Source: Escherichia coli | Lineage (GTDB): Bacteria > Pseudomonadota > Gammaproteobacteria > Enterobacterales > Enterobacteriaceae | Reading direction: 5' to 3' (one strand) | Assembly: GCF_046105845.1 (NCBI RefSeq) | Contig: NZ_CP151004.1 | DNA length: 64,000 nt | Shown: in pieces, positions 1-64,000 of the stretch | Numbering within the stretch: position 1 is the stretch's first letter | Layout of the letters: the number at the start of each line of letters is the position of its first letter | Translations under genes and position numbers: made by a program | Notes under the pieces: generated by a model | Told to the model about the DNA's origin: nothing | Databases searched by the model: none | What the model saw: the letters and a program-made list of their open reading frames with translations, nothing else

Positions 1-1721
<1,721 letters not shown>

Positions 1722-2612
1722 ATGGAACTACGGCATTTACGCTATTTCGTCGCAGTGGCGCAGGCACTGAACTTTACCCGTGCGGCGGAAAAACTGCATA
1801 CCTCACAGCCTTCGTTAAGCAGCCAGATCCGCGATCTTGAAAACTGTGTCGGTGTTCCGTTACTGGTGAGGGATAAGCGCAAAGTCGCGTTGACGGCGGC
1901 GGGAGAATGTTTTCTCCAGGACGCGCTGGCAATCCTCGAACAAGCGGAAAATGCCAAATTACGGGCGCGGAAAATTGTTCAGGAAGACAGACAATTAACC
2001 ATTGGCTTTGTGCCATCGGCGGAAGTGAATTTACTGCCAAAAGTATTACCGATGTTTCGTCTCAGACAGCCAGATACCTTAATTGAGCTGGTGAGTTTAA
2101 TCACCACGGAACAGGAAGAAAAAATTCGCCGTGGTGAACTCGACGTCGGCTTAATGCGCCATCCTGTTTATAGCCCGGAGATTGATTATCTGGAGCTTTT
2201 TGACGAACCATTAGTGGTGGTGTTACCGGTTGATCACCCTTTAGCACATGAAAAAGAGATCACTGCCGCGCAACTGGATGGCGTGAATTTCGTCAGTACT
2301 GATCCAGCGTATTCCGGTTCGCTTGCGCCGATCGTTAAAGCGTGGTTTGCGCAAGAAAACAGCCAGCCAAATATCGTCCAGGTGGCAACGAATATTCTGG
2401 TGACCATGAATCTGGTGGGGATGGGGCTGGGCGTCACTTTGATACCCGGTTATATGAATAATTTTAATACCGGCCAGGTGGTATTTCGACCCATTGCCGG
2501 AAATGTGCCTTCCATTGCTTTACTGATGGCGTGGAAGAAAGGGGAGATGAAGCCGGCATTACGCGATTTCATCGCCATTGTGCAGGAACGTTTGGCAAGC
2601 GTAACGGCATAA
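1722..2612 (+). CDS. hcaR: LysR-family transcriptional activator of the hca operon
   Basis: Start chosen at internal ATG giving MELRHLRYFVAVAQ (HTH of LysR family), 296 aa; ORF-track start at 1629 is an upstream extension. Confidence 0.9.
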   Translation: MELRHLRYFVAVAQALNFTRAAEKLHTSQPSLSSQIRDLENCVGVPLLVRDKRKVALTAAGECFLQDALAILEQAENAKLRARKIVQEDRQLTIGFVPSAEVNLLPKVLPMFRLRQPDTLIELVSLITTEQEEKIRRGELDVGLMRHPVYSPEIDYLELFDEPLVVVLPVDHPLAHEKEITAAQLDGVNFVSTDPAYSGSLAPIVKAWFAQENSQPNIVQVATNILVTMNLVGMGLGVTLIPGYMNNFNTGQVVFRPIAGNVPSIALLMAWKKGEMKPALRDFIAIVQERLASVTA

Positions 2613-2771
2613 TTACGCATTATTTTTGCAAAACGCGTCGCGGATCGCAGTTTTTTAGTGCTTGTGAACTGGCGTTACAGACATCGGGAAGCAGGCTCGA
2701 ATATTCTTATTTTTCAACTTGCACCAACATTCGATTAACCCCAGACTAACGCCTCCTGACGGGAGGGACTC

Positions 2772-3911
2772 ATGGTTTTGCAATCCACGCGCTGGTTGGC
2801 GCTCGGCTATTTCACATACTTTTTTAGTTACGGCATTTTTCTACCTTTCTGGAGCGTCTGGCTTAAGGGGATTGGTTTAACGCCAGAAACCATCGGCCTG
2901 TTATTGGGGGCAGGTCTGGTTGCCCGTTTTCTCGGGAGCTTGCTCATCGCGCCCCGCGTCAGCGATCCTTCTCGCCTGATTTCCGCCTTGCGCGTGCTGG
3001 CACTGCTGACACTTCTCTTTGCTGTCGCCTTCTGGGCGGGGGCGCACGTAGCGTGGCTGATGCTGGTGATGATTGGCTTTAACCTCTTTTTCTCACCGCT
3101 GGTACCGTTGACCGATGCACTGGCGAATACGTGGCAAAAGCAGTTCCCGCTTGATTACGGCAAAGTGCGATTGTGGGGCTCGGTAGCGTTTGTCATTGGC
3201 TCGGCGCTGACGGGCAAACTGGTCAGTATGTTTGATTATCGGGTGATCCTCGCGCTGTTGACGTTGGGCGTGGCATCCATGCTGCTCGGCTTTCTCATCC
3301 GTCCGACGATTCAGCCACAAGGGGCAAGCCGCCAGCAGGAGAGCACCGGTTGGTCTGCGTGGTTGGCGTTGGTTCGCCAGAACTGGCGCTTTCTGGCCTG
3401 CGTTTGTTTATTGCAGGGGGCGCATGCGGCCTATTACGGTTTTAGCGCCATTTACTGGCAGGCTGCTGGCTATTCGGCCTCGGCGGTGGGCTATTTGTGG
3501 TCGCTGGGCGTGGTGGCGGAAGTCATTATCTTTGCGCTGAGTAATAAACTTTTCCGCCGTTGTAGTGCACGCGATATGCTGTTGATCTCAGCGATTTGCG
3601 GCGTAGTGCGCTGGGGCATTATGGGAGCAACTACGGCGTTGCCGTGGTTGATAGTGGTGCAAATTCTGCATTGTGGCACCTTCACGGTCTGCCACCTGGC
3701 CGCCATGCGCTATATTGCCGCTCGCCAGGGTAGCGAAGTCATCCGTTTACAGGCGGTTTACTCTGCCGTCGCGATGGGCGGCAGTATCGCTATCATGACC
3801 GTTTTCGCCGGTTTCCTGTATCAATATCTGGGCCACGGCGTGTTCTGGGTGATGGCGCTGGTGGCGCTTCCGGCAATGTTTTTGCGCCCGAAAGTTGTTC
3901 CCTCATGCTGA
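2772..3911 (+). CDS. hcaT: MFS transporter (3-phenylpropionate transporter)
   Basis: 379-aa highly hydrophobic ORF adjacent to hcaR. Confidence 0.9.
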   Translation: MVLQSTRWLALGYFTYFFSYGIFLPFWSVWLKGIGLTPETIGLLLGAGLVARFLGSLLIAPRVSDPSRLISALRVLALLTLLFAVAFWAGAHVAWLMLVMIGFNLFFSPLVPLTDALANTWQKQFPLDYGKVRLWGSVAFVIGSALTGKLVSMFDYRVILALLTLGVASMLLGFLIRPTIQPQGASRQQESTGWSAWLALVRQNWRFLACVCLLQGAHAAYYGFSAIYWQAAGYSASAVGYLWSLGVVAEVIIFALSNKLFRRCSARDMLLISAICGVVRWGIMGATTALPWLIVVQILHCGTFTVCHLAAMRYIAARQGSEVIRLQAVYSAVAMGGSIAIMTVFAGFLYQYLGHGVFWVMALVALPAMFLRPKVVPSC

Positions 3912-5183
3912 TTCGAGCATTTTGCGGATCTGCTCCTGTTGATGTGTTGTCAACGTCAGGTCCGTATAGATCAGCGGTGGTGAAAAGAGCGGTAACGGCA
4001 TGGTATAAGGAGCAATAATCAGTGCCGCGCTGCGCGGAGCGCCTGTCTGCAAAAATACCTTTACCGACATATGTTTAATGTTGAGCGGCAGTAACGTTAG
4101 TTCGCGTAGCTGCTGCTCAATCTGCGCTTCTCGCTCGCTATCATTCCCGGTCAGTAGAATAATCTGTTTCTTATGCAGGTCGTTTTCCTGCATTAGCCAG
4201 GCACCGAAAATCACCGCGACCAGACCGCTTTCCTCATCAGAAAGATGGACGCCGTATTCACTTTCAAATCCGGCCAGCGCCGCGCGGGTGGTGCGCACCA
4301 GGCGTGGATACAGGCGGGCGAACTCTTCCGGCAGGGTGTTATCAATACCGATGGCAAACAAACTGCGATTTAACGCCTGGGCGAGGTGGGTATAAAGCTG
4401 ATCGCATAACCCTTGTTCATCATAAAAACGAACATTTCCCAGCTCACGAAAGTGGTTTACCAGACGTTTGATAGACTGACGCAGTTGTCTGTCCCGCTGA
4501 TGCGCATCCCGCAGTGGATCGGGAACCCGCAACATGGAAAAAAGTAATGCCATAAACAGTGGCTCATCAGGCGGTACAGGCTGGAGCGCCCGACGCTGCC
4601 AGTGGCGTCCAATTTCCTGCGCTACCTGAAATTCAAGGCAGGATTCCGCCCAGCGACGTTGGAGCGGATTAAACTGAGGCGTAATTCCAGCGTGGTGTTG
4701 CAGCAAACAATATTGCAGATACAGACACAGGAAATGAATATCGCGTGTTTCAAAGCGTTTTTGCAGCCGTCGGGAGCAGAGATTCACTAACGCTTGTAGA
4801 TTGGTATCGTCGTAAAAGTTACGCGCAATTCCGCGCCGCTTCAGTTCACTCTTCAGGGCGGGGGTGAAATGGCTGGTAATAAATGACGGACAGAGACGGA
4901 AACCACGTCGTAGCCAGTGAAATAAACACAAACGTTGGTTAAGCACTGTACCTTCAACCCGGTAGCTACCGTCATAACCAGTAGTCAGTGTGAGTTGATG
5001 ATAGCGCAGGATCTCCCGTCCTGTTTCGCTGATATCAAGACTGGCAATATCATCATCCACACCATTAAGCTCGCTGAAAGTTGCCGTGGTGGCGGTCAAC
5101 CCCGGCTGAAAGAGCGTCAGCAAGATCTGGCAGCGGCGCTGGGGAGCCGAAAGGACAGATGGTGGAGCAAGCGTAGGCATCAT
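3903..5183 (-). CDS. csiE: stationary-phase inducible protein CsiE
   Basis: ORF in expected position; start taken at MMPTLAPP (426 aa) rather than the longer ORF-track start at 5204. Confidence 0.85.
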   Translation of the reverse strand: MMPTLAPPSVLSAPQRRCQILLTLFQPGLTATTATFSELNGVDDDIASLDISETGREILRYHQLTLTTGYDGSYRVEGTVLNQRLCLFHWLRRGFRLCPSFITSHFTPALKSELKRRGIARNFYDDTNLQALVNLCSRRLQKRFETRDIHFLCLYLQYCLLQHHAGITPQFNPLQRRWAESCLEFQVAQEIGRHWQRRALQPVPPDEPLFMALLFSMLRVPDPLRDAHQRDRQLRQSIKRLVNHFRELGNVRFYDEQGLCDQLYTHLAQALNRSLFAIGIDNTLPEEFARLYPRLVRTTRAALAGFESEYGVHLSDEESGLVAVIFGAWLMQENDLHKKQIILLTGNDSEREAQIEQQLRELTLLPLNIKHMSVKVFLQTGAPRSAALIIAPYTMPLPLFSPPLIYTDLTLTTHQQEQIRKMLESA

Positions 5184-5373
5184 CTGTAGATCTCCCATAA
5201 GCATAATTGATAAGAATAGCTAAAGTTTGCTCAGGGAAATGGCGAAGGGAATGCTAATCATCAGAAATGTTGGCAAGCGTCACAGAATTTTTCTCATCTT
5301 AAACTGTTCTGACCAGTGGATTAGCATGTCTTAAGGTAGTTTTGTGAATGATTATCGTGCTAGCGATCATGGG

Positions 5374-6228
5374 TTAGTTCTGCGGATTCAACGCGCTAAG
5401 GATAAAATCCACTATCTGTTCGCGATAAACATCGCCGTGACGATCGGAAAAAGCATCAATGTGTTCGCCATCCGGGATTAGGATCAACCGTTTTGGCTCT
5501 TTTGCCAGGCTATACAACTTTTCGCTGTGCTGCCATGGGATAACGTGATCAGCTTTACCGTGAATCAGTAAAAGCGGGATCGGGCTGACGCTGGCGATGT
5601 AATTTTCGCCGCTGTAACTCTCATCAAGTAAGTAGCCACTGCCGGGGATCATCTGGTTGGCGATGGTCGCATAAGAGGCAAATGTGGAGTCGAGGATCAC
5701 CGCACGTATGCCTTCACGATCACCCTGACCAATAACATCCAGAATATTCGCCCCGCCAATACTCTGCCCGAACAGCACCAGCCGTTGTGGGTTTACATCA
5801 CTGCGATGGCGCACCACATTGATGGCACTTTGCGTATCGTCCAGCAATCCGGCCTGGGACGGCGTGCCTTTTGATTTACCAAACCCGCGATAATCAAACA
5901 TAAAAACGTTGAAATTACGCTCGGGTAACCAACTGACCAGCGGCCAGTGGGCGGACATATTTCCGGCATTGCCGTGAGCATGAATAATGGTAGCAATGGC
6001 GTTATCAGCAGGGCCCGTCGAAGAAGGGATAAACCAGCCTTGCAGATGAGTACCGTCCTTAGCCGTAAATTCGACGGATTCCGCCGACCAGGGTTCGGGA
6101 CCGTAAATTTTGTCGTCAGGATAATAGAAGAAATTGATGGCGATGCGCGGTATTAAATAAATGCAGAAGGCAACAACAAAGAGAATAAACAGAATTTTGA
6201 GAACGCGTTTGTTCACTGGCAGCGCCAT
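5374..6228 (-). CDS. yfhR: alpha/beta hydrolase family membrane-anchored protein
   Basis: N-terminal TM segment, hydrolase motifs HGNAGN and GQSIGG; start chosen at MALPVNKR (284 aa). Confidence 0.8.
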   Translation of the reverse strand: MALPVNKRVLKILFILFVVAFCIYLIPRIAINFFYYPDDKIYGPEPWSAESVEFTAKDGTHLQGWFIPSSTGPADNAIATIIHAHGNAGNMSAHWPLVSWLPERNFNVFMFDYRGFGKSKGTPSQAGLLDDTQSAINVVRHRSDVNPQRLVLFGQSIGGANILDVIGQGDREGIRAVILDSTFASYATIANQMIPGSGYLLDESYSGENYIASVSPIPLLLIHGKADHVIPWQHSEKLYSLAKEPKRLILIPDGEHIDAFSDRHGDVYREQIVDFILSALNPQN

Positions 6229-6372
6229 AACCTTTCCTTGCGACTTCTTTATCATCCATTAATCGGGGAAAGATGGTGGGAGAGTGGCGAAAGAAAGTAA
6301 AGCGGTGAGGAAGTATTTCGGAATAGCGCCTGAAAGGCGAGGGCGGGTGAGTGACATCACCCGCCAGAGTCA

Positions 6373-7176
6373 TTAACGCTTCAGGGCGTCGCTTAACTCG
6401 TCACGCATATTCGCCAGCATGGCTTTAACAACGCGCGGGTTACCAGCAACGATGTTACCGGTCAGCATGTAGTTATGACCACCGGTGAAGTCGCTGACGA
6501 TGCCGCCCGCTTCACGAACCAGCAGCTCGCCTGCGGCGAAATCCCACGGACGCAGACCGATTTCAAAGAAACCGTCAACGCGACCCGCAGCAACGTAAGC
6601 CAGATCCAGCGCCGCAGAACCGGTACGACGGAAGTCTGCACATTCGTTGAACAGTTTGCCGACGATGTTGATGTAGGTGGTGGCGTACTGTTTTGCTTTG
6701 AACGGGAAGCCGGTCGCCAGAATAGTACCGTCGAGATCGCGAGCGGTGCTGCCGCGCAGACGGTAGCCGTTCAGCTGTGCGCCCTGACCGCGAGTGGCGG
6801 TGAACAGTTCGTTACGCATAGGATCGTAAACCACAGCAACTTCAGTGCGGCCTTTGATACGAACGGCGATAGATACCGCGAAGTGCGGCAGACGTTTGAT
6901 AAAGTTGGTAGTGCCATCCAGTGGATCGATAACCCATTGAACATCCTGATCAGTACCTTCAAGTTCACCGCTTTCTTCGGTGATGATGGTGTGCTGTGGG
7001 TAAGATTTACGAATCGTGTCGATAATCACCGCTTCGGCAGCTTTATCTACGTTGGTCACGAAGTCGTTACTGCCTTTCTGGCTCGCTTCTACAGCGTCCG
7101 GGGTTTCATAGTTTTTGGCAATTAAATTACCCGCCTTGCGCGCTGCGCGCACGGCGATGTTCAGCATCGGATGCAT
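6373..7176 (-). CDS. suhB: inositol monophosphatase / NusA-associated SuhB
   Basis: 267-aa ORF with IMPase motifs WVIDPLDGT and GRVDGFFE. Confidence 0.93.
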   Translation of the reverse strand: MHPMLNIAVRAARKAGNLIAKNYETPDAVEASQKGSNDFVTNVDKAAEAVIIDTIRKSYPQHTIITEESGELEGTDQDVQWVIDPLDGTTNFIKRLPHFAVSIAVRIKGRTEVAVVYDPMRNELFTATRGQGAQLNGYRLRGSTARDLDGTILATGFPFKAKQYATTYINIVGKLFNECADFRRTGSAALDLAYVAAGRVDGFFEIGLRPWDFAAGELLVREAGGIVSDFTGGHNYMLTGNIVAGNPRVVKAMLANMRDELSDALKR

Positions 7177-7294
7177 CGGTCTCTCTCACTGGATGTTAAA
7201 GAACGGGAAAACGGCGCAGAGTATAGCAGCGAGATCGGCATCTGTCTTCGTTTTATGATAAGATGCGCGAATAATCTTTAGACGAAGAAAGACA

Positions 7295-8035
7295 ATGCTG
7301 CAAAATATTCGAATTGTGCTGGTGGAGACGTCACACACCGGCAATATGGGTTCTGTTGCCCGTGCCATGAAAACAATGGGATTAACCAATCTGTGGCTGG
7401 TTAATCCACTGGTGAAACCTGACTCCCAGGCGATTGCCCTGGCAGCAGGGGCCAGCGATGTGATTGGTAATGCTCATATCGTCGATACGCTCGACGAAGC
7501 GTTAGCCGGTTGTAGCCTGGTGGTGGGCACCAGCGCACGCTCCCGCACGCTGCCGTGGCCGATGCTCGACCCGCGCGAATGCGGTCTGAAAAGCGTCGCT
7601 GAAGCGGCAAATACCCCGGTGGCGCTGGTTTTTGGTCGCGAGCGCGTCGGCTTGACCAATGAAGAGTTGCAGAAATGCCATTATCATGTCGCGATTGCCG
7701 CTAACCCGGAATACAGTTCGCTGAACCTGGCGATGGCGGTTCAGGTTATTGCCTATGAAGTGCGCATGGCCTGGCTTGCAACTCAGGAAAATGGTGAGCA
7801 GGTCGAGCATGAAGAGACGCCGTATCCGCTGGTCGATGATCTGGAGCGTTTTTATGGTCATCTGGAACAAACGCTGCTGGCAACCGGTTTTATCCGTGAA
7901 AACCATCCGGGGCAGGTGATGAATAAATTGCGTCGTCTGTTTACCCGTGCGCGCCCGGAAAGCCAGGAATTGAATATCCTGCGCGGGATTCTGGCTTCTA
8001 TAGAGCAGCAGAATAAAGGTAATAAGGCCGAATAA
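7295..8035 (+). CDS. trmJ: tRNA (cytidine/uridine-2'-O)-methyltransferase (SpoU family)
   Basis: 246-aa ORF, SPOUT-fold motifs, immediately upstream of iscR. Confidence 0.92.
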
Positions 8036-8043
8036 TAGTGGTT

Positions 8044-8127
8044 GCCTGATGCGACGCTTAACGCGTCTTATCAGGCCTGCAGTGCACAGAGCCTCAGGTC
8101 GGATAAGGCGTTCACGTCGCATCCGAC
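8044..8127. repeat. REP (repetitive extragenic palindromic) element pair
   Basis: GCCTGATGCGACGCTTAACGCGTCTTATCAGGCC and GTCGGATAAGGCGTTCACGTCGCATCCGAC, canonical REP palindromes. Confidence 0.8.
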
Positions 8128-8189
8128 AACAGGTACAAACGCCACGATAAAAAAATGGCACTGAAGGTTAAATACCCGACTAAATCAGT

Positions 8190-8300
8190 CAAGTAAATAG
8201 TTGACCAATTTACTCGGGAATGTCAGACTTGACCCTGCTATGCAATACCCCCACTTTTACAATAAAAAACCCCGGGCAGGGGCGAGTTTGAGGTGAAGTA
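8190..8300 (+). promoter_or_regulatory. isc operon promoter / IscR autoregulatory region (candidate)
   Basis: Upstream of iscR; contains TTGACC...TATGCAATA-like elements and a GC hairpin (CCCCGGGCAGGGG) in the leader; exact operator not verified. Confidence 0.45.
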
Positions 8301-8304
8301 AGAC

Positions 8305-8793
8305 ATGAGACTGACATCTAAAGGGCGCTATGCCGTGACCGCAATGCTTGACGTTGCGCTCAACTCTGAAGCGGGCCCGGTACCGTTGGCTGATATTTCC
8401 GAACGTCAGGGAATTTCTCTTTCTTATCTGGAACAACTGTTTTCCCGTCTGCGTAAAAATGGTCTGGTTTCCAGCGTACGTGGACCAGGCGGTGGTTATC
8501 TGTTAGGCAAAGATGCCAGCAGCATCGCCGTTGGCGAAGTGATTAGCGCCGTTGACGAATCTGTAGATGCCACCCGTTGTCAGGGTAAAGGCGGCTGCCA
8601 GGGCGGCGATAAATGCCTGACCCACGCGCTGTGGCGTGATTTGAGCGACCGTCTCACCGGTTTTCTCAACAACATTACTTTAGGCGAACTGGTTAATAAC
8701 CAGGAAGTGCTGGATGTGTCTGGTCGTCAGCATACTCACGACGCGCCACGCACCCGCACACAAGACGCGATCGACGTTAAGTTACGCGCTTAA
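8305..8793 (+). CDS. iscR: Fe-S cluster-containing transcriptional regulator IscR (Rrf2 family)
   Basis: 162 aa; Rrf2 HTH; cluster-ligand Cys residues [13 protein letters not shown]. Confidence 0.95.
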
Positions 8794-9033
8794 TTTAACC
8801 GTCCTGTTTCGTGTTGCATCTGCGTTGACTGCACATACTCACTCTGGTCACTTACTTATGTAAGCTCCCGGAGATTCGTAAGTTTGTCAACTTGCTGAAA
8901 CCCGAAACAGTTAGGTTAAAGATAACAAGATATTAGAATCAGGCCGGGGCGTATCGCGCTCCGTAAACACGGTCGTACATCCAGCCGGTAGCCTGGTTCC
9001 TTGCATTGAGTGATGTACGGAGTTTATAGAGCA

Positions 9034-10248
9034 ATGAAATTACCGATTTATCTCGACTACTCCGCAACCACGCCGGTGGACCCGCGTGTTGCCGAGAAAA
9101 TGATGCAGTTTATGACGATGGACGGAACCTTTGGTAACCCGGCCTCCCGTTCTCACCGTTTCGGCTGGCAGGCTGAAGAAGCGGTAGATATCGCCCGTAA
9201 TCAGATTGCCGAACTGGTCGGCGCTGACCCGCGTGAAATCGTCTTTACCTCTGGTGCAACCGAATCTGACAACCTGGCGATCAAAGGTGCAGCCAACTTT
9301 TATCAGAAAAAAGGCAAGCACATCATCACCAGTAAAACCGAACACAAAGCGGTACTGGATACCTGCCGTCAGCTGGAGCGCGAAGGTTTCGAAGTCACCT
9401 ACCTGGCACCGCAGCGTAATGGCATTATCGACCTGAAAGAACTGGAAGCAGCGATGCGTGACGACACCATCCTCGTTTCCATCATGCACGTAAATAACGA
9501 AATCGGCGTGGTGCAGGATATCGCGGCTATCGGCGAAATGTGCCGTGCTCGCGGCATTATCTATCACGTTGATGCAACCCAGAGCGTGGGCAAACTGCCT
9601 ATCGACCTGAGCCAGTTGAAAGTTGACCTGATGTCATTCTCCGGTCACAAAATCTATGGCCCGAAAGGTATCGGTGCGCTATATGTGCGTCGTAAACCGC
9701 GCGTACGCATCGAAGCGCAAATGCACGGCGGCGGTCACGAGCGCGGTATGCGTTCCGGCACTCTGCCTGTTCACCAGATCGTTGGTATGGGCGAAGCCTA
9801 TCGCATCGCAAAAGAAGAGATGGCGACCGAGATGGAACGTCTGCGCGGCCTGCGTAACCGTCTGTGGAACGGCATCAAAGATATCGAAGAAGTTTACCTG
9901 AACGGTGACCTGGAACACGGTGCGCCGAACATTCTCAACGTCAGCTTCAACTACGTTGAAGGTGAGTCGCTGATTATGGCGCTGAAAGACCTCGCGGTTT
10001 CTTCAGGTTCCGCCTGTACGTCAGCAAGCCTCGAACCGTCCTACGTGCTGCGCGCGCTGGGGCTGAACGACGAGCTGGCACATAGCTCTATCCGTTTCTC
10101 TTTAGGTCGTTTTACTACTGAAGAAGAGATCGACTACACCATCGAGTTAGTTCGTAAATCCATCGGTCGTCTGCGTGACCTTTCTCCGCTGTGGGAAATG
10201 TACAAGCAGGGCGTGGATCTGAACAGCATCGAATGGGCACATCATTAA
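9034..10248 (+). CDS. iscS: cysteine desulfurase
   Basis: Start at [14 protein letters not shown] (404 aa); PLP-binding SGHK motif; ORF-track start at 9010 is an extension. Confidence 0.95.
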
Positions 10249-10275
10249 TCGGTATCGGAATCAGGAGAATTTATA

Positions 10276-10662
10276 ATGGCTTACAGCGAAAAAGTTATCG
10301 ACCATTACGAGAATCCGCGTAACGTGGGTTCCTTTGACAACAACGACGAGAACGTCGGCAGCGGCATGGTGGGTGCACCGGCATGTGGCGACGTGATGAA
10401 GTTGCAGATTAAAGTCAACGATGAAGGTATCATTGAAGACGCGCGTTTTAAAACTTACGGCTGCGGTTCTGCTATCGCTTCCAGCTCCCTGGTCACCGAA
10501 TGGGTGAAAGGGAAGTCTCTCGACGAAGCGCAGGCGATCAAAAACACCGATATTGCTGAAGAACTTGAACTGCCTCCGGTGAAAATTCACTGTTCTATTC
10601 TGGCAGAAGACGCGATCAAAGCCGCCATTGCGGACTATAAAAGCAAACGTGAAGCAAAATAA
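10276..10662 (+). CDS. iscU: Fe-S cluster assembly scaffold
   Basis: 128 aa; conserved Cys motifs GAPACGD, YGCGSAIAS, LPPVKIHCS. Confidence 0.96.
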   Translation: MAYSEKVIDHYENPRNVGSFDNNDENVGSGMVGAPACGDVMKLQIKVNDEGIIEDARFKTYGCGSAIASSSLVTEWVKGKSLDEAQAIKNTDIAEELELPPVKIHCSILAEDAIKAAIADYKSKREAK

Positions 10663-10678
10663 GAGTTGAGGTTTGGTT

Positions 10679-11002
10679 ATGTCGATTACACTGAGCGACA
10701 GTGCAGCAGCGCGAGTAAATACCTTTCTGGCTAACCGCGGCAAAGGGTTTGGCCTGCGTCTGGGCGTGAGAACCTCCGGATGTTCAGGTATGGCTTATGT
10801 ACTGGAATTTGTTGACGAACCGACGCCGGAAGACATCGTGTTTGAAGACAAAGGCGTGAAAGTCGTGGTCGATGGCAAAAGCCTGCAATTTCTGGACGGT
10901 ACGCAGCTGGACTTCGTAAAAGAAGGCCTGAACGAAGGGTTTAAATTCACCAACCCGAACGTCAAAGATGAGTGTGGTTGCGGCGAAAGCTTCCACGTTT
11001 GA
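10679..11002 (+). CDS. iscA: Fe-S cluster insertion protein (A-type carrier)
   Basis: 107 aa starting [14 protein letters not shown]-terminal CGCGESF. Confidence 0.95.
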
Positions 11003-11097
11003 TGCGCATACCGATAACCCCACCGTGGTCGCCTGCGCGTGGGGTTTGTTTTACCTGATTCGCCGTTATCGCGGCGGATCGCAGCCCTGAGAATGTT

Positions 11098-11613
11098 ATG
11101 GATTACTTCACCCTCTTTGGCTTGCCTGCCCGTTATCAACTCGATACCCAGGCACTGAGCCTGCGTTTTCAGGATCTACAACGTCAGTATCATCCTGATA
11201 AATTCGCCAGCGGAAGCCAGGCGGAACAACTCGCCGCCGTACAGCAATCTGCAACCATTAACCAGGCCTGGCAAACGCTGCGTCATCCGTTAATGCGCGC
11301 GGAATATTTGCTTTCTTTGCACGGTTTTGATCTCGCCAGCGAGCAGCATACTGTGCGCGACACCGCGTTCCTGATGGAACAGCTGGAACTGCGCGAAGAA
11401 CTGGACGAGATCGAACAGGCGAAAGATGAAGCGCGGCTGGAAAGCTTTATCAAACGTGTGAAAAAGATGTTTGATACCCGCCATCAGTTGATGGTTGAAC
11501 AGTTAGACAACGAGACGTGGGACGCGGCGGCGGATACCGTGCGTAAGCTGCGTTTTCTCGATAAACTGCGAAGCAGTGCCGAACAACTCGAAGAAAAACT
11601 GCTCGATTTTTAA
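11098..11613 (+). CDS. hscB: co-chaperone HscB (J-domain)
   Basis: 171 aa; J-domain HPD motif (QRQYHPDKF). Confidence 0.95.
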
Positions 11614-11629
11614 TTTCTGGAAGCTAAAC

Positions 11630-13480
11630 ATGGCCTTATTACAAATTAGTGAACCTGGTTTGAGTGCTGCGCCGCATCAGCGTCGTCTGGCGGCCGGTAT
11701 CGACCTGGGCACAACCAACTCGCTGGTGGCGACAGTGCGCAGCGGTCAGGCCGAAACGTTAGCCGACCATGAAGGCCGTCACCTGCTGCCGTCTGTTGTT
11801 CACTATCAACAGCAAGGGCATTCGGTGGGTTATGACGCGCGTACTAACGCAGCGCTTGATACCGCCAACACCATTAGTTCTGTTAAACGCCTGATGGGGC
11901 GCTCGCTGGCTGATATCCAGCAACGCTATCCGCATCTGCCTTATCAATTCCAGGCCAGCGAAAACGGCCTGCCGATGATTGAAACGGCGGCGGGGCTGCT
12001 GAACCCGGTGCGCGTTTCTGCGGACATCCTCAAAGCACTGGCGGCGCGGGCAACTGAAGCCCTGGCAGGCGAGCTGGATGGTGTAGTTATCACCGTTCCG
12101 GCGTACTTTGACGATGCCCAGCGTCAGGGCACCAAAGACGCGGCGCGTCTGGCGGGCCTTCACGTCCTGCGCTTACTTAACGAACCGACCGCTGCGGCTA
12201 TCGCCTACGGGCTGGATTCCGGTCAGGAAGGCGTGATCGCCGTTTATGACCTCGGTGGCGGGACGTTTGATATTTCCATTCTGCGCTTAAGTCGCGGCGT
12301 GTTTGAAGTGCTGGCGACCGGCGGTGATTCCGCGCTCGGCGGCGATGATTTCGACCATCTGCTGGCGGATTACATTCGCGAGCAGGCGGGCATTCCTGAT
12401 CGTAGCGATAACCGCGTTCAGCGTGAACTGCTGGATGCCGCCATTGCAGCCAAAATCGCGCTGAGCGATGCGGACTCCGTGACCGTTAACGTTGCGGGCT
12501 GGCAGGGCGAAATCAGCCGTGAACAATTCAATGAACTGATCGCGCCACTGGTAAAACGAACCTTACTGGCTTGTCGTCGCGCGCTGAAAGACGCTGGCGT
12601 AGAAGCTGATGAAGTGCTGGAAGTGGTGATGGTTGGCGGTTCTACTCGCGTGCCGCTGGTGCGTGAACGAGTAGGCGAATTTTTCGGTCGTCCACCGCTG
12701 ACTTCTATCGACCCGGATAAAGTCGTCGCTATTGGCGCGGCGATTCAGGCGGATATTCTGGTGGGTAACAAGCCGGACAGCGAAATGCTGTTGCTGGATG
12801 TGATCCCGCTGTCGCTGGGCCTCGAAACGATGGGCGGCCTGGTGGAGAAAGTGATTCCGCGTAATACCACTATTCCGGTGGCGCGCGCTCAGGATTTCAC
12901 CACCTTTAAAGATGGTCAGACGGCGATGTCTATCCATGTAATGCAGGGTGAGCGTGAACTGGTGCAGGACTGCCGCTCGCTGGCGCGTTTTGCACTGCGT
13001 GGTATCCCGGCGCTACCGGCTGGCGGCGCGCATATTCGCGTAACGTTCCAGGTCGATGCCGACGGTCTTTTGAGCGTGACGGCGATGGAGAAATCCACCG
13101 GCGTTGAGGCGTCTATTCAGGTCAAACCGTCTTACGGTCTGACCGATAGCGAAATCGCTTCGATGATCAAAGACTCAATGAGCTATGCCGAGCAGGACGT
13201 AAAAGCCCGTATGCTGGCAGAACAAAAAGTAGAAGCGGCGCGTGTGCTGGAAAGTCTGCACGGCGCGCTGGCTGCTGATGCCGCGCTGTTAAGCGCCGCA
13301 GAACGTCAGGATATCGACGATGCTGCCGCTCACCTGAGTGAAGTGGCGCAGGGCGATGATGTTGACGCCATCGAACAAGCGATTAAAAACGTAGACAAAC
13401 AAACCCAGGATTTCGCCGCTCGCCGCATGGACCAGTCGGTTCGTCGTGCGCTGAAAGGCCATTCCGTGGACGAGGTTTAA
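11630..13480 (+). CDS. hscA: Hsp70-type chaperone HscA
   Basis: Start at [10 protein letters not shown] (616 aa); Hsp70 motifs [20 protein letters not shown]-track start 11576 overlaps hscB and is rejected. Confidence 0.95.
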
Positions 13481-13481
13481 T

Positions 13482-13817
13482 ATGCCAAAGATTGTTATTT
13501 TGCCTCATCAGGATCTCTGCCCTGATGGCGCTGTTCTGGAAGCGAATAGTGGTGAAACCATTCTCGACGTTGCGCTGCGTAACGGTATCGAGATTGAACA
13601 CGCCTGTGAAAAATCCTGTGCTTGCACCACCTGCCACTGCATCGTTCGCGAAGGTTTTGACTCGCTGCCGGAAAGCTCAGAGCAGGAAGACGACATGCTG
13701 GACAAAGCCTGGGGACTGGAGCCGGAAAGCCGTTTAAGCTGCCAGGCGCGCGTTACCGACGAAGATTTAGTGGTCGAAATCCCGCGTTACACTATCAACC
13801 ATGCGCGTGAGCATTAA
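13482..13817 (+). CDS. fdx: [2Fe-2S] ferredoxin
   Basis: 111 aa; Cys ligands [12 protein letters not shown]. Confidence 0.95.
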
Positions 13818-13828
13818 CAGAGGTTAGT

Positions 13829-14029
13829 ATGGGACTTAAGTGGACCGATAGCCGCGAAATTGGCGAAGCACTGTACGATGCGTATCCCGATCTTGATCCG
13901 AAAACGGTTCGATTCACCGATATGCATCAGTGGATTTGCGATCTGGAAGATTTCGACGACGACCCGCAGGCATCCAACGAGAAAATCCTCGAAGCGATTT
14001 TGTTAGTCTGGCTGGACGAAGCCGAATAA
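13829..14029 (+). CDS. iscX: Fe-S assembly protein IscX
   Basis: 66-aa acidic protein at end of isc operon. Confidence 0.9.
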
Positions 14030-14273
14030 TTTCCGCGTCATGCTTCACGCCGCAGATGCGTTGGCTGCGCTCGTTCACCCCAGTCACATAGTTATCTATG
14101 CTCCTGGGGCTTCACTCACTTGCCGCGTGATTCGGCCTTTTGGCCTCACCCCTCCGGGGCCAGCGCAAGCGCTGTTCAAAACGCAATGCGTTTTGTCCTG
14201 CAACGCGAATCATTTAGCGGAAAAATCCTGGGGCTGCCAACTGGCGGCCCTTTTACAAAGAAGGATAACTAGA

Positions 14274-15557
14274 ATGACAGAAGCGATGAAGATTACCCTC
14301 TCTACCCAACCTGCCGACGCGCGCTGGGGAGAAAAAGCGACTTACAGCATTAATAATGATGGCATTACCCTGCATTTGAACGGGACAGACGATCTGGGGC
14401 TGATCCAGCGTGCGGCGCGCAAGATTGACGGTCTGGGCATCAAGCATGTTCAGTTAAGCGGTGAAGACTGGGATGCGGATCGCTGCTGGGCATTCTGGCA
14501 AGGTTACAAAGCCCCGAAAGGCACACGTAAAGTGGAGTGGCCGGATCTGGACGATGCCCAGCGCCAGGAACTGGATAACCGCCTGATGATCATCGACTGG
14601 GTGCGTGACACCATTAACGCACCGGCGGAAGAGCTGGGTCCATCGCAACTGGCACAGCGTGCTGTTGATCTGATCAGCAACGTCGCAGGCGATCGTGTGA
14701 CTTATCGGATCACCAAAGGTGAAGATCTGCGTGATCAAGGTTATATGGGGCTGCACACGGTCGGGCGCGGTTCAGAACGTTCTCCGGTATTGCTGGCGCT
14801 GGATTACAACCCAACAGGCGATAAAGAAGCGCCAGTGTACGCGTGCCTGGTTGGTAAAGGCATCACCTTTGATTCCGGCGGCTACAGCATCAAACAGACC
14901 GCATTTATGGACTCGATGAAGTCGGACATGGGCGGCGCGGCAACGGTTACCGGAGCGCTGGCGTTTGCCATTACGCGCGGACTGAACAAGCGCGTGAAGC
15001 TGTTCCTCTGCTGTGCGGATAACCTGATCAGCGGCAATGCGTTCAAGCTGGGCGATATCATTACCTATCGCAACGGTAAAAAAGTTGAAGTGATGAACAC
15101 CGATGCGGAAGGGCGTCTGGTGCTGGCCGATGGCCTGATTGATGCCAGTGCGCAGAAACCGGAACTGATCATTGATGCGGCGACCCTCACCGGGGCGGCG
15201 AAAACTGCGCTGGGTAATGATTATCACGCGCTGTTCAGTTTTGACGATGCGCTTGCCGGTCGCTTGCTGGCGAGTGCCGCGCAGGAGAATGAACCGTTCT
15301 GGCGTCTGCCGCTGGCGGAGTTCCACCGCAGCCAGCTGCCGTCTAACTTTGCGGAACTGAACAATACCGGAAGCGCGGCGTATCCGGCAGGCGCGAGCAC
15401 GGCGGCGGGCTTCCTGTCGCACTTTGTTGAGAACTATCAGCAAGGCTGGCTGCATATCGACTGCTCGGCGACTTACCGTAAAGCGCCGGTTGAACAGTGG
15501 TCTGCGGGTGCTACGGGACTTGGTGTGCGCACGATTGCTAATCTGTTAACGGCGTAA
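14274..15557 (+). CDS. pepB: peptidase B (M17 aminopeptidase)
   Basis: Start at [10 protein letters not shown] (427 aa); M17 motif [11 protein letters not shown]-track start 14040 is an extension. Confidence 0.92.
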
Positions 15558-15564
15558 ACGTCTT

Positions 15565-15640
15565 ATTTGGCCTACAAAATTGCGAAAATCCAATAGATTG
15601 AGATTCCCTTGTAGGCCTGATAAGCGTAGCGCATCAGGCA
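15565..15640. repeat. REP/BIME-type palindromic element
   Basis: GGCCTACAA...TTGTAGGCC inverted repeat followed by GCCTGATAAGCGTAGCGCATCAGGC. Confidence 0.75.
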
Positions 15641-15675
15641 CTTGTGCCCCGAACGTTGAATGAATTGTGGTTCTT

Positions 15676-16452
15676 ATGTCCGAAACAAAAAACGAACTTG
15701 AAGATCTGCTGAAAAAAGCAGCAATCGAACCGGCGCACCGCCCGGCCTTTTTCCGTACTCTACTGGAATCCACCGTCTGGGTGCCGGGTACGGCGGCGCA
15801 GGGCGAGGCTGTGGTTGAAGATAGCGCGCTTGATTTACAGCACTGGGAAAAAGAAGACGGCACCAGCGTCATTCCTTTTTTTACCTCGTTAGAAGCACTT
15901 CAACAGGCGGTTGAAGACGAACAGGCATTTGTCGTAATGCCCGTTCGCACATTGTTTGAGATGACCCTTGGCGAAACGCTCTTCCTTAATGCCAAACTGC
16001 CAACCGGTAAAGAATTTATGCCGCGTGAAATCAGTTTGTTGATTGGTGAAGAAGGAAATCCGCTGAGCAGCCAGGAAGTACTGGAGGGCGGTGAATCGCT
16101 GATATTATCGGAAGTCGCAGAGCCACCAGCACAAATGATTGATTCTCTCACCACCTTATTTAAAACTATTAAGCCGGTGAAGCGTGCTTTTATTTGTTCA
16201 ATTAAAGAGAACGAAGAGGCACAGCCTAATTTACTTATTGGCATTGAAGCCGATGGTGATATCGAAGAAATTATTCAGGCGGCGGGAAGTGTAGCGACCG
16301 ATACATTACCTGGCGATGAACCCATCGATATTTGTCAAGTGAAAAAAGGGGAAAAAGGAATTAGCCACTTTATTACCGAACATATTGTGCCATTCTATGA
16401 ACGTCGCTGGGGTGGTTTTTTGCGTGACTTTAAACAGAACCGGATAATCTAA
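15676..16452 (+). CDS. sseB: enhanced serine sensitivity protein SseB
   Basis: Start at MSETKNELEDLL (258 aa); synteny downstream of pepB. Confidence 0.9.
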   Translation: MSETKNELEDLLKKAAIEPAHRPAFFRTLLESTVWVPGTAAQGEAVVEDSALDLQHWEKEDGTSVIPFFTSLEALQQAVEDEQAFVVMPVRTLFEMTLGETLFLNAKLPTGKEFMPREISLLIGEEGNPLSSQEVLEGGESLILSEVAEPPAQMIDSLTTLFKTIKPVKRAFICSIKENEEAQPNLLIGIEADGDIEEIIQAAGSVATDTLPGDEPIDICQVKKGEKGISHFITEHIVPFYERRWGGFLRDFKQNRII

Positions 16453-16753
16453 AATATGCCGCCCCAAAGGGCGGCATTCGGGCTTACCTGCTGTTCTGAA
16501 GGTTGTTAACCACCAATAAATTGTTGCCGGAGAGATTCCGGTTATTATTTACCTCGGTTAACAGCGCACCAGAAACAATAAGTACGATACAAAAGCACCG
16601 TATCTTCATTGTGCGGTCCATGCGAAGACCGCATCACGACAGCACCACTGGCGATATTGCCGCGATAGCAAGCGCTGAGACGCGCGTGCCCTAACGGTCG
16701 CGGAACATCCTTTCCTTAAGCCAGCGCCCGCTTGCGAGACGGCGGAAAGGTCC
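16450..16753 (-). ncRNA. candidate RyfA-like transcript (putative type I toxin mRNA)
   Basis: Minus-strand -10-like TATTAT (16766-16761) and minus-strand terminator hairpin ATGCCGCCC-tttg-GGGCGGCAT + ATTTT (16477-16451) delimit ~304 nt; position matches the sseA-sseB intergenic sRNA locus known in enterobacteria (from memory). Confidence 0.4.
16484..16609 (-). CDS. candidate small hydrophobic protein (41 aa; 45 aa from ATG 16621)
   Basis: Minus-strand ORF MKIRCFCIVLIVSGALLTEVNNNRNLSGNNLLVVNNLQNSR with one predicted TM-like segment; weak SD; in frame with an upstream strongly SD-preceded mini-ORF (16708-16691) separated by two stops. Confidence 0.3.
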   Translation of the reverse strand: MKIRCFCIVLIVSGALLTEVNNNRNLSGNNLLVVNNLQNSR

Positions 16754-16797
16754 GCAGTGGATAATACACTAACAGAACAATAATAACTCTCTTTTGC

Positions 16798-16930
16798 TTG
16801 ACAAAAAGAGGGTTACTGGCGAGTATTGTCTCCGCTGAGACGCGCTTGCATTACTACGGTAATACAACCTGCTGGAAAGGCCGCGAACCGGACCAGCAAC
16901 AAAAAACCGCCTGATTTTGGCGGTTTTTTG
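16798..16930 (+). ncRNA. candidate small RNA unit 1 (promoter to intrinsic terminator; antitoxin-like)
   Basis: Perfect -35 TTGACA (16798-16803), 17-bp spacer, GAGTAT (16821-16826); terminator ACCGCC-tgatttt-GGCGGT + T6 (16901-16930); 5' end 16833-16845 identical to plus strand 16673-16685. Confidence 0.4.
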
Positions 16931-17073
16931 TTGTTTAAAGAAAATGAAATTACACGTTTAAGTAATATCTTTTACCAGTTAGTATATTTTAATATTAAGC
17001 GGGATTTTTTTATATTTGTCTGAATTCGGACTGATAAGCCAAATGAATTCAAAATCTATCCTTTTTTATCTAC

Positions 17074-17198
17074 TTGACATCGTTGATGCATAAAGCGAGT
17101 ATTGAGTAGACGAGATACACTTGCAGTAATACAACCTGCTGGAAAGGCCGCGAACCAGACCAGCAATAAAAAAACCGCCAAATTCGGCGGTTTTTTTA
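17074..17198 (+). ncRNA. candidate small RNA unit 2 (paralogous tandem copy of unit 1)
   Basis: Same architecture: TTGACA (17074-17079), 17-bp spacer, GAGTAT (17097-17102); ~73-bp block 17126-17198 ~88% identical to 16857-16930 including terminator CCGCC-aaattc-GGCGG + T7. Confidence 0.3.
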
Positions 17199-17213
17199 TT
17201 GCCTGTAAAAAGC

Positions 17214-18059
17214 TTATTTCAATGGCTCAACCGGTAAATCTGCCCGTGCGCCCCATTCACTCCATGCGCCGTCGTACAGTTTCACGTTTGGCACATCCAG
17301 CGTCGCGAGTGCCAACAAAACCACGGCTGCCGTTACACCAGAGCCGCAGCTGACGATAATCGGTTTGTCATAGCTGACGCCGCGACCAAAAAATATCGCA
17401 TCCAGTTCATCGGTCGTTTTTAGTTCGCCTTCGCGCACCAGTTCCGTCCACGGAACGTTCAATGCACCGGGAATATGTCCGCGACGTAAACCTGGGCGAG
17501 GTTCATCAACTTCTGCGTTAAAACGTGCAGCCGGGCGGGCATCAATAATTTGCGCCGTATTTTCATGGCTTGCCAATAACACATCGGTGACTTTCACCAC
17601 GGCTTCAGGATTAAACGTGGCGTTAAACTCTCCTTCCGGCAGCTCTACTGCCCCTTCTTCTAACAGCAGATCATCACGCTGCCAGCCTGCAAGTCCACCC
17701 CCCAGAATCGACACTTTCTCTACACCAAAGGTGCGCAGCATCCACCATGCTCGTGGGGCTGAGAATAGATTACCTTCGTCATAGATAATCAGGTGCTTAT
17801 CCTGGTTAACGCCTAATTCACGCATCGCCACGGCGAACGTTTCCGGGCGCGGCAGCATGTGCGGAAGCGGGGAAGTGTGATCAGAAAGCGCTTCGATATC
17901 AAAAAATACTGCGCCGGGAATATGTCCATTCAGATACTCCTGAGCAACGTTACGATCTTCCTGTCCAGGCGACGCCATGCGGGCATCGATAATCTGAATT
18001 TCCGGGTCATCAATATGTTCGGCGAGCCAGTCGGCTCCTACAAACCATGTCGTGGACAT
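17214..18059 (-). CDS. sseA: 3-mercaptopyruvate sulfurtransferase (rhodanese)
   Basis: Start at MSTTWFVGADW (281 aa); two rhodanese domains, active-site CGSGVTA; ORF-track start 18218 is an extension. Confidence 0.93.
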   Translation of the reverse strand: MSTTWFVGADWLAEHIDDPEIQIIDARMASPGQEDRNVAQEYLNGHIPGAVFFDIEALSDHTSPLPHMLPRPETFAVAMRELGVNQDKHLIIYDEGNLFSAPRAWWMLRTFGVEKVSILGGGLAGWQRDDLLLEEGAVELPEGEFNATFNPEAVVKVTDVLLASHENTAQIIDARPAARFNAEVDEPRPGLRRGHIPGALNVPWTELVREGELKTTDELDAIFFGRGVSYDKPIIVSCGSGVTAAVVLLALATLDVPNVKLYDGAWSEWGARADLPVEPLK

Positions 18060-18265
18060 AGGCATCTCCATTTTTGCCGGGGTTAGGCTAAATTGTCGGA
18101 TGTTTAGTGAAAGGCGACAAGCAAAAGAGGCTGATTTGGCTGTCTGAGCCACAATTCTCACTAAAATTCGGATTGTATGGGCGTGATACTGAATTACATA
18201 ACGTAAATTCTCACGCATAATAATTATTCGACGTTGCTAACGGGCCATTGTGGCAGGGATGAAAA

Positions 18266-21200
18266 ATGAAAAAGTTACGCGTAGCCGCCTGCATACTAAT
18301 GCTGGCGCTGGCAGGGTGCGACAACAACGATAACGCGCCAACAGCGGTGAAAAAAGATGCGCCTTCTGAAGTTACTAAAGCGGCCTCTTCAGAAAACGTG
18401 AGTTCAGCAAAACTTTCCGCGCCGGAGCGACAAAAACTGGCCCAACAGAGTGCCGGTAAGGCGCTGACATTGCTGGATCTCTCTGAAGTTCAACTTGATG
18501 GCGCAGCCACGCTGGTGCTGACGTTCTCCATTCCTCTCGACCCGGATCAGGATTTCTCACGCGTTATCCATGTCGTCGATAAGAAAATCGGCAAAGTGGA
18601 TGGTGCCTGGGAGCTGTCAGATAATCTTAAAGAGTTGCGTTTACGCCACCTCGAACCGAAACGTGATTTGATCGTCACTATTGGCAAGGAGGTCAAAGCA
18701 CTCAACAACGCAACCTTCAGTAAAGATTACGAAAAAACTATAACTACCCGCGATATCCAACCCAGCGTAGGTTTTGCCAGCCGTGGCTCGTTGTTACCTG
18801 GTAAAGTTATTGAAGGGCTGCCGGTAATGGCGCTCAACGTTAACAATGTCGATGTTAACTTCTTCCGTGTGAAGCCCGAATCTCTGCCTGCATTCATTAG
18901 CCAATGGGAATACCGCAATTCGCTGGCGAACTGGCAGTCTGACAAACTGCTGCAGATGGCGGATCTGGTCTACACCGGACGGTTTGATCTCAATCCTGCG
19001 CGTAACACCCGTGAAAAATTATTGCTGCCGCTGGGCGATATCAAACCGCTTCAGCAGGCAGGCGTGTATCTGGCTGTGATGAATCAGGCTGGACGTTACG
19101 ATTACAGTAATCCCGCGACGCTGTTTACGTTAAGTGATATCGGCGTTTCAGCTCACCGTTATCACAATCGTCTGGATATCTTTACCCAAAGTCTGGAAAA
19201 CGGCGCGGCCCAGCAAGGAATAGAAGTCTCTTTATTAAATGAGAAAGGGCAGACTCTGACTCAGGCAACCAGTGATGCTCAGGGGCATGTGCAGCTGGAA
19301 AATGATAAAAATGCGGCATTACTGCTGGCGCGTAAAGACGGTCAGACAACGCTACTCGATTTAAAACTTCCGGCGCTGGACTTAGCAGAATTTAACATTG
19401 CTGGCGCGCCAGGCTATAGCAAACAGTTTTTCATGTTTGGCCCGCGCGATCTTTATCGCCCAGGTGAAACAGTCATCCTCAATGGTTTATTGCGTGATGC
19501 AGATGGTAAAGCATTGCCCGATCAACCCATCAAGTTAGACGTGATTAAACCCGACGGGCAGGTACTCAGGAGCGTCGTTAGTCAGCCGGAGAATGGCCTC
19601 TACCACTTTACCTGGCCACTCGATAGCAATGCGGCAACCGGTATGTGGCATATTCGCGCTAACACGGGCGATAACCAGTATCGGATGTGGGATTTCCACG
19701 TCGAAGATTTTATGCCAGAGCGCATGGCGCTGAATCTGACCGGTGAGAAAACCCCGCTAACGCCGAAAGATGAAGTGAAATTCTCCGTGGTGGGGTACTA
19801 CCTGTATGGTGCACCTGCTAATGGTAATACTTTGCAAGGGCAACTTTTCCTGCGCCCACTGCGTGAAGCTGTGTCAGCCTTACCTGGTTTTCAATTCGGC
19901 GATATAGCTGCCGAAAATCTTTCCCGCACGCTGGATGAAGTTCAGTTGACGCTGGATGATAAAGGGCGTGGCGAAGTTTCTACAGAAACCCAGTGGAAGG
20001 AAACGCATTCCCCATTACAGGTTATTTTCCAGGGTAGTTTGCTGGAATCGGGCGGTCGCCCGGTGACGCGCCGCGCTGAGCAGGCTATCTGGCCTGCCGA
20101 TGCATTGCCGGGGATCCGTCCGCAGTTCGCCTCGAAATCGGTTTACGATTATCGCACTGACAGCACGGTGAAACAGCCCATTGTTGATGAAGGCAGTAAC
20201 GCCGCTTTTGACATCGTTTATAGCGATGCGCAAGGCGTAAAAAAAGCCGTGTCGGGCTTGCAGGTGCGCCTGATTCGCGAACGCCGCGATTACTACTGGA
20301 ACTGGTCAGAAGATGAAGGCTGGCAGTCACAGTTTGATCAAAAAGATCTGATTGAAAATGAACAAACTCTGGATCTTCAGGCGGATGAAACCGGTAAGGT
20401 CAGTTTCCCGGTAGAGTGGGGCGCTTATCGTCTGGAAGTCAAAGCGCCGAATGAAGCGGTCAGTAGTGTGCGTTTCTGGGCTGGCTATAGCTGGCAGGAC
20501 AACAGCGACGGGAGCGGTGCCGTGCGACCTGACCGTGTCACGCTGAAACTGGATAAAGCCAGTTATCGCCCTGGCGATACCATTAAGTTGCATATTGCCG
20601 CGCCAACGGCGGGTAAAGGTTATGCGATGGTCGAGTCCAGTGAAGGGCCGCTGTGGTGGCAAGAGATTGATGTTCCGGCTCAAGGGCTGGATCTGACGAT
20701 TCCGGTCGATAAAACCTGGAATCGTCATGATCTGTATTTAAGTACGCTGGTGGTACGTCCTGGCGATAAATCTCGCTCCGCGACGCCAAAACGTGCGGTT
20801 GGGGTGTTGCATCTGCCGCTTGGTGATGAAAACCGTCGCCTCGATCTGGCGCTGGAAACCCCCACCAAAATGCGCCCCAATCAGCCATTAACCGTGAAAA
20901 TTAAAGCCAGCAATAAAAACGGTGAGATGCCAAAACAGGTGAATGTGCTGGTGTCTGCCGTTGATAGCGGTGTGCTGAATATTACTGATTACGTTACCCC
21001 CGATCCGTGGCAGGCGTTCTTTGGTCAGAAACGCTATGGTGCAGACATTTACGATATTTACGGTCAGGTCATTGAAGGTCAGGGGCGTCTGGCAGCTCTG
21101 CGTTTTGGTGGCGATGGTGATGAGCTGAAACGTGGTGGTAAACCGCCGGTCAATCACGTCAATATTGTCGCGCAGCAGGCGCTGCCGGTAACGCTCAACG

Positions 21201-23227
21201 AACAGGGTGAAGGCTCGGTTACACTGCCGATTGGCGATTTTAACGGTGAATTGCGCGTCATGGCGCAAGCCTGGACGGCAGATGACTTCGGTAGCAACGA
21301 AAGGAAAGTGATAGTTGCCGCACCGGTGATTGCTGAACTGAACATGCCGCGTTTTATGGCGAGTGGCGATACCTCGCGCCTGACGCTGGATATCACTAAT
21401 CTTACCGATAAACCGCAAAAACTAAACGTTGCCCTGACCGCCAGTGGTTTGCTTGAACTGGTCAGCGATTCACCCGCAGCCGTTGAATTAGCGCCAGGCG
21501 TACGTACTACGCTGTTTATCCCGGTGCGAGCATTGCAAGGTTATGGCGATGGAGAAATTCAGGCCTCCATTAGTGGGTTAGCGTTACCAGGTGAAACCGT
21601 TGCCGACCAGCATAAGCAGTGGAAAATCGGCGTCCGTCCAGCGTTCCCGGCACAAACGGTTAATTACGGTACGGCGTTGCAGCCTGGTGAAACCTGGGCG
21701 CTCCCGGCGGATGGATTGCAAAACTTCTCGCCTGTTACGCTGCAAGGTCAGCTATTGTTGAGCGGCAAACCACCGCTGAACATCGCACGTTATATCAAAG
21801 AGTTAAAAGCGTATCCGTACGGCTGTCTCGAGCAAACCGCCAGCGGCCTGTTCCCGTCACTTTATACCAACGCAGCCCAACTGCAGTCGTTGGGCATCAA
21901 AGGCGACAGTGATGAGAAACGCCGTGCATCGGTCGATATCGGTATTTCCCGTTTGCTGCAAATGCAACGTGATAACGGCGGCTTTGCGCTGTGGGATAAA
22001 AACGGTGACGAAGAGTACTGGCTGACGGCTTACGTGATGGATTTCCTGGTCCGCGCAGGCGAACAGGGTTACAGCGTGCCGACAGACGCCATTAACCGGG
22101 GTAATGAGCGTCTGCTGCGCTATTTACAAGATCCGGGCATGATGTCGATCCCGTACGCGGATAATCTCAAAGCCAGTAAATTCGCCGTACAGTCTTACGC
22201 TGCGCTGGTGTTGGCCCGTCAGCAAAAGGCACCGCTGGGTGCGCTGCGTGAAATCTGGGAGCATCGTGCAGATGCCGCTTCTGGTTTACCGCTGCTGCAA
22301 CTTGGCGTTGCGCTGAAAACCATGGGTGATGCGACGCGTGGTGAAGAAGCAATTGCGTTGGCGCTGAAAACGCCGCGTAATAGTGATGAGCGGATATGGC
22401 TGGGTGATTACGGTAGTCCACTGCGCGACAACGCGTTGATGCTCTCCTTGCTGGAAGAAAATAAACTGCTACCCGATGAGCAGAACACTTTGCTGAACAC
22501 GCTTTCGCAGCAGGCATTTGGTGAACGCTGGCTATCGACCCAGGAAAGTAACGCGTTGTTCCTGGCTGCCCGTACGGTTCAGGATTTACCCGGTAAATGG
22601 CAGGCGCAAACCTCTTTCTCAGCTGAGCCGCTGACAGGCGAGAAAGCGCAAAACAGTAATCTGAATAGCGATCAACTTGCTACCTTACAGGTGACCAACA
22701 GTGGCGATCAGCCGTTATGGCTGCGTGTGGATGCCAGCGGTTATCCTCAATCCGCACCTTTACCGGCGAACAATGTGCTGCAAATCGAGCGTCATATTCT
22801 TGGTACTGATGGTAAGAGCAAATCGCTGGACTCGTTACGTAGCGGCGATCTGGTGCTGGTCTGGTTGCAGGTAAAAGCCAGTAACAGCGTGCCGGATGCG
22901 TTAGTCGTGGATCTGCTGCCTGCGGGTCTGGAACTGGAAAACCAGAATCTGGCGAACGGTAGCGCCAGCCTGGAGCAAAGTTGTGGCGAAGTGCAGAACT
23001 TACTGAACCAGATGCAGCAGGCGAGTATTAAGCACATTGAGTTCCGTGACGATCGCTTTGTGGCGGCGGTTGCCGTTGATGAATACCAACCGGTAACGCT
23101 GGTGTATCTGGCGCGGGCGGTGACGCCGGGAACGTATCAGGTGCCGCAGCCTATGGTGGAATCGATGTATGTTCCCCAATGGCGGGCGACCGGCGCGGCT
23201 GAAGATTTGCTGATTGTCAGACCGTAA
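18266..23227 (+). CDS. yfhM: alpha-2-macroglobulin family lipoprotein
   Basis: 1653 aa; lipobox LAGC (Cys18); thioester motif CLEQ at 21824-21835. Confidence 0.93.
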   Translation: MKKLRVAACILMLALAGCDNNDNAPTAVKKDAPSEVTKAASSENVSSAKLSAPERQKLAQQSAGKALTLLDLSEVQLDGAATLVLTFSIPLDPDQDFSRVIHVVDKKIGKVDGAWELSDNLKELRLRHLEPKRDLIVTIGKEVKALNNATFSKDYEKTITTRDIQPSVGFASRGSLLPGKVIEGLPVMALNVNNVDVNFFRVKPESLPAFISQWEYRNSLANWQSDKLLQMADLVYTGRFDLNPARNTREKLLLPLGDIKPLQQAGVYLAVMNQAGRYDYSNPATLFTLSDIGVSAHRYHNRLDIFTQSLENGAAQQGIEVSLLNEKGQTLTQATSDAQGHVQLENDKNAALLLARKDGQTTLLDLKLPALDLAEFNIAGAPGYSKQFFMFGPRDLYRPGETVILNGLLRDADGKALPDQPIKLDVIKPDGQVLRSVVSQPENGLYHFTWPLDSNAATGMWHIRANTGDNQYRMWDFHVEDFMPERMALNLTGEKTPLTPKDEVKFSVVGYYLYGAPANGNTLQGQLFLRPLREAVSALPGFQFGDIAAENLSRTLDEVQLTLDDKGRGEVSTETQWKETHSPLQVIFQGSLLESGGRPVTRRAEQAIWPADALPGIRPQFASKSVYDYRTDSTVKQPIVDEGSNAAFDIVYSDAQGVKKAVSGLQVRLIRERRDYYWNWSEDEGWQSQFDQKDLIENEQTLDLQADETGKVSFPVEWGAYRLEVKAPNEAVSSVRFWAGYSWQDNSDGSGAVRPDRVTLKLDKASYRPGDTIKLHIAAPTAGKGYAMVESSEGPLWWQEIDVPAQGLDLTIPVDKTWNRHDLYLSTLVVRPGDKSRSATPKRAVGVLHLPLGDENRRLDLALETPTKMRPNQPLTVKIKASNKNGEMPKQVNVLVSAVDSGVLNITDYVTPDPWQAFFGQKRYGADIYDIYGQVIEGQGRLAALRFGGDGDELKRGGKPPVNHVNIVAQQALPVTLNEQGEGSVTLPIGDFNGELRVMAQAWTADDFGSNERKVIVAAPVIAELNMPRFMASGDTSRLTLDITNLTDKPQKLNVALTASGLLELVSDSPAAVELAPGVRTTLFIPVRALQGYGDGEIQASISGLALPGETVADQHKQWKIGVRPAFPAQTVNYGTALQPGETWALPADGLQNFSPVTLQGQLLLSGKPPLNIARYIKELKAYPYGCLEQTASGLFPSLYTNAAQLQSLGIKGDSDEKRRASVDIGISRLLQMQRDNGGFALWDKNGDEEYWLTAYVMDFLVRAGEQGYSVPTDAINRGNERLLRYLQDPGMMSIPYADNLKASKFAVQSYAALVLARQQKAPLGALREIWEHRADAASGLPLLQLGVALKTMGDATRGEEAIALALKTPRNSDERIWLGDYGSPLRDNALMLSLLEENKLLPDEQNTLLNTLSQQAFGERWLSTQESNALFLAARTVQDLPGKWQAQTSFSAEPLTGEKAQNSNLNSDQLATLQVTNSGDQPLWLRVDASGYPQSAPLPANNVLQIERHILGTDGKSKSLDSLRSGDLVLVWLQVKASNSVPDALVVDLLPAGLELENQNLANGSASLEQSCGEVQNLLNQMQQASIKHIEFRDDRFVAAVAVDEYQPVTLVYLARAVTPGTYQVPQPMVESMYVPQWRATGAAEDLLIVRP

Positions 23228-25540
23228 ATGCCTCGCCAGTTAACAAAACGCGGCTGCTGGATAATGCTGGCAGCTGCGCCCTTTCTCCTTTTTCTTGCAG
23301 CGTGGGGAGCTGATAAACTCTGGCCTCTACCGCTGCATGAAGTCAATCCCGCACGCGTGGTTGTGGCTCAGGATGGGACGCCGCTCTGGCGCTTTGCCGA
23401 TGCGGACGGCATCTGGCGTTATCCGGTAACAATCGAAGATGTTTCTCCACGTTACCTTGAAGCGCTGATCAATTATGAAGATCGCTGGTTCTGGAAGCAT
23501 CCGGGGGTGAATCCATTCTCGGTGGCGCGCGCAGCATGGCAAGATCTCACTTCGGGAAGAGTTATTTCCGGTGGCAGCACGCTCACTATGCAGGTTGCTC
23601 GTCTGCTTGATCCTCACCCCAAAACATTTGGCGGCAAAATTCGCCAGCTCTGGCGCGCGTTGCAACTGGAGTGGCATCTGTCTAAGCGTGAAATTCTGAC
23701 CTTGTATCTTAACCGCGCTCCGTTTGGCGGTACGTTGCAGGGGATCGGTGCGGCAAGTTGGGCTTATCTCGGAAAATCGCCTGCGAATTTAAGCTATTCC
23801 GAGGCGGCAATGCTGGCGGTGTTGCCGCAAGCGCCCAGCCGACTACGCCCGGATCGCTGGCCGGAACGTGCCGAAGCCGCGCGTAATAAAGTTCTCGAAC
23901 GGATGGCCGTGCAAGGTGTGTGGTCCCGTGAGCAGGTAAAAGAGTCAAGGGAAGAACCCATCTGGCTGGCACCCCGACAAATGCCGCAATTGGCACCGCT
24001 GTTTTCGCGCATGATGCTCGGTAAAAGCAAAAGCGACAAAATCGTTACTACGCTGGATGCCGGTCTTCAACGACGTCTGGAAGAACTGGCGCAAAACTGG
24101 AAAGGACGATTACCACCGCGCAGCTCACTGGCGATGATCGTGGTTGATCATACCGATATGCGTGTTCGCGGCTGGGTGGGTTCGGTTGATCTCAACGATG
24201 ATTCACGCTTTGGTCATGTTGATATGGTCAATGCGATCCGATCGCCAGGATCGGTGCTCAAACCATTTGTTTATGGTCTGGCGCTGGATGAAGGCTTGAT
24301 CCACCCGGCATCACTGCTGCAAGACGTTCCCCGGCGCACCGGTGATTATCGACCAGGTAACTTTGATAGCGGTTTTCATGGCCCGATCAGCATGAGCGAG
24401 GCGCTGGTGCGCTCGCTGAATTTACCTGCTGTGCAGGTGCTGGAAGCCTATGGACCGAAACGGTTTGCGGCAAAATTACGCAATGTTGGATTGCCGTTGT
24501 ATCTGCCCAACGGCGCTGCGCCGAATCTTTCGCTCATTCTCGGCGGCGCTGGTGCAAAACTGGAAGATATGGCGGCAGCGTATACCGCGTTTGCTCGCCA
24601 CGGCAAGGCAGGCAAATTGCGCTTACAGCCGGGCGATCCGCTGCTTGAACGGCCTTTAATGTCGTCGGGGGCTGCGTGGATCATTCGCCGGATTATGGCT
24701 GATGAAGCGCAACCCTTGCCGGATGGTGCCTTGCCGCGCGTCGCCCCACTGGCATGGAAAACGGGCACCAGCTATGGCTATCGTGATGCCTGGGCGATTG
24801 GGGTTAACGCTCGCTATGTCATTGGGATCTGGACTGGCAGACCGGACGGCACGCCCGTTGTTGGTCAGTTTGGCTTTGCCAGCGCCGTACCATTGTTGAA
24901 TCAGGTTAATAATATCTTACTGTCGCGCAGTGCGAATCTGCCGGAAGACCCACGTCCTGACTCTGTAAGTCGTGGCGTTATCTGCTGGCCGGGCGGACAG
25001 TCTTTGCCGGAAGGTGACGGTAACTGCCGCCGCCGCCTGGCAACCTGGCTGCTGGACGGGAGTCAGCCGCCAACTCTATTACTGCCGGAGCAGGAAGGCA
25101 TTAATGGCATTCGTTTCCCCATCTGGCTGGATGAAAACGGCAAACGTGTTGCCGCTGATTGCCCTCAGGCGCGACAAGAAATGATAAATGTCTGGCCGCT
25201 ACCGCTGGAACCCTGGTTGCCCGCATCAGAACGCCGCGCTGTGCGCTTACCACCGGCCTCGACAATTTGCCCGCCATACGGTCACGATGCACAACTCCCG
25301 CTGCAGCTGACAGGCGTGCGCGATGGCGCGATTATTAAACGCTTACCGGGTGCAGCGGAAGCGACTTTGCCGTTGCAATCAAGTGGAGGGGCAGGTGAAC
25401 GCTGGTGGTTTCTGAATGGCGAACCGTTAACTGAACGCGGGCGCAACGTGACCCTGCATTTGATGGATAAAGGCGATTATCAATTGCTGGTGATGGATGA
25501 GGTGGGGCAAATCGCGACAGTGAAATTTGTCATGCAATAG
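23228..25540 (+). CDS. pbpC: penicillin-binding protein 1C (bifunctional glycosyltransferase/transpeptidase)
   Basis: 770 aa; start ATG directly abuts yfhM stop (TAAATG); glycosyltransferase and SxxK-type motifs. Confidence 0.93.
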   Translation: MPRQLTKRGCWIMLAAAPFLLFLAAWGADKLWPLPLHEVNPARVVVAQDGTPLWRFADADGIWRYPVTIEDVSPRYLEALINYEDRWFWKHPGVNPFSVARAAWQDLTSGRVISGGSTLTMQVARLLDPHPKTFGGKIRQLWRALQLEWHLSKREILTLYLNRAPFGGTLQGIGAASWAYLGKSPANLSYSEAAMLAVLPQAPSRLRPDRWPERAEAARNKVLERMAVQGVWSREQVKESREEPIWLAPRQMPQLAPLFSRMMLGKSKSDKIVTTLDAGLQRRLEELAQNWKGRLPPRSSLAMIVVDHTDMRVRGWVGSVDLNDDSRFGHVDMVNAIRSPGSVLKPFVYGLALDEGLIHPASLLQDVPRRTGDYRPGNFDSGFHGPISMSEALVRSLNLPAVQVLEAYGPKRFAAKLRNVGLPLYLPNGAAPNLSLILGGAGAKLEDMAAAYTAFARHGKAGKLRLQPGDPLLERPLMSSGAAWIIRRIMADEAQPLPDGALPRVAPLAWKTGTSYGYRDAWAIGVNARYVIGIWTGRPDGTPVVGQFGFASAVPLLNQVNNILLSRSANLPEDPRPDSVSRGVICWPGGQSLPEGDGNCRRRLATWLLDGSQPPTLLLPEQEGINGIRFPIWLDENGKRVAADCPQARQEMINVWPLPLEPWLPASERRAVRLPPASTICPPYGHDAQLPLQLTGVRDGAIIKRLPGAAEATLPLQSSGGAGERWWFLNGEPLTERGRNVTLHLMDKGDYQLLVMDEVGQIATVKFVMQ

Positions 25541-25688
25541 TCTGTTTTGTCCCTGATTGTTGCTTAAACTAGGTTTATTTTAAAAAAATGTTACCTTCAT
25601 CAATAGTCAACGGCCCTGTTGCTCATTATAATCCGCGCCATCTCGTACGCTGGTACAGACAACAACAGAACAATTTACAGAGGTAAAA

Positions 25689-26120
25689 ATGGCTATTGAA
25701 CGTACTTTTTCCATCATCAAACCGAACGCGGTAGCAAAAAACGTCATTGGTAATATCTTTGCGCGCTTTGAAGCTGCAGGGTTCAAAATTGTCGGCACCA
25801 AAATGCTGCACCTGACCGTTGAACAGGCTCGTGGCTTTTATGCTGAACACGATGGAAAACCGTTCTTTGATGGTCTGGTTGAATTCATGACCTCTGGCCC
25901 GATCGTGGTTTCCGTGCTGGAAGGTGAAAACGCCGTTCAGCGTCACCGCGATCTGCTGGGCGCGACCAATCCGGCAAATGCACTGGCCGGTACTCTGCGC
26001 GCTGATTACGCTGACAGCCTGACCGAAAACGGTACCCACGGTTCTGATTCCGTCGAATCTGCCGCTCGCGAAATCGCTTATTTCTTCGGCGAAGGCGAAG
26101 TGTGCCCGCGCACCCGTTAA
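25689..26120 (+). CDS. ndk: nucleoside diphosphate kinase
   Basis: 143 aa; NIIHGSD-type active-site region (NGTHGSDS). Confidence 0.96.
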
Positions 26121-26180
26121 TAATTTCGTAAATGCCGCGTGCAAACGTGGCATCCATGCGCCAGAATTTGTACAATGCAG

Positions 26181-26222
26181 CGCCCCCGGACGAGCAGCCG
26201 CTCACCGGGGCGTTTCTTTTTT
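26181..26222 (+). terminator. candidate intrinsic terminator downstream of ndk
   Basis: CCCCGG...CCGGGG stem followed by TTTCTTTTTT. Confidence 0.5.
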
Positions 26223-26269
26223 CAACCCTCCAGGGGCCATAACGTGTAATAACGAGGCCGGAATAGCAT

Positions 26270-27424
26270 ATGTCTGAACAATTAGTCACACCTGAAAACG
26301 TCACCACGAAAGATGGAAAAATCAACCTGCTGGATCTCAACCGTCAGCAGATGCGGGAGTTTTTTAAAGATTTAGGTGAAAAACCCTTCCGCGCCGATCA
26401 GGTGATGAAGTGGATGTATCACTATTGCTGCGACAACTTTGATGAGATGACCGACATCAATAAAGTGTTGCGCGGCAAACTGAAAGAGGTGGCGGAAATC
26501 CGTGCACCGGAAGTGGTTGAAGAACAGCGTTCATCTGACGGCACCATTAAATGGGCGATCGCCGTTGGCGATCAGCGCGTTGAAACGGTGTATATCCCGG
26601 AAGACGACCGTGCCACGCTCTGCGTCTCTTCGCAGGTAGGGTGTGCGCTGGAGTGTAAATTCTGTTCCACCGCCCAGCAGGGCTTTAACCGCAACCTGCG
26701 GGTATCGGAAATTATCGGCCAGGTGTGGCGTGCGGCGAAAATTGTCGGCGCAGCAAAAGTCACCGGTCAGCGCCCAATCACTAACGTAGTGATGATGGGC
26801 ATGGGCGAGCCGCTGCTCAACCTGAACAATGTCGTTCCGGCGATGGAAATCATGTTGGATGACTTTGGCTTTGGTCTGTCTAAACGTCGCGTGACGCTTT
26901 CCACTTCCGGTGTAGTTCCGGCGCTGGATAAACTGGGCGATATGATCGACGTTGCACTGGCAATTTCCCTGCACGCGCCGAACGATGAAATTCGTGACGA
27001 AATTGTGCCGATCAACAAAAAGTACAATATCGAAACGTTCCTTGCTGCGGTGCGCCGTTATCTGGAGAAATCCAACGCCAATCAGGGCCGAGTCACTATT
27101 GAATACGTGATGCTTGACCACGTTAACGACGGCACTGAACACGCGCACCAACTGGCGGAGCTACTGAAAGATACGCCGTGTAAGATCAACCTGATCCCGT
27201 GGAACCCGTTCCCTGGCGCGCCGTATGGACGCAGTTCGAACAGCCGTATCGACCGTTTCTCAAAAGTGCTGATGAGCTACGGTTTCACCACTATTGTGCG
27301 TAAAACTCGTGGTGATGATATCGATGCTGCCTGTGGACAGTTGGCGGGCGATGTTATCGACCGTACGAAACGTACTCTGCGTAAACGGATGCAGGGTGAA
27401 GCCATCGACATTAAAGCGGTCTGA
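26270..27424 (+). CDS. rlmN: 23S rRNA m2A2503 / tRNA methyltransferase (radical SAM)
   Basis: 384 aa; radical SAM CxxxCxxC (CALECKFCS). Confidence 0.95.
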
Positions 27425-27430
27425 TAGCCA

Positions 27431-27470
27431 TTACGCCACGGTTACTTTATGTACCGTGGCGTAATCTTTT
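27431..27470 (+). terminator. intrinsic terminator downstream of rlmN
   Basis: 12-bp stem TTACGCCACGGT / ACCGTGGCGTAA followed by TCTTTT. Confidence 0.7.
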
Positions 27471-27708
27471 ATGAATGAAGTATTAAGTTGCAATTGTCTG
27501 GTCAATATTAACGGTGCGTTTTTGCTGACTTTAAGGCAGTATGTAACGATGCAACAGTAAGTTAGCCTTAGTGAATGTGGGCTTTGTCACGAGCACACAG
27601 ACGGTCTTATACTGTATGATAACGGTTAACTTAACGGATGTTTCGCGGTGTGGGTGAGCATGATGGTTCACCGGCATCTCAATTCTCATTTAAACGTACC
27701 TGCAGCGA

Positions 27709-28722
27709 ATGAATACTGAAGCCACGCACGACCAAAATGAAGCACTTACTACCGGCGCTCGCCTGCGTAATGCTCGCGAACAACTAGGACTTAGTCAGCA
27801 GGCCGTTGCCGAGCGACTTTGCCTGAAGGTTTCCACGGTACGCGACATTGAAGAAGATAAGGCACCCGCCGATCTTGCTTCAACATTCCTGCGCGGATAT
27901 ATCCGCTCTTATGCGCGTCTGGTACATATTCCAGAAGAAGAACTGCTGCCAGGGCTGGAAAAGCAGGCTCCACTACGGGCTGCAAAAGTTGCGCCGATGC
28001 AGAGTTTTTCCCTCGGTAAACGCCGCAAAAAACGCGACGGCTGGCTGATGACCTTCACCTGGCTGGTGTTGTTTGTTGTCATTGGCCTGAGCGGTGCCTG
28101 GTGGTGGCAAGACCACAAAGCTCAGCAGGAAGAGATCACCACTATGGCCGATCAATCTTCGGCGGAACTGAGCAGTAATAGCGAGCAGGGGCAGAGTGTT
28201 CCGTTAAATACGTCGACAACTACAGACCCGGCTACAACGTCCACGCCGCCAGCGTCTGTGGATACTACCGCAACCAACACGCAAACACCTGCCGTAACTG
28301 CGCCAGCACCAGCTGTTGATCCGCAACAGAATGCGGTTGTTTCACCTTCACAGGCAAATGTTGATACTGCTGCGACCCCGGCACCAACGGCAACAATAAC
28401 GCCAGATGGTGCTGCGCCGTTGCCAACCGATCAGGCAGGCGTGACTACGCCGGCGGCTGATCCGAATGCGCTGGTGATGAACTTTACTGCCGATTGCTGG
28501 CTGGAGGTCACTGATGCTACCGGTAAAAAACTGTTTAGCGGGATGCAGCGTAAAGACGGTAATTTGAATTTAACCGGCCAGGCACCGTATAAACTGAAAA
28601 TTGGTGCGCCAGCCGCAGTACAGATCCAGTATCAAGGGAAACCTGTCGATCTGAGTCGTTTTATCAGAACTAACCAGGTTGCGCGTCTGACCCTCAATGC
28701 CGAACAATCACCGGCGCAGTAA
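27709..28722 (+). CDS. rodZ: cytoskeleton protein RodZ
   Basis: 337 aa; N-terminal HTH, single TM, Thr/Pro/Ala-rich periplasmic linker. Confidence 0.93.
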
Positions 28723-28748
28723 CAGACGGGTAACGCGGGAGATTTTTC

Positions 28749-29867
28749 ATGCATAACCAGGCTCCAATTCAACGTAGAAAATCAACACGTATTTACGTTG
28801 GGAATGTGCCGATTGGCGATGGTGCTCCCATCGCCGTACAGTCCATGACCAATACGCGCACGACAGACGTCGAAGCAACGGTCAATCAAATCAAGGCGTT
28901 GGAACGTGTTGGCGCTGATATCGTCCGTGTCTCCGTACCGACGATGGACGCGGCAGAAGCGTTCAAACTCATCAAACAGCAGGTTAACGTGCCGCTGGTG
29001 GCTGACATCCATTTCGACTATCGCATTGCGCTGAAAGTAGCGGAATACGGCGTCGATTGTCTGCGTATTAACCCTGGCAATATCGGTAATGAAGAGCGTA
29101 TTCGCATGGTGGTTGACTGTGCGCGCGATAAAAACATTCCGATCCGTATTGGCGTTAACGCCGGATCGCTGGAAAAAGATCTGCAAGAAAAGTATGGCGA
29201 ACCGACGCCGCAGGCGTTGCTGGAATCCGCCATGCGTCATGTTGATCATCTCGATCGCCTGAACTTCGATCAGTTCAAAGTCAGCGTGAAAGCGTCAGAC
29301 GTCTTCCTCGCTGTTGAGTCTTATCGTTTGCTGGCAAAACAGATCGATCAGCCGCTGCATCTGGGGATCACCGAAGCGGGTGGTGCGCGCAGCGGGGCGG
29401 TTAAATCCGCCATTGGTTTAGGTCTGCTGCTGTCTGAAGGCATCGGCGACACGCTGCGCGTATCGCTGGCGGCCGATCCGGTCGAAGAGATCAAAGTCGG
29501 TTTCGATATTTTGAAATCGCTGCGTATCCGTTCGCGAGGGATCAACTTCATCGCCTGCCCGACCTGTTCGCGTCAGGAATTTGATGTTATCGGTACGGTT
29601 AACGCGCTGGAGCAACGCCTGGAAGATATCATCACTCCAATGGACGTTTCGATTATCGGCTGCGTGGTGAATGGCCCAGGTGAGGCGCTGGTTTCTACAC
29701 TCGGCGTCACCGGCGGCAACAAGAAAAGCGGCCTCTATGAAGATGGCGTGCGCAAAGACCGTCTGGACAACAACGATATGATCGACCAGCTGGAAGCACG
29801 CATTCGTGCGAAAGCCAGTCAGCTGGACGAAGCGCGTCGAATTGACGTTCAGCAGGTTGAAAAATAA
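28749..29867 (+). CDS. ispG: 4-hydroxy-3-methylbut-2-en-1-yl diphosphate synthase
   Basis: 372 aa; [4Fe-4S] Cys ligands (CPTCSR ... GCVVNGPGE). Confidence 0.95.
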
Positions 29868-29977
29868 TAACGTGATGGGAAGCGCCTCGCTTCCCGTGTA
29901 TGATTGAACCCGCATGGCTCCCGAAACATTGAGGGAAGCGTTGAGGGTTCATTTTTATATTCAGAAAGAGAATAAAC

Positions 29978-31252
29978 GTGGCAAAAAACATTCAAGCCAT
30001 TCGCGGCATGAACGATTACCTGCCTGGCGAAACGGCCATCTGGCAGCGCATTGAAGGCACACTGAAAAACGTGCTCGGCAGCTACGGTTACAGTGAAATC
30101 CGCTTGCCGATTGTAGAGCAGACCCCGCTATTCAAACGTGCGATTGGTGAAGTCACCGACGTGGTTGAAAAAGAGATGTACACCTTTGAGGATCGCAATG
30201 GCGACAGCCTGACTCTGCGCCCTGAAGGGACGGCGGGCTGTGTACGCGCCGGCATCGAGCATGGTCTTCTGTACAATCAGGAACAGCGTCTGTGGTATAT
30301 CGGGCCGATGTTCCGTCACGAGCGTCCGCAGAAAGGACGTTATCGTCAGTTCCATCAGTTGGGCTGCGAAGTTTTCGGTCTGCAAGGTCCGGATATCGAC
30401 GCTGAACTGATTATGCTCACTGCCCGCTGGTGGCGCGCGCTGGGTATTTCCGAGCACGTAACACTTGAGCTGAACTCTATCGGTTCGCTGGAAGCTCGTG
30501 CGAATTACCGCGATGCGCTGGTGGCATTCCTTGAGCAGCATAAAGAAAAGCTGGACGAAGACTGCAAACGCCGCATGTACACTAACCCGCTGCGCGTGCT
30601 GGATTCAAAAAATCCGGAAGTGCAGGCGCTTCTCAACGATGCTCCGGCATTAGGCGATTATCTGGACGAGGAATCTCGTGAGCATTTTGCCGGTCTGTGC
30701 AAACTGCTTGAGAGCGCGGGGATCGCTTACACCGTAAACCAGCGTCTGGTGCGTGGTCTGGATTACTATAACCGTACCGTTTTCGAGTGGGTGACTAACA
30801 GCCTCGGCTCTCAGGGCACCGTGTGTGCAGGCGGTCGTTATGACGGTCTGGTGGAACAACTGGGCGGTCGTGCAACACCGGCTGTCGGTTTTGCGATGGG
30901 CCTCGAACGTCTTGTATTGTTAGTACAGGCCGTTAATCCGGAATTTAAAGCCGATCCTGTTGTCGATATATACCTGGTGGCTTCAGGTGCTGATACACAA
31001 TCTGCGGCTATGGCATTAGCAGAGCGTCTGCGTGATGAATTACCGGGCGTGAAACTGATGACCAACCACGGCGGCGGCAACTTTAAGAAACAGTTTGCCC
31101 GTGCTGATAAATGGGGTGCCCGCGTTGCTGTGGTGCTGGGTGAGTCTGAAGTGGCTAACGGCACAGCAGTAGTGAAGGATTTGCGCTCTGGTGAGCAAAC
31201 GGCAGTCGCGCAGGATAGCGTAGCCGCGCATTTGCGCACGTTACTGGGTTAA
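29978..31252 (+). CDS. hisS: histidine-tRNA ligase
   Basis: 424 aa; GTG start; class II aaRS motifs. Confidence 0.95.
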
Positions 31253-31269
31253 GGAAGGAGAAGGACAGC

Positions 31270-31890
31270 GTGGAAATTTACGAGAACGAAAACGACCAGG
31301 TTGAAGCGGTTAAACGCTTTTTTGCTGAAAATGGCAAAGCACTGGCTGTTGGGGTGATTTTGGGCGTTGGTGCACTGATTGGCTGGCGCTACTGGAACAG
31401 CCATCAGGTTGATTCTGCACGCTCCGCTTCTCTTGCCTATCAAAATGCGGTTACCGCAGTGAGCGAAGGCAAACCGGATAGCATTCCGGCGGCGGAAAAA
31501 TTTGCTGCTGAAAATAAAAATACTTATGGTGCGCTGGCTTCTTTGGAACTTGCGCAGCAATTTGTTGACAAAAATGAACTAGAGAAAGCTGCCGCCCAGT
31601 TACAACAGGGGCTGGCAGACACGAGCGATGAAAATCTCAAAGCCGTGATAAATCTGCGTCTTGCTCGCGTTCAGGTTCAGCTCAAGCAGGCTGATGCCGC
31701 GCTGAAAACCCTTGATACCATCAAAGGTGAAGGGTGGGCTGCCATTGTTGCCGACCTGCGTGGTGAAGCATTGCTGAGCAAAGGTGATAAGCAAGGTGCG
31801 CGTAGTGCATGGGAAGCAGGCGTGAAAAGCGATGTTACCCCGGCACTGAGCGAAATGATGCAGATGAAAATTAATAATTTGTCCATCTGA
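31270..31890 (+). CDS. yfgM: membrane-anchored TPR-like protein YfgM
   Basis: 206 aa; GTG start; N-terminal TM; synteny hisS-yfgM-bamB. Confidence 0.9.
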   Translation: MEIYENENDQVEAVKRFFAENGKALAVGVILGVGALIGWRYWNSHQVDSARSASLAYQNAVTAVSEGKPDSIPAAEKFAAENKNTYGALASLELAQQFVDKNELEKAAAQLQQGLADTSDENLKAVINLRLARVQVQLKQADAALKTLDTIKGEGWAAIVADLRGEALLSKGDKQGARSAWEAGVKSDVTPALSEMMQMKINNLSI

Positions 31891-31900
31891 GAGGGACCCG

Positions 31901-33079
31901 ATGCAATTGCGTAAATTACTGCTGCCAGGACTGCTTTCCGTTACCCTTTTAAGCGGCTGTTCGCTGTTTAACAGCGAAGAAGATGTGGTAAAGATGTCCC
32001 CATTGCCAACCGTTGAAAACCAGTTTACGCCGACCACGGCGTGGAGTACTTCCGTTGGTAGCGGCATTGGCAACTTCTATTCCAATCTTCATCCGGCACT
32101 GGCGGACAACGTTGTCTATGCAGCGGACCGCGCTGGTTTAGTAAAAGCGCTGAATGCGGATGATGGCAAAGAAATCTGGTCTGTCAGCCTGGCCGAGAAA
32201 GATGGCTGGTTCTCTAAAGAGCCTGCATTACTTTCTGGCGGCGTGACCGTGTCTGGCGGGCATGTCTACATTGGCAGTGAAAAGGCGCAGGTTTACGCGC
32301 TGAATACCAGCGATGGTACTGTGGCATGGCAAACTAAAGTCGCGGGTGAAGCACTTTCGCGTCCGGTGGTCAGCGACGGTCTGGTGTTAATCCACACCAG
32401 TAACGGTCAGTTACAAGCGCTGAACGAAGCTGACGGCGCTGTCAAATGGACAGTTAACCTCGATATGCCTTCGCTCTCTTTGCGTGGCGAGTCTGCGCCA
32501 GCAACGGCTTTTGGTGCGGCTGTCGTGGGTGGCGATAATGGTCGCGTCAGCGCAGTGCTGATGGAACAGGGCCAGATGATTTGGCAGCAGCGTATTTCCC
32601 AGGCGACCGGTTCTACCGAAATTGACCGTCTGAGCGATGTTGACACGACTCCCGTCGTTGTTAACGGCGTTGTTTTCGCGCTGGCCTATAATGGTAACCT
32701 GACGGCGCTTGATCTGCGCAGTGGTCAGATTATGTGGAAACGCGAACTGGGTTCGGTGAATGATTTCATCGTCGACGGCAATCGCATCTATCTGGTCGAT
32801 CAAAATGACCGGGTGATGGCGTTGACCATTGATGGCGGCGTTACGCTGTGGACACAAAGCGATCTGTTGCATCGCCTGCTGACTTCTCCGGTGCTGTATA
32901 ATGGCAACCTGGTGGTAGGTGACAGTGAAGGTTATCTGCACTGGATTAACGTCGAAGATGGTCGTTTCGTTGCCCAGCAAAAAGTTGATAGTTCCGGTTT
33001 CCAGACTGAACCGGTTGCCGCTGACGGCAAACTGCTGATCCAGGCAAAAGACGGAACCGTGTACTCTATTACACGTTAA
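31901..33079 (+). CDS. bamB: outer membrane protein assembly factor BamB (PQQ beta-propeller lipoprotein)
   Basis: 392 aa; lipobox LSGC; repeated propeller blades. Confidence 0.95.
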   Translation: MQLRKLLLPGLLSVTLLSGCSLFNSEEDVVKMSPLPTVENQFTPTTAWSTSVGSGIGNFYSNLHPALADNVVYAADRAGLVKALNADDGKEIWSVSLAEKDGWFSKEPALLSGGVTVSGGHVYIGSEKAQVYALNTSDGTVAWQTKVAGEALSRPVVSDGLVLIHTSNGQLQALNEADGAVKWTVNLDMPSLSLRGESAPATAFGAAVVGGDNGRVSAVLMEQGQMIWQQRISQATGSTEIDRLSDVDTTPVVVNGVVFALAYNGNLTALDLRSGQIMWKRELGSVNDFIVDGNRIYLVDQNDRVMALTIDGGVTLWTQSDLLHRLLTSPVLYNGNLVVGDSEGYLHWINVEDGRFVAQQKVDSSGFQTEPVAADGKLLIQAKDGTVYSITR

Positions 33080-33100
33080 TCGTCTCTGTCGTTCACTTTG

Positions 33101-33137
33101 AAAACGGCTCCTGGACAGGGGCCGTTTTCCTGTTTTT
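33101..33137 (+). terminator. intrinsic terminator downstream of bamB
   Basis: AAAACGGC...GCCGTTTT 8-bp stem then CCTGTTTTT. Confidence 0.65.
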
Positions 33138-33196
33138 AACAACGACACGAATATAGCGTGCGTTGTCTGATGATTTATAAAAATGAGGCTTTAAAC

Positions 33197-34669
33197 ATGG
33201 TACCTGTGGTCGCGCTTGTCGGGCGCCCTAACGTAGGAAAATCCACGTTATTTAACCGTCTAACTCGCACCCGAGATGCGCTGGTTGCGGATTTCCCGGG
33301 TCTGACTCGTGACCGTAAGTACGGTCGTGCAGAAATTGAAGGCCGTGAGTTTATCTGCATTGATACCGGCGGGATTGATGGTACAGAAGACGGTGTAGAA
33401 ACCCGTATGGCGGAACAGTCGCTGCTGGCGATTGAAGAAGCGGACGTCGTACTGTTTATGGTGGATGCGCGCGCGGGCCTGATGCCGGCGGATGAAGCGA
33501 TTGCCAAACATCTGCGCTCCCGTGAAAAACCGACCTTCCTGGTGGCAAACAAAACTGACGGTCTGGATCCCGATCAGGCAGTGGTTGATTTCTACTCGCT
33601 TGGTTTAGGTGAAATCTACCCGATCGCCGCGTCTCACGGTCGTGGCGTATTAAGTCTGCTGGAGCACGTGCTGCTGCCGTGGATGGAAGATCTCGCACCG
33701 CAAGAAGAAGTCGACGAAGACGCTGAATACTGGGCGCAATTTGAAGCGGAAGAGAACGGCGAAGAAGAAGAGGAAGACGACTTCGACCCGCAAAGTCTGC
33801 CAATCAAACTGGCGATTGTGGGTCGTCCGAACGTAGGTAAGTCTACACTCACTAACCGTATTCTTGGTGAAGAGCGCGTTGTTGTTTACGACATGCCTGG
33901 CACTACGCGTGACAGTATCTACATTCCAATGGAACGCGACGGACGTGAGTATGTGCTCATTGACACCGCTGGCGTACGTAAACGCGGCAAAATCACCGAT
34001 GCTGTAGAGAAGTTCTCGGTAATCAAAACGTTGCAGGCCATTGAAGATGCCAACGTGGTGATGTTGGTGATTGATGCGCGCGAAGGTATTTCCGATCAGG
34101 ATCTCTCCCTGCTGGGCTTTATTCTCAATAGTGGGCGCTCACTTGTCATTGTAGTGAATAAGTGGGATGGCCTGAGCCAGGAAGTGAAAGAGCAGGTGAA
34201 AGAAACGCTGGACTTCCGTCTGGGCTTTATCGATTTTGCTCGTGTGCACTTTATCTCAGCCTTGCACGGCAGTGGTGTTGGTAATCTGTTTGAATCAGTA
34301 CGTGAAGCGTATGACAGCTCCACCCGTCGTGTGGGGACCTCTATGCTGACGCGCATCATGACGATGGCTGTTGAAGATCACCAGCCGCCGCTGGTACGTG
34401 GTCGTCGTGTGAAGCTGAAATATGCCCACGCTGGTGGTTATAACCCGCCGATTGTGGTGATTCACGGTAACCAGGTGAAAGACCTGCCTGATTCCTACAA
34501 GCGTTACTTGATGAACTACTTCCGCAAATCGCTGGACGTAATGGGATCGCCGATTCGTATTCAGTTCAAAGAAGGGGAAAACCCGTATGCGAACAAGCGT
34601 AACACCCTGACGCCAACCCAGATGCGTAAACGTAAGCGTCTGATGAAGCACATCAAGAAAAATAAATAA
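33197..34669 (+). CDS. der: ribosome-associated GTPase Der (EngA), tandem GTPase domains
   Basis: Start at [16 protein letters not shown] (490 aa); two P-loops GRPNVGKS. Confidence 0.95.
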
Positions 34670-34738
34670 TTATCCGTAAGTATTTTATCTGCCATTCCCT
34701 CTATGAATGTAGAGGGAATGGCTACCGGAGGAATTCAT

Positions 34739-36351
<1,613 letters not shown>

Positions 36352-36389
36352 TTATTCAGTCGATAGTAACCCGCCCTTCGGGGATAGCA

Positions 36390-36440
36390 AGCATTTTTTG
36401 CAAAAAGGGGTAGATGCAATCGGTTACGCTCTGTATAATG
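36390..36440 (+). promoter_or_regulatory. guaBA promoter (UP-element-like A/T tract plus -10 TATAAT)
   Basis: TATAAT at 36434-36439 preceded by GCATTTTTTGCAAAAA A/T-rich tract; ~45 nt upstream of guaB start. Confidence 0.6.
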
Positions 36441-36482
36441 CCGCGGCAATATTTATTAACCACTCTGGTCGAGATATTGCCC

Positions 36483-37949
36483 ATGCTACGTATCGCTAAA
36501 GAAGCTCTGACGTTTGACGACGTTCTCCTCGTTCCTGCTCATTCTACCGTTCTGCCGAATACTGCTGACCTCAGCACCCAGCTGACGAAAACTATTCGTC
36601 TGAATATCCCTATGCTTTCCGCAGCAATGGATACCGTAACGGAAGCGCGCCTGGCTATTGCTCTGGCTCAGGAAGGCGGTATCGGCTTTATCCACAAAAA
36701 TATGTCCATTGAACGCCAGGCGGAAGAAGTTCGCCGTGTGAAAAAACACGAATCTGGCGTGGTGACTGACCCGCAGACTGTTCTGCCAACCACGACGCTG
36801 CGCGAAGTGAAAGAACTGACCGAGCGTAACGGCTTTGCGGGCTACCCGGTCGTTACCGAAGAAAACGAACTGGTGGGTATTATCACCGGTCGTGACGTAC
36901 GTTTTGTTACCGACCTGAGCCAGCCGGTTAGCGTTTACATGACGCCGAAAGAACGTCTGGTCACCGTGCGTGAAGGTGAAGCCCGTGAAGTTGTGCTGGC
37001 AAAAATGCACGAAAAACGCGTTGAAAAAGCGCTGGTGGTTGATGACGAATTCCACCTGATCGGTATGATCACCGTGAAAGACTTCCAGAAAGCGGAACGT
37101 AAACCGAACGCCTGTAAAGACGAGCAAGGCCGTCTGCGTGTTGGTGCAGCGGTTGGTGCTGGCGCTGGTAACGAAGAGCGTGTCGACGCGCTTGTTGCTG
37201 CAGGCGTTGACGTTCTGCTGATCGACTCCTCTCACGGTCACTCTGAAGGCGTTCTGCAGCGTATCCGTGAAACTCGTGCTAAATATCCGGATCTGCAAAT
37301 CATCGGCGGCAACGTGGCAACAGCTGCGGGGGCACGCGCTCTGGCAGAAGCTGGTTGCAGCGCGGTTAAAGTCGGTATCGGCCCTGGCTCTATCTGTACG
37401 ACTCGTATCGTGACTGGCGTAGGTGTTCCGCAGATCACCGCCGTTGCTGATGCAGTAGAAGCCCTGGAAGGCACCGGTATTCCGGTTATCGCTGACGGTG
37501 GTATCCGTTTCTCAGGCGATATCGCCAAAGCTATCGCCGCAGGCGCAAGCGCGGTGATGGTGGGTTCCATGCTGGCAGGTACTGAAGAATCTCCGGGTGA
37601 AATCGAACTCTACCAGGGCCGTTCTTACAAATCTTACCGTGGGATGGGCTCTCTGGGTGCGATGTCCAAAGGTTCTTCTGACCGTTACTTCCAGAGCGAC
37701 AACGCTGCCGACAAACTGGTTCCGGAAGGTATCGAAGGTCGCGTGGCCTATAAAGGTCGCCTGAAAGAGATCATTCACCAGCAGATGGGCGGCCTGCGCT
37801 CCTGTATGGGCCTGACCGGCTGTGGTACTATCGACGAACTGCGTACTAAAGCGGAGTTTGTACGTATCAGCGGTGCGGGCATTCAGGAAAGCCACGTTCA
37901 CGACGTGACCATTACTAAAGAGTCCCCGAACTACCGTCTGGGCTCCTGA
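36483..37949 (+). CDS. guaB: IMP dehydrogenase
   Basis: Start at [13 protein letters not shown] (488 aa); catalytic [11 protein letters not shown] loop; tandem CBS domains. Confidence 0.96.
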
Positions 37950-38017
37950 TTCTCTTCGCCCGACTTCATGTCGGGCGATTTATATTATCTGTTTCACTTG
38001 CCTCGGAATAAGCGTCA

Positions 38018-39595
38018 ATGACGGAAAACATTCATAAGCATCGCATCCTCATTCTGGACTTCGGTTCTCAGTACACTCAACTGGTTGCGCGCCGCGTGCG
38101 TGAACTGGGTGTTTACTGCGAACTGTGGGCGTGGGATGTGACAGAAGCACAAATTCGTGACTTCAACCCAAGCGGCATTATTCTTTCCGGCGGCCCGGAA
38201 AGCACCACCGAAGAAAACAGCCCGCGTGCGCCGCAGTATGTTTTTGAAGCAGGCGTACCGGTATTCGGCGTTTGCTATGGCATGCAGACCATGGCAATGC
38301 AGTTGGGCGGTCACGTTGAAGCCTCTAACGAACGTGAATTTGGCTACGCGCAGGTTGAAGTCGTAAACGACAGCGCACTGGTTCGCGGTATTGAAGATGC
38401 TCTGACCGCAGACGGTAAACCTCTGCTCGATGTCTGGATGAGCCACGGCGATAAAGTTACCGCTATCCCGTCCGACTTCGTCACCGTAGCCAGCACCGAA
38501 AGCTGCCCGTTTGCCATTATGGCTAACGAAGAAAAACGCTTCTATGGCGTACAGTTCCACCCGGAAGTGACTCACACCCGTCAGGGTATGCGCATGCTGG
38601 AGCGTTTTGTGCGTGATATCTGCCAGTGTGAAGCCCTGTGGACGCCAGCGAAAATTATCGACGATGCTGTAGCTCGCATCCGCGAGCAGGTAGGCGACGA
38701 TAAAGTCATCCTCGGCCTCTCTGGTGGTGTGGATTCCTCCGTAACCGCAATGCTGCTGCACCGCGCTATCGGTAAAAACCTGACTTGCGTATTCGTCGAC
38801 AACGGCCTGCTGCGTCTCAACGAAGCAGAGCAGGTTCTGGATATGTTTGGCGATCACTTTGGTCTGAACATTGTTCACGTTCCGGCAGAAGATCGCTTCC
38901 TGTCAGCGTTGGCCGGCGAAAACGATCCGGAAGCAAAACGTAAAATCATCGGGCGCGTTTTCGTTGAAGTATTCGATGAAGAAGCACTGAAACTGGAAGA
39001 CGTGAAGTGGCTGGCGCAGGGCACTATCTACCCTGACGTTATTGAATCTGCCGCATCTGCAACCGGTAAAGCACACGTCATCAAATCTCACCACAACGTG
39101 GGCGGCCTGCCGAAAGAGATGAAGATGGGCCTGGTTGAACCGCTGAAAGAGCTGTTCAAAGACGAAGTGCGTAAGATTGGTCTGGAGCTGGGCCTGCCGT
39201 ACGACATGCTGTACCGTCACCCGTTCCCGGGACCAGGCCTCGGCGTTCGTGTACTGGGCGAAGTGAAGAAAGAGTACTGCGACCTGCTGCGCCGTGCTGA
39301 CGCCATCTTCATTGAAGAACTGCGTAAAGCGGACCTGTACGACAAAGTCAGCCAGGCGTTCACCGTCTTCCTGCCGGTACGTTCCGTTGGTGTAATGGGC
39401 GATGGTCGTAAGTATGACTGGGTTGTTTCTCTGCGTGCTGTCGAAACCATCGACTTTATGACCGCACACTGGGCGCATCTGCCGTACGATTTCCTCGGTC
39501 GCGTTTCCAACCGCATTATCAATGAAGTGAACGGTATTTCCCGCGTGGTGTATGACATCAGCGGCAAGCCGCCAGCTACCATTGAGTGGGAGTGA
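38018..39595 (+). CDS. guaA: GMP synthase (glutamine-hydrolysing)
   Basis: 525 aa; GATase motifs GVCYGMQ, ATP-PPase SGGVDSS; ends ...IEWE. Confidence 0.96.
39581..39595 (+). repeat. left copy of islet-flanking direct repeat (functional guaA 3' end)
   Basis: ATTGAGTGGGAGTGA, 13/15 identical to right copy; encodes IEWE-stop. Confidence 0.75.
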
Positions 39596-39634
39596 GGCTA
39601 TTATTTAAACTATTGTTTTATTTGATTTAGTGAG

Positions 39635-39675
39635 TGCCATTGATGATATTGACTGCATTATCAATGGCATTTTTC
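39635..39675 (+). terminator. islet-borne intrinsic terminator now serving guaA
   Basis: 10-bp stem TGCCATTGAT / ATCAATGGCA with 15-nt loop, followed by TTTTT. Confidence 0.55.
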
Positions 39676-39913
39676 ATGGTATAAGGCCGACGCTGAATCG
39701 AAGATATAGCAAATACCATGTGACCCTATCAGCAAATGCCATGGTATCGACAACCGGGGGCATTGCAGCGCTGTGCTGATGCCATCGATGCCCGCTTTTG
39801 GTCAGAACCGCTCTCTCGACCCAAGCCTCCAGATCGTTAAATATGCGCCAGAGGAGCACCTCGTGATCGAAATTGTGAACAAGACAGCCGCCGCTCGGAA
39901 TCGAAGTATCCAT
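39674..39913 (-). CDS. hypothetical 79-aa ORF inside islet (possible gene remnant)
   Basis: ORF only; no recognisable motifs; Trp-rich; no clear SD. Confidence 0.15.
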   Translation of the reverse strand: MDTSIPSGGCLVHNFDHEVLLWRIFNDLEAWVERAVLTKSGHRWHQHSAAMPPVVDTMAFADRVTWYLLYLRFSVGLIP

Positions 39914-39980
39914 ATGGGTGAATAAAGTTTGCGGAAAACACGCTGAGAAAATAGAAAAGCGTCAATGAAGGGACATAGCA

Positions 39981-41261
39981 ATGGCGATTAACGGAGAGGA
40001 CGGTGTTAGTGCAGTCACCGTGGATGAACTACTCAAGCAAGGCCTTCGGATACCGAACTATCAACGCCCATACAGTTGGGAAGTATCGACCGCTCTACAA
40101 CTGGTGGATGATCTTAGCGAAGCTCTTCGAGATACCGAAAGAAAAGATATTCCCTATGTTTTGGGTGCAATCATTCTTCACGATGATGGTGAGTATCTCA
40201 ATGTAGTCGACGGACAGCAACGTCTGCTGACTTTGCGAATGATTCTTGCGGCCTTAGATCCGATAAATCATCAGATTTCGGTGTCTGGTAACAGCGAAAC
40301 TCCTGTCTCCCTGGTTTGGATAGAGCTTCAAAGGCGCCTGTCGCAGTTGGAAGATAAAAAAGAATTTTTGGATTTTATCTGTCACAAATGTCAGTTGGTG
40401 CGTATTGTGACGGACGATATTGATGAGGCATTTCGTGTCTTTGATTCCCAGAACTATCGCGGCAAACCGCTTGCCCCTCATGACTTGCTCAAAGCACACC
40501 ACCTCCGCGAAATGCACGATGAGTCCGCTGCTATGAAAGTGGCTGTCGTTGAGGCTTGGGAAGCCGTAAATGATGAGGATCTGGACAGGCTTTTTTCTAC
40601 TTTTTTATACCGGATATCCAAGTGGTCACGAGGCGAAAGCTCGCTCGAATTTGCTATTCGGGACATCGGGATGTTTAAGGGAATTTCATCACGATCCCAC
40701 AGATCATTTTCGCCAAATCTGCGATATCACCTTGCAGCACAAGCCGCTATGCCACTTCTAAGTGCATGGGCGGTGTCCTCTACACATGATGCACGAAATG
40801 CCGGGCGCAGCCGCTTTCAGCTTGATGCCCCGATAATCGCTGGGCGCTCATTTTTCGAGATGGTGACATTCATGCTTGACGAATTGAAGATACTGGAAAA
40901 AGAGGTTATCGACAGAGGTTTCAAAAACTTTGGCCCATCTCAAAGTCGCTACCGCTACGTGTACGAATTGTTCATTGCCGCGCTGCTTTGCTATACAAAC
41001 AAGTTTGGCGATGAAGATGTGGATGAAGTGCGAAATAGATTATTCGCATGGGCATATGCCTTGCGGGTCGAGTTACTTCGTGTGCAATTTGTATCTGCTG
41101 ACAACCGAGCTCGAGGTAAAAACGATGCAAATAAATCGCCTTTTGTTTTGCTACGCAACGCGATGACTGGAAGTGTTGTCCGCAAACTTCCAATAGCAAG
41201 TCAGCCATACAACGATAACCACGAAAAGGAACTCGTTGCTTTTATCAAGGGGCTGCAATGA
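39981..41261 (+). CDS. DUF262 (ParB/Srx-like NTP-binding nuclease-family N-terminal domain) protein, no DUF1524
   Basis: Motifs IPNYQRPYSW (40050-40079), DGQQRL (40209-40226), FRVFDSQNYRGKPLAPHDLLKAH; SD AAGGGA upstream; 426 aa. Confidence 0.85.
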   Translation: MAINGEDGVSAVTVDELLKQGLRIPNYQRPYSWEVSTALQLVDDLSEALRDTERKDIPYVLGAIILHDDGEYLNVVDGQQRLLTLRMILAALDPINHQISVSGNSETPVSLVWIELQRRLSQLEDKKEFLDFICHKCQLVRIVTDDIDEAFRVFDSQNYRGKPLAPHDLLKAHHLREMHDESAAMKVAVVEAWEAVNDEDLDRLFSTFLYRISKWSRGESSLEFAIRDIGMFKGISSRSHRSFSPNLRYHLAAQAAMPLLSAWAVSSTHDARNAGRSRFQLDAPIIAGRSFFEMVTFMLDELKILEKEVIDRGFKNFGPSQSRYRYVYELFIAALLCYTNKFGDEDVDEVRNRLFAWAYALRVELLRVQFVSADNRARGKNDANKSPFVLLRNAMTGSVVRKLPIASQPYNDNHEKELVAFIKGLQ

Positions 41262-43210
41262 GCAAGAAGGAGTTGAGACCCGAACTGATAACAGTAGGCA
41301 AGCTATTCACGGGCTATTATCTGATTCCTATTTATCAACGGAACTATGCTTGGCGGGCCGAACAGATTGAGCAACTTATCAGCGATATTCAAGGCTCGGT
41401 GGTTGGGGGCCAGGACGACTATTTTCTTGGGAACCTTGTTGTAATCAAGCGGGGTAGAGAGGACGAGTTCGAGGTCATAGATGGACAACAACGACTTACA
41501 ACCCTCTATCTGCTTCTGACCTTCCTGGAGCAAGACGGTGAGGGTGGGAAGCTGTCGATTGGCCATGCAGGCCACTTGCAATATGAGTCGCGCGCACGGG
41601 CAACGGAAGCCCTGCGGCGAGTAGCACAGGAGGCGGCTAAGGGGCACGTCCGACCGCAGGGCTCCACGAGTAATGCAGATGCTGGCATCCATGAAGGCTA
41701 CAGCATCATCAATCAGTTCTTCAAACAAAATGAAACCCTTAATCGCTCACGCGAAAAATTCTCCGATTTCTTGCTAAAGAAGGTTACTGTCGTCCGTGCC
41801 TCGCTGCCACCCAATACCGACCTCAATCGCTACTTCGAGATCATGAACACTCGTGGGCAGCAACTCAAGCAGGTTGATATTGTTAAGGCTCGCCTGATGA
41901 GCAAGCTGCCCAATCAATATGAACGCGAATGCTTCGCGTGGGTTTGGGATGCCTGTGCTGACATGGATTCTTATGTCCAGATGTCTCTGACCCGTGGTGA
42001 CACCAGTTTACGAAACAAAGTATTTGGCGATGAATGGTCCTGGCTGGAGGTGACCAGCTTCGCGTCGCTAATGGAAAGTCGTCCGCAATCCGACATCAGT
42101 TCATTAAGGCAATCCTCCGAAGGGGTATCGTTGTCCTTGGATGAGGCGTTGTCAAAATACGCTAAAGAGATCGAGTCAAATTCCACTGAAGACGAGGGCA
42201 ACGAGCGGTTTCGTTCGACTATTGAGTTTCCGGCCTTTCTGCTACACGTTCTAAGAATTATGAAAGGCGATGAGGTCGAAGACGAAGGCCAGCTTGACGA
42301 CAAGCGCCTCATCAAGTCATTTGACGACGCCGTAAATAATGTACCCGATGCTAAAGCCGATTGGGTGCGTAGCTTTGCATTTATGCTTCTTAAGTGCCGT
42401 AACCTCTTCGATGGCTTCATCTTGAAGCGTCAATTCACGGCGAACATCGGTGACGATGGCGATTGGTCTCTCCAGCGATTGAAGAAAGGCGGTGCGGACA
42501 AGAAGCCAGCCCCGACGTACATCCATGTTTTCTCGGCCAGCAATGGAAACTTGGAGGAGGACAGCGGTGCTGACCCACATACCCGAGATGTATTGTTGCT
42601 TCAGTCCATGCTTCGGATTACCTACACTTCTCCGCGAACGATGCACTGGATTACCAAAGTTCTTCGCTGGCTATCCGTTAAAGCCCCTCAAGACGCGAAA
42701 CATGCGGATCTTGCCGATTTGTTGAAGGGGTATGCCCGCAGCAAGGTTAAAGAGACATTCCCCTTTGAGGAAGATCAGCAACCACAAGGGTTTGGTATCA
42801 GCCGTATCGTCTTTTCATACCTCGACTATCTTCTGTTGAGTGATTCCTCAAAACGAGATTTCAAATTTCAGTTCAGAACTTCCATTGAGCACTTTTATCC
42901 ACAGCATCCGGACAAAGAACAGTCGGGCGCGGCTGTTTCAGGTTCTAGCCTTAACCTGCTTGGCAACCTCGCGCTCGTAAGCGTCAGCGCGAACTCAAAA
43001 TTCAGCAATAGCCTTCCCAGAGCGAAGGCCGAAAACTTCAAGGATACGATTGAACTTCAAAGTCCCAAGCTCAAGAGAATGGCGGAAATCGCTCGAAATA
43101 CAAGCTGGGACGATCAGCAGATAACAGCACATCATGAAGAGATGGTGACATTGCTTCGTGATGATGTAAGTCTGGTGGAGGCAAGCGGAAGATCCTACCC
43201 GGGGCGTTGA
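41258..43210 (+). CDS. GmrSD-like fusion protein: N-terminal DUF262 + C-terminal DUF1524 (His-Me finger/HNH-like endonuclease)
   Basis: N-term IPIYQRNYAW, DGQQRL (41480-), FEIMNTRGQQL...DIVKARL; C-term SIEHFYPQH (EH at 42887-42892) and LLGNLALVSVSAN; 650 aa; ATGA start/stop overlap with upstream gene. Confidence 0.85.
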   Translation: MSKKELRPELITVGKLFTGYYLIPIYQRNYAWRAEQIEQLISDIQGSVVGGQDDYFLGNLVVIKRGREDEFEVIDGQQRLTTLYLLLTFLEQDGEGGKLSIGHAGHLQYESRARATEALRRVAQEAAKGHVRPQGSTSNADAGIHEGYSIINQFFKQNETLNRSREKFSDFLLKKVTVVRASLPPNTDLNRYFEIMNTRGQQLKQVDIVKARLMSKLPNQYERECFAWVWDACADMDSYVQMSLTRGDTSLRNKVFGDEWSWLEVTSFASLMESRPQSDISSLRQSSEGVSLSLDEALSKYAKEIESNSTEDEGNERFRSTIEFPAFLLHVLRIMKGDEVEDEGQLDDKRLIKSFDDAVNNVPDAKADWVRSFAFMLLKCRNLFDGFILKRQFTANIGDDGDWSLQRLKKGGADKKPAPTYIHVFSASNGNLEEDSGADPHTRDVLLLQSMLRITYTSPRTMHWITKVLRWLSVKAPQDAKHADLADLLKGYARSKVKETFPFEEDQQPQGFGISRIVFSYLDYLLLSDSSKRDFKFQFRTSIEHFYPQHPDKEQSGAAVSGSSLNLLGNLALVSVSANSKFSNSLPRAKAENFKDTIELQSPKLKRMAEIARNTSWDDQQITAHHEEMVTLLRDDVSLVEASGRSYPGR

Positions 43211-43400
43211 CTTCTTTGAATAACCGCTTTTGGACGAAAGTCCCTTGTGGAGTGCAAGTTGTCAGTCTAAAAGCGTTTTGCGTCAGGCGACACGATCAGT
43301 ACAGCTCCCAGGTTTTCTTACCATGGTATTTTGTGTGGTATCGACATGCAAATATAATGCTATTCTATTGATTTTACAGTGTTTTAAGGCGGCATTAATC

Positions 43401-43415
43401 ATCGAGTGGGAATGA
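43401..43415 (+). repeat. right copy of islet-flanking direct repeat (displaced ancestral guaA 3' end)
   Basis: ATCGAGTGGGAATGA; would encode IEWE-stop; immediately followed by the A-tract/hairpin/T-tract terminator. Confidence 0.75.
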
Positions 43416-43436
43416 TTTGACCCTGCACTATGAATG

Positions 43437-43470
43437 AACAAAACCCTCTGTTACTACAGAGGGTTTTTTA
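43437..43470. terminator. bidirectional intrinsic terminator (ancestral guaA / yfgI)
   Basis: AACAAAA-CCCTCTG-ttacta-CAGAGGG-TTTTTT; A-run upstream and T-run downstream. Confidence 0.8.
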
Positions 43471-43507
43471 TCTTCAAGAATTATAGGCTTGAAGTTACTT
43501 ACATCGA

Positions 43508-44047
43508 TTAATTAAACCAGCTGTCCGATTTGTTCTCTTCTGCTTTGCCCACGCTTTTCATCAGATCGCGACCGCCTTCAGTCATATTTCTGTTTGCGTC
43601 AGCTTCAGATTGCACCACATCGGTTTGCGCAGCTTTGTGCTTCAGTTCCTGATCGATAAATTCGTTTTCTCGCTTAACGCGGGCTTCTTCTTTCGCCAGC
43701 GCCAGTTTTTGTTTCTGAATCTCTAAGCTGCGTAGCTCATCTTCATAACTTTGATCGCGTTTTTTGTCCGCAGTGGCTTCGGCATCCAGTTTATCCTGAC
43801 GAGCTTTCTTATTTGCCGCTGCCGTTGCCGCTCTTTTGTTAGCGGCGGCCTGGGCGTTTGCGCGACGTTGCTTCTCTTGCTGGATTTCCCTGTTGCGCTC
43901 CGCGACCCATTCGTCATGCTGCCTTTGCTCTTCATTTTTACCTTGCTGTTCCGCTTCTGCGACAGCAGAGAGTTGATCCTGCAATGATGAGGCGATAGCC
44001 GGATAGCTTAAGGAGGCTAAGATGGCGCAAAGAAAAACTTTCTTCAT
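43508..44047 (-). CDS. yfgI: DUF4223-type periplasmic coiled-coil protein YfgI
   Basis: 179 aa; signal peptide; Lys/Glu/Gln-rich; synteny. Confidence 0.85.
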   Translation of the reverse strand: MKKVFLCAILASLSYPAIASSLQDQLSAVAEAEQQGKNEEQRQHDEWVAERNREIQQEKQRRANAQAAANKRAATAAANKKARQDKLDAEATADKKRDQSYEDELRSLEIQKQKLALAKEEARVKRENEFIDQELKHKAAQTDVVQSEADANRNMTEGGRDLMKSVGKAEENKSDSWFN

Positions 44048-44062
44048 GACTCCTCCTGATTA

Positions 44063-44581
44063 TTAGCTCTTTTCAGGACATTTGGTATTTGGCTGAATAC
44101 GCGTTTCGTTATACGTCGTGGTAATAACAACGGCTAAACCTGTCGTAAACTGGCACTCTTTACCCACCTGGGTGGAGGTATACACTTTGGTGCCTTCCTT
44201 ATACGTTAGAGAAACACCTTCTACTAAGGTTTTATCATTCACCATAGAACCCGCTGCCGCGCCAACAGCTCCGCCGCCAACTGCACCTGCAGTCGTTCCG
44301 GAATTGCTGCCAGACCCCACGTTGTGGCCGATTACACCGCCAGCGACTGCACCAATAAGCGCGCCGAAGGCTTGTGCGTTTCGTTTATTTTGGGAGTTGT
44401 CTACGACAACTTTTGCGGGAAGAATGGAAATAATATTAACGGTTTTAGTTTCTTGTTTGGTATTCAGTTGATCGGTTTGATAAACATCGGCGGCATGATC
44501 ATCAGCATTTGACTGGCATCCTGCCAGAGTGAATGACGCTAACATTGCCAAAGGCAGAAGACATTTTTTAAATTTCATCAC
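44063..44581 (-). CDS. yfgH: outer membrane lipoprotein (glycine-zipper) YfgH
   Basis: 172 aa; lipobox LAGC; Gly-rich GxxxG repeats. Confidence 0.85.
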   Translation of the reverse strand: MMKFKKCLLPLAMLASFTLAGCQSNADDHAADVYQTDQLNTKQETKTVNIISILPAKVVVDNSQNKRNAQAFGALIGAVAGGVIGHNVGSGSNSGTTAGAVGGGAVGAAAGSMVNDKTLVEGVSLTYKEGTKVYTSTQVGKECQFTTGLAVVITTTYNETRIQPNTKCPEKS

Positions 44582-44891
44582 TATTCCTTGTTATACACAT
44601 TACGAAAAATAAGATATTTAAGATCATCAAAAGAGGAAAGTAAATGTATTGCGTATAAAGGAATAGATTAAATTTATTAAAATTCATGTGGAAAATAATT
44701 TATAAAAATACATCATTAAAACATATGTATTAATTTTATATTTATTTCGCAGCCAAACAGGATAAACATCAGTCAGGACAAAGACGTAAAATTTAAGATG
44801 AAAGAATATCTGCCGCTTTGATAATCCCAAAGAGCAAAAGCATCCGACAGCGAGGTGCCGTTATGTTCTGTGAAAGTGGAGAAGGTAACCG

Positions 44892-45083
44892 CTAACGTTG
44901 TACCGGTGATTCGACGGAGAGTGTGGATTGCTGAGCTTCTTTTTTGCTCTGATGGTGCTGCCATGCACCGACGGACGAGTAGATAAAACGGCCAAAGAAG
45001 AAGATAAAGCTGATGAGCAGTACGATACGGGTCATGCGACTGTTAAATCGGTGTCGTTTTCGCATACTGGTTGCCTGACTCAC
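44892..45083 (-). CDS. yfgG: small membrane protein YfgG
   Basis: 63 aa; basic N-terminus then one TM; synteny. Confidence 0.75.
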   Translation of the reverse strand: MSQATSMRKRHRFNSRMTRIVLLISFIFFFGRFIYSSVGAWQHHQSKKEAQQSTLSVESPVQR

Positions 45084-45434
45084 AAAAGGTTCCTTGAAGT
45101 ATGTCCCACGCTGTGGACGGTACTTACATTAAGGCACAACAGGACAAAATGGTCAATTCTTCGTTATGTAAAAAAGCGTCAGTGGATACATATTTTAATG
45201 TTATGGAAGTTAATTTAATTATTTACAATGATGATGTAATAATGATGAATTAACATGATAAACGTAATAATTCATTAATCAGGGTTATTTTGTTTGATAT
45301 ATATCAATTGGAACTTTCATATGACACTTAGAATCAATGCTCTCTATAGTGATGAATAATCATCATTCGAAGTCAGGTGGGATGCCTGTCTGAATACACC
45401 TCCTTCAGGATGTGGGGGATTCTGCTGAGCATCT

Positions 45435-47678
45435 ATGAAACTGAATGCAACTTATATAAAAATACGTGATAAATGGTGGGGGCTTCCGCTGTTCCTGCCT
45501 TCTTTAATCTTGCCCATTTTCGCCCACATTAATACTTTCGCGCATATTTCTTCCGGTGAGGTTTTTCTCTTTTATCTGCCTCTGGCTCTGATGATCAGCA
45601 TGATGATGTTTTTCAGCTGGGCGGCATTGCCAGGGATCGCCTTAGGGATTTTTGTCCGCAAATATGCAGAGCTGGGTTTTTACGAAACGCTCTCATTAAC
45701 GGCTAATTTTATTATCATTATCATTCTCTGTTGGGGCGGTTACAGGGTCTTTACTCCCCGGCGTAACAACGTTTCACATGGTGATACCCGTTTAATTTCC
45801 CAGCGTATATTCTGGCAGATTGTGTTTCCTGCAACGCTGTTTCTGATACTTTTCCAGTTTGCTGCGTTTGTAGGATTACTGGCGAGCAGAGAAAATCTGG
45901 TCGGCGTCATGCCTTTTAACCTCGGGACCTTAATCAATTATCAGGCCTTACTGGTGGGCAATCTGATTGGTGTCCCGCTGTGCTACTTCATCATTCGGGT
46001 GGTGCGAAATCCGTTTTATTTACGTAGCTATTATTCGCAATTAAAACAGCAGGTTGATGTCAAAGTCACCAAAAAAGAGTTCGCGCTCTGGCTACTGGCA
46101 TTAGGTGCGTTGTTGTTGCTGTTATGCATGCCGTTAAATGAAAAAAGCACAATTTTTAGCACCAATTATACCCTGTCATTATTGCTGCCCCTGATGATGT
46201 GGGGAGCGATGCGCTATGGTTATAAGCTGATTTCGCTGCTCTGGGCGGTCGTGTTGATGATCAGCATCCACAGCTATCAAAATTACATTCCCATTTATCC
46301 TGGCTATACCACACAGCTGACCATAACCTCCTCCAGTTATCTGGTATTCTCTTTTATTGTCAATTATATGGCTGTACTGGCAACCCGTCAGAGAGCGGTA
46401 GTCAGACGCATTCAGCGGCTTGCGTATGTGGACCCGGTGGTTCATCTGCCAAATGTTCGCGCCCTGAATCGCGCGTTGCGTGATGCCCCCTGGTCTGCGC
46501 TTTGTTATTTACGCATCCCTGGCATGGAAATGCTGGTTAAGAACTATGGCATCATGCTGCGGATTCAATACAAGCAAAAACTTTCTCACTGGCTGTCACC
46601 CTTGCTGGAACCGGGTGAGGATGTTTATCAGCTTTCGGGTAACGATCTCGCGCTGCGACTGAATACAGAATCGCACCAGGAGCGCATTACCGAACTGGAT
46701 AGCCATCTCAAGCAATTTCGTTTCTTTTGGGATGGAATGCCGATGCAACCGCAGATTGGCGTCAGTTACTGCTATGTGCGCTCGCCAGTGAATCATATCT
46801 ACCTGTTGCTGGGAGAGCTAAATACGGTCGCCGAGCTTTCCATCGTGACCAACGCCCCGGAAAATATGCAGCGTCGCGGGGCAATGTATTTGCAACGCGA
46901 ATTGAAAGATAAAGTCGCGATGATGAATCGGCTACAGCAGGCGCTGGAACACAACCATTTTTTCCTGATGGCCCAGCCGATTACCGGTATGCGTGGCGAT
47001 GTCTACCATGAAATTCTTCTGCGCATGAAAGGTGAGAATGATGAACTGATCAGCCCCGACAGCTTCTTGCCGGTCGCGCACGAATTTGGTTTATCGTCGA
47101 GTATCGACATGTGGGTCATTGAGCATACGCTGCAATTTATGGCTGAAAACAGAGCGAAGATGCCCGCTCACCGTTTTGCGATTAATCTGTCGCCAACCTC
47201 GGTATGTCAGGCTCGTTTTCCCGTTGAAGTCAGTCAGCTGCTGGCTAAATATCAAATTGAAGCGTGGCAACTTATTTTTGAAGTCACCGAAAGTAATGCT
47301 CTGACAAATGTTAAGCAGGCGCAAATCACCTTGCAGCATCTTCAGGAATTAGGCTGCCAGATTGCGATTGATGATTTCGGCACCGGCTACGCCAGCTATG
47401 CGCGGCTTAAAAATGTGAATGCCGATTTGCTTAAAATTGACGGCAGTTTTATCCGCAATATTGTGTCAAATAGTCTGGATTATCAGATAGTGGCGTCGAT
47501 TTGCCACCTGGCGCGAATGAAGAAAATGCGGGTAGTGGCAGAGTACGTTGAAAACGAAGAGATCCGCGAGGCGGTGCTCTCTTTGGGGATCGATTATATG
47601 CAGGGTTATCTTATTGGTAAGCCGCAACCGTTAATTGATACGCTGAATGAAATCGAACCCATTCGCGAAAGTGCCTGA
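45435..47678 (+). CDS. pdeF: cyclic di-GMP phosphodiesterase (MASE1 - degenerate GGDEF - EAL)
   Basis: 747 aa; N-terminal polytopic membrane domain; C-terminal EAL motifs (DDFGTG, EYVENEE). Confidence 0.9.
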   Translation: MKLNATYIKIRDKWWGLPLFLPSLILPIFAHINTFAHISSGEVFLFYLPLALMISMMMFFSWAALPGIALGIFVRKYAELGFYETLSLTANFIIIIILCWGGYRVFTPRRNNVSHGDTRLISQRIFWQIVFPATLFLILFQFAAFVGLLASRENLVGVMPFNLGTLINYQALLVGNLIGVPLCYFIIRVVRNPFYLRSYYSQLKQQVDVKVTKKEFALWLLALGALLLLLCMPLNEKSTIFSTNYTLSLLLPLMMWGAMRYGYKLISLLWAVVLMISIHSYQNYIPIYPGYTTQLTITSSSYLVFSFIVNYMAVLATRQRAVVRRIQRLAYVDPVVHLPNVRALNRALRDAPWSALCYLRIPGMEMLVKNYGIMLRIQYKQKLSHWLSPLLEPGEDVYQLSGNDLALRLNTESHQERITELDSHLKQFRFFWDGMPMQPQIGVSYCYVRSPVNHIYLLLGELNTVAELSIVTNAPENMQRRGAMYLQRELKDKVAMMNRLQQALEHNHFFLMAQPITGMRGDVYHEILLRMKGENDELISPDSFLPVAHEFGLSSSIDMWVIEHTLQFMAENRAKMPAHRFAINLSPTSVCQARFPVEVSQLLAKYQIEAWQLIFEVTESNALTNVKQAQITLQHLQELGCQIAIDDFGTGYASYARLKNVNADLLKIDGSFIRNIVSNSLDYQIVASICHLARMKKMRVVAEYVENEEIREAVLSLGIDYMQGYLIGKPQPLIDTLNEIEPIRESA

Positions 47679-47683
47679 ATAAT

Positions 47684-47710
47684 GCGGGCCGACATTTCTC
47701 GTCGGCCCGC
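47684..47710. terminator. stem-loop between convergent pdeF and ppx
   Basis: GCGGGCCGAC-atttctc-GTCGGCCCGC, 10-bp perfect stem; weak U-tract. Confidence 0.5.
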
Positions 47711-47716
47711 AAAGCA

Positions 47717-51329
<3,613 letters not shown>

Positions 51330-51500
51330 TACCACTTTTACTCCGTTTTATTCACGGGACACTGCCTGGATATTATGGCGAGCAATATTGGCAGATGTCC
51401 AACTATGCCAGAAAAGGGGGAAAAAAACTGCTGGAGCTTGCGATTTACAGGTGAATTGAAAAACGCCAGCGGCAGAGCTGGCGCTTTAACTACGGGGGCA

Positions 51501-52138
51501 TTACTCGTCGGCAGCGTAGCCCTGCGGCGGCAGACGTTGACCATCCAGCCACGCGGCGTTTTCGTGCATTTTCAGACGACCATCGGCAAACCAGCTAATC
51601 ACCAGTGGATAAATAGCGTGTTCCTGGGTTTGCACGCGGGCGGTGATGTCATCTTCCGTATCACCAGCAAATACCGGGACTTTCGCCTGTAAAATAACCG
51701 GGCCACCGTCCAGTTCATCGGTGACGAAATGCACCGATGTACCGTGCTCCTCATCGCCATTTTCCAGCGCCTGACGATGGGTGTGTAATCCGGGATATTT
51801 CGGCAGCAGAGAAGGGTGAATGTTCAGCAAACGCCCGGCATAGTGGGAGACAAACGCCGGGCTGAGAATGCGCATAAAACCAGCCAGCACGACCACATCT
51901 GGTGCGTACATGTCGATTTCATGAATCAACTCCCGGTCATAGGCTTCACGACTGTCAAACGCGCTGGCGATGAGCGTATGCGTTGCAATACCCGCCTGGC
52001 GGGCGCGTTCAAGGCCGAACGCGTCGGCCTTATTGCTGAAAACTGCCCGTACGGTGCCTTTAATTTTGTTGGTTTTGCAGGCGTCAATAATTGCCTGCAA
52101 ATTACTTCCGTTGCCGGAAATAAGCACCACAATATTCA

Positions 52139-52139
<1 letters not shown>
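51501..52139 (-). CDS. purN: phosphoribosylglycinamide formyltransferase
   Basis: 212 aa; folate-binding motifs; overlaps purM stop. Confidence 0.95.
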
Positions 52140-53194
<1,055 letters not shown>

Positions 53195-53239
53195 TTACTT
53201 GCGGTAGAAAAATAAAATTCGGCGCAATTCTAACAGGGA

Positions 53240-53255
53240 AAGCAAACGTTTGCGA
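53240..53255. promoter_or_regulatory. PurR operator (PUR box) in purMN promoter region
   Basis: AAGCAAACGTTTGCGA: near-perfect palindrome matching the PurR consensus core GCAAACGTTTGC; ~65-80 bp upstream of purM start. Confidence 0.75.
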
Positions 53256-53500
53256 GACTGCTTTACACAACCTTTTTGTACGTCTTTTCCCCAGGCGCGC
53301 GGCAAAACAATACTTGTACCAGGGCAAAGGATCGTTTTCGGATGGAATAATCTTCTTCCATAACCATTTGAATATAAAATAACTTTATCTCAAACCGTTA
53401 TCATTTTGACTAAAGTCAACGAAAATAATATTGCCGCCTTGAAGAAAGGAGGTATAATCCGTCGATTTTTTTTGTGGCTGCCCCTCAAAGGAGAAAGAGT

Positions 53501-54127
53501 ATGAAGATCGTGGAAGTCAAACACCCACTCGTCAAACACAAGCTGGGACTGATGCGTGAGCAAGATATCAGCACCAAGCGCTTTCGCGAACTCGCTTCCG
53601 AAGTGGGTAGCCTGCTGACTTACGAAGCGACCGCCGACCTCGAAACGGAAAAAGTAACTATCGAAGGCTGGAACGGCCCGGTAGAAATCGACCAGATCAA
53701 AGGTAAGAAAATTACCGTTGTGCCAATTCTGCGTGCGGGTCTGGGGATGATGGACGGTGTGCTGGAAAACGTTCCGAGCGCGCGCATCAGCGTCGTCGGT
53801 ATGTACCGTAATGAAGAAACGCTGGAGCCGGTACCGTACTTCCAGAAACTGGTTTCTAACATCGATGAGCGTATGGCGCTGATCGTTGACCCAATGCTGG
53901 CAACCGGTGGTTCCGTTATCGCGACCATCGACCTGCTGAAAAAAGCGGGCTGCAGCAGCATCAAAGTTCTGGTGCTGGTCGCTGCGCCAGAAGGTATCGC
54001 AGCGCTGGAAAAAGCGCACCCGGACGTCGAACTGTTTACTGCATCGATTGACCAGGGACTGAACGAGCACGGATACATTATTCCGGGCCTCGGCGATGCC
54101 GGTGACAAAATCTTTGGTACGAAATAA
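53501..54127 (+). CDS. upp: uracil phosphoribosyltransferase
   Basis: Start at [10 protein letters not shown] (208 aa); PRPP-binding motif [12 protein letters not shown]. Confidence 0.95.
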
Positions 54128-54142
54128 AGAATAAAAATAATT

Positions 54143-54172
54143 AAAGCCGACTTTAAGAGTCGGCTTTTTTTT
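54143..54172 (+). terminator. intrinsic terminator / attenuator-like hairpin between upp and uraA
   Basis: AAAGCCGACT-ttaag-AGTCGGCTTT followed by T-run. Confidence 0.7.
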
Positions 54173-54212
54173 GAGTAAAGCGCCTATAACACATAATACA
54201 GAGGATAATACT

Positions 54213-55502
54213 ATGACGCGCCGTGCTATCGGGGTGAGTGAAAGACCGCCACTTTTACAGACAATCCCGCTTAGTTTGCAACATTTGTTCGCCATGTTTG
54301 GTGCAACCGTCCTGGTGCCCGTCTTATTTCATATTAACCCGGCGACTGTACTGTTATTTAACGGTATAGGAACACTGCTGTATCTCTTCATCTGTAAAGG
54401 GAAAATTCCGGCTTATCTTGGTTCCAGCTTTGCCTTTATTTCACCGGTATTGTTACTGTTGCCGTTGGGGTATGAAGTCGCGCTGGGCGGCTTTATTATG
54501 TGCGGCGTGCTGTTCTGCCTGGTTTCTTTTATCGTGAAGAAAGCGGGGACCGGCTGGCTGGACGTGCTGTTTCCACCTGCGGCAATGGGCGCAATCGTTG
54601 CCGTCATCGGTCTGGAGCTGGCGGGCGTAGCTGCCGGTATGGCAGGTTTACTCCCGGCTGAAGGGCAAACTCCAGACTCCAAAACCATCATCATCTCCAT
54701 TACCACGCTGGCGGTTACGGTTTTAGGTTCCGTGCTGTTTCGTGGTTTCCTGGCAATTATCCCGATTTTAATTGGCGTGCTGGTGGGCTACGCGCTCTCT
54801 TTCGCAATGGGAATTGTCGATACCACGCCGATTATTAATGCTCACTGGTTTGCGCTGCCAACTCTCTATACGCCGCGCTTCGAGTGGTTTGCCATTCTGA
54901 CTATTCTGCCAGCGGCGTTAGTGGTTATTGCCGAACACGTAGGGCACCTGGTGGTAACGGCTAATATCGTCAAAAAAGATCTGCTGCGCGATCCTGGTCT
55001 GCACCGTTCGATGTTTGCTAACGGCTTGTCGACCGTGATCTCCGGCTTCTTTGGCTCCACGCCAAATACCACCTACGGGGAAAACATTGGCGTGATGGCG
55101 ATCACCCGTGTTTACAGTACCTGGGTTATCGGCGGGGCAGCGATTTTCGCTATCCTGCTTTCCTGCGTCGGTAAACTGGCTGCTGCTATCCAGATGATCC
55201 CATTGCCGGTGATGGGCGGCGTTTCGCTGCTGCTTTATGGTGTCATCGGTGCTTCCGGTATTCGTGTTTTGATCGAATCGAAAGTGGATTACAACAAAGC
55301 ACAGAACCTGATCCTGACTTCCGTGATTTTGATCATCGGTGTCAGCGGCGCGAAGGTAAACATCGGCGCGGCGGAGCTGAAAGGTATGGCGCTGGCGACC
55401 ATCGTCGGTATCGGCTTAAGTTTGATCTTCAAACTGATTAGTGTGCTGCGCCCTGAAGAAGTGGTGCTGGACGCAGAAGACGCGGATATAACAGACAAAT
55501 AA
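54213..55502 (+). CDS. uraA: uracil:H+ symporter (NCS2 family)
   Basis: Start at [10 protein letters not shown] (429 aa); polytopic membrane protein. Confidence 0.93.
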
Positions 55503-55596
55503 TGTACCGACCGGGCAGTGTTGCTGCCCGGTTCAAACATCATGGGATTCTGTGGTAAACTTCTCGCGATTTTGTGAAATCCTGGTTGAGGTATCT

Positions 55597-56298
55597 CTGA
55601 ACACACCGGCACAGCTCTCTTTGCCACTTTATCTTCCTGACGACGAAACCTTTGCAAGTTTCTGGCCGGGGGATAACTCCTCTTTACTGGCCGCGCTGCA
55701 AAACGTGCTGCGTCAGGAACATAGCGGTTACATCTATCTCTGGGCACGCGAAGGCGCGGGGCGCAGCCATCTGCTGCACGCGGCTTGCGCGGAATTGTCG
55801 CAGCGTGGCGATGCGGTGGGCTATGTCCCGCTGGATAAACGCACCTGGTTTGTTCCGGAAGTGCTCGACGGTATGGAGCATTTGTCGCTGGTCTGTATCG
55901 ACAACATTGAGTGTATTGCAGGCGATGAGTTGTGGGAGATGGCGATTTTCGATCTCTACAATCGAATTCTGGAATCGGGCAAAACACGGTTGTTGATCAC
56001 CGGCGATCGTCCACCGCGGCAGTTGAATCTGGGATTACCGGATCTCGCGTCGCGACTCGACTGGGGGCAGATCTACAAATTGCAGCCACTTTCTGATGAA
56101 GATAAGTTGCAGGCGCTACAGTTACGCGCGCGTTTGCGTGGTTTTGAACTGCCGGAAGATGTGGGGCGTTTCTTGCTGAAGCGGCTCGACAGAGAAATGC
56201 GCACGTTATTTATGACGTTGGATCAGCTGGATCGTGCGTCGATTACCGCGCAACGTAAGCTGACCATTCCGTTTGTGAAAGAGATTCTGAAACTGTAG
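55597..56298 (+). CDS. hda: DnaA-inactivating AAA+ protein Hda, with non-canonical CUG start
   Basis: In-frame CTG at 55597 gives (M)[15 protein letters not shown], 233 aa; the ATG at 55552 gives a 15-aa extension. Confidence 0.8.
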
Positions 56299-56311
56299 AC
56301 AAGACGTTTAT

Positions 56312-56375
56312 TGTCGGATGCGCACCCATAGTATTCGTCGGCCGGATAAGACGCGGCAAGCGTCGCATCCGGCAA
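56312..56375. repeat. REP element
   Basis: GCCGGATAAGACGCGGCAAGCGTCGCATCCGGC palindromic REP unit. Confidence 0.75.
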
Positions 56376-56403
56376 TGTGCTTCAACTAGCGATGGAGCAC
56401 TTC

Positions 56404-56763
56404 TTAACCCACGATTTCCAGCACCTGCTCCGGTGGACGACCAATTCGCGCTTTGCCATTCGCGACCACAATCGGGCGCTCCATTAGCTTCGGATTATCC
56501 ACCATTGCCTGAATCAGCGCCTCTTCGCTAAGCGAACTGTCAGCCAGGTTCAGTTCTTTATAAAGATCCTCTTTCTGGCGCATCAATTCACGAGCGCTAT
56601 TCATCCCCAGCATTTTCAGCAAATCACGCAGCGTTGCCGCATCGGCGGGTGTCTCAAGGTAGAGCACCACTTCTGGCTCCACGCCGTTTTCTTTCAGCAG
56701 GTTTAGCGTTTCCCGGCTCTTTGAACAGCGTGGGTTATGGTAGATTTTTACCTGTTTGGTCAT
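56404..56763 (-). CDS. yfgD: ArsC/Spx-family putative reductase
   Basis: 119 aa; N-terminal Cys (NPRCSKSRETL) typical of ArsC family. Confidence 0.85.
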   Translation of the reverse strand: MTKQVKIYHNPRCSKSRETLNLLKENGVEPEVVLYLETPADAATLRDLLKMLGMNSARELMRQKEDLYKELNLADSSLSEEALIQAMVDNPKLMERPIVVANGKARIGRPPEQVLEIVG

Positions 56764-56783
56764 TGTTCTTCCTTTAATGCGAA

Positions 56784-58247
56784 TTACATCTTGGTATAAG
56801 GCTTAAAGCGTTCCTGCAGCTGGCGCAACTGGTCGATGCGCGCATCGTAACGCGCTTGTTGCAGGCTGCCTAATTTCACCTGCGAACTGGCGCTACTCAA
56901 CAAGGAAATGGCCTGATCGAGTCGCCCGGCGAGCGCATAACCTTCTGCTCGCGCAGCCAGTTCCTGATCGCGGTTATTTAGCGCCGCCTCCGCCTGTGCC
57001 AGTAAATCCCAGCCATTGCTGTCATCTTTATTATTAAAGGTGTAGCGATTGAGAATATTGGCCGCTTCTTGTGGTTGACCGCCTTGCAGATAAGCGTTCG
57101 CCAGGTTGAGCTGCAACACCGGATTGGTGCGCAAATCGCGGGCATTTTTCAGGCGATTGATAGCGTCATTGGCTTTGTTTTGCCCAAGATCGATATCGGT
57201 AGCCAGATCGAGATACCATGCATTGCCAGGTTCTGCCGCCAGTAACGGTTGCAGCGTTTTACGCGCTTCGTCGTATTTATTGGCTTCCATCGCCTGTAAA
57301 GCACGACCATATTGCGCCGCTCGTTGCTGACGAACGTTTCCTTTCGCCCATTCATCCAGCAAATCACTGGTGAGCTGGTTACGTCCGGAATTATACATCC
57401 CCAGTGTGCGCGCTTTCGCCAGATAGAAATCTTCCGACGACTGCACCACCATCGGGCGCATCTGATTAGCACGGTTGCGGGCATCTGCCAGACGACTTTC
57501 CGGCAATGGGTGAGTCAATAAAATTTCCGGCGGACGCGAGGAGTAACGCGCCTGATCGAGCAATTTTTCGAGGAAGGTCGGCATCGCCTGCGGATCGAAT
57601 CCTGAGCGTTGCAGCACCTGAATACCAATGCGATCCGCTTCCTGTTCATTTTGCTGGGTGAAGCTGATCATCCCCTGGCGAGTTCCCGCCAGTGTACCGG
57701 TCAGCGCTGCCATCCCCGCCTGCGGACTGGCCATCGCCAGTAAAATAGAACCTAACGCGCCGACCCAGGTCAGCGGCGCGCTGCGCTGTTGATCTTCCAT
57801 CGCTCGCGCCAGGTGACGTTGGGTGACGTGGGAGATTTCGTGCGCCATAACTGAAGCCAGTTGACTTTCGTTATCGGAATAACGGAACAGGGCAGAGTGC
57901 AGCACCACGTTGCCGCCAAAGAAAGCAAAGGCGTTAATTTCGTCGTTGTTGATCAGAAAGAAATGAAACGGTGTCTTAACCGAATTGGCATGCGAAACCA
58001 GACGCATCCCCAGCGAATTAATATATTGCGTTAACAGCGGGTCATTAATTAACGGCGCGCTGCCGCGTAGCTGGCGGACATAATAGTCGCCCATCTGCAT
58101 TTCCTGGCCAATGGAAAGCGTGCTTCCTGCGGAGGTTCCCATATCCGGCAAGGTGTCTGCGCTGTCGGCAAACGCCGGGGCTACCTGACCAATGGTCATA
58201 GCAGCAATGAGGGTTGCAACCAGGTTTTTTTTCAACTGCCTGAACAT
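56784..58247 (-). CDS. bepA: periplasmic beta-barrel assembly-enhancing protease (M48 + TPR)
   Basis: 487 aa; signal peptide; HEISH zinc motif ([12 protein letters not shown]); C-terminal TPRs. Confidence 0.93.
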
Positions 58248-58459
58248 AACCTCTATCCTGTATTTCTGAAGATAGTCATTTGACCGATACTGTGAAATAT
58301 CGTTCCCACCGCGCCGCCTTTGAGTGTAACGGCGAAGATTAGCCCACTCAAATGACTTTTCAGTTTCCTGAATCCGTCATAAAAAGCGAAGTCTTTTTTG
58401 TGACATTTCGATACAATTGCGGATCGCAATCCCGCTCTTGAGGTTCAGGGAAGGTCTTT

Positions 58460-59521
58460 ATGCTCGAAATGTTGATGCAATGGTATCGCCGCCGTTTTAG
58501 CGACCCGGAAGCGATTGCCTTGCTGGTTATTTTAGTTGCCGGATTTGGCATTATCTTTTTCTTTAGTGGCCTGCTTGCTCCACTGTTGGTGGCTATTGTG
58601 CTGGCCTATTTGCTGGAATGGCCAACCGTGCGCCTGCAATCTATTGGCTGCTCCCGCCGCTGGGCGACGTCGATTGTATTGGTGGTTTTCGTCGGTATAT
58701 TGCTACTGATGGCGTTCGTGGTATTGCCTATCGCCTGGCAGCAGGGCATCTACTTAATTCGCGATATGCCGGGGATGCTCAATAAGCTTTCTGACTTTGC
58801 CGCCACGTTGCCGCGCCGCTATCCGGCGTTGATGGATGCGGGCATTATTGATGCAATGGCCGAAAATATGCGCAGTCGGATGCTGACCATGGGCGATTCG
58901 GTGGTGAAAATTTCCCTCGCCTCGCTGGTCGGTTTGCTGACCATTGCCGTCTATCTGGTGCTGGTACCATTGATGGTCTTCTTCCTGCTGAAAGACAAAG
59001 AGCAGATGCTGAACGCCGTTCGCCGGGTGCTGCCACGTAACCGTGGACTGGCAGGACAGGTGTGGAAGGAGATGAATCAACAAATCACCAACTATATCCG
59101 CGGCAAAGTGCTGGAGATGATCGTGGTGGGGATTGCCACCTGGCTGGGATTCTTACTCTTCGGGCTGAACTATTCGCTGCTGCTGGCTGTGCTGGTCGGC
59201 TTCTCGGTACTTATTCCGTACATTGGCGCATTTGTGGTGACCATTCCGGTGGTTGGCGTGGCGCTATTCCAGTTTGGTGCTGGCACGGAATTCTGGAGCT
59301 GCTTCGCGGTGTATCTGATCATTCAGGCGCTGGACGGCAACCTGTTAGTACCTGTGTTGTTCTCCGAAGCGGTTAACCTGCATCCGCTGGTCATTATTTT
59401 ATCAGTAGTGATCTTCGGTGGTTTGTGGGGATTCTGGGGCGTATTCTTCGCCATTCCATTGGCGACGCTGATCAAAGCCGTGATCCACGCCTGGCCCGAT
59501 GGGCAAATCGCGCAAGAATAA
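58460..59521 (+). CDS. perM: AI-2E/PerM family membrane permease
   Basis: 353 aa polytopic membrane protein. Confidence 0.88.
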   Translation: MLEMLMQWYRRRFSDPEAIALLVILVAGFGIIFFFSGLLAPLLVAIVLAYLLEWPTVRLQSIGCSRRWATSIVLVVFVGILLLMAFVVLPIAWQQGIYLIRDMPGMLNKLSDFAATLPRRYPALMDAGIIDAMAENMRSRMLTMGDSVVKISLASLVGLLTIAVYLVLVPLMVFFLLKDKEQMLNAVRRVLPRNRGLAGQVWKEMNQQITNYIRGKVLEMIVVGIATWLGFLLFGLNYSLLLAVLVGFSVLIPYIGAFVVTIPVVGVALFQFGAGTEFWSCFAVYLIIQALDGNLLVPVLFSEAVNLHPLVIILSVVIFGGLWGFWGVFFAIPLATLIKAVIHAWPDGQIAQE

Positions 59522-59558
59522 TCTTCAGCCCGACGAACTGTTTCGCCGGGCTGATTTT

Positions 59559-60407
59559 TCAGGATTCCTGACGTAAATAAATAGCCCGATAACAAATACT
59601 CACCAGCACTGCACCGCCGATAATATTACCCAGCATCACCGGGAGCAGATTGGCGGTAATAAAATGGCTGACCGTCAGTGCCGGAAAATGGTCTGCGCTA
59701 CTGTGCGCCAGTTGCCAGAAGGAGGTAGGGGCGAAATGGCGAATGGCAATGGCGAACGGAATCACAAACAAATTGGCGATACAGTGCTCAAAGCCACTGG
59801 CGACAAACAGGGTGATGGGCAAAATCATGGCGACGATTTTGTCGCATAATGAACGTCCGCAATAACTCATCCACAGCGCCAGACAAACCATCAGATTGCA
59901 CATAATGCCGAGGCTGACTGATTCAGTAAATGTATGATGCATTTTGCCCTCGGCGCAGTGTAAAACCGCGACTCCCCACATCGCGTTTTCACTCATCACC
60001 AGCCCGGAAAACCAGATTAACAAACTGAAACAGGCAATACCTGCCAGATTACCGCAGGCCACCAGAAGTGCATTAATCAGCCATGTTCGCCAGCTAATAA
60101 CGCCCCGACTTTTTGCCATCACCGTCATTACCGACGAGGTGAACAGGCTGGTGCCGCAAACCGCCAGCAAAATAAAGCCGAGCGTAAAGCAAAGGCCTCC
60201 CACCAGATGGGTTAATGCCTGTGAAGACGGGGCATCGGCGATAACGGTAAGGTAAAAAGTAAATCCGATCGCCATAAACACGCCTGCGGACATCGCCATT
60301 AAAAAGACCGACACTTTGCTGCGGGCAATTTTATGGGCGGCAATCCGTTCAGCGATTGCCGCTTTTCTGGCGCTCAACTGCAAGTCGAAAGAGAGTTTGT
60401 TTCTCAT
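59559..60407 (-). CDS. focB: formate/nitrite transporter family channel
   Basis: 282 aa; FNT family hydrophobic profile; downstream of hyfR. Confidence 0.88.
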   Translation of the reverse strand: MRNKLSFDLQLSARKAAIAERIAAHKIARSKVSVFLMAMSAGVFMAIGFTFYLTVIADAPSSQALTHLVGGLCFTLGFILLAVCGTSLFTSSVMTVMAKSRGVISWRTWLINALLVACGNLAGIACFSLLIWFSGLVMSENAMWGVAVLHCAEGKMHHTFTESVSLGIMCNLMVCLALWMSYCGRSLCDKIVAMILPITLFVASGFEHCIANLFVIPFAIAIRHFAPTSFWQLAHSSADHFPALTVSHFITANLLPVMLGNIIGGAVLVSICYRAIYLRQES

Positions 60408-60428
60408 GAATACTCCTGCAAAAGCAGA

Positions 60429-62441
60429 TTACAACACCTCGCGAACCGAGATCCCCAGCCGCTGCATTCGTGACAGCAGCGTGGTGCGCTTCATCCCTAA
60501 TCGCGTCGCCGCGCCACGTGGCCCGGCAACAATGCCATTGGTTTCTCGCAATACCTGAACAATGCGCTGACGTTCTTCTTCGTCATTCTCTGGCGTCGTC
60601 GGGTGCAGCAACTGCGCCATTGAACTGCGAAGCGCTGAATCTTCATTTAGCGTCGGCAGTAAACGGCTTTGTCGGACATTTAGATGTAAATTCAGACTGT
60701 TACCGCGAGTCAGTAGTACCGCTCGCTCAATCACGTTTTCCAGCTCGCGCACGTTGCCCGGCCAGTCCCACGACATCAACTGGCGTAGCGCCTCGGTCGG
60801 GATGGCGTCAATTGCGCGATTCATATGGCGCGCCATTTTTTGCGTGAAATGCTTTGCTAAAAGAGGGATATCTTCCGGACGGTCGCGCAGTGGCGGCAGT
60901 TCCAGTGGGAAGACATTCAGGCGATAAAAGAGATCGCTGCGAAACTGGCGATCTTCAACCATTTGCCGCAAATCACGGTTGGTGGCGGCAATGACTTTGA
61001 CATTTACCGGGATCGTTCTACTCCCGCCGAGACGCTCAATCTCCCGTTCCTGCAATACGCGCAGCAGTTTAGGCTGAAGTTCTAACGGCAGATCGCCAAT
61101 TTCATCGAGAAACAACGTGCCGCCATCGGCAATTTCAAAACGACCACGATGGGTATTAATCGCACCAGTAAACGCCCCTTTGTCATGACCGAATAACTCA
61201 CTTTCCAGAAGACTGGCGGGGATGGCAGCGCAGTTGATTTTGACCAGCGGCTTGTCGCGTCGCGGGCTAAGTTGATGGATCGCTCTGGCGATCACCTCTT
61301 TGCCGGTTCCGGTTTCACCACAAATCAACACCGTACTGTCGCTCTTCGCCACAATATCTACCTGCTGGAGCAGGTCTTCCATTGCCTGGCTTTGATAGAT
61401 AATGTCACCGACGCCCAGATTCGAAAGGAGCTGCTCGCTAAGCTGGTGGTTTTCTTGCTGCAAGCTTTCCTGCAAATCGGTCATGCTGCGCCAGGCATCG
61501 GCATTGCCAACGGCAATAGCGATGCGATCGGCAATATGTTGTAGTAGTTGGCAGTTTTCCTCACTAAAGAGAGTGGAAGAGGTATGCGCCAGCAACAATG
61601 CACCCGGTGTATGGTTGCCAAAGGTGAGCGGTATAAGGAGCGCAGATTCGCAGCCGTTAGATGCAAGTAAGTGTAATAACGGGTCGCGTTGCCAGAGAAA
61701 CAGATCGTCTGCACGGTGCGTCAAGGTCGGTTGTCGGGTTTGTAGCGTTTGTGTCAGCAATACACTTTCGCCAGGCATACAGCGTGGCAGACACGCACAA
61801 TGTGAGGCAGAAAGATCGCTGCACCACAGGCTGAACTTCTCGTTCTTTCGATGATCGCCCAGTACCATACTGACTGAAGCCAGACCGAAAAAATGATGGA
61901 TCTCACGAGCGACGTCAGCGATCAGATCGTCGAGATCAAGATGTGACAACACTGCATTAGTGATATCCACCAGTACCCGATGATGATCGCGATCTTTCTC
62001 CAGCAAACGCAGCGCCACCTGCTGTTCTTCATCATTGAGCCATGATTGCAGAACCGGAGTGATTATGTGTGCCAGCCAGTTAAACAGTGTGCAATCCTGG
62101 GGAGTAAAACGACTGCCGTGGGTGCGAATAAAGCGTAGCTCCGCCATTCCACTACTGCCGAGAAGGACGGCGTGGCGCGAATAATCGACCATCTCACCCT
62201 GATACTCTGTTGTTGCCGTCACATCGCTGCCATCATCATGGTAGCGGTAATAGAAGTTGCTTTTGAGAACATGCAGTTCAATAAGTTGTACCGGGCTGAA
62301 CGGCGGCGGCAGCGGGATGAAGGCGCGTAATAAAGACGCCTTGCCGTGTTTCTGCGCTAACCGCTCCGCGAGCATTCCGTTTACCGCTTCAATTGTTATT
62401 CCTTGCGGCGGGGCAAACATCGCCTCGTCTGACATAGCCAT
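60429..62441 (-). CDS. hyfR: sigma-54-dependent transcriptional activator of hydrogenase 4 (GAF + AAA+ + HTH)
   Basis: Walker [15 protein letters not shown] sigma-54 contact motif, C-terminal HTH. Confidence 0.92.
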
Positions 62442-62470
62442 CAACAGTCCTTATTAATGAGAAATCCTTC

Positions 62471-62884
62471 TCACGCAATTTTTCTGGCCATCAGATAGAT
62501 GGCCGGTTCCTGCACAATTTCATCCAACAGATGAATGAATTGAATGCTACGCGCCTGCCACACAGACGTCGCGTCATCCGCCAGTGGCGCGAATGCCCGG
62601 GTCAACAGGGCGGTGTGGCTGGTGTCAATAACAATCTCACCAAAAGTCATCACCCCCAGCATCTTACGTCGGGCTTGCTCCTCTTCGACCAGTGCAAGCC
62701 AATCTTCGTATTCCGTCAGTGGGCAGCGGAAGGCGACATTCAGACAATCAATCACGCCAACGTGATGGCCGATAGCCAACGAGTAATACATTACCTGGGA
62801 GCTGTGTTCCGGCATCTCGTCGCTACTGGCGATAAATTTTTTTCGCAGCGTCCAGAAAACAATTTCCCCGCACGCCTCAGCCAT
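62471..62884 (-). CDS. hyfJ: hydrogenase 4 maturation/assembly protein
   Basis: 137 aa; synteny between hyfI and hyfR. Confidence 0.8.
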
Positions 62885-63635
62885 GTAACCCCCGGAGAAC
62901 GCGAAAGAGTTGCTGAACGATACTATTGAGACGCGGATCGTCGGCTTCGCGCAACCAGGTGTTAACCCGATTTCCTGTAGGATCGTCGCTTAAATGGCGC
63001 AGGAGTCGATCGCAAATTTCTCGCCCCTGACGATAGCCCGCCAGCCGCCGCGCTTCTCGCTCAATGGCGATACGCTGTGATGGCGGGATCTGCGGCCACA
63101 GCGGTTGCATGGTCACTCCGGTGGGATCGCGATAATCCACAGCGTGAATCTTCTGTTGCAGCAAACCGAGCGCCACGGCGAAACCGTGAATGGTGGCGGC
63201 CGGTGTTGGCGGGCAGCCGGGGATCCAAACATCAATGGGGACAATGGTGTCGCTACCGCCCCAGACGCTGTAGAGATCGTGGAAAATACCGCCGCCGACA
63301 CCGCACGCGCCGTAGGAAACACAAATTTTATGATCGGGGGCAGACTCATACGCCCGAAGTGCAGGCATACGCATCGCCCGGGTGACTGCGCCAGTAAATA
63401 ACAAAATATCGGCGTGACGCGGTGAAGAAACAACCTTAATGCCAAAACGTTCTGCGTCGAATACGGGTGTGATGGCAGCAAAAATTTCGATTTCACAGGC
63501 GTTGCAGCCGCCGCAATCGACGCGATAAACGTAAGCCGAGCGACGGATATCCTGTAACAAATGCTGCTTCATCTTTTGCGTTTGCTCGTCCAGCGTGATG
63601 GGCTGGCTGACATGTTGCGTAAGCACTGGACTCAT
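62877..63635 (-). CDS. hyfI: hydrogenase 4 small subunit (NuoB-like)
   Basis: 252 aa; NuoB-type Cys motifs (CGGCNACE ... GCPP). Confidence 0.9.
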
Positions 63636-64000
63636 AGCTGCTCCTTAGCCACCAGCGGTTCATCTGTGTCGTCGTTGATCAGCGTCGCGCGTTGTTTGCA
63701 TTCCGGGCAGACGCTCGCTTGCGCCCGTAACATTTCGCGGTTTTGTGGCGCATTTTGTTGCTGTGCCAACAGTTCTGCAGCCAGTGCGACGGTTTTTTGC
63801 GGGGCAAACGGGCGTTCGCAACGGCTGCAACGTTGTAGATGGAACGTCGCGCGGGTATAGAGATCGGCTTTATTGGTGACGGTCAGTTCAAAGTTATTGG
63901 TAAGCTGAATGGCTCTGGTCGGGCACACTTCTTCACAACGTCCGCAGTAAATACAACGCCCCAGATAGAGCTGCCAGGTGCGCGAATTTTGCTGGTCGTC
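63632..64000 (-). CDS. hyfH: hydrogenase 4 ferredoxin-like subunit, C-terminal part (partial, runs off window end)
   Basis: 4Fe-4S ferredoxin-type CxxCxxCxxxCP motifs; 5' end outside window. Confidence 0.8.

What the first reader, a model, noticed from the sequence alone, without database searches (positions are those of the whole stretch)
39596..39980. Islet left arm: new terminator for guaA and a 79-aa orphan ORF
Just after the guaA stop there is a 10-bp-stem hairpin (TGCCATTGAT/ATCAATGGCA, 39635-39669) plus T5. This islet-derived sequence now provides guaA termination. The remaining ~300 bp hold only a minus-strand 79-aa ORF (39674-39913) with no recognisable domain and no good ribosome-binding site, possibly the eroded remnant of a mobility or regulatory gene.
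Basis: seen in the sequence. Interest (0 to 1): 0.35.

Follow-up and report, generated by a model that had tools for sequence, protein, structure and literature searches.

The report
Integrase-less defence cassette's attachment arm
The 385 bases after guaA are best read as the left attachment-site arm of a 3.8-kb phage-defence cassette that has no integrase and probably borrows one from other elements that insert at the end of guaA; the hairpin is only a weak terminator candidate and the 79-aa ORF is not a gene.

Summary
The hairpin (39635-39644 / 39660-39669, T5 at 39670-39674) and the minus-strand 79-aa ORF (39674-39913) are both there, and the sequence is islet-derived.

The interpretation needs replacing. 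The islet (39584-43411) is bounded by direct copies of GAGTGGGA. This is the published crossover core of the guaA-specific GIsul2/PIME integrases, and it lies within the published Uetakevirus attP core.

Both arms carry the 8-mer CATGGTAT: 4 of the 6 copies in the 64-kb window. The right arm has a tandem pair at -82/-70 from the core, against -81/-69 or -80/-68 in nine of the ten other element ends compared. The left arm has four sites at +79, +91, +129(-) and +156. This matches the arms of two integrase-bearing PIMEs, shifted by 61-62 bp.

The same 3.82-kb unit occurs:
- directly at guaA in E. coli (52 genomes), Kluyvera and Providencia
- in tandem behind at least eight different elements
- on about 470 plasmids, nearly all Klebsiella

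The break always falls exactly at the core. The unit has no integrase or integrase remnant. It therefore fits a cis-mobilizable element (CIME), analogous to the CR2-sul2 unit.

The hairpin scores as a borderline terminator. The ORF is frame-shifted or stopped in most copies. This is a new member of a known kind, of moderate interest.

The parts
38018..39595 (+). guaA (GMP synthase). Its last 12 nt contain the attachment core. The final A of the core and the following GTGA, which includes the stop codon, are supplied by the islet.
   Evidence: ORF list; RefSeq annotation of an identical locus; comparison with the K-12 empty site.
39584..39591 (+). attL core GAGTGGGA, the crossover region. Host sequence lies to the left and islet sequence to the right.
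   Evidence: Direct repeat with 43404-43411. Host guaA of Providencia and Kluyvera diverges up to ATTGAGTGGG, and the islet is at least 95% identical after it. The published core of the GIsul2 integrase is 5'-GAGTGGGA-3' (PMC9376610).
39592..39631 (+). Core-proximal, AT-rich part of the P' arm. GTGA completes guaA. The left end GAGTGGGAGTGA is also the left end of the CR2-sul2 unit.
   Evidence: 32% GC in 39600-39699; invariant in all copies except 2 positions; CR2 terIS GGGAGTGACGGGCACTGGC.
39632..39672 (+). Hairpin: 13-16 bp stem and 9-nt loop. The perfect repeat is 39635-39644 / 39660-39669, followed by T5 at 39670-39674. It is a weak or borderline intrinsic-terminator candidate for guaA. 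Its two halves are also an inverted pair of the arm-site-like motif (AATGGCAC at +50 minus strand, AATGGCAT at +79 plus strand).
   Evidence: Folding; d-score -2.5 here and +15.5 in the common allele; not called by the consensus terminator scan; all variation among copies lies in the loop; motif map.
39663..39682 (+). P'1-P'2: tandem arm-type repeats AATGGCAT-tttt-CATGGTAT, at +79 and +91 from the core.
   Evidence: The same pair with a 4-bp spacer is seen in PIME EcPF16 (AATGGAAT-tttt-GATGGTAC, +141/+153), and the same pair type sits in the P arms of the GIsul2 right end and the Uetakevirus prophage. There is an 18-bp identity with the prophage P arm. In the common allele P'2 is degenerate (TATGGTTT).
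39713..39720 (-). P'3: inverted arm-type repeat, ATACCATG on the plus strand, at +129.
   Evidence: It corresponds to +190/+191(-) in the two PIMEs (shift 61-62). Invariant in all copies.
39740..39747 (+). P'4: arm-type repeat CATGGTAT(CGAC) at +156, 27 bp after P'3. The same 27-bp spacing is found in both PIMEs.
   Evidence: invariant in all copies; TGGTATCGACA is repeated in the right arm.
39748..39980 (+). Distal arm and leader of the defence operon. Function unassigned. It has no conserved ORF, no consensus sigma-70 promoter and no Rfam match. A Shine-Dalgarno-like GAAGGGA lies at 39967-39973, 7 nt before the ATG.
   Evidence: It is about twice as variable among copies as the core-proximal half, with 1-bp indels and a 20-bp deletion allele.
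39674..39913 (-). The 79-aa ORF: a chance ORF, not a gene.
39981..41261 (+). Cargo gene 1: GmrSD_N (DUF262) + DUF7834.
   Evidence: Pfam E = 4e-28 and 7e-55; PADLOC HEC-06, Orf5 and SspE-type N-domain hits.
41258..43210 (+). Cargo gene 2: GmrSD_N + GmrSD_C, a full GmrSD-like type IV restriction architecture.
   Evidence: Pfam E = 3e-33 and 1.4e-14.
43322..43341 (+). P-arm tandem arm-type repeats CATGGTAT-tttg-TGTGGTAT, at -82 and -70 from the attR core.
   Evidence: Nine of the ten other P arms compared have a pair at -81/-69 or -80/-68; the Uetakevirus arm does not.
43404..43411 (+). attR core GAGTGGGA, followed by the native guaA end (ATGA) and the native downstream sequence.
43440..43467 (+). 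Displaced native guaA/yfgI terminator. It now lies downstream of the defence operon.
   Evidence: Terminator scan; identical to the K-12 intergenic hairpin; d-score +32.

Best explanation
Window 39584-39980 is the attL site (crossover core plus P' arm) of a 3.82-kb integrase-less integrative cassette (39584-43411). The cassette carries a two-gene GmrSD-like defence operon.

**Proposed mechanism**
- A heterobivalent tyrosine integrase binds the arm-type repeats with its N-terminal arm-binding domain. The integrase would come from a co-resident guaA-specific element: a PIME/GIsul2-type IME, or possibly a Uetakevirus or P2-like prophage. The repeats are P'1-P'4 in the left arm and a tandem pair in the right arm.
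- Its core-binding and catalytic domains bind the GAGTGGGA cores.
- With an AlpA-type directionality factor it recombines attL with attR. This would release a circle with attP ...TTAATCATC-GAGTGGGA-GTGAGGCT....
- The unit can also travel as the distal part of a composite with the integrase-bearing element.

**Housekeeping roles**
- The element replaces the last base of the final Glu codon and the stop codon of guaA (GAA TGA becomes GAG TGA).
- It places a hairpin plus U-run 40 nt after the stop. This may act as a weak substitute terminator.
- That hairpin is built on the first arm-site pair.
- The native terminator is moved 3.8 kb downstream, behind the defence operon.

**Status of each step**
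- Shown here: the boundaries, the repeats and their spacing, the absence of an integrase, the many contexts, and the non-coding status of the ORF.
- Taken from the literature: the integrase family acts on GAGTGGGA cores and can move an integrase-less unit.
- Inferred: the repeats bind Int, this cassette is mobilised in trans or in cis, and the hairpin terminates guaA.
For: **Boundaries**
- GAGTGGGA is directly repeated at 39584 and 43404. The K-12 empty site reads ...CATTGAGTGGGAATGATTTG..., with one copy.

**The site is a known attB**
- About 960 of 5425 E. coli genomes have the junction split 12-18 bp before the guaA end.
- Occupants include a Uetakevirus-type prophage with the repeat ATTGAGTGGGAATGATT (published as attP/attB, PMC9782041).
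- Occupants also include PIME/GIsul2-type IMEs (PMC9376610 and the bioRxiv preprint 10.64898/2026.01.12.698999).

**The unit keeps exact ends in many contexts**
- It lies directly at guaA in 52 E. coli genomes, and in Kluyvera sichuanensis and Providencia rettgeri. In both of those hosts guaA diverges right up to the core.
- It lies apart from guaA in 28 E. coli genomes. In the two examined it sits in tandem behind different IMEs, HKUOPY1 and EcPF16, each ending in its own P arm.
- In metagenome contigs it follows further distinct P arms. In all, at least eight different element ends precede the unit, one from a P2-like prophage.
- It is on about 470 plasmids, 464 of them Klebsiella, flanked by GAGTGGG on both sides. 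There it lies behind a decayed element with a truncated integrase.

**Arm-type repeats**
- CATGGTAT occurs 6 times in 64 kb against 1.15 expected; 4 copies are in the arms. The relaxed motif occurs 7 times against 0.62.
- The P-arm tandem pair lies at -82/-70 in the islet, and at -81/-69 or -80/-68 in nine of the ten other P arms compared. The Uetakevirus arm lacks the pair at that position.
- The P' sites at +79, +91, +129(-) and +156 correspond to +141, +153, +190(-), +217 (EcPF16) and +140, +152, +191(-), +218 (HKUOPY1), shifted by 61-62.

**Integrases**
- The integrases of these elements have Arm-DNA-bind_3 + Phage_int_M + Phage_integrase domains. The IME and prophage integrases are 53% identical.

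**Precedent**
- GIsul2 Int excises and integrates the integrase-less CR2-sul2 unit between GAGTGGGA cores in recA- E. coli. That unit's left end is GAGTGGGAGTGAC..., against GAGTGGGAGTGAG... here.

**No other function found**
- No integrase remnant, conserved ORF or Rfam family in the arm.
Against: - No excised circle (attP junction) was found among the 11 metagenome and 2 genome hits, so mobility of the unit by itself is not directly shown.
- Solo copies could instead arise when the neighbouring IME excises from a composite.
- Binding of Int to the CATGGTAT repeats is inferred from position and enrichment only.
- In the commonest allele the P'2 repeat is degenerate (TATGGTTT).
- The P' sites lie 62 bp closer to the core than in the PIMEs, and this may or may not be tolerated.
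- Apart from the motif and the core, the arm has no nucleotide similarity to PIME arms.
- The Klebsiella plasmid copies look vertically inherited within one plasmid lineage. They count as one or a few events, not hundreds.
- In the two plasmid records I read across the junction (pA1966-IMP and pLGP4), the right-hand flank was the same: relB/stbD then umuDC.
Confidence: 0.8

Rival explanations
1. The arm is an inert spacer whose only function is a new intrinsic terminator for guaA, plus an orphan 79-aa ORF that is the eroded remnant of a mobility or regulatory gene.
For: - A stable hairpin plus T-run begins 40 nt after the stop.
- The native terminator is displaced.
- The integrase-bearing elements examined at this site each carry a terminator at the equivalent place.
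- A sister cassette in L017 does carry a 5' integrase remnant in its left arm, so remnants of this kind exist.
Against: - The ORF's frame is not conserved. It is 72 aa with a different N-terminal half in the common allele, 49 aa in A30, and has a stop in Kluyvera.
- 9 of 10 substitutions are nonsynonymous or stop.
- It has no domain hit and no RBS.
- The arm has no integrase similarity.
- The hairpin is borderline as a terminator in this allele (d = -2.5) and was missed by the consensus scan.
- This reading does not explain the enriched, precisely spaced repeats on both arms.
Confidence: 0.1
2. Fossil arms. The islet is the immobile relic of a decayed PIME whose int-to-tra genes were deleted. 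Its att arms are no longer used. It spreads only by homologous recombination of the guaA-yfgI flanks, or passively on plasmids.
For: - Decay of such elements is seen directly: L017 has an int remnant of about 55 codons, and the Klebsiella plasmid has a truncated int.
- No circle junction was found.
- P'2 is degenerate in the common allele.
- Within E. coli, flanking homology could move the islet between lineages.
Against: - The unit is at least 95% identical in hosts whose guaA is far more diverged (the Providencia match is 83% identical overall, guaA included), and the switch falls exactly at the core.
- It is joined to at least eight different P arms and to a non-guaA plasmid site, always at the core.
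- Homologous recombination cannot produce these junctions.
- The core-proximal half with the repeats is more conserved than the distal half.
Confidence: 0.15
3. The hairpin is a recombination feature rather than a terminator. It would be an inverted pair of Int-type half-sites, or an RDF or IHF binding palindrome. guaA transcription would then read through into the defence operon, which has no recognisable promoter of its own.
For: - Both halves contain the nATGGyAy motif in inverted orientation, at +50(-) and +79(+).
- The T-run is the conserved 4-bp spacer of an arm-site pair that occurs without any hairpin in EcPF16, GIsul2 and the prophage.
- The terminator score is weak.
- No sigma-70 consensus promoter was found in 39596-39985.
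- The hairpin is retained on plasmids and in tandem copies where no guaA lies upstream.
Against: - A 13-bp perfect RNA stem followed by 5-6 U is still a plausible terminator. The common allele scores +15.5.
- The islet lacks the 62-bp segment that carries the canonical terminator in PIMEs, so some replacement would be expected.
- The two roles are not mutually exclusive.
Confidence: 0.3

Closest known systems
CR2-sul2 unit of genomic island GIsul2 (Zhang et al. 2022, PMC9376610)
   Same: - It is an integrase-less unit bounded by two att sites that share the core GAGTGGGA.
- It lies at the distal (attR) side of a guaA-integrated island.
- Its left end reads GAGTGGGAGTGA....
- It has been shown experimentally to be excised and integrated by the island's integrase.
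   Different: - Its cargo is rcr2 (ISCR2) plus sul2 and other resistance genes, not a GmrSD-like defence pair.
- Beyond the first 12-13 nt its arm sequence is unrelated.
- For the present unit no experiment exists.
- The present unit is often found alone at guaA: 52 E. coli genomes, Kluyvera and Providencia.
Cis-mobilizable elements (CIMEs) and tandem accretion, as defined for ICESt1/ICESt3 of Streptococcus thermophilus (review PMC5704250)
   Same: - It has lost, or never had, integration and transfer genes but keeps attL and attR.
- It is found in tandem with integrase-bearing elements of the same site specificity.
- Arrays arise by integration into a resident att site.
   Different: - The phylum, integrase family and target gene all differ.
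- Here the partners include IMEs and prophages rather than ICEs.
PIMEs / GIsul2-type IMEs integrated next to guaA (bioRxiv 10.64898/2026.01.12.698999; PMC9376610)
   Same: - The attB and core are the same.
- The arm-type repeat and the architecture of the P and P' arms are the same.
- Defence genes sit at the distal end.
- In strain EcPF16 the islet lies directly behind the IME that the preprint calls PIME1EcPF16.
   Different: - The islet has none of the PIME core genes (int, alpA, repA, trbJKL, oriT/relaxase).
- Its P' sites lie 62 bp closer to the core.
- The GC-rich terminator of the PIME arms is missing.
Phage lambda attP (P and P' arms with arm-type sites for a heterobivalent integrase)
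   Same: - Arm-type repeats sit on both sides of a short crossover core: two on one arm, three or four on the other.
- The core-proximal DNA is AT-rich.
- The integrase family has a dedicated N-terminal arm-binding domain.
   Different: - There is no sequence relationship.
- The integrases here are P4-type (Arm-DNA-bind_3).
- The binding sites are predicted, not footprinted.
Rho-independent terminators supplied by integrating elements (seen here in Uetakevirus prophage and PIME attL arms)
   Same: A hairpin plus U-run starts 40-50 nt after the restored guaA stop codon.
   Different: - The stem is AT-rich and 13 bp long, with a 9-nt loop and 5 U.
- Its score is far lower than the GC-rich 7-8 bp stems of the relatives.
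- It overlaps a predicted protein-binding site.

Membership tests
Att-bounded unit of the guaA-specific GIsul2/PIME integrase family | Both ends carry the crossover core 5'-GAGTGGGA-3'. | tested here: met
   39584-39591 and 43404-43411. The same is seen in every other copy. The core is as published.
Att-bounded unit of the guaA-specific GIsul2/PIME integrase family | Integrated at the 3' end of guaA, with the reading frame restored. | tested here: met
   GAG TGG GAG TGA replaces GAG TGG GAA TGA. guaA is annotated as intact in islet-bearing genomes.
Att-bounded unit of the guaA-specific GIsul2/PIME integrase family | Arms carry the family's arm-type repeats in the family's arrangement. | tested here: met
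   The P pair lies at -82/-70, against -81/-69 or -80/-68 in nine of the ten other arms compared. The P' sites equal the PIME offsets minus 61-62.
Att-bounded unit of the guaA-specific GIsul2/PIME integrase family | Excision and integration depend on the integrase. | not testable with these tools
   Only indirect evidence: exact core junctions in more than 10 contexts. No circle junction was seen.
PIME / GIsul2 (integrative mobilizable element proper) | Encodes its own tyrosine integrase and an AlpA-type factor. | tested here: not met
   Only two genes, both DUF262/GmrSD. tblastn with two family integrases gives no hit in the arms, and the best E-values (0.016-0.08) fall inside the cargo genes.
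PIME / GIsul2 (integrative mobilizable element proper) | Replication and transfer module (repA/repC, trbJKL, oriT or relaxase). | tested here: not met
   Absent from 39584-43411. Present in the neighbouring IMEs of HKUOPY1 and EcPF16.
CIME (cis-mobilizable element) | No integration or transfer genes, but attL and attR retained. | tested here: met
   Definition from PMC5704250.
CIME (cis-mobilizable element) | Occurs in tandem (accretion) with an integrase-bearing element of the same specificity. | tested here: met
   In 28 E. coli genomes the arm is separated from guaA. The two examined, HKUOPY1 and EcPF16, have an internal core. Metagenome arrays show the same.
CIME (cis-mobilizable element) | Mobilised together with, or by, the partner element. 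| not testable with these tools
   Needs excision and transfer assays.
Rho-independent (intrinsic) terminator | A stable stem-loop immediately followed by a U-rich tract, scoring as a terminator. | tested here: inconclusive
   The stem is 13-16 bp, at -15 to -19 kcal/mol, followed by U5 (U6 in the common allele). d-scores are -2.5 and +15.5, against +32 to +47 for the native and relatives' terminators. The consensus scan did not call it.
Rho-independent (intrinsic) terminator | Transcript 3' ends map to the U-tract. | not testable with these tools
   No transcriptome data for an islet-bearing strain.
Protein-coding gene (the 79-aa ORF) | Reading frame and length conserved among copies, with substitutions biased to synonymous sites. 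| tested here: not met
   Frameshifts, truncation and a stop codon are seen among copies. 9 of 10 substitutions are nonsynonymous or stop.
Protein-coding gene (the 79-aa ORF) | Homologues outside this locus, or a recognisable domain. | tested here: not met
   The 18 hits in 5.8 billion proteins appear to be translations of the same arm, judged from their sequences and not from genomic context. One is a DUF262 fusion artefact. No Pfam or PADLOC hit.

The most novel reading that the evidence does not exclude
The end of guaA acts as a shared docking site where self-contained, integrase-less 'att cassettes' accumulate in tandem. Each cassette has complete P and P' arms, and here the cargo is a GmrSD-like defence pair. 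The cassettes are shuffled by whichever guaA-specific integrase is present, from a PIME/GIsul2 IME, a Uetakevirus or a P2-like phage. This would be functionally like an integron array, but without a resident integrase. It would explain how defence islets with no mobility genes colonise a hotspot across genera and reach plasmids. In this cassette the arm is compacted so that one arm-site pair doubles as the replacement terminator of the target gene.
Probability: 0.4. Interest if true: 0.65.

Novelty: new member of a known kind. Interest (0 to 1): 0.45.

Why it matters
Many phage-defence islets sit at chromosomal hotspots with no mobility gene, and it is often unclear how they got there.

This case gives a concrete, testable answer for one widespread cassette. 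It occurs in 81 of 5426 complete E. coli genomes, in Kluyvera and Providencia, and on about 470 plasmids that are nearly all Klebsiella. It keeps a full attachment site for a family of integrases encoded elsewhere.

- **For annotation:** short 'non-coding arms' next to guaA should be read as att sites. Composite 'islands' at guaA, such as the one in strain EcPF16, should be split at internal GAGTGGGA cores.
- **For resistance and defence epidemiology:** the same integrases that move sul2 units may also move defence cassettes.

The terminator question is minor. It matters for how guaA and the defence operon are expressed.

Tried and rejected
1. **Transposon with a 7-bp target duplication, or an IS200/IS605- or IS91-type single-strand element using the hairpin as an end structure.** Rejected. 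The same GAGTGGG(A) flanks the unit at unrelated sites. There are no terminal inverted repeats and no transposase. The sequence is the published integrase core.
2. **Integrase or other gene remnant in the arm.** tblastn with the IME and prophage integrases found nothing in the arm. Pfam on four arm ORFs gave nothing above noise. PADLOC gave nothing.
3. **A structured RNA.** No Rfam match in 39400-43600 at E <= 1.
4. **A promoter for the defence operon.** No plus-strand consensus site was found in the arm. A relaxed scan gave only two 8/12 matches, both inside the hairpin.
5. **Intermediate relatives of the cargo that would separate 'arm' from 'cargo'.** A plasmid tblastn found only 95-99% copies or relatives below 60% identity.
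6. **A circular or attP junction.** None among 2 genome and 11 metagenome hits to the left-end 24-mer.
7. **Nucleotide similarity of the arm to anything other than its own copies.** None in E. coli genomes or plasmids, even in distant mode.
8. **Whether the preprint on PIMEs tested this DUF262 pair.** Its text does not say.
Full report
**Observation**

The window is the E. coli xseA-guaB-guaA region. guaA ends at 39595.

The hairpin is as described. TGCCATTGAT (39635-39644) and ATCAATGGCA (39660-39669) extend to a 13-16 bp stem with a 9-nt loop. It folds at -19.1 kcal/mol (z = -3.3), or -20.4 (z = -5.1) in the commoner allele, and is followed by T5 at 39670-39674.

The minus-strand ORF at 39674-39913 (79 aa) exists. 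It has no Pfam or PADLOC hit and no Shine-Dalgarno sequence.

The sequence is foreign. In K-12, guaA runs directly into the hairpin that lies at 43440-43467 here.

**Boundaries**

Alignment with the empty site shows an insertion bounded by a direct repeat. The left end is CATTGAGTGGGAGTGA and the right end is CATCGAGTGGGAATGA. The shared GAGTGGGA lies at 39584-39591 and 43404-43411.

The islet supplies the last base of guaA's final Glu codon and a new stop codon.

Between the repeats are:
- a 385-bp non-coding left arm
- two co-oriented genes (GmrSD_N+DUF7834, and GmrSD_N+GmrSD_C)
- a 200-bp right arm

There is no integrase.

**The site is a known attachment site**

About 960 of 5425 complete E. 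coli genomes have the guaA|yfgI junction split 12-18 bp before the guaA end.

One occupant is a Uetakevirus-type prophage with the repeat ATTGAGTGGGAATGATT. This is the published attP/attB core of vB_EcoP_ZX5 (PMC9782041).

Others are GIsul2/PIME-type integrative mobilizable elements.

Zhang et al. 2022 (PMC9376610) showed three things:
- GIsul2 Int recombines att sites that share the core GAGTGGGA.
- attB is the 3' end of guaA.
- Int also excises and integrates the integrase-less CR2-sul2 unit, whose left end reads GAGTGGGAGTGAC....

The islet's left end reads GAGTGGGAGTGAG....

**Arm-type repeats**

CATGGTAT occurs 6 times in the 64-kb window against 1.15 expected. Four copies are in the two arms: 39675(+), 39713(-), 39740(+) and 43322(+). 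A relaxed motif, nATGG[ACT]An, occurs 7 times in the left arm against 0.62 in shuffles.

In the right arm, CATGGTAT-tttg-TGTGGTAT lies at -82/-70 from the core. Nine of the ten other element ends compared have a pair at -81/-69 or -80/-68. These comprise two IMEs, the GIsul2 right end, the plasmid remnant and five of the six metagenomic arms (in L025 the pair is a GACGGTAA variant and in L023 the second repeat is degenerate). The tenth is the Uetakevirus prophage. It has GACGGTAT at -82 but no second repeat at -70, and its CATGG pair sits further out at -113/-101.

| Element | Site 1 | Site 2 | Site 3 (inverted) | Site 4 |
|---|---|---|---|---|
| Islet, left arm | +79 | +91 | +129 | +156 |
| PIME in EcPF16 | +141 | +153 | +190 | +217 |
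| IME in HKUOPY1 | +140 | +152 | +191 | +218 |

The order, orientation and spacing are the same, shifted by 61-62 bp. The extra segment in the IMEs holds a GC-rich terminator.

The integrases of these elements have an N-terminal Arm-DNA-bind_3 domain. I therefore read the repeats as arm-type integrase sites. This is an inference, because no binding data exist.

The same pair and spacer occur without a hairpin in EcPF16, at the GIsul2 right end and in the prophage. An 18-bp identity links the islet arm to the prophage P arm.

**The unit behaves as a discrete, site-specific element**

The left arm occurs in 81 of 5426 E. coli genomes.
- In 52 it is joined directly to guaA.
- In 28 it is separate from guaA.

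In the two of those 28 that I examined, HKUOPY1 and EcPF16, the unit lies behind different IMEs. Each IME ends in its own P arm and an internal core.

The unit is also at guaA in Kluyvera sichuanensis and Providencia rettgeri. Host guaA diverges right up to ATTGAGTGGG, and the islet is at least 95% identical after it.

Eleven metagenome contigs add further distinct upstream P arms. One belongs to a P2-like prophage end, and some contigs come from hosts with different guaA ends.

In contig L017 the islet is the last member of an array. The preceding 2.7-kb cassette has a PIME-type P' arm, a remnant of about 55 integrase codons, and one large ORF.

About 470 plasmids, 464 of them Klebsiella and mostly conjugative IncF types, carry the unit flanked by GAGTGGG on both sides. 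It lies behind a decayed element whose integrase lacks the catalytic domain.

In the two records I read across the junction, the right-hand plasmid flank was the same (relB/stbD then umuDC). I have not compared the rest. They should be counted as one or a few events, not hundreds.

All full copies are the same 3.82-kb unit. This matches the definition of a cis-mobilizable element (PMC5704250).

**The ORF**

Among copies the arm carries 1-bp indels. The commonest allele gives a 72-aa ORF with an unrelated N-terminal half. A30 gives 49 aa, and Kluyvera has an in-frame stop.

9 of 10 substitutions are nonsynonymous or stop.

The only 'homologues' among 5.8 billion proteins appear to be translations of the same arm, judged from their sequences. 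Several have a frame-shifted middle.

It is not a gene, and there is no integrase remnant. No Rfam family matches.

**The hairpin as a terminator**

In favour:
- The two IMEs and the prophage examined at this site each carry a terminator starting about 50 nt after the guaA stop.
- The islet lacks the segment that holds it in the IMEs.
- All variation among copies of the hairpin is in the loop.

Against:
- It is AT-rich with a 9-nt loop.
- My implementation of the d'Aubenton-Carafa score uses a formula recalled from memory. It gives -2.5 for this allele and +15.5 for the common one, against +32 (native), +36 and +47 (IMEs) and +45 (prophage).
- Both halves of the hairpin are inverted copies of the arm-site-like motif.

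I rate terminator function at about 0.5, probably leaky. No consensus promoter precedes the defence operon. Read-through from guaBA is therefore a possible source of its expression, which is an inference. The displaced native terminator now follows the operon.

**Verdict**

The arm is best explained as attL (core plus P' arm) of an integrase-less, GmrSD-carrying CIME of the guaA-specific GIsul2/PIME integrase family. It is a new member of a known kind, closest to the CR2-sul2 unit.

I give confidence 0.8 for the att-arm reading. I give lower confidence to mobilisation of the unit on its own, because no circle junction was seen.

Noticed in passing
guaA|yfgI junction (window 39580-39595 and 43404-43470); E. 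coli genome collection: About 18% of complete E. coli genomes (about 960 of 5425) have the guaA attB occupied, and only 81 of them by this islet. The occupants I looked at were a Uetakevirus-type prophage and two IMEs. The rest were not classified.
   Followed up: partly
L005 (plasmid pLGP4, MF116002.1) 5459-10848: An IncF plasmid recovered in E. coli J53 carries a complete guaA gene fused to the islet. Plasmid sequence (relB/umuDC) lies to the right and IS elements to the left. This looks like recombination between a plasmid-borne islet and a chromosomal guaA-islet, or IS-mediated capture.
   Followed up: no
L017 3160-5834 (human-gut metagenome contig OKVY01000265.1): A second integrase-less cassette lies in tandem in front of the islet. 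It has a PIME-type P' arm with a degraded terminator, the first ~55 codons of an integrase (MLTDTKLRNIKSKDKLYKVNDRDGLY...), a 589-aa ORF with no Pfam hit, its own P arm and a core. A DndB-like gene lies upstream of the preceding core.
   Followed up: partly
L020 235-7103 and L018 (Klebsiella plasmid context): On the Klebsiella plasmids the islet is the distal part of a roughly 10.7-kb composite. The composite starts at another core (GAGTGGGAGTGATCCCACG...). It then holds a truncated integrase (246 aa, no catalytic domain), a resolvase fragment, an N6_Mtase/Eco57I-type protein and two unknown ORFs. In pA1966-IMP (L003) this part is further cut by IS1 and IS3.
   Followed up: partly
L008 9241-17272 (E. 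coli HKUOPY1): Here the islet's left arm is interrupted by ISSen4 at arm position 243 and the first DUF262 gene is truncated. tet(A), strAB and sul2, plus a GIsul2-type right end, follow before yfgI. A defence cassette has been overwritten by resistance genes inside the same att-bounded array.
   Followed up: no
L007 7440-7475 (Uetakevirus-type prophage attL arm): The prophage carries a near copy of the native guaA terminator stem (CCCTCTGT...ACAGAGGG) just after the restored guaA stop. The phage replaces the host terminator with a look-alike.
   Followed up: no
L025 1-5334 (metagenome contig OHMP01000033.1): A P2-like prophage end (GPO scaffold, terminase, portal) abuts the islet's left core. 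Its P arm carries the variant tandem repeat GACGGTAA-aact-GACGGTAA. At least three classes of element therefore share this attB.
   Followed up: partly
L012 about 4840 (E. coli 2021CK-01784), equivalent to window 39935-39954: One allele has a 20-bp deletion (GCGGAAAACACGCTGAGAAA) just upstream of the first DUF262 gene. The gene is still annotated as intact. This might be informative about where the operon's promoter or leader lies.
   Followed up: no
window 39576-39583 (guaA CTACCATT, just left of the core): The host sequence directly flanking the core is itself an inverted instance of the arm-repeat-like motif (AATGGTAG on the minus strand). Core-type and arm-type sites of this integrase family may therefore resemble each other.
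   Followed up: no

What the first reader, a model, noticed from the sequence alone, without database searches (positions are those of the whole stretch)
39739..43346. Second short repeat near both islet ends (CCATGGTATCGACA)
CCATGGTATCGACA occurs at 39739-39752, inside the left end and within the 79-aa minus-strand ORF. At the right end the same sequence appears as CCATGGTAT-tttgtgtggtat-CGACA (43321-43346), i.e. with a 12-nt internal insertion, ~55 bp inside the guaA-end repeat. It may be a remnant of inner terminal repeats or a recombination site of the original element, or chance.
Basis: seen in the sequence. Interest (0 to 1): 0.35.

Follow-up and report, generated by a model that had tools for sequence, protein, structure and literature searches.

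The report
Integrase arm sites flanking a defence islet
The short repeat near both ends of the guaA islet is not chance and not a split repeat: it most likely marks the docking sites for a site-specific integrase, on a small integrase-less anti-phage cassette that other mobile elements can move.

Summary
In detail: CCATGGTATCGACA lies at 39739-39752 and CCATGGTAT+12 nt+CGACA at 43321-43346. The "12-nt insertion" reading is wrong. The right end holds two adjacent ATGGTAT-type sites 12 bp apart.

The 3.8-kb islet carries two GmrSD-like genes and no integrase. It sits at the guaA 3' attachment site, bounded by the core GAGTGGGA at 39584 and 43404. That core is used by GIsul2/PIME mobilizable elements, phiV10/epsilon15 phages and a P2-like prophage.

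Fourteen of 14 independent right arms at this site carry the same doublet at -80/-68 (+/-1) from the core. This includes the experimentally recombined GIsul2 attR. The surrounding DNA in these arms is unrelated.

In 67 integrase-proximal arms, CATGGTAT is the top 8-mer and is conserved above its flanks (91% vs 65%). These integrases carry an Arm-DNA-binding domain.

The only two strong doublets in the 64-kb window are at the two islet arms.

The islet occurs solo (52 genomes) or behind other elements (29 genomes) in E. coli. It also occurs at guaA in other Enterobacterales and in 468 plasmids, mostly Klebsiella.

Best reading: integrase arm-type sites on a cis-mobilizable, CIME-like defence islet. 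Binding itself is inferred, not shown. This is a new member of a known kind, of moderate interest.

The parts
39584..39591 (+). attL core GAGTGGGA (crossover region), inside the last codons of guaA. The guaA stop codon at 39593-39595 is supplied by the islet.
   Evidence: Alignment with the empty K-12 site: attB is ...ATTGAGTGGGAATGATTTG, attL is ...ATTGAGTGGGAgTGAggct and attR is ...atcatCGAGTGGGAATGATTTG. GAGTGGGA is the published core of the GIsul2 att sites (PMC9376610). It lies within the proven 17-bp phiV10/ZX5 core (PMC9782041).
39632..39674 (+). Hairpin plus U-run. It is a plausible replacement terminator for guaA brought in by the islet. Its 3' stem overlaps the first arm site.
   Evidence: RNA fold gives -19.1 kcal/mol, z = -3.3. 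phiV10 and the IME family arms have a terminator in the equivalent place. The simple terminator scan missed it because its loop is 9 nt.
39664..39682 (+). Left-arm (P') doublet ATGGCATttttcATGGTAT. It consists of two arm-type-like sites with a 12-bp period, at +80/+92 from the core start.
   Evidence: It is one of only two doublets scoring >=13/14 in the whole window. The second half-site is degenerate (TATGGTTT) in islet lineage L006-L009. The second int-less islet in L110 has the same hairpin+ATGGTAC design.
39713..39720 (-). Left-arm inverted site ATACCATG (CATGGTAT on the minus strand).
   Evidence: Invariant in the seven aligned islet copies (window and L004-L009) and unchanged in the Klebsiella plasmid copy L111. 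The start-to-start distance to the next site is 26 bp. The GIsul2/PIME family P' arm has the same 26-bp spacing for its inverted/direct pair at +191/+217.
39739..39752 (+).
   Evidence: Invariant in the seven aligned islet copies (window and L004-L009) and unchanged in the Klebsiella plasmid copy L111. An intact integrase-bearing IME (L010) has tCATGGTATCGAat at the equivalent P' position. ATGGTATC and CGATACCA are among the commonest 8-mers in 67 family arms.
39981..41261 (+). Cargo gene 1, 426 aa, with GmrSD_N (DUF262) and DUF7834 domains.
   Evidence: Pfam E = 4e-28 and 7e-55. PADLOC gives HEC-06/Orf5/SspE-like partial matches.
41258..43210 (+). Cargo gene 2, 650 aa, with GmrSD_N and GmrSD_C (DUF1524, His-Me nuclease) domains. 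This is a type IV restriction-like protein.
   Evidence: Pfam E = 3e-33 and 1.4e-14.
43321..43346 (+). Its two arm-type-like sites have TGG starts at -80 and -68 from the attR core.
   Evidence: A doublet sits at -80/-68 (+/-1) in 14 of 14 independent P arms at this att site. In the diverged islet lineage the second site reads gtATGGTATCGACA, which is closer to the consensus.
43404..43411 (+). attR core GAGTGGGA. It is followed by the native guaA tail and terminator (43440-43467 plus the T-run).
   Evidence: (repeat D2). In other backbones a different host sequence begins right after this core.

Best explanation
The repeated (C)ATGGTAT(CG) motif is the set of arm-type binding sites in the two arms of an attachment site. 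These arms are attL, which carries the P' arm, and attR, which carries the P arm.

The 3.8-kb islet is bounded by the core GAGTGGGA at the guaA 3' end. It is an integrase-less, att-flanked cassette of the CIME type (cis-mobilizable element). Its cargo is a GmrSD-like type IV restriction gene pair.

The proposed mechanism is as follows. The relevant enzymes are guaA-specific P4-type tyrosine integrases of the GIsul2/PIME family. Each can bind two kinds of DNA site. The C-terminal domains bind and cut at the core. The N-terminal Arm-DNA-binding domain binds the ATGGTAT sites, which lie 68-170 bp away in both arms. This bridging, together with bending proteins and an AlpA-type directionality factor, assembles the recombination complex.

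The islet encodes none of these proteins, so it can only be excised or integrated by an integrase supplied by another element. Alternatively, it moves as the distal module of a composite after another element integrates into its attL (accretion).

Shown here: the site layout, its conservation across unrelated elements, the precise junctions in many backbones, and the tandem arrays. Inferred: that Int (rather than another protein) binds the motif, and that the islet is still mobilizable today.
For: (1) The junctions are a textbook att duplication at the published core. The crossover lies within GAGTGGGA.

(2) P-arm geometry is conserved. A 12-bp-period doublet lies at -80/-68 (+/-1) in 14 of 14 independent arms. 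These are the window islet, GIsul2 attLR and attR, nine other IME-type partners (L007, L008, L009, L097, L099, L100, L101, L105, L109), phiV10 and a P2-like prophage. The arms are otherwise unrelated, at 28-50% in-register identity. Chance per arm is about 6e-4.

(3) P' arms of 67 distinct GIsul2/PIME-type elements from alpha-, beta- and gamma-Proteobacteria were examined. CATGGTAT/ATACCATG is the most frequent 8-mer, with 197 occurrences, and is present in 67 of 67 arms. Motif columns are 91% conserved against 65% for other columns (MWU p = 3e-11). The inverted/direct pair has the same 26-bp spacing as in the islet.

(4) The integrases at this site carry Pfam Arm-DNA-bind_3 (E = 3e-20).

(5) The site 'dialect' differs between integrase sub-types. 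Integrases that are only 53-59% identical use CGGTA instead of TGGTA at the same positions.

(6) In the free phiV10 genome both arms flank the core next to int, and the same 11-mer occurs in both arms.

(7) GIsul2 Int experimentally recombines attL, attLR and attR. It also excises an int-less unit bounded by attLR and attR (PMC9376610). That attR carries a perfect doublet.

(8) Evidence of islet mobility. It is solo in 52 E. coli genomes and in tandem in 29. Its tandem partners are IMEs and a P2-like phage. It sits at guaA in other Enterobacterales, with the host sequence changing exactly after the core. It is present in 468 plasmids as part of a composite.

(9) The only two strong doublets in the 64-kb window are at the islet arms.
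Against: No binding or recombination experiment exists for these sites. The GIsul2 and PIME papers do not mention arm sites.

The experimentally excised CR2-sul2 unit has no ATGGTAT sites to the right of attLR within 400 bp. P' sites on the int-less partner are therefore not strictly required for low-level excision.

The left-arm doublet is degenerate in one islet lineage.

Within E. coli the islet diverges about as much as its flanks, 96-99% against 97-99%. It therefore behaves mostly as a vertically inherited locus there.

The P' site positions in the islet (+80/+92, +130, +155) differ from those of the IME family (+140/147, +172, +191, +217, +287).

No integrase is present in the window.
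Confidence: 0.78

Rival explanations
1. The motif is bound by an accessory factor rather than by the integrase arm-binding domain. The candidates are the AlpA/Xis-type recombination directionality factor or another regulator. The sites would still be part of the att arms, but would control directionality or expression.
For: alpA and luxR are required for PIME excision (preprint 10.64898/2026.01.12.698999). Tandem direct repeats about one helical turn apart in the P arm resemble lambda Xis sites (own knowledge). No experiment assigns the sites to Int.
Against: The same motif occurs in both arms and in both orientations. That is the pattern of Int arm-type sites, not of Xis sites, which in lambda lie only in the P arm (own knowledge). 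The motif dialect changes together with the integrase sub-type at fixed positions. All three integrase types carry a dedicated Arm-DNA-binding domain, which needs such sites (for two of them; the P2-like Int is 55-59% identical over its full length).
Confidence: 0.1
2. The sites are true arm sites by descent, but the islet is now a dead relic. It would be the decayed right-hand end of an old IME, fixed in the chromosome and no longer recombined. The repeats would then be fossils without present function.
For: There is no integrase in the islet or in the window. Divergence of the islet in E. coli is similar to that of its flanks. The left doublet is degenerate in one lineage. An IS element is inserted in the left region in MB15.
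Against: The islet is found with precise core junctions in several different host backbones and on hundreds of plasmids. In GMF054 the islet is 99.9-100% identical to the window copy while the flanks are only 98.3% identical. The right-arm doublet and the 39713 and 39739 sites are intact in every copy seen. A second, different int-less islet has the same arm design.
Confidence: 0.1
3. The repeat is a chance similarity, or a transposon-type inner terminal repeat.
For: The repeat is short, and CCATGG is a palindrome, which inflates repeat and inverted-repeat calls.
Against: Position, period and sequence are conserved in 14 of 14 independent arms. Window-wide statistics argue against chance. The copies are in direct orientation, there is no transposase, and there is no target-site duplication other than the att core.
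Confidence: 0.02

Closest known systems
Arm-type sites of phage lambda attP (P1, P2, P'1-P'3), bound by the N-terminal domain of Int
   Same: Both have several copies of a short consensus that differs from the core. The copies lie in both arms tens to about 150 bp from the crossover, partly as tandem sites about one helical turn apart and partly inverted. The cognate integrases have an arm-binding N-terminal domain.
   Different: The consensus here is (C)ATGGTAT(CG), which differs from lambda's. The integrase is of the P4 type (Arm-DNA-bind_3). The target is the 3' end of guaA. Binding has not been shown. The sites sit on an element that has no integrase.
GIsul2 att sites and the int-less CR2-sul2 unit (PMC9376610)
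   Same: Both use the core GAGTGGGA at the guaA 3' end and have the attL/attLR/attR tandem architecture. An int-less distal module is bounded by attLR and attR. GIsul2's attLR and attR carry the same doublet at -79/-67. The integrase of the islet's tandem partner L010 is 88.6% identical to the GIsul2 Int.
   Different: The cargo is a GmrSD-like defence pair rather than ISCR2-sul2. The islet has P'-type sites on its own left arm, whereas CR2-sul2 has none within 400 bp. The islet also occurs alone at guaA in 52 E. coli genomes.
CIMEs (cis-mobilizable elements) of the ICESt1/ICESt3 type, with tandem accretion (review PMC5704250)
   Same: The islet is flanked by attL and attR of an integrative-element family and has no integration or transfer genes. 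It is found in tandem with incoming integrase-bearing elements and is carried along as part of composites.
   Different: This case is in Proteobacteria at guaA rather than in streptococci at fda or tRNA genes. The partners include phages as well as IMEs. Mobilization has not been tested.
phiV10 / epsilon15 / vB_EcoP_ZX5 attP (PMC9782041)
   Same: Both use the same attachment site and the same arm geometry: a doublet at -80/-68, then core, terminator, P' doublet and int.
   Different: The phage dialect is (GA)CGGTA(T/C), and the phage core identity extends to 17 bp. The islet has the IME dialect TGGTAT and shares only 8 bp of core identity between attL and attR.

Membership tests
Arm-type integrase-binding sites of a heterobivalent tyrosine-integrase att site | Multiple copies of one short consensus, distinct from the core, present in both arms | tested here: met
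   The left arm has copies at 39664-39682, 39713-39720 and 39739-39752. The right arm has copies at 43321-43346.
Arm-type integrase-binding sites of a heterobivalent tyrosine-integrase att site | Fixed position relative to the core, conserved among elements that use related integrases even when the arm sequences are otherwise unrelated | tested here: met
   The doublet is at -80/-68 (+/-1) in 14 of 14 P arms. P' footprints appear in 67 arms.
Arm-type integrase-binding sites of a heterobivalent tyrosine-integrase att site | The cognate integrase has an arm-DNA-binding N-terminal domain | tested here: met
   PF13356 Arm-DNA-bind_3 matches with E = 3e-20 in the IME-type and phiV10-type integrases.
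Arm-type integrase-binding sites of a heterobivalent tyrosine-integrase att site | Direct binding by Int and a requirement for recombination (footprint, EMSA, mutagenesis) | not testable with these tools
   No experiment was found in the searchable literature.
CIME (cis-mobilizable element) | Flanked by attL and attR of an integrative-element family | tested here: met
   The core GAGTGGGA is at 39584 and 43404, and both arms carry family-type sites.
CIME (cis-mobilizable element) | Lacks integrase, excisionase and transfer genes | tested here: met
   The islet holds only two GmrSD-like genes. tblastn with the integrases finds nothing in the islet or in the window.
CIME (cis-mobilizable element) | Occurs in tandem accretion with integrase-bearing elements at the same site | tested here: met
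   Twenty-nine of 81 E. coli genomes have the islet behind another element. The partners include a GIsul2/PIME-like IME, an element with a relaxase gene, a P2-like prophage and a composite on Klebsiella plasmids.
CIME (cis-mobilizable element) | Excision or transfer when an integrase is supplied in cis or in trans | not testable with these tools
   Support is indirect only: precise junctions in several host backbones and experimental excision of the analogous CR2-sul2 unit.
GIsul2/PIME integrative mobilizable element | Encodes int, alpA, repA/repC and trbJ/trbL (or traJ) modules | tested here: not met
   None of these genes is present in the islet. The islet is not an IME; it only shares the att site and the arm dialect.
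   The copies are mainly direct and lie 68-170 bp inside the junctions. There is no transposase. The boundary repeat is the att core.

The most novel reading that the evidence does not exclude
guaA-site islets like this one may form a family of integrase-less cassettes that keep complete integrase-docking arms. They would be shuffled, stacked and exported by whichever guaA-specific integrase is present, whether from an IME, a podovirus or a P2-like phage. Cargo is defence genes in this islet; the cargo of the second islet is uncharacterized. The attachment site would then work somewhat like an integron platform for defence genes. That would explain the islet's spread to other Enterobacterales chromosomes and to hundreds of Klebsiella conjugative plasmids. 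The second, unrelated int-less islet with the same arm design (L110) fits this reading.
Probability: 0.3. Interest if true: 0.55.

Novelty: new member of a known kind. Interest (0 to 1): 0.38.

Why it matters
The analysis gives a concrete, testable map of the attachment site used by a very widespread group of elements. These include the GIsul2/PIME mobilizable islands, which carry sul2 and other resistance genes, the phiV10/epsilon15 phages and P2-like prophages. The map covers the core, the terminator, and arm sites with a fixed -80/-68 doublet. In the papers I could search, only the 8-19 bp core had been described.

The result also identifies a small GmrSD-like anti-phage cassette that has no integrase of its own but keeps both arms. 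The cassette sits alone or stacked with other elements at guaA. It has also reached other species and 468 plasmids, mostly Klebsiella. This is a clear example of how defence genes can hitch-hike on the recombination machinery of other mobile elements.

On the practical side, the doublet plus core is a precise signature. It can be used to delimit guaA-site islands and to recognise int-less modules in tandem arrays.

Tried and rejected
- **Integrase remnant in the islet or window.** tblastn with the IME-type and phage-type integrases found nothing.
- **The 79-aa minus-strand ORF as a gene.** It has no Pfam hit and is frameshifted in variants. Rejected.
- **Structured RNA in the arms.** Rfam gave no match at E <= 1 over 39300-43700.
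- **Promoter scan of the arms.** It returned only chance-level hits.
- **Other GAGTGGGA occurrences as extra att sites.** The copies inside L007 and L009 lie in coding DNA without doublets, so they are chance.
- **Left-arm 24-mer in IMG/VR viral contigs.** Zero hits.
- **An intact element with the islet's own left arm next to an integrase.** None was found in E. coli genomes; the left arm occurs only with the islet.
- **Independent right arms from E. coli hits H36, H37 and H39.** All turned out to be the same phiV10-like prophage type.
- **Naming the non-E. coli hosts of the metagenome copies.** I could only show that guaA is about 88% identical to several genera.
- **Literature search for arm-type sites at guaA.** Nothing was found. 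One further search failed on a term that was too short.
Full report
**Observation**

CCATGGTATCGACA is at 39739-39752 and CCATGGTATTTTGTGTGGTATCGACA at 43321-43346. The gapped pattern occurs twice, against 0.01 expected in shuffles.

Two corrections follow from reading the arms closely.

- The right copy is two neighbouring sites, ccATGGTAT and gtGTGGTATcgaca. Their starts are 12 bp apart, so it is not one site with an insertion.
- The left arm holds more copies. There is a doublet, ATGGCATttttcATGGTAT, at 39664-39682, and an inverted copy, ATACCATG, at 39713-39720.

Four of the six CATGGTAT/ATACCATG occurrences in the window lie in the 355 bp of the two arms (P about 6e-10, post hoc). A scan of the whole window on both strands for the 12-bp-period doublet returns only two hits at >=13/14 matches. 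They are at 39664 and 43323, both on the + strand.

**Context**

The window is E. coli-like: guaB-guaA, then a 3.8-kb insert, then yfgI-yfgH-pdeF. Alignment with the empty K-12 site defines the junctions.

- attB is ...ACCATTGAGTGGGAATGATTTGACC.
- attL is ...ATTGAGTGGGAgTGAggct.
- attR is ...atcatCGAGTGGGAATGATTTGACC.

The crossover therefore lies within GAGTGGGA, at 39584-39591 and 43404-43411.

The insert carries two genes. One is GmrSD_N+DUF7834 (426 aa). The other is GmrSD_N+GmrSD_C (650 aa). Together they form a type IV restriction-like pair.

The insert has no integrase, and neither does the window. The 79-aa minus-strand ORF over the left arm has no family hit and is frameshifted in homologous islets. 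After the guaA stop codon the islet supplies a hairpin plus U-run (-19.1 kcal/mol, z = -3.3).

**The attachment site is a known one**

Most of the 5,426 complete E. coli genomes have the empty site. Seventy-eight carry the islet, and others carry large inserts at the same place. The inserts include:

- phiV10/epsilon15-like prophages with a P4-type integrase next to guaA;
- a GIsul2/PIME-like mobilizable element, and in MB15 an element with a relaxase gene;
- a P2-like prophage.

The 17-bp core attgagtgggaatgatt has been shown experimentally for phiV10, epsilon15 and ZX5 (PMC9782041).

For GIsul2, the integrase recombines attL, an internal attLR and attR. All three share GAGTGGGA. The integrase excises both the island and an integrase-less distal unit, CR2-sul2, bounded by attLR and attR (PMC9376610). 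Neither that paper nor the PIME preprint mentions arm sites.

**The motif is a conserved feature of the arms at this site**

*Right (P) arms.* In genomes where the islet is preceded by another element, an internal core (ATTGAGTGGGAGTGAGG) separates the two. The upstream element's right arm carries the same doublet.

Measured from the core start, the TGG of the two half-sites lies at -80/-68 in the window. It lies at -79/-67 or -80/-68 in L007, L008, L009, L097, L099, L100, L101, L105 and L109, and at GIsul2's attLR and attR. In phiV10 it lies at -80/-68, where the sites read GACGGTAT/AACGGTAC. In the P2-like prophage it lies at -81/-69, reading GACGGTAA twice.

That is 14 of 14 independent arms. 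Their remaining sequence is unrelated, at 28-50% in-register identity. The chance of such a doublet at that position is about 6e-4 per arm.

*Left (P') arms.* I fetched 80 loci with integrases >=87% identical to the E. coli IME integrase. They come from alpha-, beta- and gamma-Proteobacteria.

In the 67 distinct core-to-int arms, the most frequent 8-mer found de novo is CATGGTAT/ATACCATG. It has 197 occurrences and is present in all 67 arms. ATGGTATC comes next.

In the alignment the sites fall at about +140/+147, +172, +191 (inverted), +217 and +287. Motif columns are 91% conserved against 65% for other columns (MWU p = 3e-11).

The inverted/direct pair at +191/+217 has the same 26-bp start-to-start spacing as the islet's pair at +130/+156. 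The intact IME in L010 even reads tCATGGTATCGAat at that position.

*Free attP.* In the free phiV10 genome the two arms flank the core next to int, and the same 11-mer (GGTGACGGTAT) occurs in both arms.

**Why integrase arm-type sites**

- The integrases at this site carry the Pfam Arm-DNA-binding domain (E = 3e-20).
- The motif is in both arms and in both orientations.
- Its sequence 'dialect' differs between integrase sub-types. Integrases that are 53-59% identical use CGGTA instead of TGGTA at fixed positions.

This is the pattern expected of arm-type sites in lambda-like systems (established knowledge). Direct binding is not shown, and an accessory factor such as AlpA remains a rival.

One caveat applies. 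The experimentally excised CR2-sul2 unit has the P doublet at attR but no such sites to the right of attLR. P' sites on the int-less partner are therefore not indispensable for low-level excision.

**What the islet is**

- Of 81 E. coli genomes with the islet's left end, 52 have it directly at guaA. In the other 29 the match starts exactly at the core, meaning another element lies upstream.
- Islet variants keep the right doublet and the 39713 and 39739 sites. One lineage has gtATGGTATCGACA at the second right site, and the left doublet is degenerate in that lineage.
- In E. coli the islet diverges about as much as its flanks. The exception is GMF054, where the islet is 99.9-100% identical to the window but the flanks are only 98.3% identical.
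- Outside E. coli, metagenome contigs show the islet at guaA in other Enterobacterales (guaA about 88% identical). At least six different host sequences begin immediately after the attR core.
- One contig has a second, unrelated integrase-less islet stacked behind the first. It has the same arm design: a hairpin plus ATGGTAC on the left, a doublet at -79/-67, and its own core.
- The complete islet with both arms is present in 468 plasmids, 464 of them from Klebsiella and mostly conjugative IncFIB/IncFII. There it is the distal part of a composite whose right junction, GAGTGGG|taacatagg, is fused to the plasmid backbone.

**Verdict**

The finding is real. It is explained as the arm-type recognition sites of the guaA-specific integrase family, retained on both ends of an integrase-less GmrSD-like defence islet.

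It is wrong in detail: the motif is not the crossover site, not a terminal repeat, and does not contain an insertion.

This is a new member of a known kind. The specific site consensus and the -80/-68 geometry do not appear in the literature I could search, but the principle is textbook. Interest is moderate.

Noticed in passing
L110:545-3060 (metagenome contig Ga0268356_10054, oriented as): A second, different integrase-less islet lies directly behind the GmrSD islet. It has two minus-strand genes of 418 and 99 aa. It has its own hairpin+ATGGTAC left arm, a doublet GGTGGTGTttttcGTGGTAT at -79/-67, and a core gctGAGTGGGAATAA. This suggests a family of such cassettes.
   Followed up: partly
L111:13800-18100 (K. 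pneumoniae plasmid pKP4831-1) and 467 other plasmids: The whole islet with both arms is on 468 plasmids, 464 of them Klebsiella and mostly conjugative IncFIB/IncFII. It sits between the partition genes and umuDC. It forms a composite with an upstream element remnant, and its right junction GAGTGGG|taacatagg is fused to the backbone.
   Followed up: partly
L010:17335-17460; L091:12688-12740; consensus of L011-L090 arms: A second repeated motif, CTGGCA(C), occurs close to the core and again at about +110 in the GIsul2/PIME P' arms. It reads TCTGGCACagGCTGGCAC and GTCTGGCACTGTCTGGCAAC. It also occurs at the CR2 end next to attLR. It is absent from the window's islet, and its role is unknown.
   Followed up: no
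L004:8108-8270 (E. coli F8111-1SC3): After the islet's attR core the sequence is GAGTGGGAATAAACCCTGTA instead of the E. coli tail, and yfgI starts 55 bp further away. A foreign guaA tail may have been co-transferred with the islet.
   Followed up: no
L009:6240-7470 (E. coli MB15): An ISSen4 (IS3 family) copy is inserted in the islet's left non-coding region. The insertion point is just after the equivalent of window position ~39835, downstream of the arm sites. The same IS sequence lies upstream of the islet in the Klebsiella plasmid.
   Followed up: no
L095:413-444 (phiV10 attP P arm): Besides its own CGGTA doublet at -80/-68, phiV10 carries a further doublet of the IME dialect, CATGGCATttttCATGGTAC, at -111/-99. 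This is nearly the same 19-mer as the window's left-arm doublet at 39664-39682.
   Followed up: partly
L096:9414-42900 (E. coli GMF054): A 33-kb P2-like prophage with its own guaA-specific integrase is integrated between guaA and an islet copy that is 99.9-100% identical to the window's. The integrase is 55-59% identical to the other two types. Three kinds of mobile element therefore share this att site and its arm geometry.
   Followed up: yes
window:44550-44850 and 45000-45450: Two AT-rich stretches (27-35% G+C) lie between yfgH and pdeF, around yfgG. They look like ordinary intergenic DNA of this locus.
   Followed up: no

What the first reader, a model, noticed from the sequence alone, without database searches (positions are those of the whole stretch)
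39981..41261. Gene A: stand-alone DUF262 protein (426 aa) with intact NTP-binding-type motifs and an unassigned C-terminal half
The N-terminal ~200 aa carry the three signature DUF262 motifs (IPNYQRPYSW; DGQQRL with the conserved Arg; F..DSQNYRG...DLLKAH). There is no DUF1524/HNH signature. The C-terminal ~200 aa are basic and Ala/Arg-rich with no motif I recognise. In GmrSD/BrxU/SspE-type enzymes DUF262 is the nucleotide-dependent sensor/regulatory domain, so a separate DUF262 protein upstream of a full GmrSD-like gene could be a specificity/sensor subunit, a regulator, or a decoy.
Basis: partly seen in the sequence, partly recalled or inferred. Interest (0 to 1): 0.75.

Follow-up and report, generated by a model that had tools for sequence, protein, structure and literature searches.

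The report
TgvA-type partner of a two-gene restriction enzyme

Summary
Window 39981-41261 (+) is an intact 426-aa ORF with the three DUF262 motifs and no nuclease domain. It overlaps by 4 bp (ATGA) a 650-aa DUF262+DUF1524 gene at 41258-43210.

The "unassigned" C-terminal half is Pfam DUF7834 (E 1e-54). A confident model of it is all-helical, and its three best solved-structure matches are the GmrSD-family enzymes DndI, BrxU and SspE.

Both genes are homologous to the two subunits of two tested two-gene Type IV restriction systems:
- V. cholerae TgvAB: A 27% identical, profile E 7e-38; B 28%.
- E. coli ECOR17 GmrS1/GmrSD2: A 31%, B 33%.

In those systems both genes and both DGQQR motifs are required, and glucosyl-hmC T-even phages are restricted. 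A 98%-identical Providencia pair is listed among published TgvAB homologs. A near-identical E. coli allele sits in published clusters CLS_016/017.

All 76 related loci with room downstream (best 80 species hits) have a B-type gene immediately after the A-type gene. The two proteins co-diverge (r = 0.93).

The 3.8-kb cassette lies at the guaA 3' end between att-like repeats. It is also on 468 plasmids, mostly Klebsiella.

Verdict: already known; how the partner subunit acts is still unresolved.

The parts
39581..39595 (+). Left att-like repeat ATTGAGTGGGAGTGA. It is the last codons and stop of guaA and marks the left edge of the 3.8-kb cassette.
   Evidence: Homology to K-12 stops at 39595 and resumes at 43400, with 16 bp of K-12 sequence matched on both sides. 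Junction sequences were read.
39596..39980 (+). Non-coding leader of the cassette. It holds a hairpin (39635-39669) followed by a T-run. The 79-aa minus-strand ORF (39674-39913) is probably not a gene.
   Evidence: The hairpin is inverted repeat I4. The sequence was read. The ORF frame is broken or changed in 95-98% identical relatives. No consensus promoter was found on the + strand.
39981..41261 (+). Gene A: TgvA/GmrS1-type nuclease-less subunit, 426 aa.
   Evidence: ORF. Pfam GmrSD_N + DUF7834. 31% identity to ECOR17 GmrS1, E 3e-57. 27% identity to TgvA, E 2e-28, and profile E 7e-38.
40035..40505 (+). DUF262 / GmrSD_N (ParB-like NTPase) domain of A, residues 19-175. DGQQR lies at nt 40209-40223.
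   Evidence: Pfam E 1.5e-27. Q28, R29, D77, G78, Q80, R81, F154, D155, Q157 and N158 are invariant in 51 sequences. DGQQR is present in 62/62 A-type proteins.
40536..41222 (+). DUF7834 all-helical domain of A, residues 186-414. It resembles the helical middle domain of GmrSD-family enzymes.
41258..43210 (+). Gene B: TgvB/GmrSD2-type catalytic subunit, 650 aa, translationally coupled to A through an ATGA overlap.
   Evidence: ORF. Overlap. Pfam GmrSD_N 15-214 and GmrSD_C 521-631. 33% identity to ECOR17 GmrSD2, E 4e-90. 28% identity to TgvB, E 2e-34.
42818..43150 (+). DUF1524 / GmrSD_C His-Me finger nuclease domain of B. The catalytic E544-H545 pair is at nt 42887-42892.
   Evidence: Pfam E 4e-14. 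EH position. E544, H545, P548, N570, N579 and N584 are invariant in 8 B-type proteins.
43401..43415 (+). Right att-like repeat ATCGAGTGGGAATGA, a displaced copy of the guaA 3' end, marking the right edge of the cassette.
43440..43467 (+). Native guaA intrinsic terminator, now downstream of gene B. It is the only terminator-like site the scan found on the + strand.
   Evidence: The same sequence follows guaA directly in K-12.

Best explanation
Gene A is the nuclease-less, obligate partner subunit (TgvA / GmrS1 type) of a two-gene, GmrSD-family, modification-dependent (Type IV) restriction enzyme. Gene B (TgvB / GmrSD2 type) is the catalytic subunit.

A keeps an intact ParB-like DUF262 nucleotide-binding/hydrolysis domain. 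It also has a basic helical domain (DUF7834) that resembles the helical middle domain of DndI, BrxU and SspE. In effect it is a GmrSD paralogue without the His-Me finger.

Most likely mechanism: A and B are made in fixed proportion by translational coupling and form a hetero-oligomer. Both DUF262 nucleotide sites take part in recognising hypermodified phage DNA, most probably glucosyl-5-hydroxymethylcytosine of T-even phages. They then license the single DUF1524 nuclease of B to cut that DNA.

What rests on what:
- Shown here: domain content, homology of both subunits to TgvAB and GmrS1/GmrSD2, strict synteny, co-divergence and motif conservation.
- Shown only in homologues, by others: both genes are required, the DGQQR motifs of both are required, the nuclease motif of B is required, and the target is glucosyl-hmC DNA.
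- Inferred: physical A-B complex formation, the licensing step, and activity and target of this particular allele.
For: Architecture: Pfam A = GmrSD_N + DUF7834; B = GmrSD_N + GmrSD_C. The two ORFs overlap in ATGA.

Homology of A:
- to ECOR17 GmrS1: 31% identity, E 3e-57, extending into the C-terminal half, A residues 22-375;
- to TgvA: 27% identity, E 2e-28; profile-profile probability 99.95%, E 7e-38 over 334 columns reaching into the C-terminal half.

Homology of B: to GmrSD2 33%, E 4e-90; to TgvB 28%, E 2e-34.

Published surveys already hold this system:
- A 98%-identical Providencia rettgeri RB151 pair is hit #102 of the TgvAB MacSyFinder table (PMC11411939 Table S5).
- E. coli alleles WP_016246209 and WP_000037308 (about 96% identical at DNA level) are in clusters CLS_017 and CLS_016 of Silas et al. 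2025, which I infer to be one of their three two-gene GmrSD architectures.

Published genetics: neither TgvA nor TgvB alone protects; DGQQR mutants of either abolish defence, as do TgvB H571A and N602A; phage escapers lose glucosylation. In ECOR17, neither gene alone protects, both together protect and are toxic when induced, and E582A/H583A abolishes defence.

- Six distinct loci at 32-68% identity all show A followed by B, or a cut ORF.
- Among the best 80 species hits, all 76 loci with room downstream carry a B-type gene right after A. That is 69 by strict criteria, 5 with an over-extended start call and 2 fragmented.
- A and B distances correlate, r = 0.93 across 62 pairs, with 0 of 999 permutations as high.
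- DGQQR and FxSQN are intact in 62/62 A-type proteins.
- Between alleles, A shows 25 synonymous against 10 non-synonymous codon changes.

Against: - No experiment on this allele is available to me. A representative of CLS_016/017 was synthesised and tested by Silas et al., but the outcome for that pair is only in a figure I could not read.
- No direct evidence of an A-B complex exists for any member; the papers only suggest it.
- Profile-profile comparison of the A family with the B family aligns only the DUF262 part. It does not align DUF7834 to B's linker.
- Identity to the characterised systems is only 27-33%, so the DNA modification recognised could differ. GrwAB, another two-gene relative, also recognises 7-deazaguanine DNA.
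Confidence: 0.78

Rival explanations
1. A is a negative regulator or antitoxin. It holds the nuclease of B in check until infection, and its loss would make B toxic or constitutively active.
For: The ECOR17 and CT596 GmrSD systems are toxic when over-expressed, so some restraint on the nuclease is plausible. Tight translational coupling and strict pairing are also typical of toxin-antitoxin pairs.
Against: In ECOR17, over-expressing GmrSD2 alone gave no protection and no toxicity was reported. Toxicity appeared only when both genes were induced together. TgvB alone is likewise inactive. That is the behaviour of an activator or co-subunit, not an inhibitor. The strictly conserved DGQQR site in A would not be needed for a simple inhibitor.
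Confidence: 0.07
2. A is a decoy or guard for phage anti-restriction proteins (IPI*-like injected proteins). It soaks up or senses inhibitors aimed at DUF262 enzymes, so that B stays active or becomes activated.
For: The TgvAB authors raise this possibility. T4 carries three injected inhibitors, each specific for one GmrSD subtype, and Ip3 blocks the ECOR17 two-gene system. B shows relatively more non-synonymous change than A between alleles: 39 synonymous to 34 non-synonymous, against 25 to 10. That hints at an arms race acting on B.
Against: B alone does not protect even against phages lacking the known inhibitor: in ECOR17, T2, T6 and T4 delta-ip2 delta-ip3 are restricted only by the pair. 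DGQQR mutants of TgvA abolish defence, so A needs its nucleotide site. A decoy would be expected to drift at catalytic residues, yet these are invariant.
Confidence: 0.08
3. The cassette in this genome is an inactive relic: a passenger on an integrative element or plasmid with no current defence function.
For: The cassette has no recombinase of its own and no consensus promoter was found upstream of A. In some E. coli genomes an IS3-family element interrupts the island (H11-H13).
Against: Both ORFs are intact, with all catalytic motifs present. Synonymous changes outnumber non-synonymous ones in A. The cassette is kept at 96-99% identity in 78 complete E. coli genomes, three other genera and 468 plasmids.
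Confidence: 0.07

Closest known systems
GmrS1/GmrSD2 of E. coli ECOR17 (GmrSD_ECOR17; Silas et al., Nat Commun 2025, PMC12373910), and that paper's sister clusters CLS_016/CLS_017
   Same: The gene order and domain content are the same: a DUF262-only protein followed by a DUF262+nuclease protein. A is 31% identical to GmrS1 over both halves and B is 33% identical to GmrSD2. Near-identical alleles of the window's two proteins are themselves members of clusters CLS_017 and CLS_016 in that paper's table.
   Different: It is a different subtype from the ECOR17 pair itself, which is CLS_003/004. The catalytic EH pair is at 544-545 here, against 582-583 there. Whether T4 Ip3 or any other injected protein inhibits this subtype, and whether the tested CLS_016/017 representative was active, could not be read from the held text.
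TgvAB of Vibrio cholerae VPI-2 (VC1767/VC1766; PMC11411939, PMC11014532)
   Same: It is a two-protein GmrSD-family Type IV system with overlapping ORFs, and the first gene has DUF262 only. A is homologous to TgvA beyond the DUF262 domain (27% identity; hhalign E 7e-38 over 334 columns). B is 28% identical to TgvB. The Providencia ortholog of this cassette is listed as a TgvAB homolog.
   Different: TgvAB is embedded in a Type I R-M operon, whereas this cassette stands alone at the guaA 3' end or on plasmids. Only the first 399 residues of TgvA and TgvB were available for comparison. TgvA diverges in the region corresponding to the conserved FKG motif of this family (F232-K233-G234).
Single-chain GmrSD-family enzymes: Eco94GmrSD/CT596 GmrSD, BrxU, SspE, DndI and HEC-06
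   Same: They share the DUF262 domain with QR, DGQQR and FxxxN motifs. A's helical domain has DndI, BrxU and SspE as its best structural matches. B has the full DUF262-linker-DUF1524 layout.
   Different: Those enzymes work as single polypeptides (homodimers in the BrxU and SspE structures). Here a second, nuclease-less paralogue always accompanies the enzyme, and in the tested homologues it is required. The PADLOC HEC-06, Orf5 and SspE profiles match only the N-terminal ~80-200 residues of A and B.
GrwAB of WASA-lineage V. cholerae (PMC12137116)
   Same: It is another two-gene GmrSD-like system in which a nuclease-bearing protein and a DUF262-only protein are both required, along with both DGQQR motifs.
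   Different: The gene order is reversed, with the nuclease protein first. According to the authors, the accessory protein GrwB shares nothing with TgvA beyond DUF262. No sequence comparison was made here.

Membership tests
TgvAB / GmrS1-GmrSD2 two-gene GmrSD Type IV restriction systems | Two adjacent, co-oriented, overlapping or abutting genes. The first encodes DUF262 without a nuclease; the second encodes DUF262 + DUF1524/His-Me finger. | tested here: met
   ORFs and ATGA overlap. Pfam content of A and B.
TgvAB / GmrS1-GmrSD2 two-gene GmrSD Type IV restriction systems | The accessory subunit is homologous to TgvA/GmrS1 beyond the DUF262 domain. | tested here: met
   Against GmrS1: 31% identity, E 3e-57, A residues 22-375. 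Against TgvA: 27% identity, E 2e-28, A residues 22-364; hhalign probability 99.95%, 334 columns. Only TgvA residues 1-399 were available.
TgvAB / GmrS1-GmrSD2 two-gene GmrSD Type IV restriction systems | The catalytic subunit is homologous to TgvB/GmrSD2. | tested here: met
   Against GmrSD2: 33% identity over the full length, E 4e-90. Against TgvB residues 1-399: 28% identity, E 2e-34.
TgvAB / GmrS1-GmrSD2 two-gene GmrSD Type IV restriction systems | QR, DGQQR and FxxxN motifs intact in both subunits, and an (E/D)HxxP...N...N His-Me motif in the second. | tested here: met
   A: Q28, R29, D77-R81, F154-N158. B: Q27, R28, D75-R79, F193-N197, E544, H545, P548, N570, N579, N584.
TgvAB / GmrS1-GmrSD2 two-gene GmrSD Type IV restriction systems | Both genes are necessary and together sufficient for defence, and the target is sugar-modified hmC phage DNA. 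| not testable with these tools
   Shown for TgvAB and the ECOR17 system only. No readable result for this subtype.
TgvAB / GmrS1-GmrSD2 two-gene GmrSD Type IV restriction systems | Recovered by the published family models or clusterings. | tested here: met
   The Providencia RB151 ortholog is hit #102 in Table S5 of PMC11411939. WP_016246209 and WP_000037308 are in CLS_017 and CLS_016 of PMC12373910.
Single-chain GmrSD (Eco94GmrSD, BrxU, SspE, HEC-06) | One polypeptide carrying both DUF262 and DUF1524. | tested here: not met
   Gene A has no DUF1524 by Pfam and no beta-beta-alpha element in the model. Gene B has the layout, but its homologues are not sufficient alone.
Single-chain GmrSD (Eco94GmrSD, BrxU, SspE, HEC-06) | Full-length match to the PADLOC HEC-06 or SspE profiles. 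| tested here: not met
   The best matched stretch of A covers only profile positions 16-93 of 558. For B it reaches at most about position 242 of 558.
Split GmrS + GmrD as first described for E. coli CT596 | A DUF262-only protein paired with a DUF1524-only protein. | tested here: not met
   B carries its own DUF262 domain. The CT596 enzyme was later re-interpreted as a single chain.
GrwAB | The nuclease-bearing gene comes first, and the accessory protein has DUF262 plus several unrelated domains. | tested here: not met
   The order here is accessory first. The authors state that GrwB and TgvA differ outside DUF262. GrwB itself was not compared by sequence.
ParB/Srx-like nucleotide-binding fold (DUF262 clan) | The N-terminal domain adopts the ParB N-terminal/sulfiredoxin fold with the nucleotide-binding motif. 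| tested here: inconclusive
   Foldseek of the full model lists ParB, Noc, PadC and Srx only at E ~1-3. The strong matches are the DUF262 enzymes DndI and SspE (E ~1e-4). Assignment to the clan rests on the Pfam family match and on the literature.

The most novel reading that the evidence does not exclude
The accessory subunit, through its basic helical DUF7834 domain, is the DNA-modification specificity module, playing the role HsdS plays for HsdR. On this reading an A-B heteromer carries two nucleotide sites but only one nuclease. It would then work differently from homodimeric GmrSD enzymes, for example by nicking or by needing two heteromers to meet. A and B would have to co-evolve as a matched pair, and swapping A subunits would retarget the enzyme. 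None of the published work has settled what the accessory subunit does, and nothing here excludes this.
Probability: 0.15. Interest if true: 0.6.

Novelty: already known. Interest (0 to 1): 0.22.

Why it matters
Two-gene GmrSD-type enzymes are a widespread layer of immunity against phages with hypermodified DNA. The scan of one genome per species found at least 578 hits from Proteobacteria to an archaeon, and this cassette alone is on 468 plasmids, mostly conjugative and mostly Klebsiella. That matters for phage therapy with T4-like phages and for understanding why T4 injects several anti-restriction proteins.

This locus adds no new kind of system. The points of modest added value are these:
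- The accessory subunit's second half is a defined, conserved domain (DUF7834) that looks like the helical middle domain of GmrSD enzymes.
- Pairing of A-type and B-type genes is essentially obligate.
- This subtype travels as a compact att-flanked cassette between the guaA 3' end and plasmids.

Why a complete-looking GmrSD needs a nuclease-less paralogue remains open in the literature.

Tried and rejected
- NCBIfam gave no family for A or B.
- PADLOC gave only N-terminal partial matches to HEC-06, Orf5 and SspE, so neither protein is a member of those single-gene models.
- A sequence search of PDB with A found only DUF262 N-terminal matches. A profile of the C-terminal half found nothing in PDB.
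- hhalign of the A family against the B family aligned only DUF262. I could not show by sequence that DUF7834 derives from the GmrSD linker.
- Foldseek of the C-terminal model against AFDB50 returned essentially only other A-type proteins, so it gave no functional clue.
The full-length alignment was used instead.
- I first suspected identity with the ECOR17 system. That was rejected because the catalytic EH pair is at 544-545, not 582-583, and identity is only 31-33%.
- The 79-aa antisense ORF upstream of A was considered as a third component. It was rejected because its frame is not conserved in 95-98% identical relatives.
- No phage genome encodes a relative of A.
- The promoter scan gave no convincing promoter for A, and the number of sites was below the shuffled expectation.
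- The activity result for CLS_016/017 in Silas et al. could not be recovered; it is only in figures, and the 'Selected' sheet was truncated.

Full report
**Setting.** The window is an Escherichia coli chromosome segment carrying der, xseA, guaB, guaA, then yfgI, yfgH, yfgG, pdeF and ppx. Against K-12, a 3.8-kb block is inserted between the guaA stop codon and the guaA terminator. Homology stops at 39595 and resumes at 43400. The block holds two genes: gene A (39981-41261) and gene B (41258-43210). It is present in 78 of 5,426 complete E. coli genomes.

**Check of the observation.**
- Pfam assigns residues 19-175 to GmrSD_N/DUF262 (E 1.5e-27) and finds no DUF1524.
- The C-terminal half is basic (pI 9.3) and moderately rich in Ala and Arg.
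- That half is not orphan sequence. It matches Pfam DUF7834 with E 1e-54.
- Gene B has GmrSD_N and GmrSD_C/DUF1524, with the EH catalytic pair at residues 544-545. Its ATG overlaps the TGA of gene A.

**What it is.** The literature search found that this arrangement has been described three times since 2024.
- TgvAB of Vibrio cholerae VPI-2: TgvA has DUF262 only and TgvB has DUF262+DUF1524, with ORFs overlapping by 8 bp. Neither gene alone protects. DGQQR mutants of either, and TgvB H571A or N602A, abolish defence. Phage escapers have lost glucosylation of hmC.
- GmrS1/GmrSD2 of E. coli ECOR17: neither gene alone protects, the pair restricts T2, T6 and T4 lacking ip3, co-induction is toxic, E582A/H583A is dead, and T4 Ip3 is its specific inhibitor.
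- GrwAB: the order is reversed and the accessory protein is different.

I recovered the ECOR17 and V. cholerae sequences from the papers' supplements.
- Gene A is 31% identical to GmrS1 (E 3e-57) across both halves.
- Gene A is 27% identical to TgvA (E 2e-28). A 51-sequence profile of the A family aligns to TgvA over 334 columns with E 7e-38.
- Gene B is 33% identical to GmrSD2 (E 4e-90) and 28% identical to TgvB (E 2e-34).

The system itself is already catalogued.
- The 98%-identical pair of Providencia rettgeri RB151 is hit #102 in the TgvAB homolog table.
- E. coli alleles WP_016246209 and WP_000037308, about 96% identical at DNA level, are members of clusters CLS_017 and CLS_016 of Silas et al.
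- That paper describes three two-gene GmrSD architectures and names CLS_003/004 and CLS_018/019. From the paired accessions I infer that CLS_016/017 is the third.
- Representatives of all 15 groups were synthesised and tested. Whether this pair scored as active is only in figures I could not read.

**The C-terminal half.**
- The full-length AlphaFold2 model is confident (pLDDT 92.5). Its best PDB matches are DndI, SspE and BrxU.
- Modelled alone, the C-terminal domain is an all-helical bundle (pLDDT 92.6, pTM 0.91).
- I read this as follows. DUF7834 corresponds to the helical middle domain of GmrSD enzymes, so A is a GmrSD paralogue without the nuclease.
- This rests on structure only. Sequence profiles of the A and B families align in DUF262 alone, PDB profile searches find nothing, and the tool does not report which target residues were aligned.

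**Linkage of A and B.**
- In six distinct loci at 32-68% identity, from Bordetella avium, Pseudoduganella and metagenomes, the A-type gene is followed at once by a GmrSD_N+GmrSD_C gene or by an ORF cut at the contig end.
- A scan of one genome per species gave at least 578 hits, spread over Proteobacteria, Actinobacteria, Firmicutes, Bacteroidota, Spirochaetes and a Methanobrevibacter.
- Of the best 80 loci, 69 have a B-type gene within -60 to +200 nt downstream. Five more have it with an over-extended start call, two have it fragmented, and four end too soon to tell. That makes 76 of 76 informative loci.
- Most junctions overlap or lie within about 13 nt.
- A and B distances correlate at r = 0.93 over 62 pairs, with 0 of 999 permutations as high. 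DGQQR and FxSQN are intact in all 62 A-type proteins.
- Between alleles, A shows 25 synonymous and 10 non-synonymous codon differences. B shows 39 and 34.

**Mechanism.** The best-supported reading is that A and B form a hetero-oligomeric, nucleotide-gated, modification-dependent nuclease. Both DUF262 sites are needed, and only B cuts. Complex formation and the licensing step are inferred. The requirement for both genes and both DGQQR motifs is shown only in homologues.

The rival readings fit less well.
- A negative-regulator role fits poorly, because B-type proteins alone are inactive rather than toxic.
- A decoy role fits poorly, because the pair is needed even against phages without the known inhibitor, and A's nucleotide site is essential and invariant.
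- A relic is unlikely given intact ORFs, purifying selection and wide conservation.

**Mobility (side finding).**
- The cassette is bounded by imperfect repeats of the guaA 3' end: ATTGAGTGGGAGTGA on the left and ATCGAGTGGGAATGA on the right.
- The same cassette with the same edges follows guaA in Providencia rettgeri and Shewanella indica. It lies elsewhere in Buttiauxella agrestis.
- It occurs at 96% identity on 468 PLSDB plasmids. Of these, 464 are from Klebsiella and most are conjugative; the one examined is IncFIB/IncFII. There too it is flanked by a GAGTGGG core.
- In E. coli CFSAN051542, a 17-kb element lies between guaA and the cassette. It carries a tyrosine recombinase, RepA/RepC, Trb/Tra genes, a relaxase, a Type II R-M system and an Abi gene.
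- The cassette has no recombinase of its own. It may be moved in trans.

**Verdict.** However, the system belongs to a published family and this subtype is already listed in two published surveys. Novelty: already known. Interest is low to modest. The open question is how the nuclease-less subunit works, and this locus does not make that question newly testable.

Noticed in passing
window 39581-39595 and 43401-43415; L013, L014, L018, L094: The 3.8-kb A/B cassette is flanked by imperfect direct repeats with a GAGTGGGA core, which is the 3' end of guaA. The same edges occur after guaA in Providencia and Shewanella, at a non-guaA site in Buttiauxella, and on Klebsiella plasmids. It looks like an att-flanked cassette with no recombinase of its own.
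   Followed up: partly
PLSDB plasmids, e.g. L094 (NZ_CP094452.1) 7001-10812: The cassette, encoding the same proteins WP_016246209 and WP_000037308, is on 468 plasmids at 96% identity. Of these, 464 are from Klebsiella and most are conjugative. In the one plasmid examined (IncFIB/IncFII) it lies between sopAB and umuDC.
   Followed up: partly
L093 (E. coli CFSAN051542) 2641-19365: In this strain a ~17-kb integrative mobilisable element sits between guaA and the cassette. It carries a tyrosine recombinase, RepA/RepC, TrbJ/L, a relaxase, a PIN protein, a Type II R-M system, an Abi protein and an antidote protein. The guaA 3' end is therefore a hotspot where defence elements accumulate in tandem.
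   Followed up: partly
window 39674-39913 (-): A 79-aa ORF lies antisense in the leader upstream of gene A. Its reading frame is shifted or truncated in 95-98% identical relatives, so it is probably not a gene.
   Followed up: yes
window 39635-39669: A 13-bp-arm hairpin (TGCCATTGATGAT / ATTATCAATGGCA) followed by TTTTT lies 40 nt after the guaA stop, inside the cassette. It may act as a replacement terminator for guaA. The scan missed it because its loop is 9 nt.
   Followed up: no
window 39925-39941 and 41173-41189: A 17-nt inverted repeat (94% complementary) pairs a site 40 nt upstream of the gene A start with a site near the end of gene A, about 70 nt before the gene B start. Its significance is unknown.
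   Followed up: no
window 41258-43210 compared with L002 and L003: Between E. coli alleles, gene B has nearly as many non-synonymous as synonymous codon differences (34 to 39), whereas gene A has far fewer (10 to 25). This could reflect diversifying pressure on the nuclease subunit from phage inhibitors.
   Followed up: no
window 43230-43415 (+): A small 61-aa ORF at the right end of the cassette ends in ...IIEWE*. This reproduces the C-terminal residues of GuaA and is a by-product of the duplicated guaA 3' end.
   Followed up: partly
E. coli MB15, HN257 and ECN24 (hits H11-H13): In these strains an IS3-family ISSen4 element is inserted within the island, splitting the match into two pieces.
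   Followed up: no

What the first reader, a model, noticed from the sequence alone, without database searches (positions are those of the whole stretch)
41258..43210. Gene B: complete GmrSD-like DUF262-DUF1524 fusion (650 aa), predicted modification-dependent endonuclease
N-terminal DUF262 motifs (IPIYQRNYAW, DGQQRL, FEIMNTRGQQL...DIVKARL) and C-terminal DUF1524 His-Me finger motifs (SIEHFYPQH with the EH pair; LLGNLALVSVSAN...N) are both intact. Length and domain order match single-chain type IV restriction enzymes of the GmrSD family. The predicted function is cleavage of modified (e.g. glucosyl-hmC, hmC or other hypermodified) phage DNA.
Basis: partly seen in the sequence, partly recalled or inferred. 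Interest (0 to 1): 0.8.

Follow-up and report, generated by a model that had tools for sequence, protein, structure and literature searches.

The report
Nuclease half of two-gene restriction system
Gene B is an intact GmrSD-type nuclease gene, but it is the second gene of an already published two-gene anti-phage restriction system (TgvAB / GmrS1-GmrSD2 type), not a stand-alone enzyme, so the finding is real but ordinary.

Summary
Window 41258-43210 (+) is a 650-aa ORF with Pfam GmrSD_N (DUF262) and GmrSD_C (DUF1524). All quoted motifs sit where stated, and H545 is codon 42890-42892.

The "single-chain" reading is probably wrong. Gene B overlaps by 4 bp (ATGA) with upstream Gene A (39981-41261), a DUF262 + DUF7834 paralogue with no nuclease domain. 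This pair and its overlap are conserved from Enterobacteria to Actinobacteria.

Both proteins match, over their full readable length, the cognate halves of two tested two-gene type IV systems:
- E. coli ECOR17 GmrS1/GmrSD2: 30% and 33% identity.
- V. cholerae TgvA/TgvB: 27% and 28% identity.

In both systems neither protein protects alone. Near-identical orthologues are already listed as TgvAB hits (J Bacteriol 2024) and as the doublet CLS_016/CLS_017 (Nat Commun 2025).

The pair is a 3.8-kb integrase-less cassette at the guaA 3' end. It is bracketed by GAGTGGGA, the GIsul2 att core. The same cassette sits on 468 plasmids, nearly all Klebsiella.

Verdict: a known system. Its substrate and its dependence on Gene A are inferred, not shown. 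Interest is low.

The parts
39584..39591 (+). Left border of the cassette. GAGTGGGA lies in the last codons of guaA; the guaA stop codon is at 39593-39595. This is an attL-like core.
   Evidence: K-12 homology ends at 39595 and resumes at 43400, with a 16-nt overlap. A 30-nt imperfect direct repeat links 39566-39595 and 43386-43415. These are the only two GAGTGGGA copies in the 64-kb window. GAGTGGGA is the published att core of GIsul2 at guaA (PMC9376610).
39635..39669 (+). Hairpin (13-nt arms) followed by a T run, inside the cassette just after the guaA stop. It is probably a replacement terminator for guaA.
   Evidence: Inverted repeat I7 and the sequence read. Its function is inferred.
39981..41261 (+). 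Gene A (426 aa): DUF262/ParB-like NTPase domain plus an all-helical DUF7834 domain, with no nuclease domain. This is the TgvA / GmrS1-type partner.
   Evidence: Pfam GmrSD_N at 19-175 (E 1.5e-27) and DUF7834 at 186-414 (E 9.9e-55). It is 30% identical to ECOR17 GmrS1 (E 1e-55) and 27% identical to TgvA residues 1-400 (E 3e-27). Q28, R29, D77-R81, F154 and N158 are invariant. The model's best fold matches are DndI and SspE.
41258..43210 (+). Gene B (650 aa): the finding itself. It is the TgvB / GmrSD2-type nuclease subunit.
41258..41261 (+). ATGA overlap of the Gene A stop codon with the Gene B start codon (translational coupling).
   Evidence: The same ATGA junction occurs in Janthinobacterium, Nocardioides, Acidovorax, a Klebsiella plasmid and E. 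coli F9792.
41300..41899 (+). DUF262 (GmrSD_N) domain of Gene B, carrying the QR, DGQQR and FxxxN motifs. Inferred role: NTPase and modification sensor.
42818..43150 (+). DUF1524 (GmrSD_C) His-Me finger nuclease domain of Gene B, with E544, H545 (42890-42892), N570 and N579.
43404..43411 (+). Right border of the cassette. This second GAGTGGGA is followed by the K-12-type guaA tail and intergenic sequence (attR-like core).

Best explanation
Gene B is the nuclease subunit of a two-gene, GmrSD-family type IV (modification-dependent) restriction system of the TgvAB / GmrS1-GmrSD2 kind. Gene A (DUF262 + helical DUF7834, no nuclease) and Gene B (DUF262 + helical linker + DUF1524 His-Me finger) are co-translated from one operon.

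By inference from the tested relatives, the two proteins act together, probably as a hetero-oligomer. The two ParB-like DUF262 NTPase domains would sense hypermodified phage DNA, most likely sugar-modified 5-hydroxymethylcytosine of T-even-like phages. They would license the E544/H545/N570/N579 site of Gene B to cut that DNA. Gene B alone is expected to be inactive in vivo.

Shown here: the gene and domain architecture, motif conservation, the conserved pairing, homology of each half to its cognate characterised half, and prior cataloguing. Inferred: complex formation, the need for both genes, the substrate, and activity of this particular allele.

The pair sits on a 3.8-kb integrase-less cassette inserted at the guaA 3' end.
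For: Architecture.

Cognate homology: Gene B against ECOR17 GmrSD2 is 33% identical over 675 columns (E 2e-89). Gene A against GmrS1 is 30% identical (E 1e-55). Gene B against TgvB residues 1-400 is 28% identical over 414 columns (E 2e-33). Gene A against TgvA residues 1-400 is 27% identical over 377 columns (E 3e-27). Cross-pairings (A against B types) score only about 1e-7 to 1e-10.

Conserved pairing: the ATGA overlap is kept in beta- and gamma-proteobacteria and actinobacteria, and the two proteins diverge in parallel (A/B identity to the window: 73/68, 63/59, 57/59%).

Motifs: the NTPase motifs are invariant in both proteins and the His-Me residues are invariant in B.

Fold: the models match the GmrSD-family structures DndI and SspE.

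Prior cataloguing: a Shimwellia protein 99% identical to Gene A and a Klebsiella plasmid protein 95% identical to Gene B are listed as hits of the TgvAB MacSyFinder model in Table S5 of PMC11411939. E. coli F9792 orthologues WP_001718661 and WP_001718662 are CLS_016 and CLS_017 in Supplementary Data 6 of PMC12373910, which I read as one of that paper's three two-gene GmrSD systems (the text names only 003/004 and 018/019).

Experiments on relatives: both genes are required, DGQQR and His-Me mutants are dead, and the target is glucosyl-5hmC T-even DNA.
Against: No experiment on this allele or cluster could be read. PMC12373910 tested representatives of all 15 groups, and only 5 further systems were active against T-even phages. 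Which ones were active is shown only in figures that are not held.

Identity to the tested systems is only 27-33%, so the substrate could differ. Only residues 1-400 of TgvA and TgvB were available, so the TgvB nuclease domain was not aligned directly. No sigma-70-like promoter was found upstream of Gene A by the simple scan. A physical A-B interaction was not modelled.
Confidence: 0.8

Rival explanations
1. Gene B is a self-sufficient single-chain GmrSD enzyme like Eco94GmrSD/CT596 GmrSD or HEC-06. Gene A would be an independent or accessory gene, for example a regulator or a decoy against phage inhibitors such as IPI*.
For: Gene B carries both domains and every catalytic residue. Its best PADLOC models are HEC-06, a single-gene system (E 9e-37). 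HEC-06 and BrxU work alone. Vizzarro et al. raise the decoy idea for TgvA.
Against: The best-scoring stretches of the PADLOC HEC-06 hits lie in the DUF262 region (residues 6-90, or 7-222 for one model), and Gene A hits the same models. Similarity to CT596 GmrSD and BrxU covers only about 90 residues. The partner gene and the ATGA overlap are conserved across phyla. In both tested homologous doublets B alone is inactive, even when over-expressed.
Confidence: 0.1
2. The pair is an SspE/DndI-like effector. It would sense the host's own phosphorothioate modification and nick or cut unmodified invader DNA, rather than cutting modified phage DNA.
For: The best structural matches of both models are DndI (9jfl) and SspE. 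PADLOC SspE models hit the N-terminus.
Against: No dnd or ssp modification genes flank the pair in the chromosome (guaA and yfgI are the neighbours) or on the Klebsiella plasmid. The 3.8-kb cassette travels alone. The fold hits reflect the shared GmrSD-family fold, with TM about 0.3 and 13-14% identity. Sequence homology to TgvAB and GmrS1/GmrSD2 is far stronger.
Confidence: 0.03
3. The system is a true two-gene type IV system of this family but recognises a modification other than glucosyl-5hmC. Candidates are plain 5hmC, arabinosyl-hmC, other hypermodified pyrimidines or 7-deazaguanines. It might then be inactive on T-even phages.
For: Identity to the tested doublets is only 27-33%. GmrSD-family members differ in substrate range: BrxU also cuts hypo-modified T4 DNA, while ECOR17 and CT596 do not. 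Only 5 of the extra systems tested in PMC12373910 were active on T-even phages.
Against: Both characterised doublets target T-even phages. Nothing in the sequence points to another ligand.
Confidence: 0.25

Closest known systems
GmrS1/GmrSD2 of E. coli ECOR17 (GmrSD_ECOR17, clusters CLS_003/CLS_004; Nat Commun 2025, PMC12373910)
   Same: The architecture is the same: a DUF262-only protein upstream of a DUF262-DUF1524 protein. Homology of each half is full-length (30% and 33% identity, E 1e-55 and 2e-89). The EH active site aligns (E544/H545 with E582/H583). The host species is the same. The same paper lists this locus's own cluster as CLS_016/CLS_017, which I take to be one of its three doublets.
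   Different: It belongs to a different sequence cluster at about 30% identity. Gene A is 426 aa against 483 aa, and Gene B is 650 aa against 680 aa. The chromosomal site differs. Sensitivity to T4 Ip3 and activity on T-even phages are unknown for this cluster.
TgvAB (VC1767/VC1766) of Vibrio cholerae VPI-2 (PMC11411939; PMC11014532)
   Same: It is a two-gene system with overlapping ORFs. DGQQR is present in both proteins and an H...N...N His-Me finger only in B. Cognate homology is E 3e-27 for A and E 2e-33 for B. Near-identical orthologues of this locus are hits of the published TgvAB model. A homologous pair in Janthinobacterium also lies next to a type I hsdR gene.
   Different: Identity is 27-28%. 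The overlap is 4 bp here against 8 bp. This locus is not embedded in a type I R-M operon and rides a small cassette at guaA. The TgvB-type N-terminal motif is IPSYQRPYVW against IPIYQRNYAW here.
Single-chain GmrSD (CT596 GmrSD / Eco94GmrSD) and BrxU
   Same: The Pfam domains, their order and the catalytic motifs are the same.
   Different: Those enzymes work as one polypeptide. Sequence similarity is confined to about 90 N-terminal residues. BrxU's RLFDS motif reads QLISD here. There is no BREX context.
HEC-06 (PADLOC; Payne et al. 2024 preprint)
   Same: It gives the best PADLOC profile hit (E 9e-37). It has a DGQQR motif and an EH nuclease motif, both shown by mutagenesis to be essential.
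   Different: HEC-06 is a single-gene system of about 560 aa embedded in Hma systems. The best-scoring stretches of the hits lie in the DUF262 region, and Gene A hits the same models.
SspE / DndI (phosphorothioate-sensing GmrSD-like nucleases)
   Same: They are the closest solved folds for both Gene A and Gene B. The EH...GNL...N motifs align.
   Different: They depend on neighbouring ssp or dnd modification genes, which are absent here. Sequence identity is 13-14%.

Membership tests
GmrSD family in the broad sense (Pfam GmrSD_N + GmrSD_C) | N-terminal DUF262/ParB-like domain with the QR, DGQQR and FxxxN motifs | tested here: met
   Pfam E 4.9e-33. Motif positions were verified. The motifs are invariant in 27 homologues.
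GmrSD family in the broad sense (Pfam GmrSD_N + GmrSD_C) | C-terminal DUF1524 His-Me finger with (D/E)H ... N ... N on a beta-beta-alpha element | tested here: met
   Pfam E 4.1e-14. E544, H545, N570 and N579 are invariant. They align to ECOR17, CT596 and BrxU and to SspE and DndI. The model has strands 542-545 and 571-574 followed by a helix.
GmrSD family in the broad sense (Pfam GmrSD_N + GmrSD_C) | NTP-stimulated cleavage of modified DNA but not unmodified DNA | not testable with these tools
   This needs biochemistry or plaque assays.
TgvAB / GmrS1-GmrSD2 two-gene type IV systems | Adjacent co-oriented genes: A has DUF262 without a nuclease, B has DUF262 + DUF1524 | tested here: met
   Gene A has no GmrSD_C hit.
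TgvAB / GmrS1-GmrSD2 two-gene type IV systems | Overlapping ORFs and a pairing conserved across taxa | tested here: met
   The ATGA overlap is present here and in 5 other contexts from 3 bacterial classes. Both genes are covered in 78 of 81 E. coli genomes that carry the locus.
TgvAB / GmrS1-GmrSD2 two-gene type IV systems | Each protein is homologous to the cognate characterised component beyond the generic DUF262 core | tested here: met
   Only residues 1-400 of TgvA and TgvB were available. ECOR17 was compared over its full length.
TgvAB / GmrS1-GmrSD2 two-gene type IV systems | Recognised by the published family models or clusters | tested here: met
   Orthologues at 99% (A) and 95% (B) identity appear in Table S5 of PMC11411939. 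WP_001718661 is in CLS_016 and WP_001718662 is in CLS_017 in PMC12373910.
TgvAB / GmrS1-GmrSD2 two-gene type IV systems | Both genes are necessary and together sufficient for defence | not testable with these tools
   Shown for TgvAB and ECOR17 only.
TgvAB / GmrS1-GmrSD2 two-gene type IV systems | Targets glucosylated 5hmC DNA of T-even phages | not testable with these tools
   Shown for TgvAB and ECOR17. The result for CLS_016/017 is not readable.
Single-chain GmrSD in the strict sense (Eco94GmrSD / CT596) | A stand-alone gene whose single product suffices | tested here: not met
   At the genomic level a conserved, translationally coupled partner is always present. Functional sufficiency itself was not tested.
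Single-chain GmrSD in the strict sense (Eco94GmrSD / CT596) | Full-length sequence similarity to CT596 or Eco94 GmrSD | tested here: not met
   Only 95 N-terminal residues align (E 2e-8).
BrxU | RLFDS nucleotide-binding motif and a BREX-embedded location | tested here: not met
   The motif position reads QLISD. The neighbours are guaA and yfgI.
SspE / DndI | Linked ssp or dnd phosphorothioation genes | tested here: not met
   None is present in the cassette, its flanks or the plasmid context. The fold similarity alone is generic to the family.
HEC-06 (PADLOC) | Full-length match to the HEC-06 profile, and a single-gene system | tested here: inconclusive
   E 9e-37, but the best stretch covers residues 6-90 of the protein. 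Gene A also hits the model (E 1.7e-28). No HEC-06 sequence was available for direct comparison.

The most novel reading that the evidence does not exclude
The 3.8-kb A+B unit may be a discrete, integrase-less defence cassette that moves by site-specific recombination at the GAGTGGGA core, the att core of GIsul2-family integrases at the guaA 3' end. It would borrow an integrase in trans, as the CR2-sul2 unit does, and so shuttle between Klebsiella conjugative plasmids and enterobacterial chromosomes. Separately, Gene A could have a role beyond co-sensing, such as a decoy against phage anti-restriction proteins, which would explain why a complete GmrSD needs a nuclease-less paralogue.
Probability: 0.3. 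Interest if true: 0.4.

Novelty: already known. Interest (0 to 1): 0.15.

Why it matters
The locus adds little that is new. It is a correctly spotted anti-phage type IV restriction gene, but the system type has been characterised experimentally in V. cholerae and E. coli ECOR17. This exact cluster is already listed in two papers' supplementary data.

The practical point concerns annotation and experiment design. RefSeq labels both genes only as 'DUF262 domain-containing protein'. PADLOC v2 would probably label them HEC-06. Testing Gene B alone would probably give a false negative, because its relatives need the upstream partner.

The side observation may interest people who study defence-gene mobility: the cassette is flanked by the GIsul2 att core at guaA, and it is very common on Klebsiella conjugative plasmids.

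Tried and rejected
- NCBIfam has no model for either protein.
- A phmmer search against PDB sequences gave only weak N-terminal hits to DndI and SspE.
- I searched PMC12373910 for the window's own RefSeq accessions (WP_033870229, WP_062875467) and found nothing. The cluster was found only through the F9792 orthologue accessions.
- I tried to learn whether CLS_016/017 was among the five additional active systems. The legends do not say and the figures are not held.
- I tested whether the cassette's non-coding ends resemble other GIsul2-bearing plasmids. Only the same 455-468 plasmids matched. The link to GIsul2 therefore rests only on the target site and the 8-bp core.
- A simple promoter scan found no convincing sigma-70 site upstream of Gene A.
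- Rfam and tRNA scans of the window showed only ordinary E. coli backbone RNAs and no tRNA at the insertion site.
- The SspD PADLOC hit on GuaA (E 2e-4) was dismissed as shared ATP-pyrophosphatase-fold similarity.
Full report
**1. Observation**

Window 41258-43210 (+) is an uninterrupted ATG-to-stop ORF of 650 aa. Pfam assigns GmrSD_N/DUF262 to residues 15-214 (E 4.9e-33) and GmrSD_C/DUF1524 to residues 521-631 (E 4.1e-14).

In a 27-sequence alignment reaching down to 35% identity, these residues are invariant: the QR pair (Q27, R28), DGQQR (75-79), F193/N197, E544, H545, N570 and N579. An AlphaFold model (pLDDT 76, pTM 0.76) shows strand 542-545 ending in H545, then strand 571-574 and a helix. 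This is the His-Me beta-beta-alpha arrangement.

The EH, GNL and N residues align with ECOR17 GmrSD2, CT596 GmrSD and BrxU, and with SspE and DndI.

**2. Context**

The window is ordinary E. coli chromosome. The local gene order is xseA, guaB, guaA, Gene A, Gene B, yfgI, yfgH, yfgG, pdeF, ppx.

Gene A (39981-41261, 426 aa) ends in an ATGA overlap with the Gene B start. It carries GmrSD_N (residues 19-175) plus DUF7834 (186-414) and has no nuclease domain. Its QR, DGQQR and F..N motifs are invariant among homologues.

Profile-profile comparison shows that A and B are paralogues over A 11-313 and B 11-344. Gene A therefore looks like a GmrSD protein that lacks the nuclease. The Gene A model best matches DndI and SspE, as does the Gene B model.

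**3. The pair is a conserved unit**

Homologues of Gene B in Janthinobacterium, Nocardioides and Acidovorax all have a GmrSD_N+DUF7834 gene immediately upstream with the same ATGA overlap. The two proteins diverge in parallel:

| Source | Gene A identity to window | Gene B identity to window |
|---|---|---|
| Janthinobacterium | 73% | 68% |
| Acidovorax | 63% | 59% |
| Nocardioides | 57% | 59% |

In E. coli, 81 of 5426 complete genomes carry the locus, and 78 of them cover both genes. RefSeq names both genes only 'DUF262 domain-containing protein'.

**4. Comparison with characterised systems**

I rebuilt reference sequences from published supplementary files and compared them by BLASTP.

| Query | Reference | Identity | Aligned span | E-value |
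|---|---|---|---|---|
| Gene B | ECOR17 GmrSD2 | 33% | full length | 2e-89 |
| Gene A | ECOR17 GmrS1 | 30% | 424 columns (A 22-375) | 1e-55 |
| Gene B | V. cholerae TgvB (1-400) | 28% | 414 columns | 2e-33 |
| Gene A | V. cholerae TgvA (1-400) | 27% | 377 columns | 3e-27 |
| Gene B | CT596 GmrSD | - | about 90 N-terminal residues | 2e-8 |
| Gene B | BrxU | - | about 90 N-terminal residues | 3e-5 |

Both doublets have been tested experimentally:
- In ECOR17, GmrS1 or GmrSD2 alone gives no protection. Together they restrict T2, T6 and T4 lacking ip3. E582A/H583A abolishes defence, and T4 Ip3 blocks the system (PMC12373910).
- In V. cholerae, TgvA and TgvB are both required. DGQQR mutants of either protein and His-Me mutants of TgvB are dead. 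The target is glucosylated 5hmC (PMC11411939, PMC11014532).

**5. Already catalogued**

Table S5 of PMC11411939 lists hits of the TgvAB MacSyFinder model. It includes a Shimwellia blattae protein 99% identical to Gene A and a Klebsiella plasmid protein 95% identical to Gene B.

In Supplementary Data 6 of PMC12373910, the E. coli F9792 orthologues are members of defined clusters. WP_001718661 (97% identical to Gene B) is in CLS_016, and WP_001718662 (99% identical to Gene A) is in CLS_017.

That paper describes three two-gene GmrSD systems in Enterobacteria and names 003/004 and 018/019. I infer that CLS_016/017 is the third, because these adjacent clusters hold this locus's adjacent B and A genes. 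The paper states that representatives of all 15 groups were synthesised and tested. I could not read whether CLS_016/017 was among the five additional active systems.

**6. Mechanism (inferred)**

A and B are co-translated and act together. Their ParB-like DUF262 NTPase domains would sense hypermodified cytosine DNA, and the Gene B His-Me site would cut it.

- Shown here: architecture, motif conservation, conserved pairing, cognate homology.
- Inferred: hetero-oligomer formation, the requirement for both genes, the substrate.

I put 0.8 on the two-gene TgvAB/GmrS1-GmrSD2 reading and 0.1 on a self-sufficient single-chain enzyme. I put 0.03 on an SspE/DndI-like phosphorothioate sensor, because no dnd or ssp genes accompany the cassette.

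The exact modification recognised is open, given only 27-33% identity to the tested systems.

**7. The cassette (side observation)**

K-12 has 92 bp between guaA and yfgI. The window has 3820 extra bases there. K-12 homology ends at 39595 and resumes at 43400 with a 16-nt overlap.

The insert is bracketed by an imperfect 30-nt direct repeat of the guaA 3' end. Its core, GAGTGGGA, occurs only twice in the whole window, at 39584-39591 and 43404-43411. GAGTGGGA at the guaA 3' end is the published att core of the GIsul2 integrase (PMC9376610). There is no integrase in the insert.

The same cassette, at 96% identity and equivalent to window 39581-43410, is on 468 PLSDB plasmids. Of these, 464 are Klebsiella and 394 are predicted conjugative. 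In pKP4831-1 it is again bracketed by GAGTGGGA and GAGTGGGT.

The cassette's non-coding ends match nothing else in PLSDB. Mobilisation in trans by a GIsul2-type integrase therefore remains a hypothesis.

**8. Verdict**

However, the gene is one half of a known, published two-gene type IV restriction system, not a single-chain enzyme. Novelty: already known. Interest: low.

Noticed in passing
window 39584-39591 and 43404-43411 (cassette 39596-43403): The A+B pair is a 3.8-kb insertion relative to K-12, placed at the guaA 3' end. It is bracketed by the only two GAGTGGGA copies in the window. GAGTGGGA is the published att core of the GIsul2 integrase, yet the cassette has no integrase.
   Followed up: partly
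L009 (K. pneumoniae plasmid pKP4831-1, locus 5986-9812) and 467 other PLSDB plasmids: The whole cassette, including its non-coding ends, is 96% identical on 468 plasmids (464 Klebsiella, 394 predicted conjugative). In pKP4831-1, an IncFIB/IncFII plasmid, it lies between the sopAB partition genes and umuDC and is flanked by GAGTGGGA and GAGTGGGT.
   Followed up: partly
L004 1929-4577 (metagenome contig): In one metagenomic homologue the Gene A-type gene is split by an IS transposase (Transposase_mut) while the B gene stays intact. This is a natural A-knockout that could show whether B alone is tolerated or useful.
   Followed up: no
L002/L003 455-7914 (Janthinobacterium): The homologous A+B pair lies directly downstream of a type I hsdR gene and a YgjP-like gene, echoing the type I R-M-embedded position of V. 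cholerae TgvAB.
   Followed up: no
window 39635-39669: A 13-bp-stem hairpin followed by a T run lies inside the cassette just after the guaA stop. The original K-12 guaA/yfgI terminator hairpin is displaced to 43440-43467.
   Followed up: no
window 39593-39595 vs K-12 (L007): The last sense codon of guaA is GAG here and GAA in K-12 (both Glu), followed by TGA in both. This fits a crossover inside the GAGTGGGA core, with the cassette supplying the bases that follow it (GTGA here, ATGA in K-12).
   Followed up: partly
window 8923-9032, 14131-14203, 16451-17065, 29867-29958: Rfam finds the expected backbone RNAs (iscRS element, ryfA, IS128, sroE) and a weak AaHKsRNA22 hit. None is related to the finding.
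   Followed up: no

What the first reader, a model, noticed from the sequence alone, without database searches (positions are those of the whole stretch)
41258..41261. ATGA stop/start overlap couples gene A and gene B
The stop codon of gene A (TGA, 41259-41261) overlaps the start codon of gene B (ATG, 41258-41260). This 4-nt overlap is typical of translationally coupled subunits made in fixed stoichiometry and supports the two genes being one functional unit rather than two independent insertions.
Basis: seen in the sequence. Interest (0 to 1): 0.45.

Follow-up and report, generated by a model that had tools for sequence, protein, structure and literature searches.

The report
Overlap joining two restriction-enzyme genes
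The four-base ATGA overlap is real and links the two genes of an already catalogued two-protein anti-phage restriction enzyme (TgvAB / GmrS1-GmrSD2 type) that sits on a small mobile island next to guaA in E. coli; the overlap is an ordinary operon feature.

Summary
Gene A (39981-41261, 426 aa) ends with TGA at 41259-41261. Gene B (41258-43210, 650 aa) starts with ATG at 41258-41260, five bases after a Shine-Dalgarno-like AAGGGG.

The interpretation that the two genes form one functional unit is strongly supported:
- A is a DUF262 (GmrSD_N) + DUF7834 protein. B is a DUF262 + DUF1524 His-Me nuclease.
- In 67 of 67 informative loci from many phyla, a B homologue directly follows the A homologue on the same strand. 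In 57 of 68 junctions (window included) the two genes overlap; the rest are 0-19 nt apart.
- The identity matrices of the A and B families correlate at r = 0.96.
- Both genes lie inside one 3.8-kb island that is absent from K-12.

The pair belongs to the published two-gene GmrSD-like type IV restriction family. That family includes V. cholerae TgvAB (8-bp overlap, both genes required) and E. coli ECOR17 GmrS1/GmrSD2. Alleles of these proteins from other strains (96% DNA identity) are listed as clusters CLS_016/CLS_017 in Silas et al. 2025. Near-identical proteins are listed as TgvAB hits in Jaskólska et al. 2024.

Translational coupling itself is inferred, not shown. ATGA is the commonest junction between same-strand E. 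coli genes.

The verdict is that this is real, correctly interpreted, ordinary and already known. The side observation of most interest is that the island lacks an integrase, is flanked by the GIsul2 att core GAGTGGGA, and is spread over four genera and 468 plasmids.

The parts
39581..39595 (.). Left island boundary: ATTGAGTGGGAGTGA. This is an island-borne replacement of the last codons and stop of guaA, and it contains the att core GAGTGGGA (39584-39591).
   Evidence: Comparison with the K-12 empty site. The same junction occurs in Kluyvera, Providencia and Shewanella loci. The core was located. GIsul2 integrates at GAGTGGGA in the guaA 3' end (PMC9376610).
39635..39669 (+). Hairpin (13-nt arms, 9-nt loop) followed by TTTTT. 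It is probably the terminator that serves guaA in the island-bearing arrangement.
   Evidence: Inverted repeat I4 and the sequence itself. Its function is inferred.
39967..39973 (+). Shine-Dalgarno-like GAAGGGA, 7 nt before the ATG of gene A.
   Evidence: Sequence; anti-SD pairing of -5.0 kcal/mol.
39981..41261 (+). Gene A (426 aa), the nuclease-less subunit. It has GmrSD_N/DUF262 (residues 19-175) with QR28-29, DGQQR77-81 and F154..N158, followed by the helical DUF7834 (186-414). It is a homologue of TgvA / GmrS1.
   Evidence: Pfam; motifs invariant in 54 homologues; 31% identity to ECOR17 GmrS1, E 8e-57; 27% identity to TgvA, E 4e-28; AF2 pLDDT 91 with best folds SspE/DndI/BrxU.
41247..41252 (+). 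Shine-Dalgarno-like AAGGGG for gene B. It lies inside the 3' end of gene A, 5 nt before the ATG.
   Evidence: Sequence. Anti-SD pairing is -6.8 kcal/mol against a background of -2.5. An SD-like element stands before the B start in 68% of loci, against 20% at random positions.
41258..41261 (+). The ATGA stop/start overlap (start of B, stop of A).
   Evidence: The surrounding 63-mer occurs in 78 of 5,426 complete E. coli genomes at 95% identity or more.
41258..43210 (+). Gene B (650 aa), a GmrSD-type enzyme. It has GmrSD_N/DUF262 (15-214; QR27-28, DGQQR75-79, FEIMN193-197), a helical linker, and a GmrSD_C/DUF1524 His-Me finger nuclease (521-631; E544-H545, N570, N579, N584). It is a homologue of TgvB / GmrSD2.
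   Evidence: Pfam; motifs invariant in 54 homologues; 33% identity to ECOR17 GmrSD2 over the full length, E 7.5e-90; 28% identity to TgvB, E 3e-34; AF2 pLDDT 88 with best folds DndI/SspE/BrxU.
43401..43415 (.). Right island boundary: ATCGAGTGGGAATGA. This is the original guaA 3' end and stop of the host, now displaced, with the att core GAGTGGGA at 43404-43411.
   Evidence: The K-12 sequence resumes at 43400; sequence; core position.
43440..43467 (+). Intrinsic terminator (12-bp stem plus a T run). It is the ancestral guaA/yfgI terminator and now also lies downstream of gene B.
   Evidence: Terminator scan. An identical sequence is present in the K-12 empty site.

Best explanation
Genes A and B form a bicistronic operon encoding a two-subunit, modification-dependent (type IV) restriction enzyme of the GmrSD superfamily. 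This is the TgvAB / GmrS1-GmrSD2 type.

B is a complete GmrSD-like enzyme: a ParB-like DUF262 NTPase/sensor domain, a helical linker, and a DUF1524 His-Me finger nuclease. A is a paralogous DUF262 protein with a different helical C-terminal domain (DUF7834) and no nuclease.

By analogy with the tested homologues, both proteins are needed. They most likely act as a hetero-oligomer in which the NTP-binding sites of both DUF262 domains control the nuclease of B, which cuts hypermodified phage DNA. For TgvAB and the ECOR17 system the target is glucosyl-hydroxymethylcytosine DNA of T-even phages.

The ATGA overlap places the B start codon, together with an SD embedded in the end of A, exactly where ribosomes terminate on A. 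B is therefore most likely translated largely by ribosomes that have just finished A, through termination-reinitiation or local unmasking. This ties B output to A output.

What is shown here: the anatomy, the motifs, homology to the tested systems, conserved adjacency and overlap, co-evolution, and the single-island location.

What is inferred: the common transcript, translational coupling, complex formation, the target modification and anti-phage activity of this particular allele.
For: - Overlap and SD.
- Domains.
- Catalytic motifs present and invariant in 54 homologues of each protein.
- Reciprocal homology: A to GmrS1 E 8e-57 and B to GmrSD2 E 7.5e-90; A to TgvA E 4e-28 and B to TgvB E 3e-34. 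A matches TgvA/GmrS1 better than TgvB/GmrSD2, and B the reverse.
- Allele accessions WP_016246209 and WP_000037308 are listed in clusters CLS_017 and CLS_016, and the paper counts three two-gene GmrSD systems among CLS_001-020.
- Near-identical A proteins from Shimwellia and Pectobacterium are listed as TgvA hits of the TgvAB model.
- Synteny is 67 of 67; 57 of 68 junctions overlap and all are 19 nt apart or less.
- A/B co-evolution r = 0.96.
- No internal + strand promoter or terminator was detected.
- Published genetics on homologues: both genes are required, the DGQQR motifs of both are required, and the nuclease His/Asn of B is required. TgvAB overlaps by 8 bp, and stoichiometry was proposed to matter.
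- General evidence that -4 overlaps are coupled and enriched in heteromers.
Against: - No expression, interaction or phage data exist for this allele in the material I could read.
- Silas et al. synthesised a representative of every group, but which five new systems were active is shown only in figures.
- B has a reasonable SD of its own, so it may be translated independently.
- The exact overlap length is not conserved (-1 to -17, and 11 of 68 loci have small gaps), so the ATGA geometry as such is not essential.
- The local RNA fold at the junction is no more stable than shuffled sequence (z = -1.2). There is therefore no evidence for a masking hairpin.
- Identity to the tested systems is only 27-33%, so the DNA modification recognised could differ.
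Confidence: 0.8

Rival explanations
1. The overlap is only genome compaction. A and B share an mRNA and work together, but B is translated mainly by de novo initiation at its own Shine-Dalgarno site. Translation of A then has little influence on the yield of B.
For: B has a decent SD at optimal spacing (-6.8 kcal/mol). The overlap length varies among homologues, and 11 of 68 loci have gaps of 0-19 nt. No significant masking structure exists at the junction. [quoted passage not shown]
Against: In 13 of 14 tested overlapping pairs translation was strictly coupled, even where SD motifs were present. Tight juxtaposition is kept across phyla at 30% protein identity, including in Bacteroidota, which hardly use SD motifs. 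Imbalanced expression was proposed to weaken TgvAB, and joint over-expression of the ECOR17 pair is toxic. Both observations argue that the ratio matters.
Confidence: 0.2
2. A is not a catalytic partner. It is a guard or decoy that protects B from phage-encoded inhibitors (such as Ip-type injected proteins), or a pure regulator or inhibitor of B. In that case the functional unit would be enzyme plus accessory rather than a heteromeric enzyme.
For: Jaskólska et al. raise this possibility for TgvA. T4 Ip3 specifically inhibits the ECOR17 two-gene system. The C-terminal DUF7834 domain of A has no detectable profile homology to B.
Against: In the homologues, B alone gives no defence even against phages lacking the known inhibitor and even when over-expressed. 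Mutations in the DGQQR motif of TgvA abolish defence. The QR/DGQQR/FxxxN motifs of A are invariant in 54 homologues, which suggests an active nucleotide-binding site. Neither ECOR17 protein alone gave protection when over-expressed, whereas inducing both together caused gross toxicity. This is the opposite of what an inhibitor role for A would predict.
Confidence: 0.1
3. A and B are two independent single-gene DUF262 defence genes that lie side by side by chance or by separate insertions. The ATGA overlap would then be an accident of start-codon choice.
For: Both proteins hit the same single-gene PADLOC families (HEC-06, Orf5, SspE) through their DUF262 domain. Defence genes often cluster.
Against: Adjacency is 67 of 67, in constant order and on the same strand. 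Co-evolution gives r = 0.96. There is one island with one pair of ends. A lacks any effector domain. Genetics on two homologous systems show mutual dependence.
Confidence: 0.02
4. The overlap is a programmed frameshift site that produces an A-B fusion protein.
For: B lies in another reading frame and begins at the very end of A. Single-chain GmrSD enzymes exist.
Against: There is no slippery heptamer before the stop (GCT TTT ATC AAG GGG CTG CAA TGA). B has its own ATG and SD. The relative frame differs between homologues (overlaps of 1, 4, 8, 10, 11, 14 and 17 nt, and gaps). No A-B fused ORF was seen in 70 loci.
Confidence: 0.01

Closest known systems
GmrS1/GmrSD2 'doublet' type IV restriction system of E. 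coli ECOR17 (CLS_003/004), and the sister clusters CLS_016/017 and CLS_018/019 (Silas et al., Nat Commun 2025, PMC12373910)
   Same: The gene order and architecture match: a DUF262-only protein followed by a DUF262 + His-Me/HNH nuclease protein. A is 31% identical to GmrS1 over residues 22-375. B is 33% identical to GmrSD2 over its full length. Alleles of the window's proteins, WP_016246209 and WP_000037308, are themselves listed in CLS_017 and CLS_016. In ECOR17 both genes are needed, the nuclease E582/H583 are needed, and joint over-expression is toxic.
   Different: This is a different cluster at only about 30% identity. In the close relatives of the ECOR17-type pair the genes overlap by 8 nt (L052, L057, L058), where the window pair overlaps by 4 nt. 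Whether CLS_016/017 was among the active systems, and whether Ip3 or another injected protein inhibits it, is not readable from the text held. The genomic location differs in that the window copy sits on the guaA att island.
TgvAB (VC1767/VC1766) of Vibrio cholerae VPI-2 (Jaskólska et al. 2024, PMC11411939; Gomez & Waters 2024, PMC11014532)
   Same: It is a two-gene GmrSD-like system: TgvA is DUF262 only and TgvB is DUF262 + DUF1524. The ORFs overlap (8 bp), both are required, and the DGQQR motifs of both plus the His/Asn of TgvB are required. It targets glucosylated 5hmC phages. A is 27% identical to TgvA beyond the DUF262 domain, and B is 28% identical to TgvB. Near-identical A proteins are listed among the 1,341 TgvAB hits.
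   Different: TgvAB is embedded in a type I R-M operon. The window pair stands alone, and only 5 of 70 related loci have a VC1765-like hsdR nearby. Sequence identity is low, and the overlap is 4 nt where TgvAB has 8.
Single-chain GmrSD family enzymes (Eco94GmrSD, GmrSD-CT596, BrxU) and SspE / DndI
   Same: Gene B has the same DUF262-linker-DUF1524 architecture and motifs. The best structural matches for both A and B models are SspE, DndI and BrxU. The PADLOC hits are HEC-06, Orf5 and SspE.
   Different: Those enzymes work as products of one gene. Here, as in the tested homologues, a second nuclease-less DUF262 + DUF7834 protein is invariably co-encoded. SspE and DndI sense phosphorothioate and belong to multi-gene modification systems that are absent here.
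GrwAB of WASA-lineage V. cholerae (PMC12137116)
   Same: It is another two-gene GmrSD-like system in which both DUF262 proteins are required.
   Different: The order is reversed (the nuclease-bearing protein comes first). The partner GrwB has unrelated C-terminal domains, and the authors state that GrwB and TgvA are distinct apart from DUF262.
Overlapping, translationally coupled gene pairs of E. coli (termination-reinitiation; Huber et al. 2019, 2023)
   Same: The window pair is a -4 ATGA overlap with an SD inside the upstream gene, and it encodes presumed subunits of one enzyme.
   Different: Coupling has not been measured for this pair.
GIsul2-type elements integrating at the 3' end of guaA
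   Same: The island occupies the same attB and is flanked on both sides by the GIsul2 core GAGTGGGA. On plasmids it sits at secondary sites with partial cores, as GIsul2 does.
   Different: The island is only 3.8 kb. It has no integrase, excisionase or transfer genes, and no homology to GIsul2 cargo was tested.

Membership tests
Two-gene GmrSD-like type IV restriction systems (TgvAB / GmrS1-GmrSD2) | The first gene encodes a DUF262 (ParB-like) protein without a nuclease domain, carrying the QR, DGQQR and FxxxN motifs. | tested here: met
   Pfam finds GmrSD_N 19-175 plus DUF7834 and no nuclease domain. Q28 R29, D77-R81 and F154..N158 are present and invariant in 54 homologues.
Two-gene GmrSD-like type IV restriction systems (TgvAB / GmrS1-GmrSD2) | The second gene encodes DUF262 plus a C-terminal DUF1524 / His-Me finger nuclease with the catalytic H...N...N. 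| tested here: met
   Pfam finds GmrSD_N 15-214 and GmrSD_C 521-631. E544 H545, N570, N579 and N584 are invariant. The beta-beta-alpha elements are modelled at 542-582.
Two-gene GmrSD-like type IV restriction systems (TgvAB / GmrS1-GmrSD2) | The two genes are adjacent, co-directional, overlapping or abutting, in the order partner then nuclease. | tested here: met
   The window has a 4-nt overlap. Adjacency holds in 67 of 67 related loci, and every junction is 19 nt apart or less.
Two-gene GmrSD-like type IV restriction systems (TgvAB / GmrS1-GmrSD2) | Each protein is homologous to the corresponding component of an experimentally tested system, beyond the shared DUF262 domain. | tested here: met
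   A to GmrS1 E 8e-57 (residues 22-375); B to GmrSD2 E 7.5e-90 (21-633). A to TgvA E 4e-28 (22-364); B to TgvB E 3e-34. The allele accessions are in the published clusters CLS_017 and CLS_016, and near-identical proteins are in the TgvAB hit list.
Two-gene GmrSD-like type IV restriction systems (TgvAB / GmrS1-GmrSD2) | Both genes are required for phage defence, and neither alone is sufficient. | not testable with these tools
   This is shown for TgvAB and the ECOR17 system only. The result for the synthesised CLS_016/017 representative is not readable in the text held.
Two-gene GmrSD-like type IV restriction systems (TgvAB / GmrS1-GmrSD2) | Restriction depends on a DNA modification of the target (for example glucosyl-5hmC). 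| not testable with these tools
   No data exist for this allele. This is inferred from homologues at 27-33% identity.
Translationally coupled overlapping gene pairs (termination-reinitiation) | Stop and start overlap (-4 or -1), or the distance is below about 6 nt. | tested here: met
   ATGA at 41258-41261.
Translationally coupled overlapping gene pairs (termination-reinitiation) | An SD motif for the downstream gene lies inside the 3' end of the upstream gene. | tested here: met
   AAGGGG at 41247-41252 with 5-nt spacing and -6.8 kcal/mol.
Translationally coupled overlapping gene pairs (termination-reinitiation) | Both genes lie on one transcript. | tested here: inconclusive
   No + strand promoter-like or terminator-like site was found within A-B. 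The scan also failed to find the promoter upstream of A, so it is weak evidence.
Translationally coupled overlapping gene pairs (termination-reinitiation) | Translation of the downstream gene depends on translation of the upstream gene. | not testable with these tools
   This needs reporter fusions or nonsense mutants.
Single-chain GmrSD enzymes (Eco94GmrSD, BrxU) | One polypeptide with DUF262 + DUF1524 constitutes the whole system. | tested here: not met
   B has that architecture, but it is always accompanied by the A-type partner (67 of 67). Homologous B-type proteins are inactive alone.
GIsul2-type guaA-integrating genomic islands | Insertion at the guaA 3' end, flanked by the core GAGTGGGA. 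| tested here: met
   The cores lie at 39584-39591 and 43404-43411. The core is defined in PMC9376610.
GIsul2-type guaA-integrating genomic islands | The element encodes its own tyrosine integrase. | tested here: not met
   The island holds only genes A and B. Small flanking ORFs gave no family hits.

The most novel reading that the evidence does not exclude
The A-B operon may be the entire cargo of a minimal, integrase-less mobile defence cassette of 3.83 kb. Such a cassette would be inserted and excised in trans by GIsul2-family integrases acting on the GAGTGGGA core at the 3' end of guaA, and at degenerate secondary sites on plasmids.

This would explain three observations:
- Copies 96-97% identical lie at guaA in Escherichia, Kluyvera, Providencia and Shewanella, whose guaA genes are 73-87% identical.
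- The cassette occupies a non-guaA site in Buttiauxella.
- It is present on 468 plasmids, mostly conjugative Klebsiella IncFIB/IncFII plasmids.

On this reading the compact, overlapping two-gene layout is what lets a complete restriction system travel as a 'hitch-hiking' att-flanked module.
Probability: 0.3. Interest if true: 0.45.

Novelty: already known. Interest (0 to 1): 0.15.

Why it matters
The finding matters little as a discovery. A 4-nt ATGA overlap is the commonest way two same-strand E. coli genes abut. The system it joins belongs to a two-gene GmrSD-like restriction family described in 2024-2025, and alleles of these proteins are already listed in published catalogues.

It is useful for annotation. 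The two proteins labelled 'DUF262 domain-containing protein' between guaA and yfgI should be read as one TgvAB/GmrS1-GmrSD2-type type IV restriction operon. The family-wide conservation of overlap (57 of 68 junctions) and the co-evolution (r = 0.96) give comparative support to the proposal in the literature that the two proteins act as a complex whose ratio matters.

The side observation may interest people who study the spread of defence systems and phage-therapy resistance in Klebsiella. The module is an att-flanked, integrase-less island at the GIsul2 site and is widespread on Klebsiella conjugative plasmids.

Tried and rejected
- Masking RNA structure at the junction. Folding 41200-41300 gave -22.1 kcal/mol, z = -1.2 against shuffles, which is not significant.
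- Rfam. No RNA family at E <= 1 across 39400-43600.
- Internal promoter or terminator between A and B. None was found on the + strand, but the scan also missed any promoter upstream of A, so it is weak.
- Long-range 17-nt complementarity between the A 5' UTR (39925-39941) and the A 3' end (41173-41189). It looked non-random in the window (0 of 100 shuffles). It decays to 11-14 nt in islands 96-97% identical, with no compensatory changes, and is absent in divergent loci. I rejected it as probable chance.
- Homology between the A C-terminal domain (DUF7834) and the B linker. hhalign finds homology only across DUF262.
- NCBIfam. No family for A or B.
- PDB sequence search. Only single-chain relatives turned up (DndI 9jfl, SspE and a DUF262 protein); no solved two-subunit complex exists.
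- Small ORFs in the island's non-coding ends, checked as possible integrase or excisionase remnants. No family hits.
- Phage genomes. No homologue of A.
- Embedding in a type I R-M operon, as for TgvAB. Only 5 of 70 related loci have a VC1765-like hsdR within 6 kb, and none is in the window.
- Whether CLS_016/017 was experimentally active. The text and supplements held do not say; the answer is only in figures.
- Frameshift fusion. Rejected for lack of a slippery site and because the relative frame varies among homologues.
Full report
**Observation.** The window is an E. coli chromosome segment (hisS-yfgM-bamB-der, xseA, guaB-guaA ... yfgI-yfgH, pdeF, ppx, ppk, purN). At 41250-41265 the sequence reads gggctgcaATGAgcaag.
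- Gene A is the ORF 39981..41261 (426 aa). Its stop codon TGA lies at 41259-41261.
- Gene B is the ORF 41258..43210 (650 aa). Its start codon ATG lies at 41258-41260.
- PGAP annotates the same two CDS with the same 4-nt overlap in E. coli A10, E. coli H2 and Klebsiella plasmids.
- ATG 41258 is the first start codon in its frame after the upstream stop. It follows a Shine-Dalgarno-like AAGGGG (41247-41252) at a 5-nt spacing, with anti-SD pairing of -6.8 kcal/mol against about -2.5 at random positions of the same genes.
- Alignments with homologues of 51-61% identity reach residue 1 of B.

**Is it more than chance?** One ATGA on its own means little. In E. coli the -4 ATGA overlap is the most common configuration of unidirectional gene pairs, and 707 of 2,987 such pairs lie within -8..+6 nt (PMC10666635). 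It is, however, the only overlapping pair among the 26 same-strand neighbours in the 50 kb annotated around it.

The comparative picture is more informative. An alignment of gene-A homologues was used to scan one genome per species of GTDB, and 70 loci were recovered. Their A proteins range from 99% down to 29% identity. The hosts are Gamma-, Beta- and Alphaproteobacteria, Myxococcota, Campylobacterota, Bacteroidota, Actinomycetota, Bacillota, Deferribacterota and Kiritimatiellia.
- In all 67 loci with enough downstream sequence, a gene-B homologue follows directly on the same strand. Of the remaining three loci, two are cut by a contig end and one has an interrupted B.
- In 57 of 68 junctions (window included) the B start lies inside the end of A. 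The overlap classes are -1 (4 loci), -4 (13), -8 (18), -10 (1), -11 (6), -14 (13) and -17 (2).
- The other 11 junctions are 0-19 nt apart.
- An SD-like element precedes the B start in 68% of loci, against 20% of random in-gene positions. The exceptions are mostly Bacteroidota.

What is conserved is the tight juxtaposition. The exact ATGA geometry is not.

**What the genes are.**
- Gene A has a GmrSD_N (DUF262, ParB-like) domain at residues 19-175 and a DUF7834 domain at 186-414.
- Gene B has GmrSD_N at 15-214 and GmrSD_C (DUF1524, His-Me finger nuclease) at 521-631.
- The DUF262 signature motifs are present in both. A has QR28-29, DGQQR77-81 and F154..N158. B has QR27-28, DGQQR75-79 and FEIMN193-197.
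- B also has E544-H545, N570, N579 and N584.
- All of these are invariant columns in alignments of 54 homologues of each protein.
- Profile-profile comparison shows that A and B are paralogous only across the DUF262 domain (probability 99.7%, E 3.6e-27). The helical C-terminal domain of A is not detectably related to B.
- AlphaFold models are confident (pLDDT 91 for A, 88 for B).
- The best solved-structure matches for both are SspE, DndI and BrxU, which are GmrSD-family enzymes.
- PADLOC hits are domain-level only (HEC-06, Orf5, SspE). NCBIfam has no model for either protein.

**Relation to known systems.** Three papers describe two-gene GmrSD-like type IV restriction systems.
- *TgvAB of V. 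cholerae VPI-2.* It consists of a DUF262-only protein (TgvA) followed by a DUF262 + DUF1524 protein (TgvB). The ORFs overlap by 8 bp and neither gene protects alone. The DGQQR motifs of both proteins and the His/Asn of TgvB are needed. Defence is directed at phages with glucosylated 5hmC (PMC11411939, PMC11014532).
- *E. coli ECOR17 GmrS1/GmrSD2.* It behaves the same way, is toxic when both genes are over-expressed, and is inhibited by T4 Ip3 (PMC12373910).
- *GrwAB.* This is a further, differently built two-gene relative.

I reconstructed the ECOR17 proteins and the first 399 residues of TgvA and TgvB from the papers' supplements.
- Gene A matches GmrS1 (31% identity, residues 22-375, E 8e-57) and TgvA (27%, 22-364, E 4e-28).
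- Gene B matches GmrSD2 (33%, full length, E 7.5e-90) and TgvB (28%, E 3e-34).
- In each case the match to the corresponding component is far better than the cross-match.
- Supplementary Data 6 of Silas et al. lists WP_000037308 (the gene-B allele of E. coli H2 and of Klebsiella plasmids) in cluster CLS_016. It lists WP_016246209 (the gene-A allele) in CLS_017.
[quoted passage not shown] CLS_016/017 is therefore most likely the third.
- The text also states that representatives of all 15 groups were synthesised and tested against T-even phages.
- Table S5 of Jaskólska et al. lists near-identical gene-A proteins from Shimwellia blattae and Pectobacterium brasiliense as TgvA hits of their TgvAB model.

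The system is therefore already catalogued. I could not read from the text whether this particular cluster was among the five newly active ones.

**One unit or two insertions?** Several results beyond synteny point to one unit.
- The pairwise identity matrices of the A and B families correlate at r = 0.96, and no Mantel permutation out of 999 reached this value. The partners are therefore inherited and transferred together.
- Comparison with K-12 shows that both genes lie in a single 3.83-kb insertion between the guaA stop and the guaA/yfgI terminator.
- The island is present in 78 of 5,426 complete E. coli genomes.
- There is no + strand promoter-like or terminator-like site between the genes. 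The first terminator after B is the ancestral one at 43440-43467.

Translational coupling itself remains an inference from general evidence: 13 of 14 tested overlapping pairs were strictly coupled, and overlaps are enriched among subunits of heteromers. It is also consistent with remarks in the TgvAB and ECOR17 papers that stoichiometry and dose matter. The main rival is that B is largely translated from its own SD. The junction has no significant masking structure, and the exact overlap length is not conserved.

**Mechanism proposed.** A and B are co-transcribed. Ribosomes terminating on A at TGA 41259-41261 re-initiate, or allow initiation, at ATG 41258 with help from the embedded SD. This links the yield of B to that of A. 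The two proteins assemble into a hetero-oligomer. The DUF262 nucleotide-binding sites of both gate the His-Me nuclease of B, which cleaves hypermodified phage DNA.
- *Shown here:* anatomy, motifs, homology, conserved adjacency and overlap, co-evolution, and a single island.
- *Inferred:* the single transcript, coupling, complex formation, the target modification, and activity of this allele.

**Things noticed beside the finding.**
- The island has sharply defined ends. The left end is ATTGAGTGGGAGTGA, an island-borne replacement of the guaA terminus. The right end is ATCGAGTGGGAATGA, the displaced original terminus.
- Both ends contain GAGTGGGA, the core at which the genomic island GIsul2 integrates into the 3' end of guaA (PMC9376610).
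- The island has no integrase.
- It is 96-97% identical in Kluyvera, Providencia rettgeri and Shewanella indica, always at guaA, although their guaA genes are only 73-87% identical to that of E. coli. In Buttiauxella it lies at a non-guaA site.
- It also occurs on 468 PLSDB plasmids. Of these, 464 are from Klebsiella and 394 are predicted conjugative. The protein accessions are the same as in E. coli H2 (shown for one plasmid, NZ_CP070159.1).
- The plasmid insertion site examined is not in guaA, and only the left end has the full core: AGAGTGGGA on the left, GAGTGGG followed by T on the right.
- This pattern suggests a small att-flanked cassette mobilised in trans. It was not tested.

**Verdict.** It is an ordinary operon junction inside an already described kind of two-gene type IV restriction system whose alleles are in published catalogues. 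Interest is low. The mobile-cassette aspect is the only part that might deserve follow-up.

Noticed in passing
window 39581-43415 (cores 39584-39591 and 43404-43411); L003-L005, L013: The two-gene island is a discrete 3.83-kb element inserted at the 3' end of guaA. It is flanked by imperfect 15-bp direct repeats containing GAGTGGGA, the published att core of the GIsul2 genomic island. It encodes no integrase. It is 96-97% identical in Kluyvera, Providencia rettgeri and Shewanella indica at guaA, although their guaA genes are 73-87% identical to that of E. coli. In Buttiauxella it sits at a non-guaA site. This suggests mobilisation in trans by a GIsul2-family integrase.
   Followed up: partly
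L074 (NZ_CP070159.1) 8001-11827; L075 (MF116002.1) 6001-9827: The same island (96% identity) is on 468 PLSDB plasmids: 464 from Klebsiella, 394 predicted conjugative. On NZ_CP070159.1 (IncFIB/IncFII) the protein accessions are the same as in E. coli H2, WP_016246209 and WP_000037308. In that plasmid it lies near umuDC and an antirestriction gene at a non-guaA site whose right end has only a partial core (AGAGTGGGA on the left, GAGTGGG followed by T on the right). In pLGP4 an E. coli-like guaA copy (98.4% identity) lies to its left.
   Followed up: partly
window 39925-39941 and 41173-41189: A 17-nt inverted repeat (16 of 17 complementary) links the 5' UTR of gene A and the 3' end of gene A, about 70 nt before the B start. 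It is unexpected by shuffling in the window. It erodes to 11-14 nt in near-identical islands and is absent in divergent homologues, so it is probably chance.
   Followed up: yes
window 39635-39669: A hairpin with 13-nt arms followed by TTTTT lies directly after the island-borne guaA stop codon. It is likely a replacement terminator for guaA carried by the island. It also means gene A needs its own promoter in 39670-39980, and none was detected by the consensus scan.
   Followed up: partly
window ~34670-34950 versus L073 23088-34885: The closest complete genome (E. coli A10, 99.9% identical over the island) carries an insertion of about 12 kb between der and xseA. It contains sinH, a SinI-family gene and an 8-kb adhesin gene. 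The window lacks this insertion, so the window comes from a different strain background.
   Followed up: no
L073 41258-43198 versus window 41258-43210: Gene B is annotated 12 nt shorter at its 3' end in strain A10 (646 aa against 650 aa). This indicates allelic variation in the extreme C-terminus, which is also the lowest-confidence part of the model (pLDDT below 50 at residues 648-650).
   Followed up: no
L063 3097-7353: In one metagenome-assembled genome (RUG14821) the open frame (stop to stop) containing the A homologue is about 4.2 kb long and extends far upstream of the predicted A start. This could be an N-terminal fusion of A to another protein. It was not examined.
   Followed up: no
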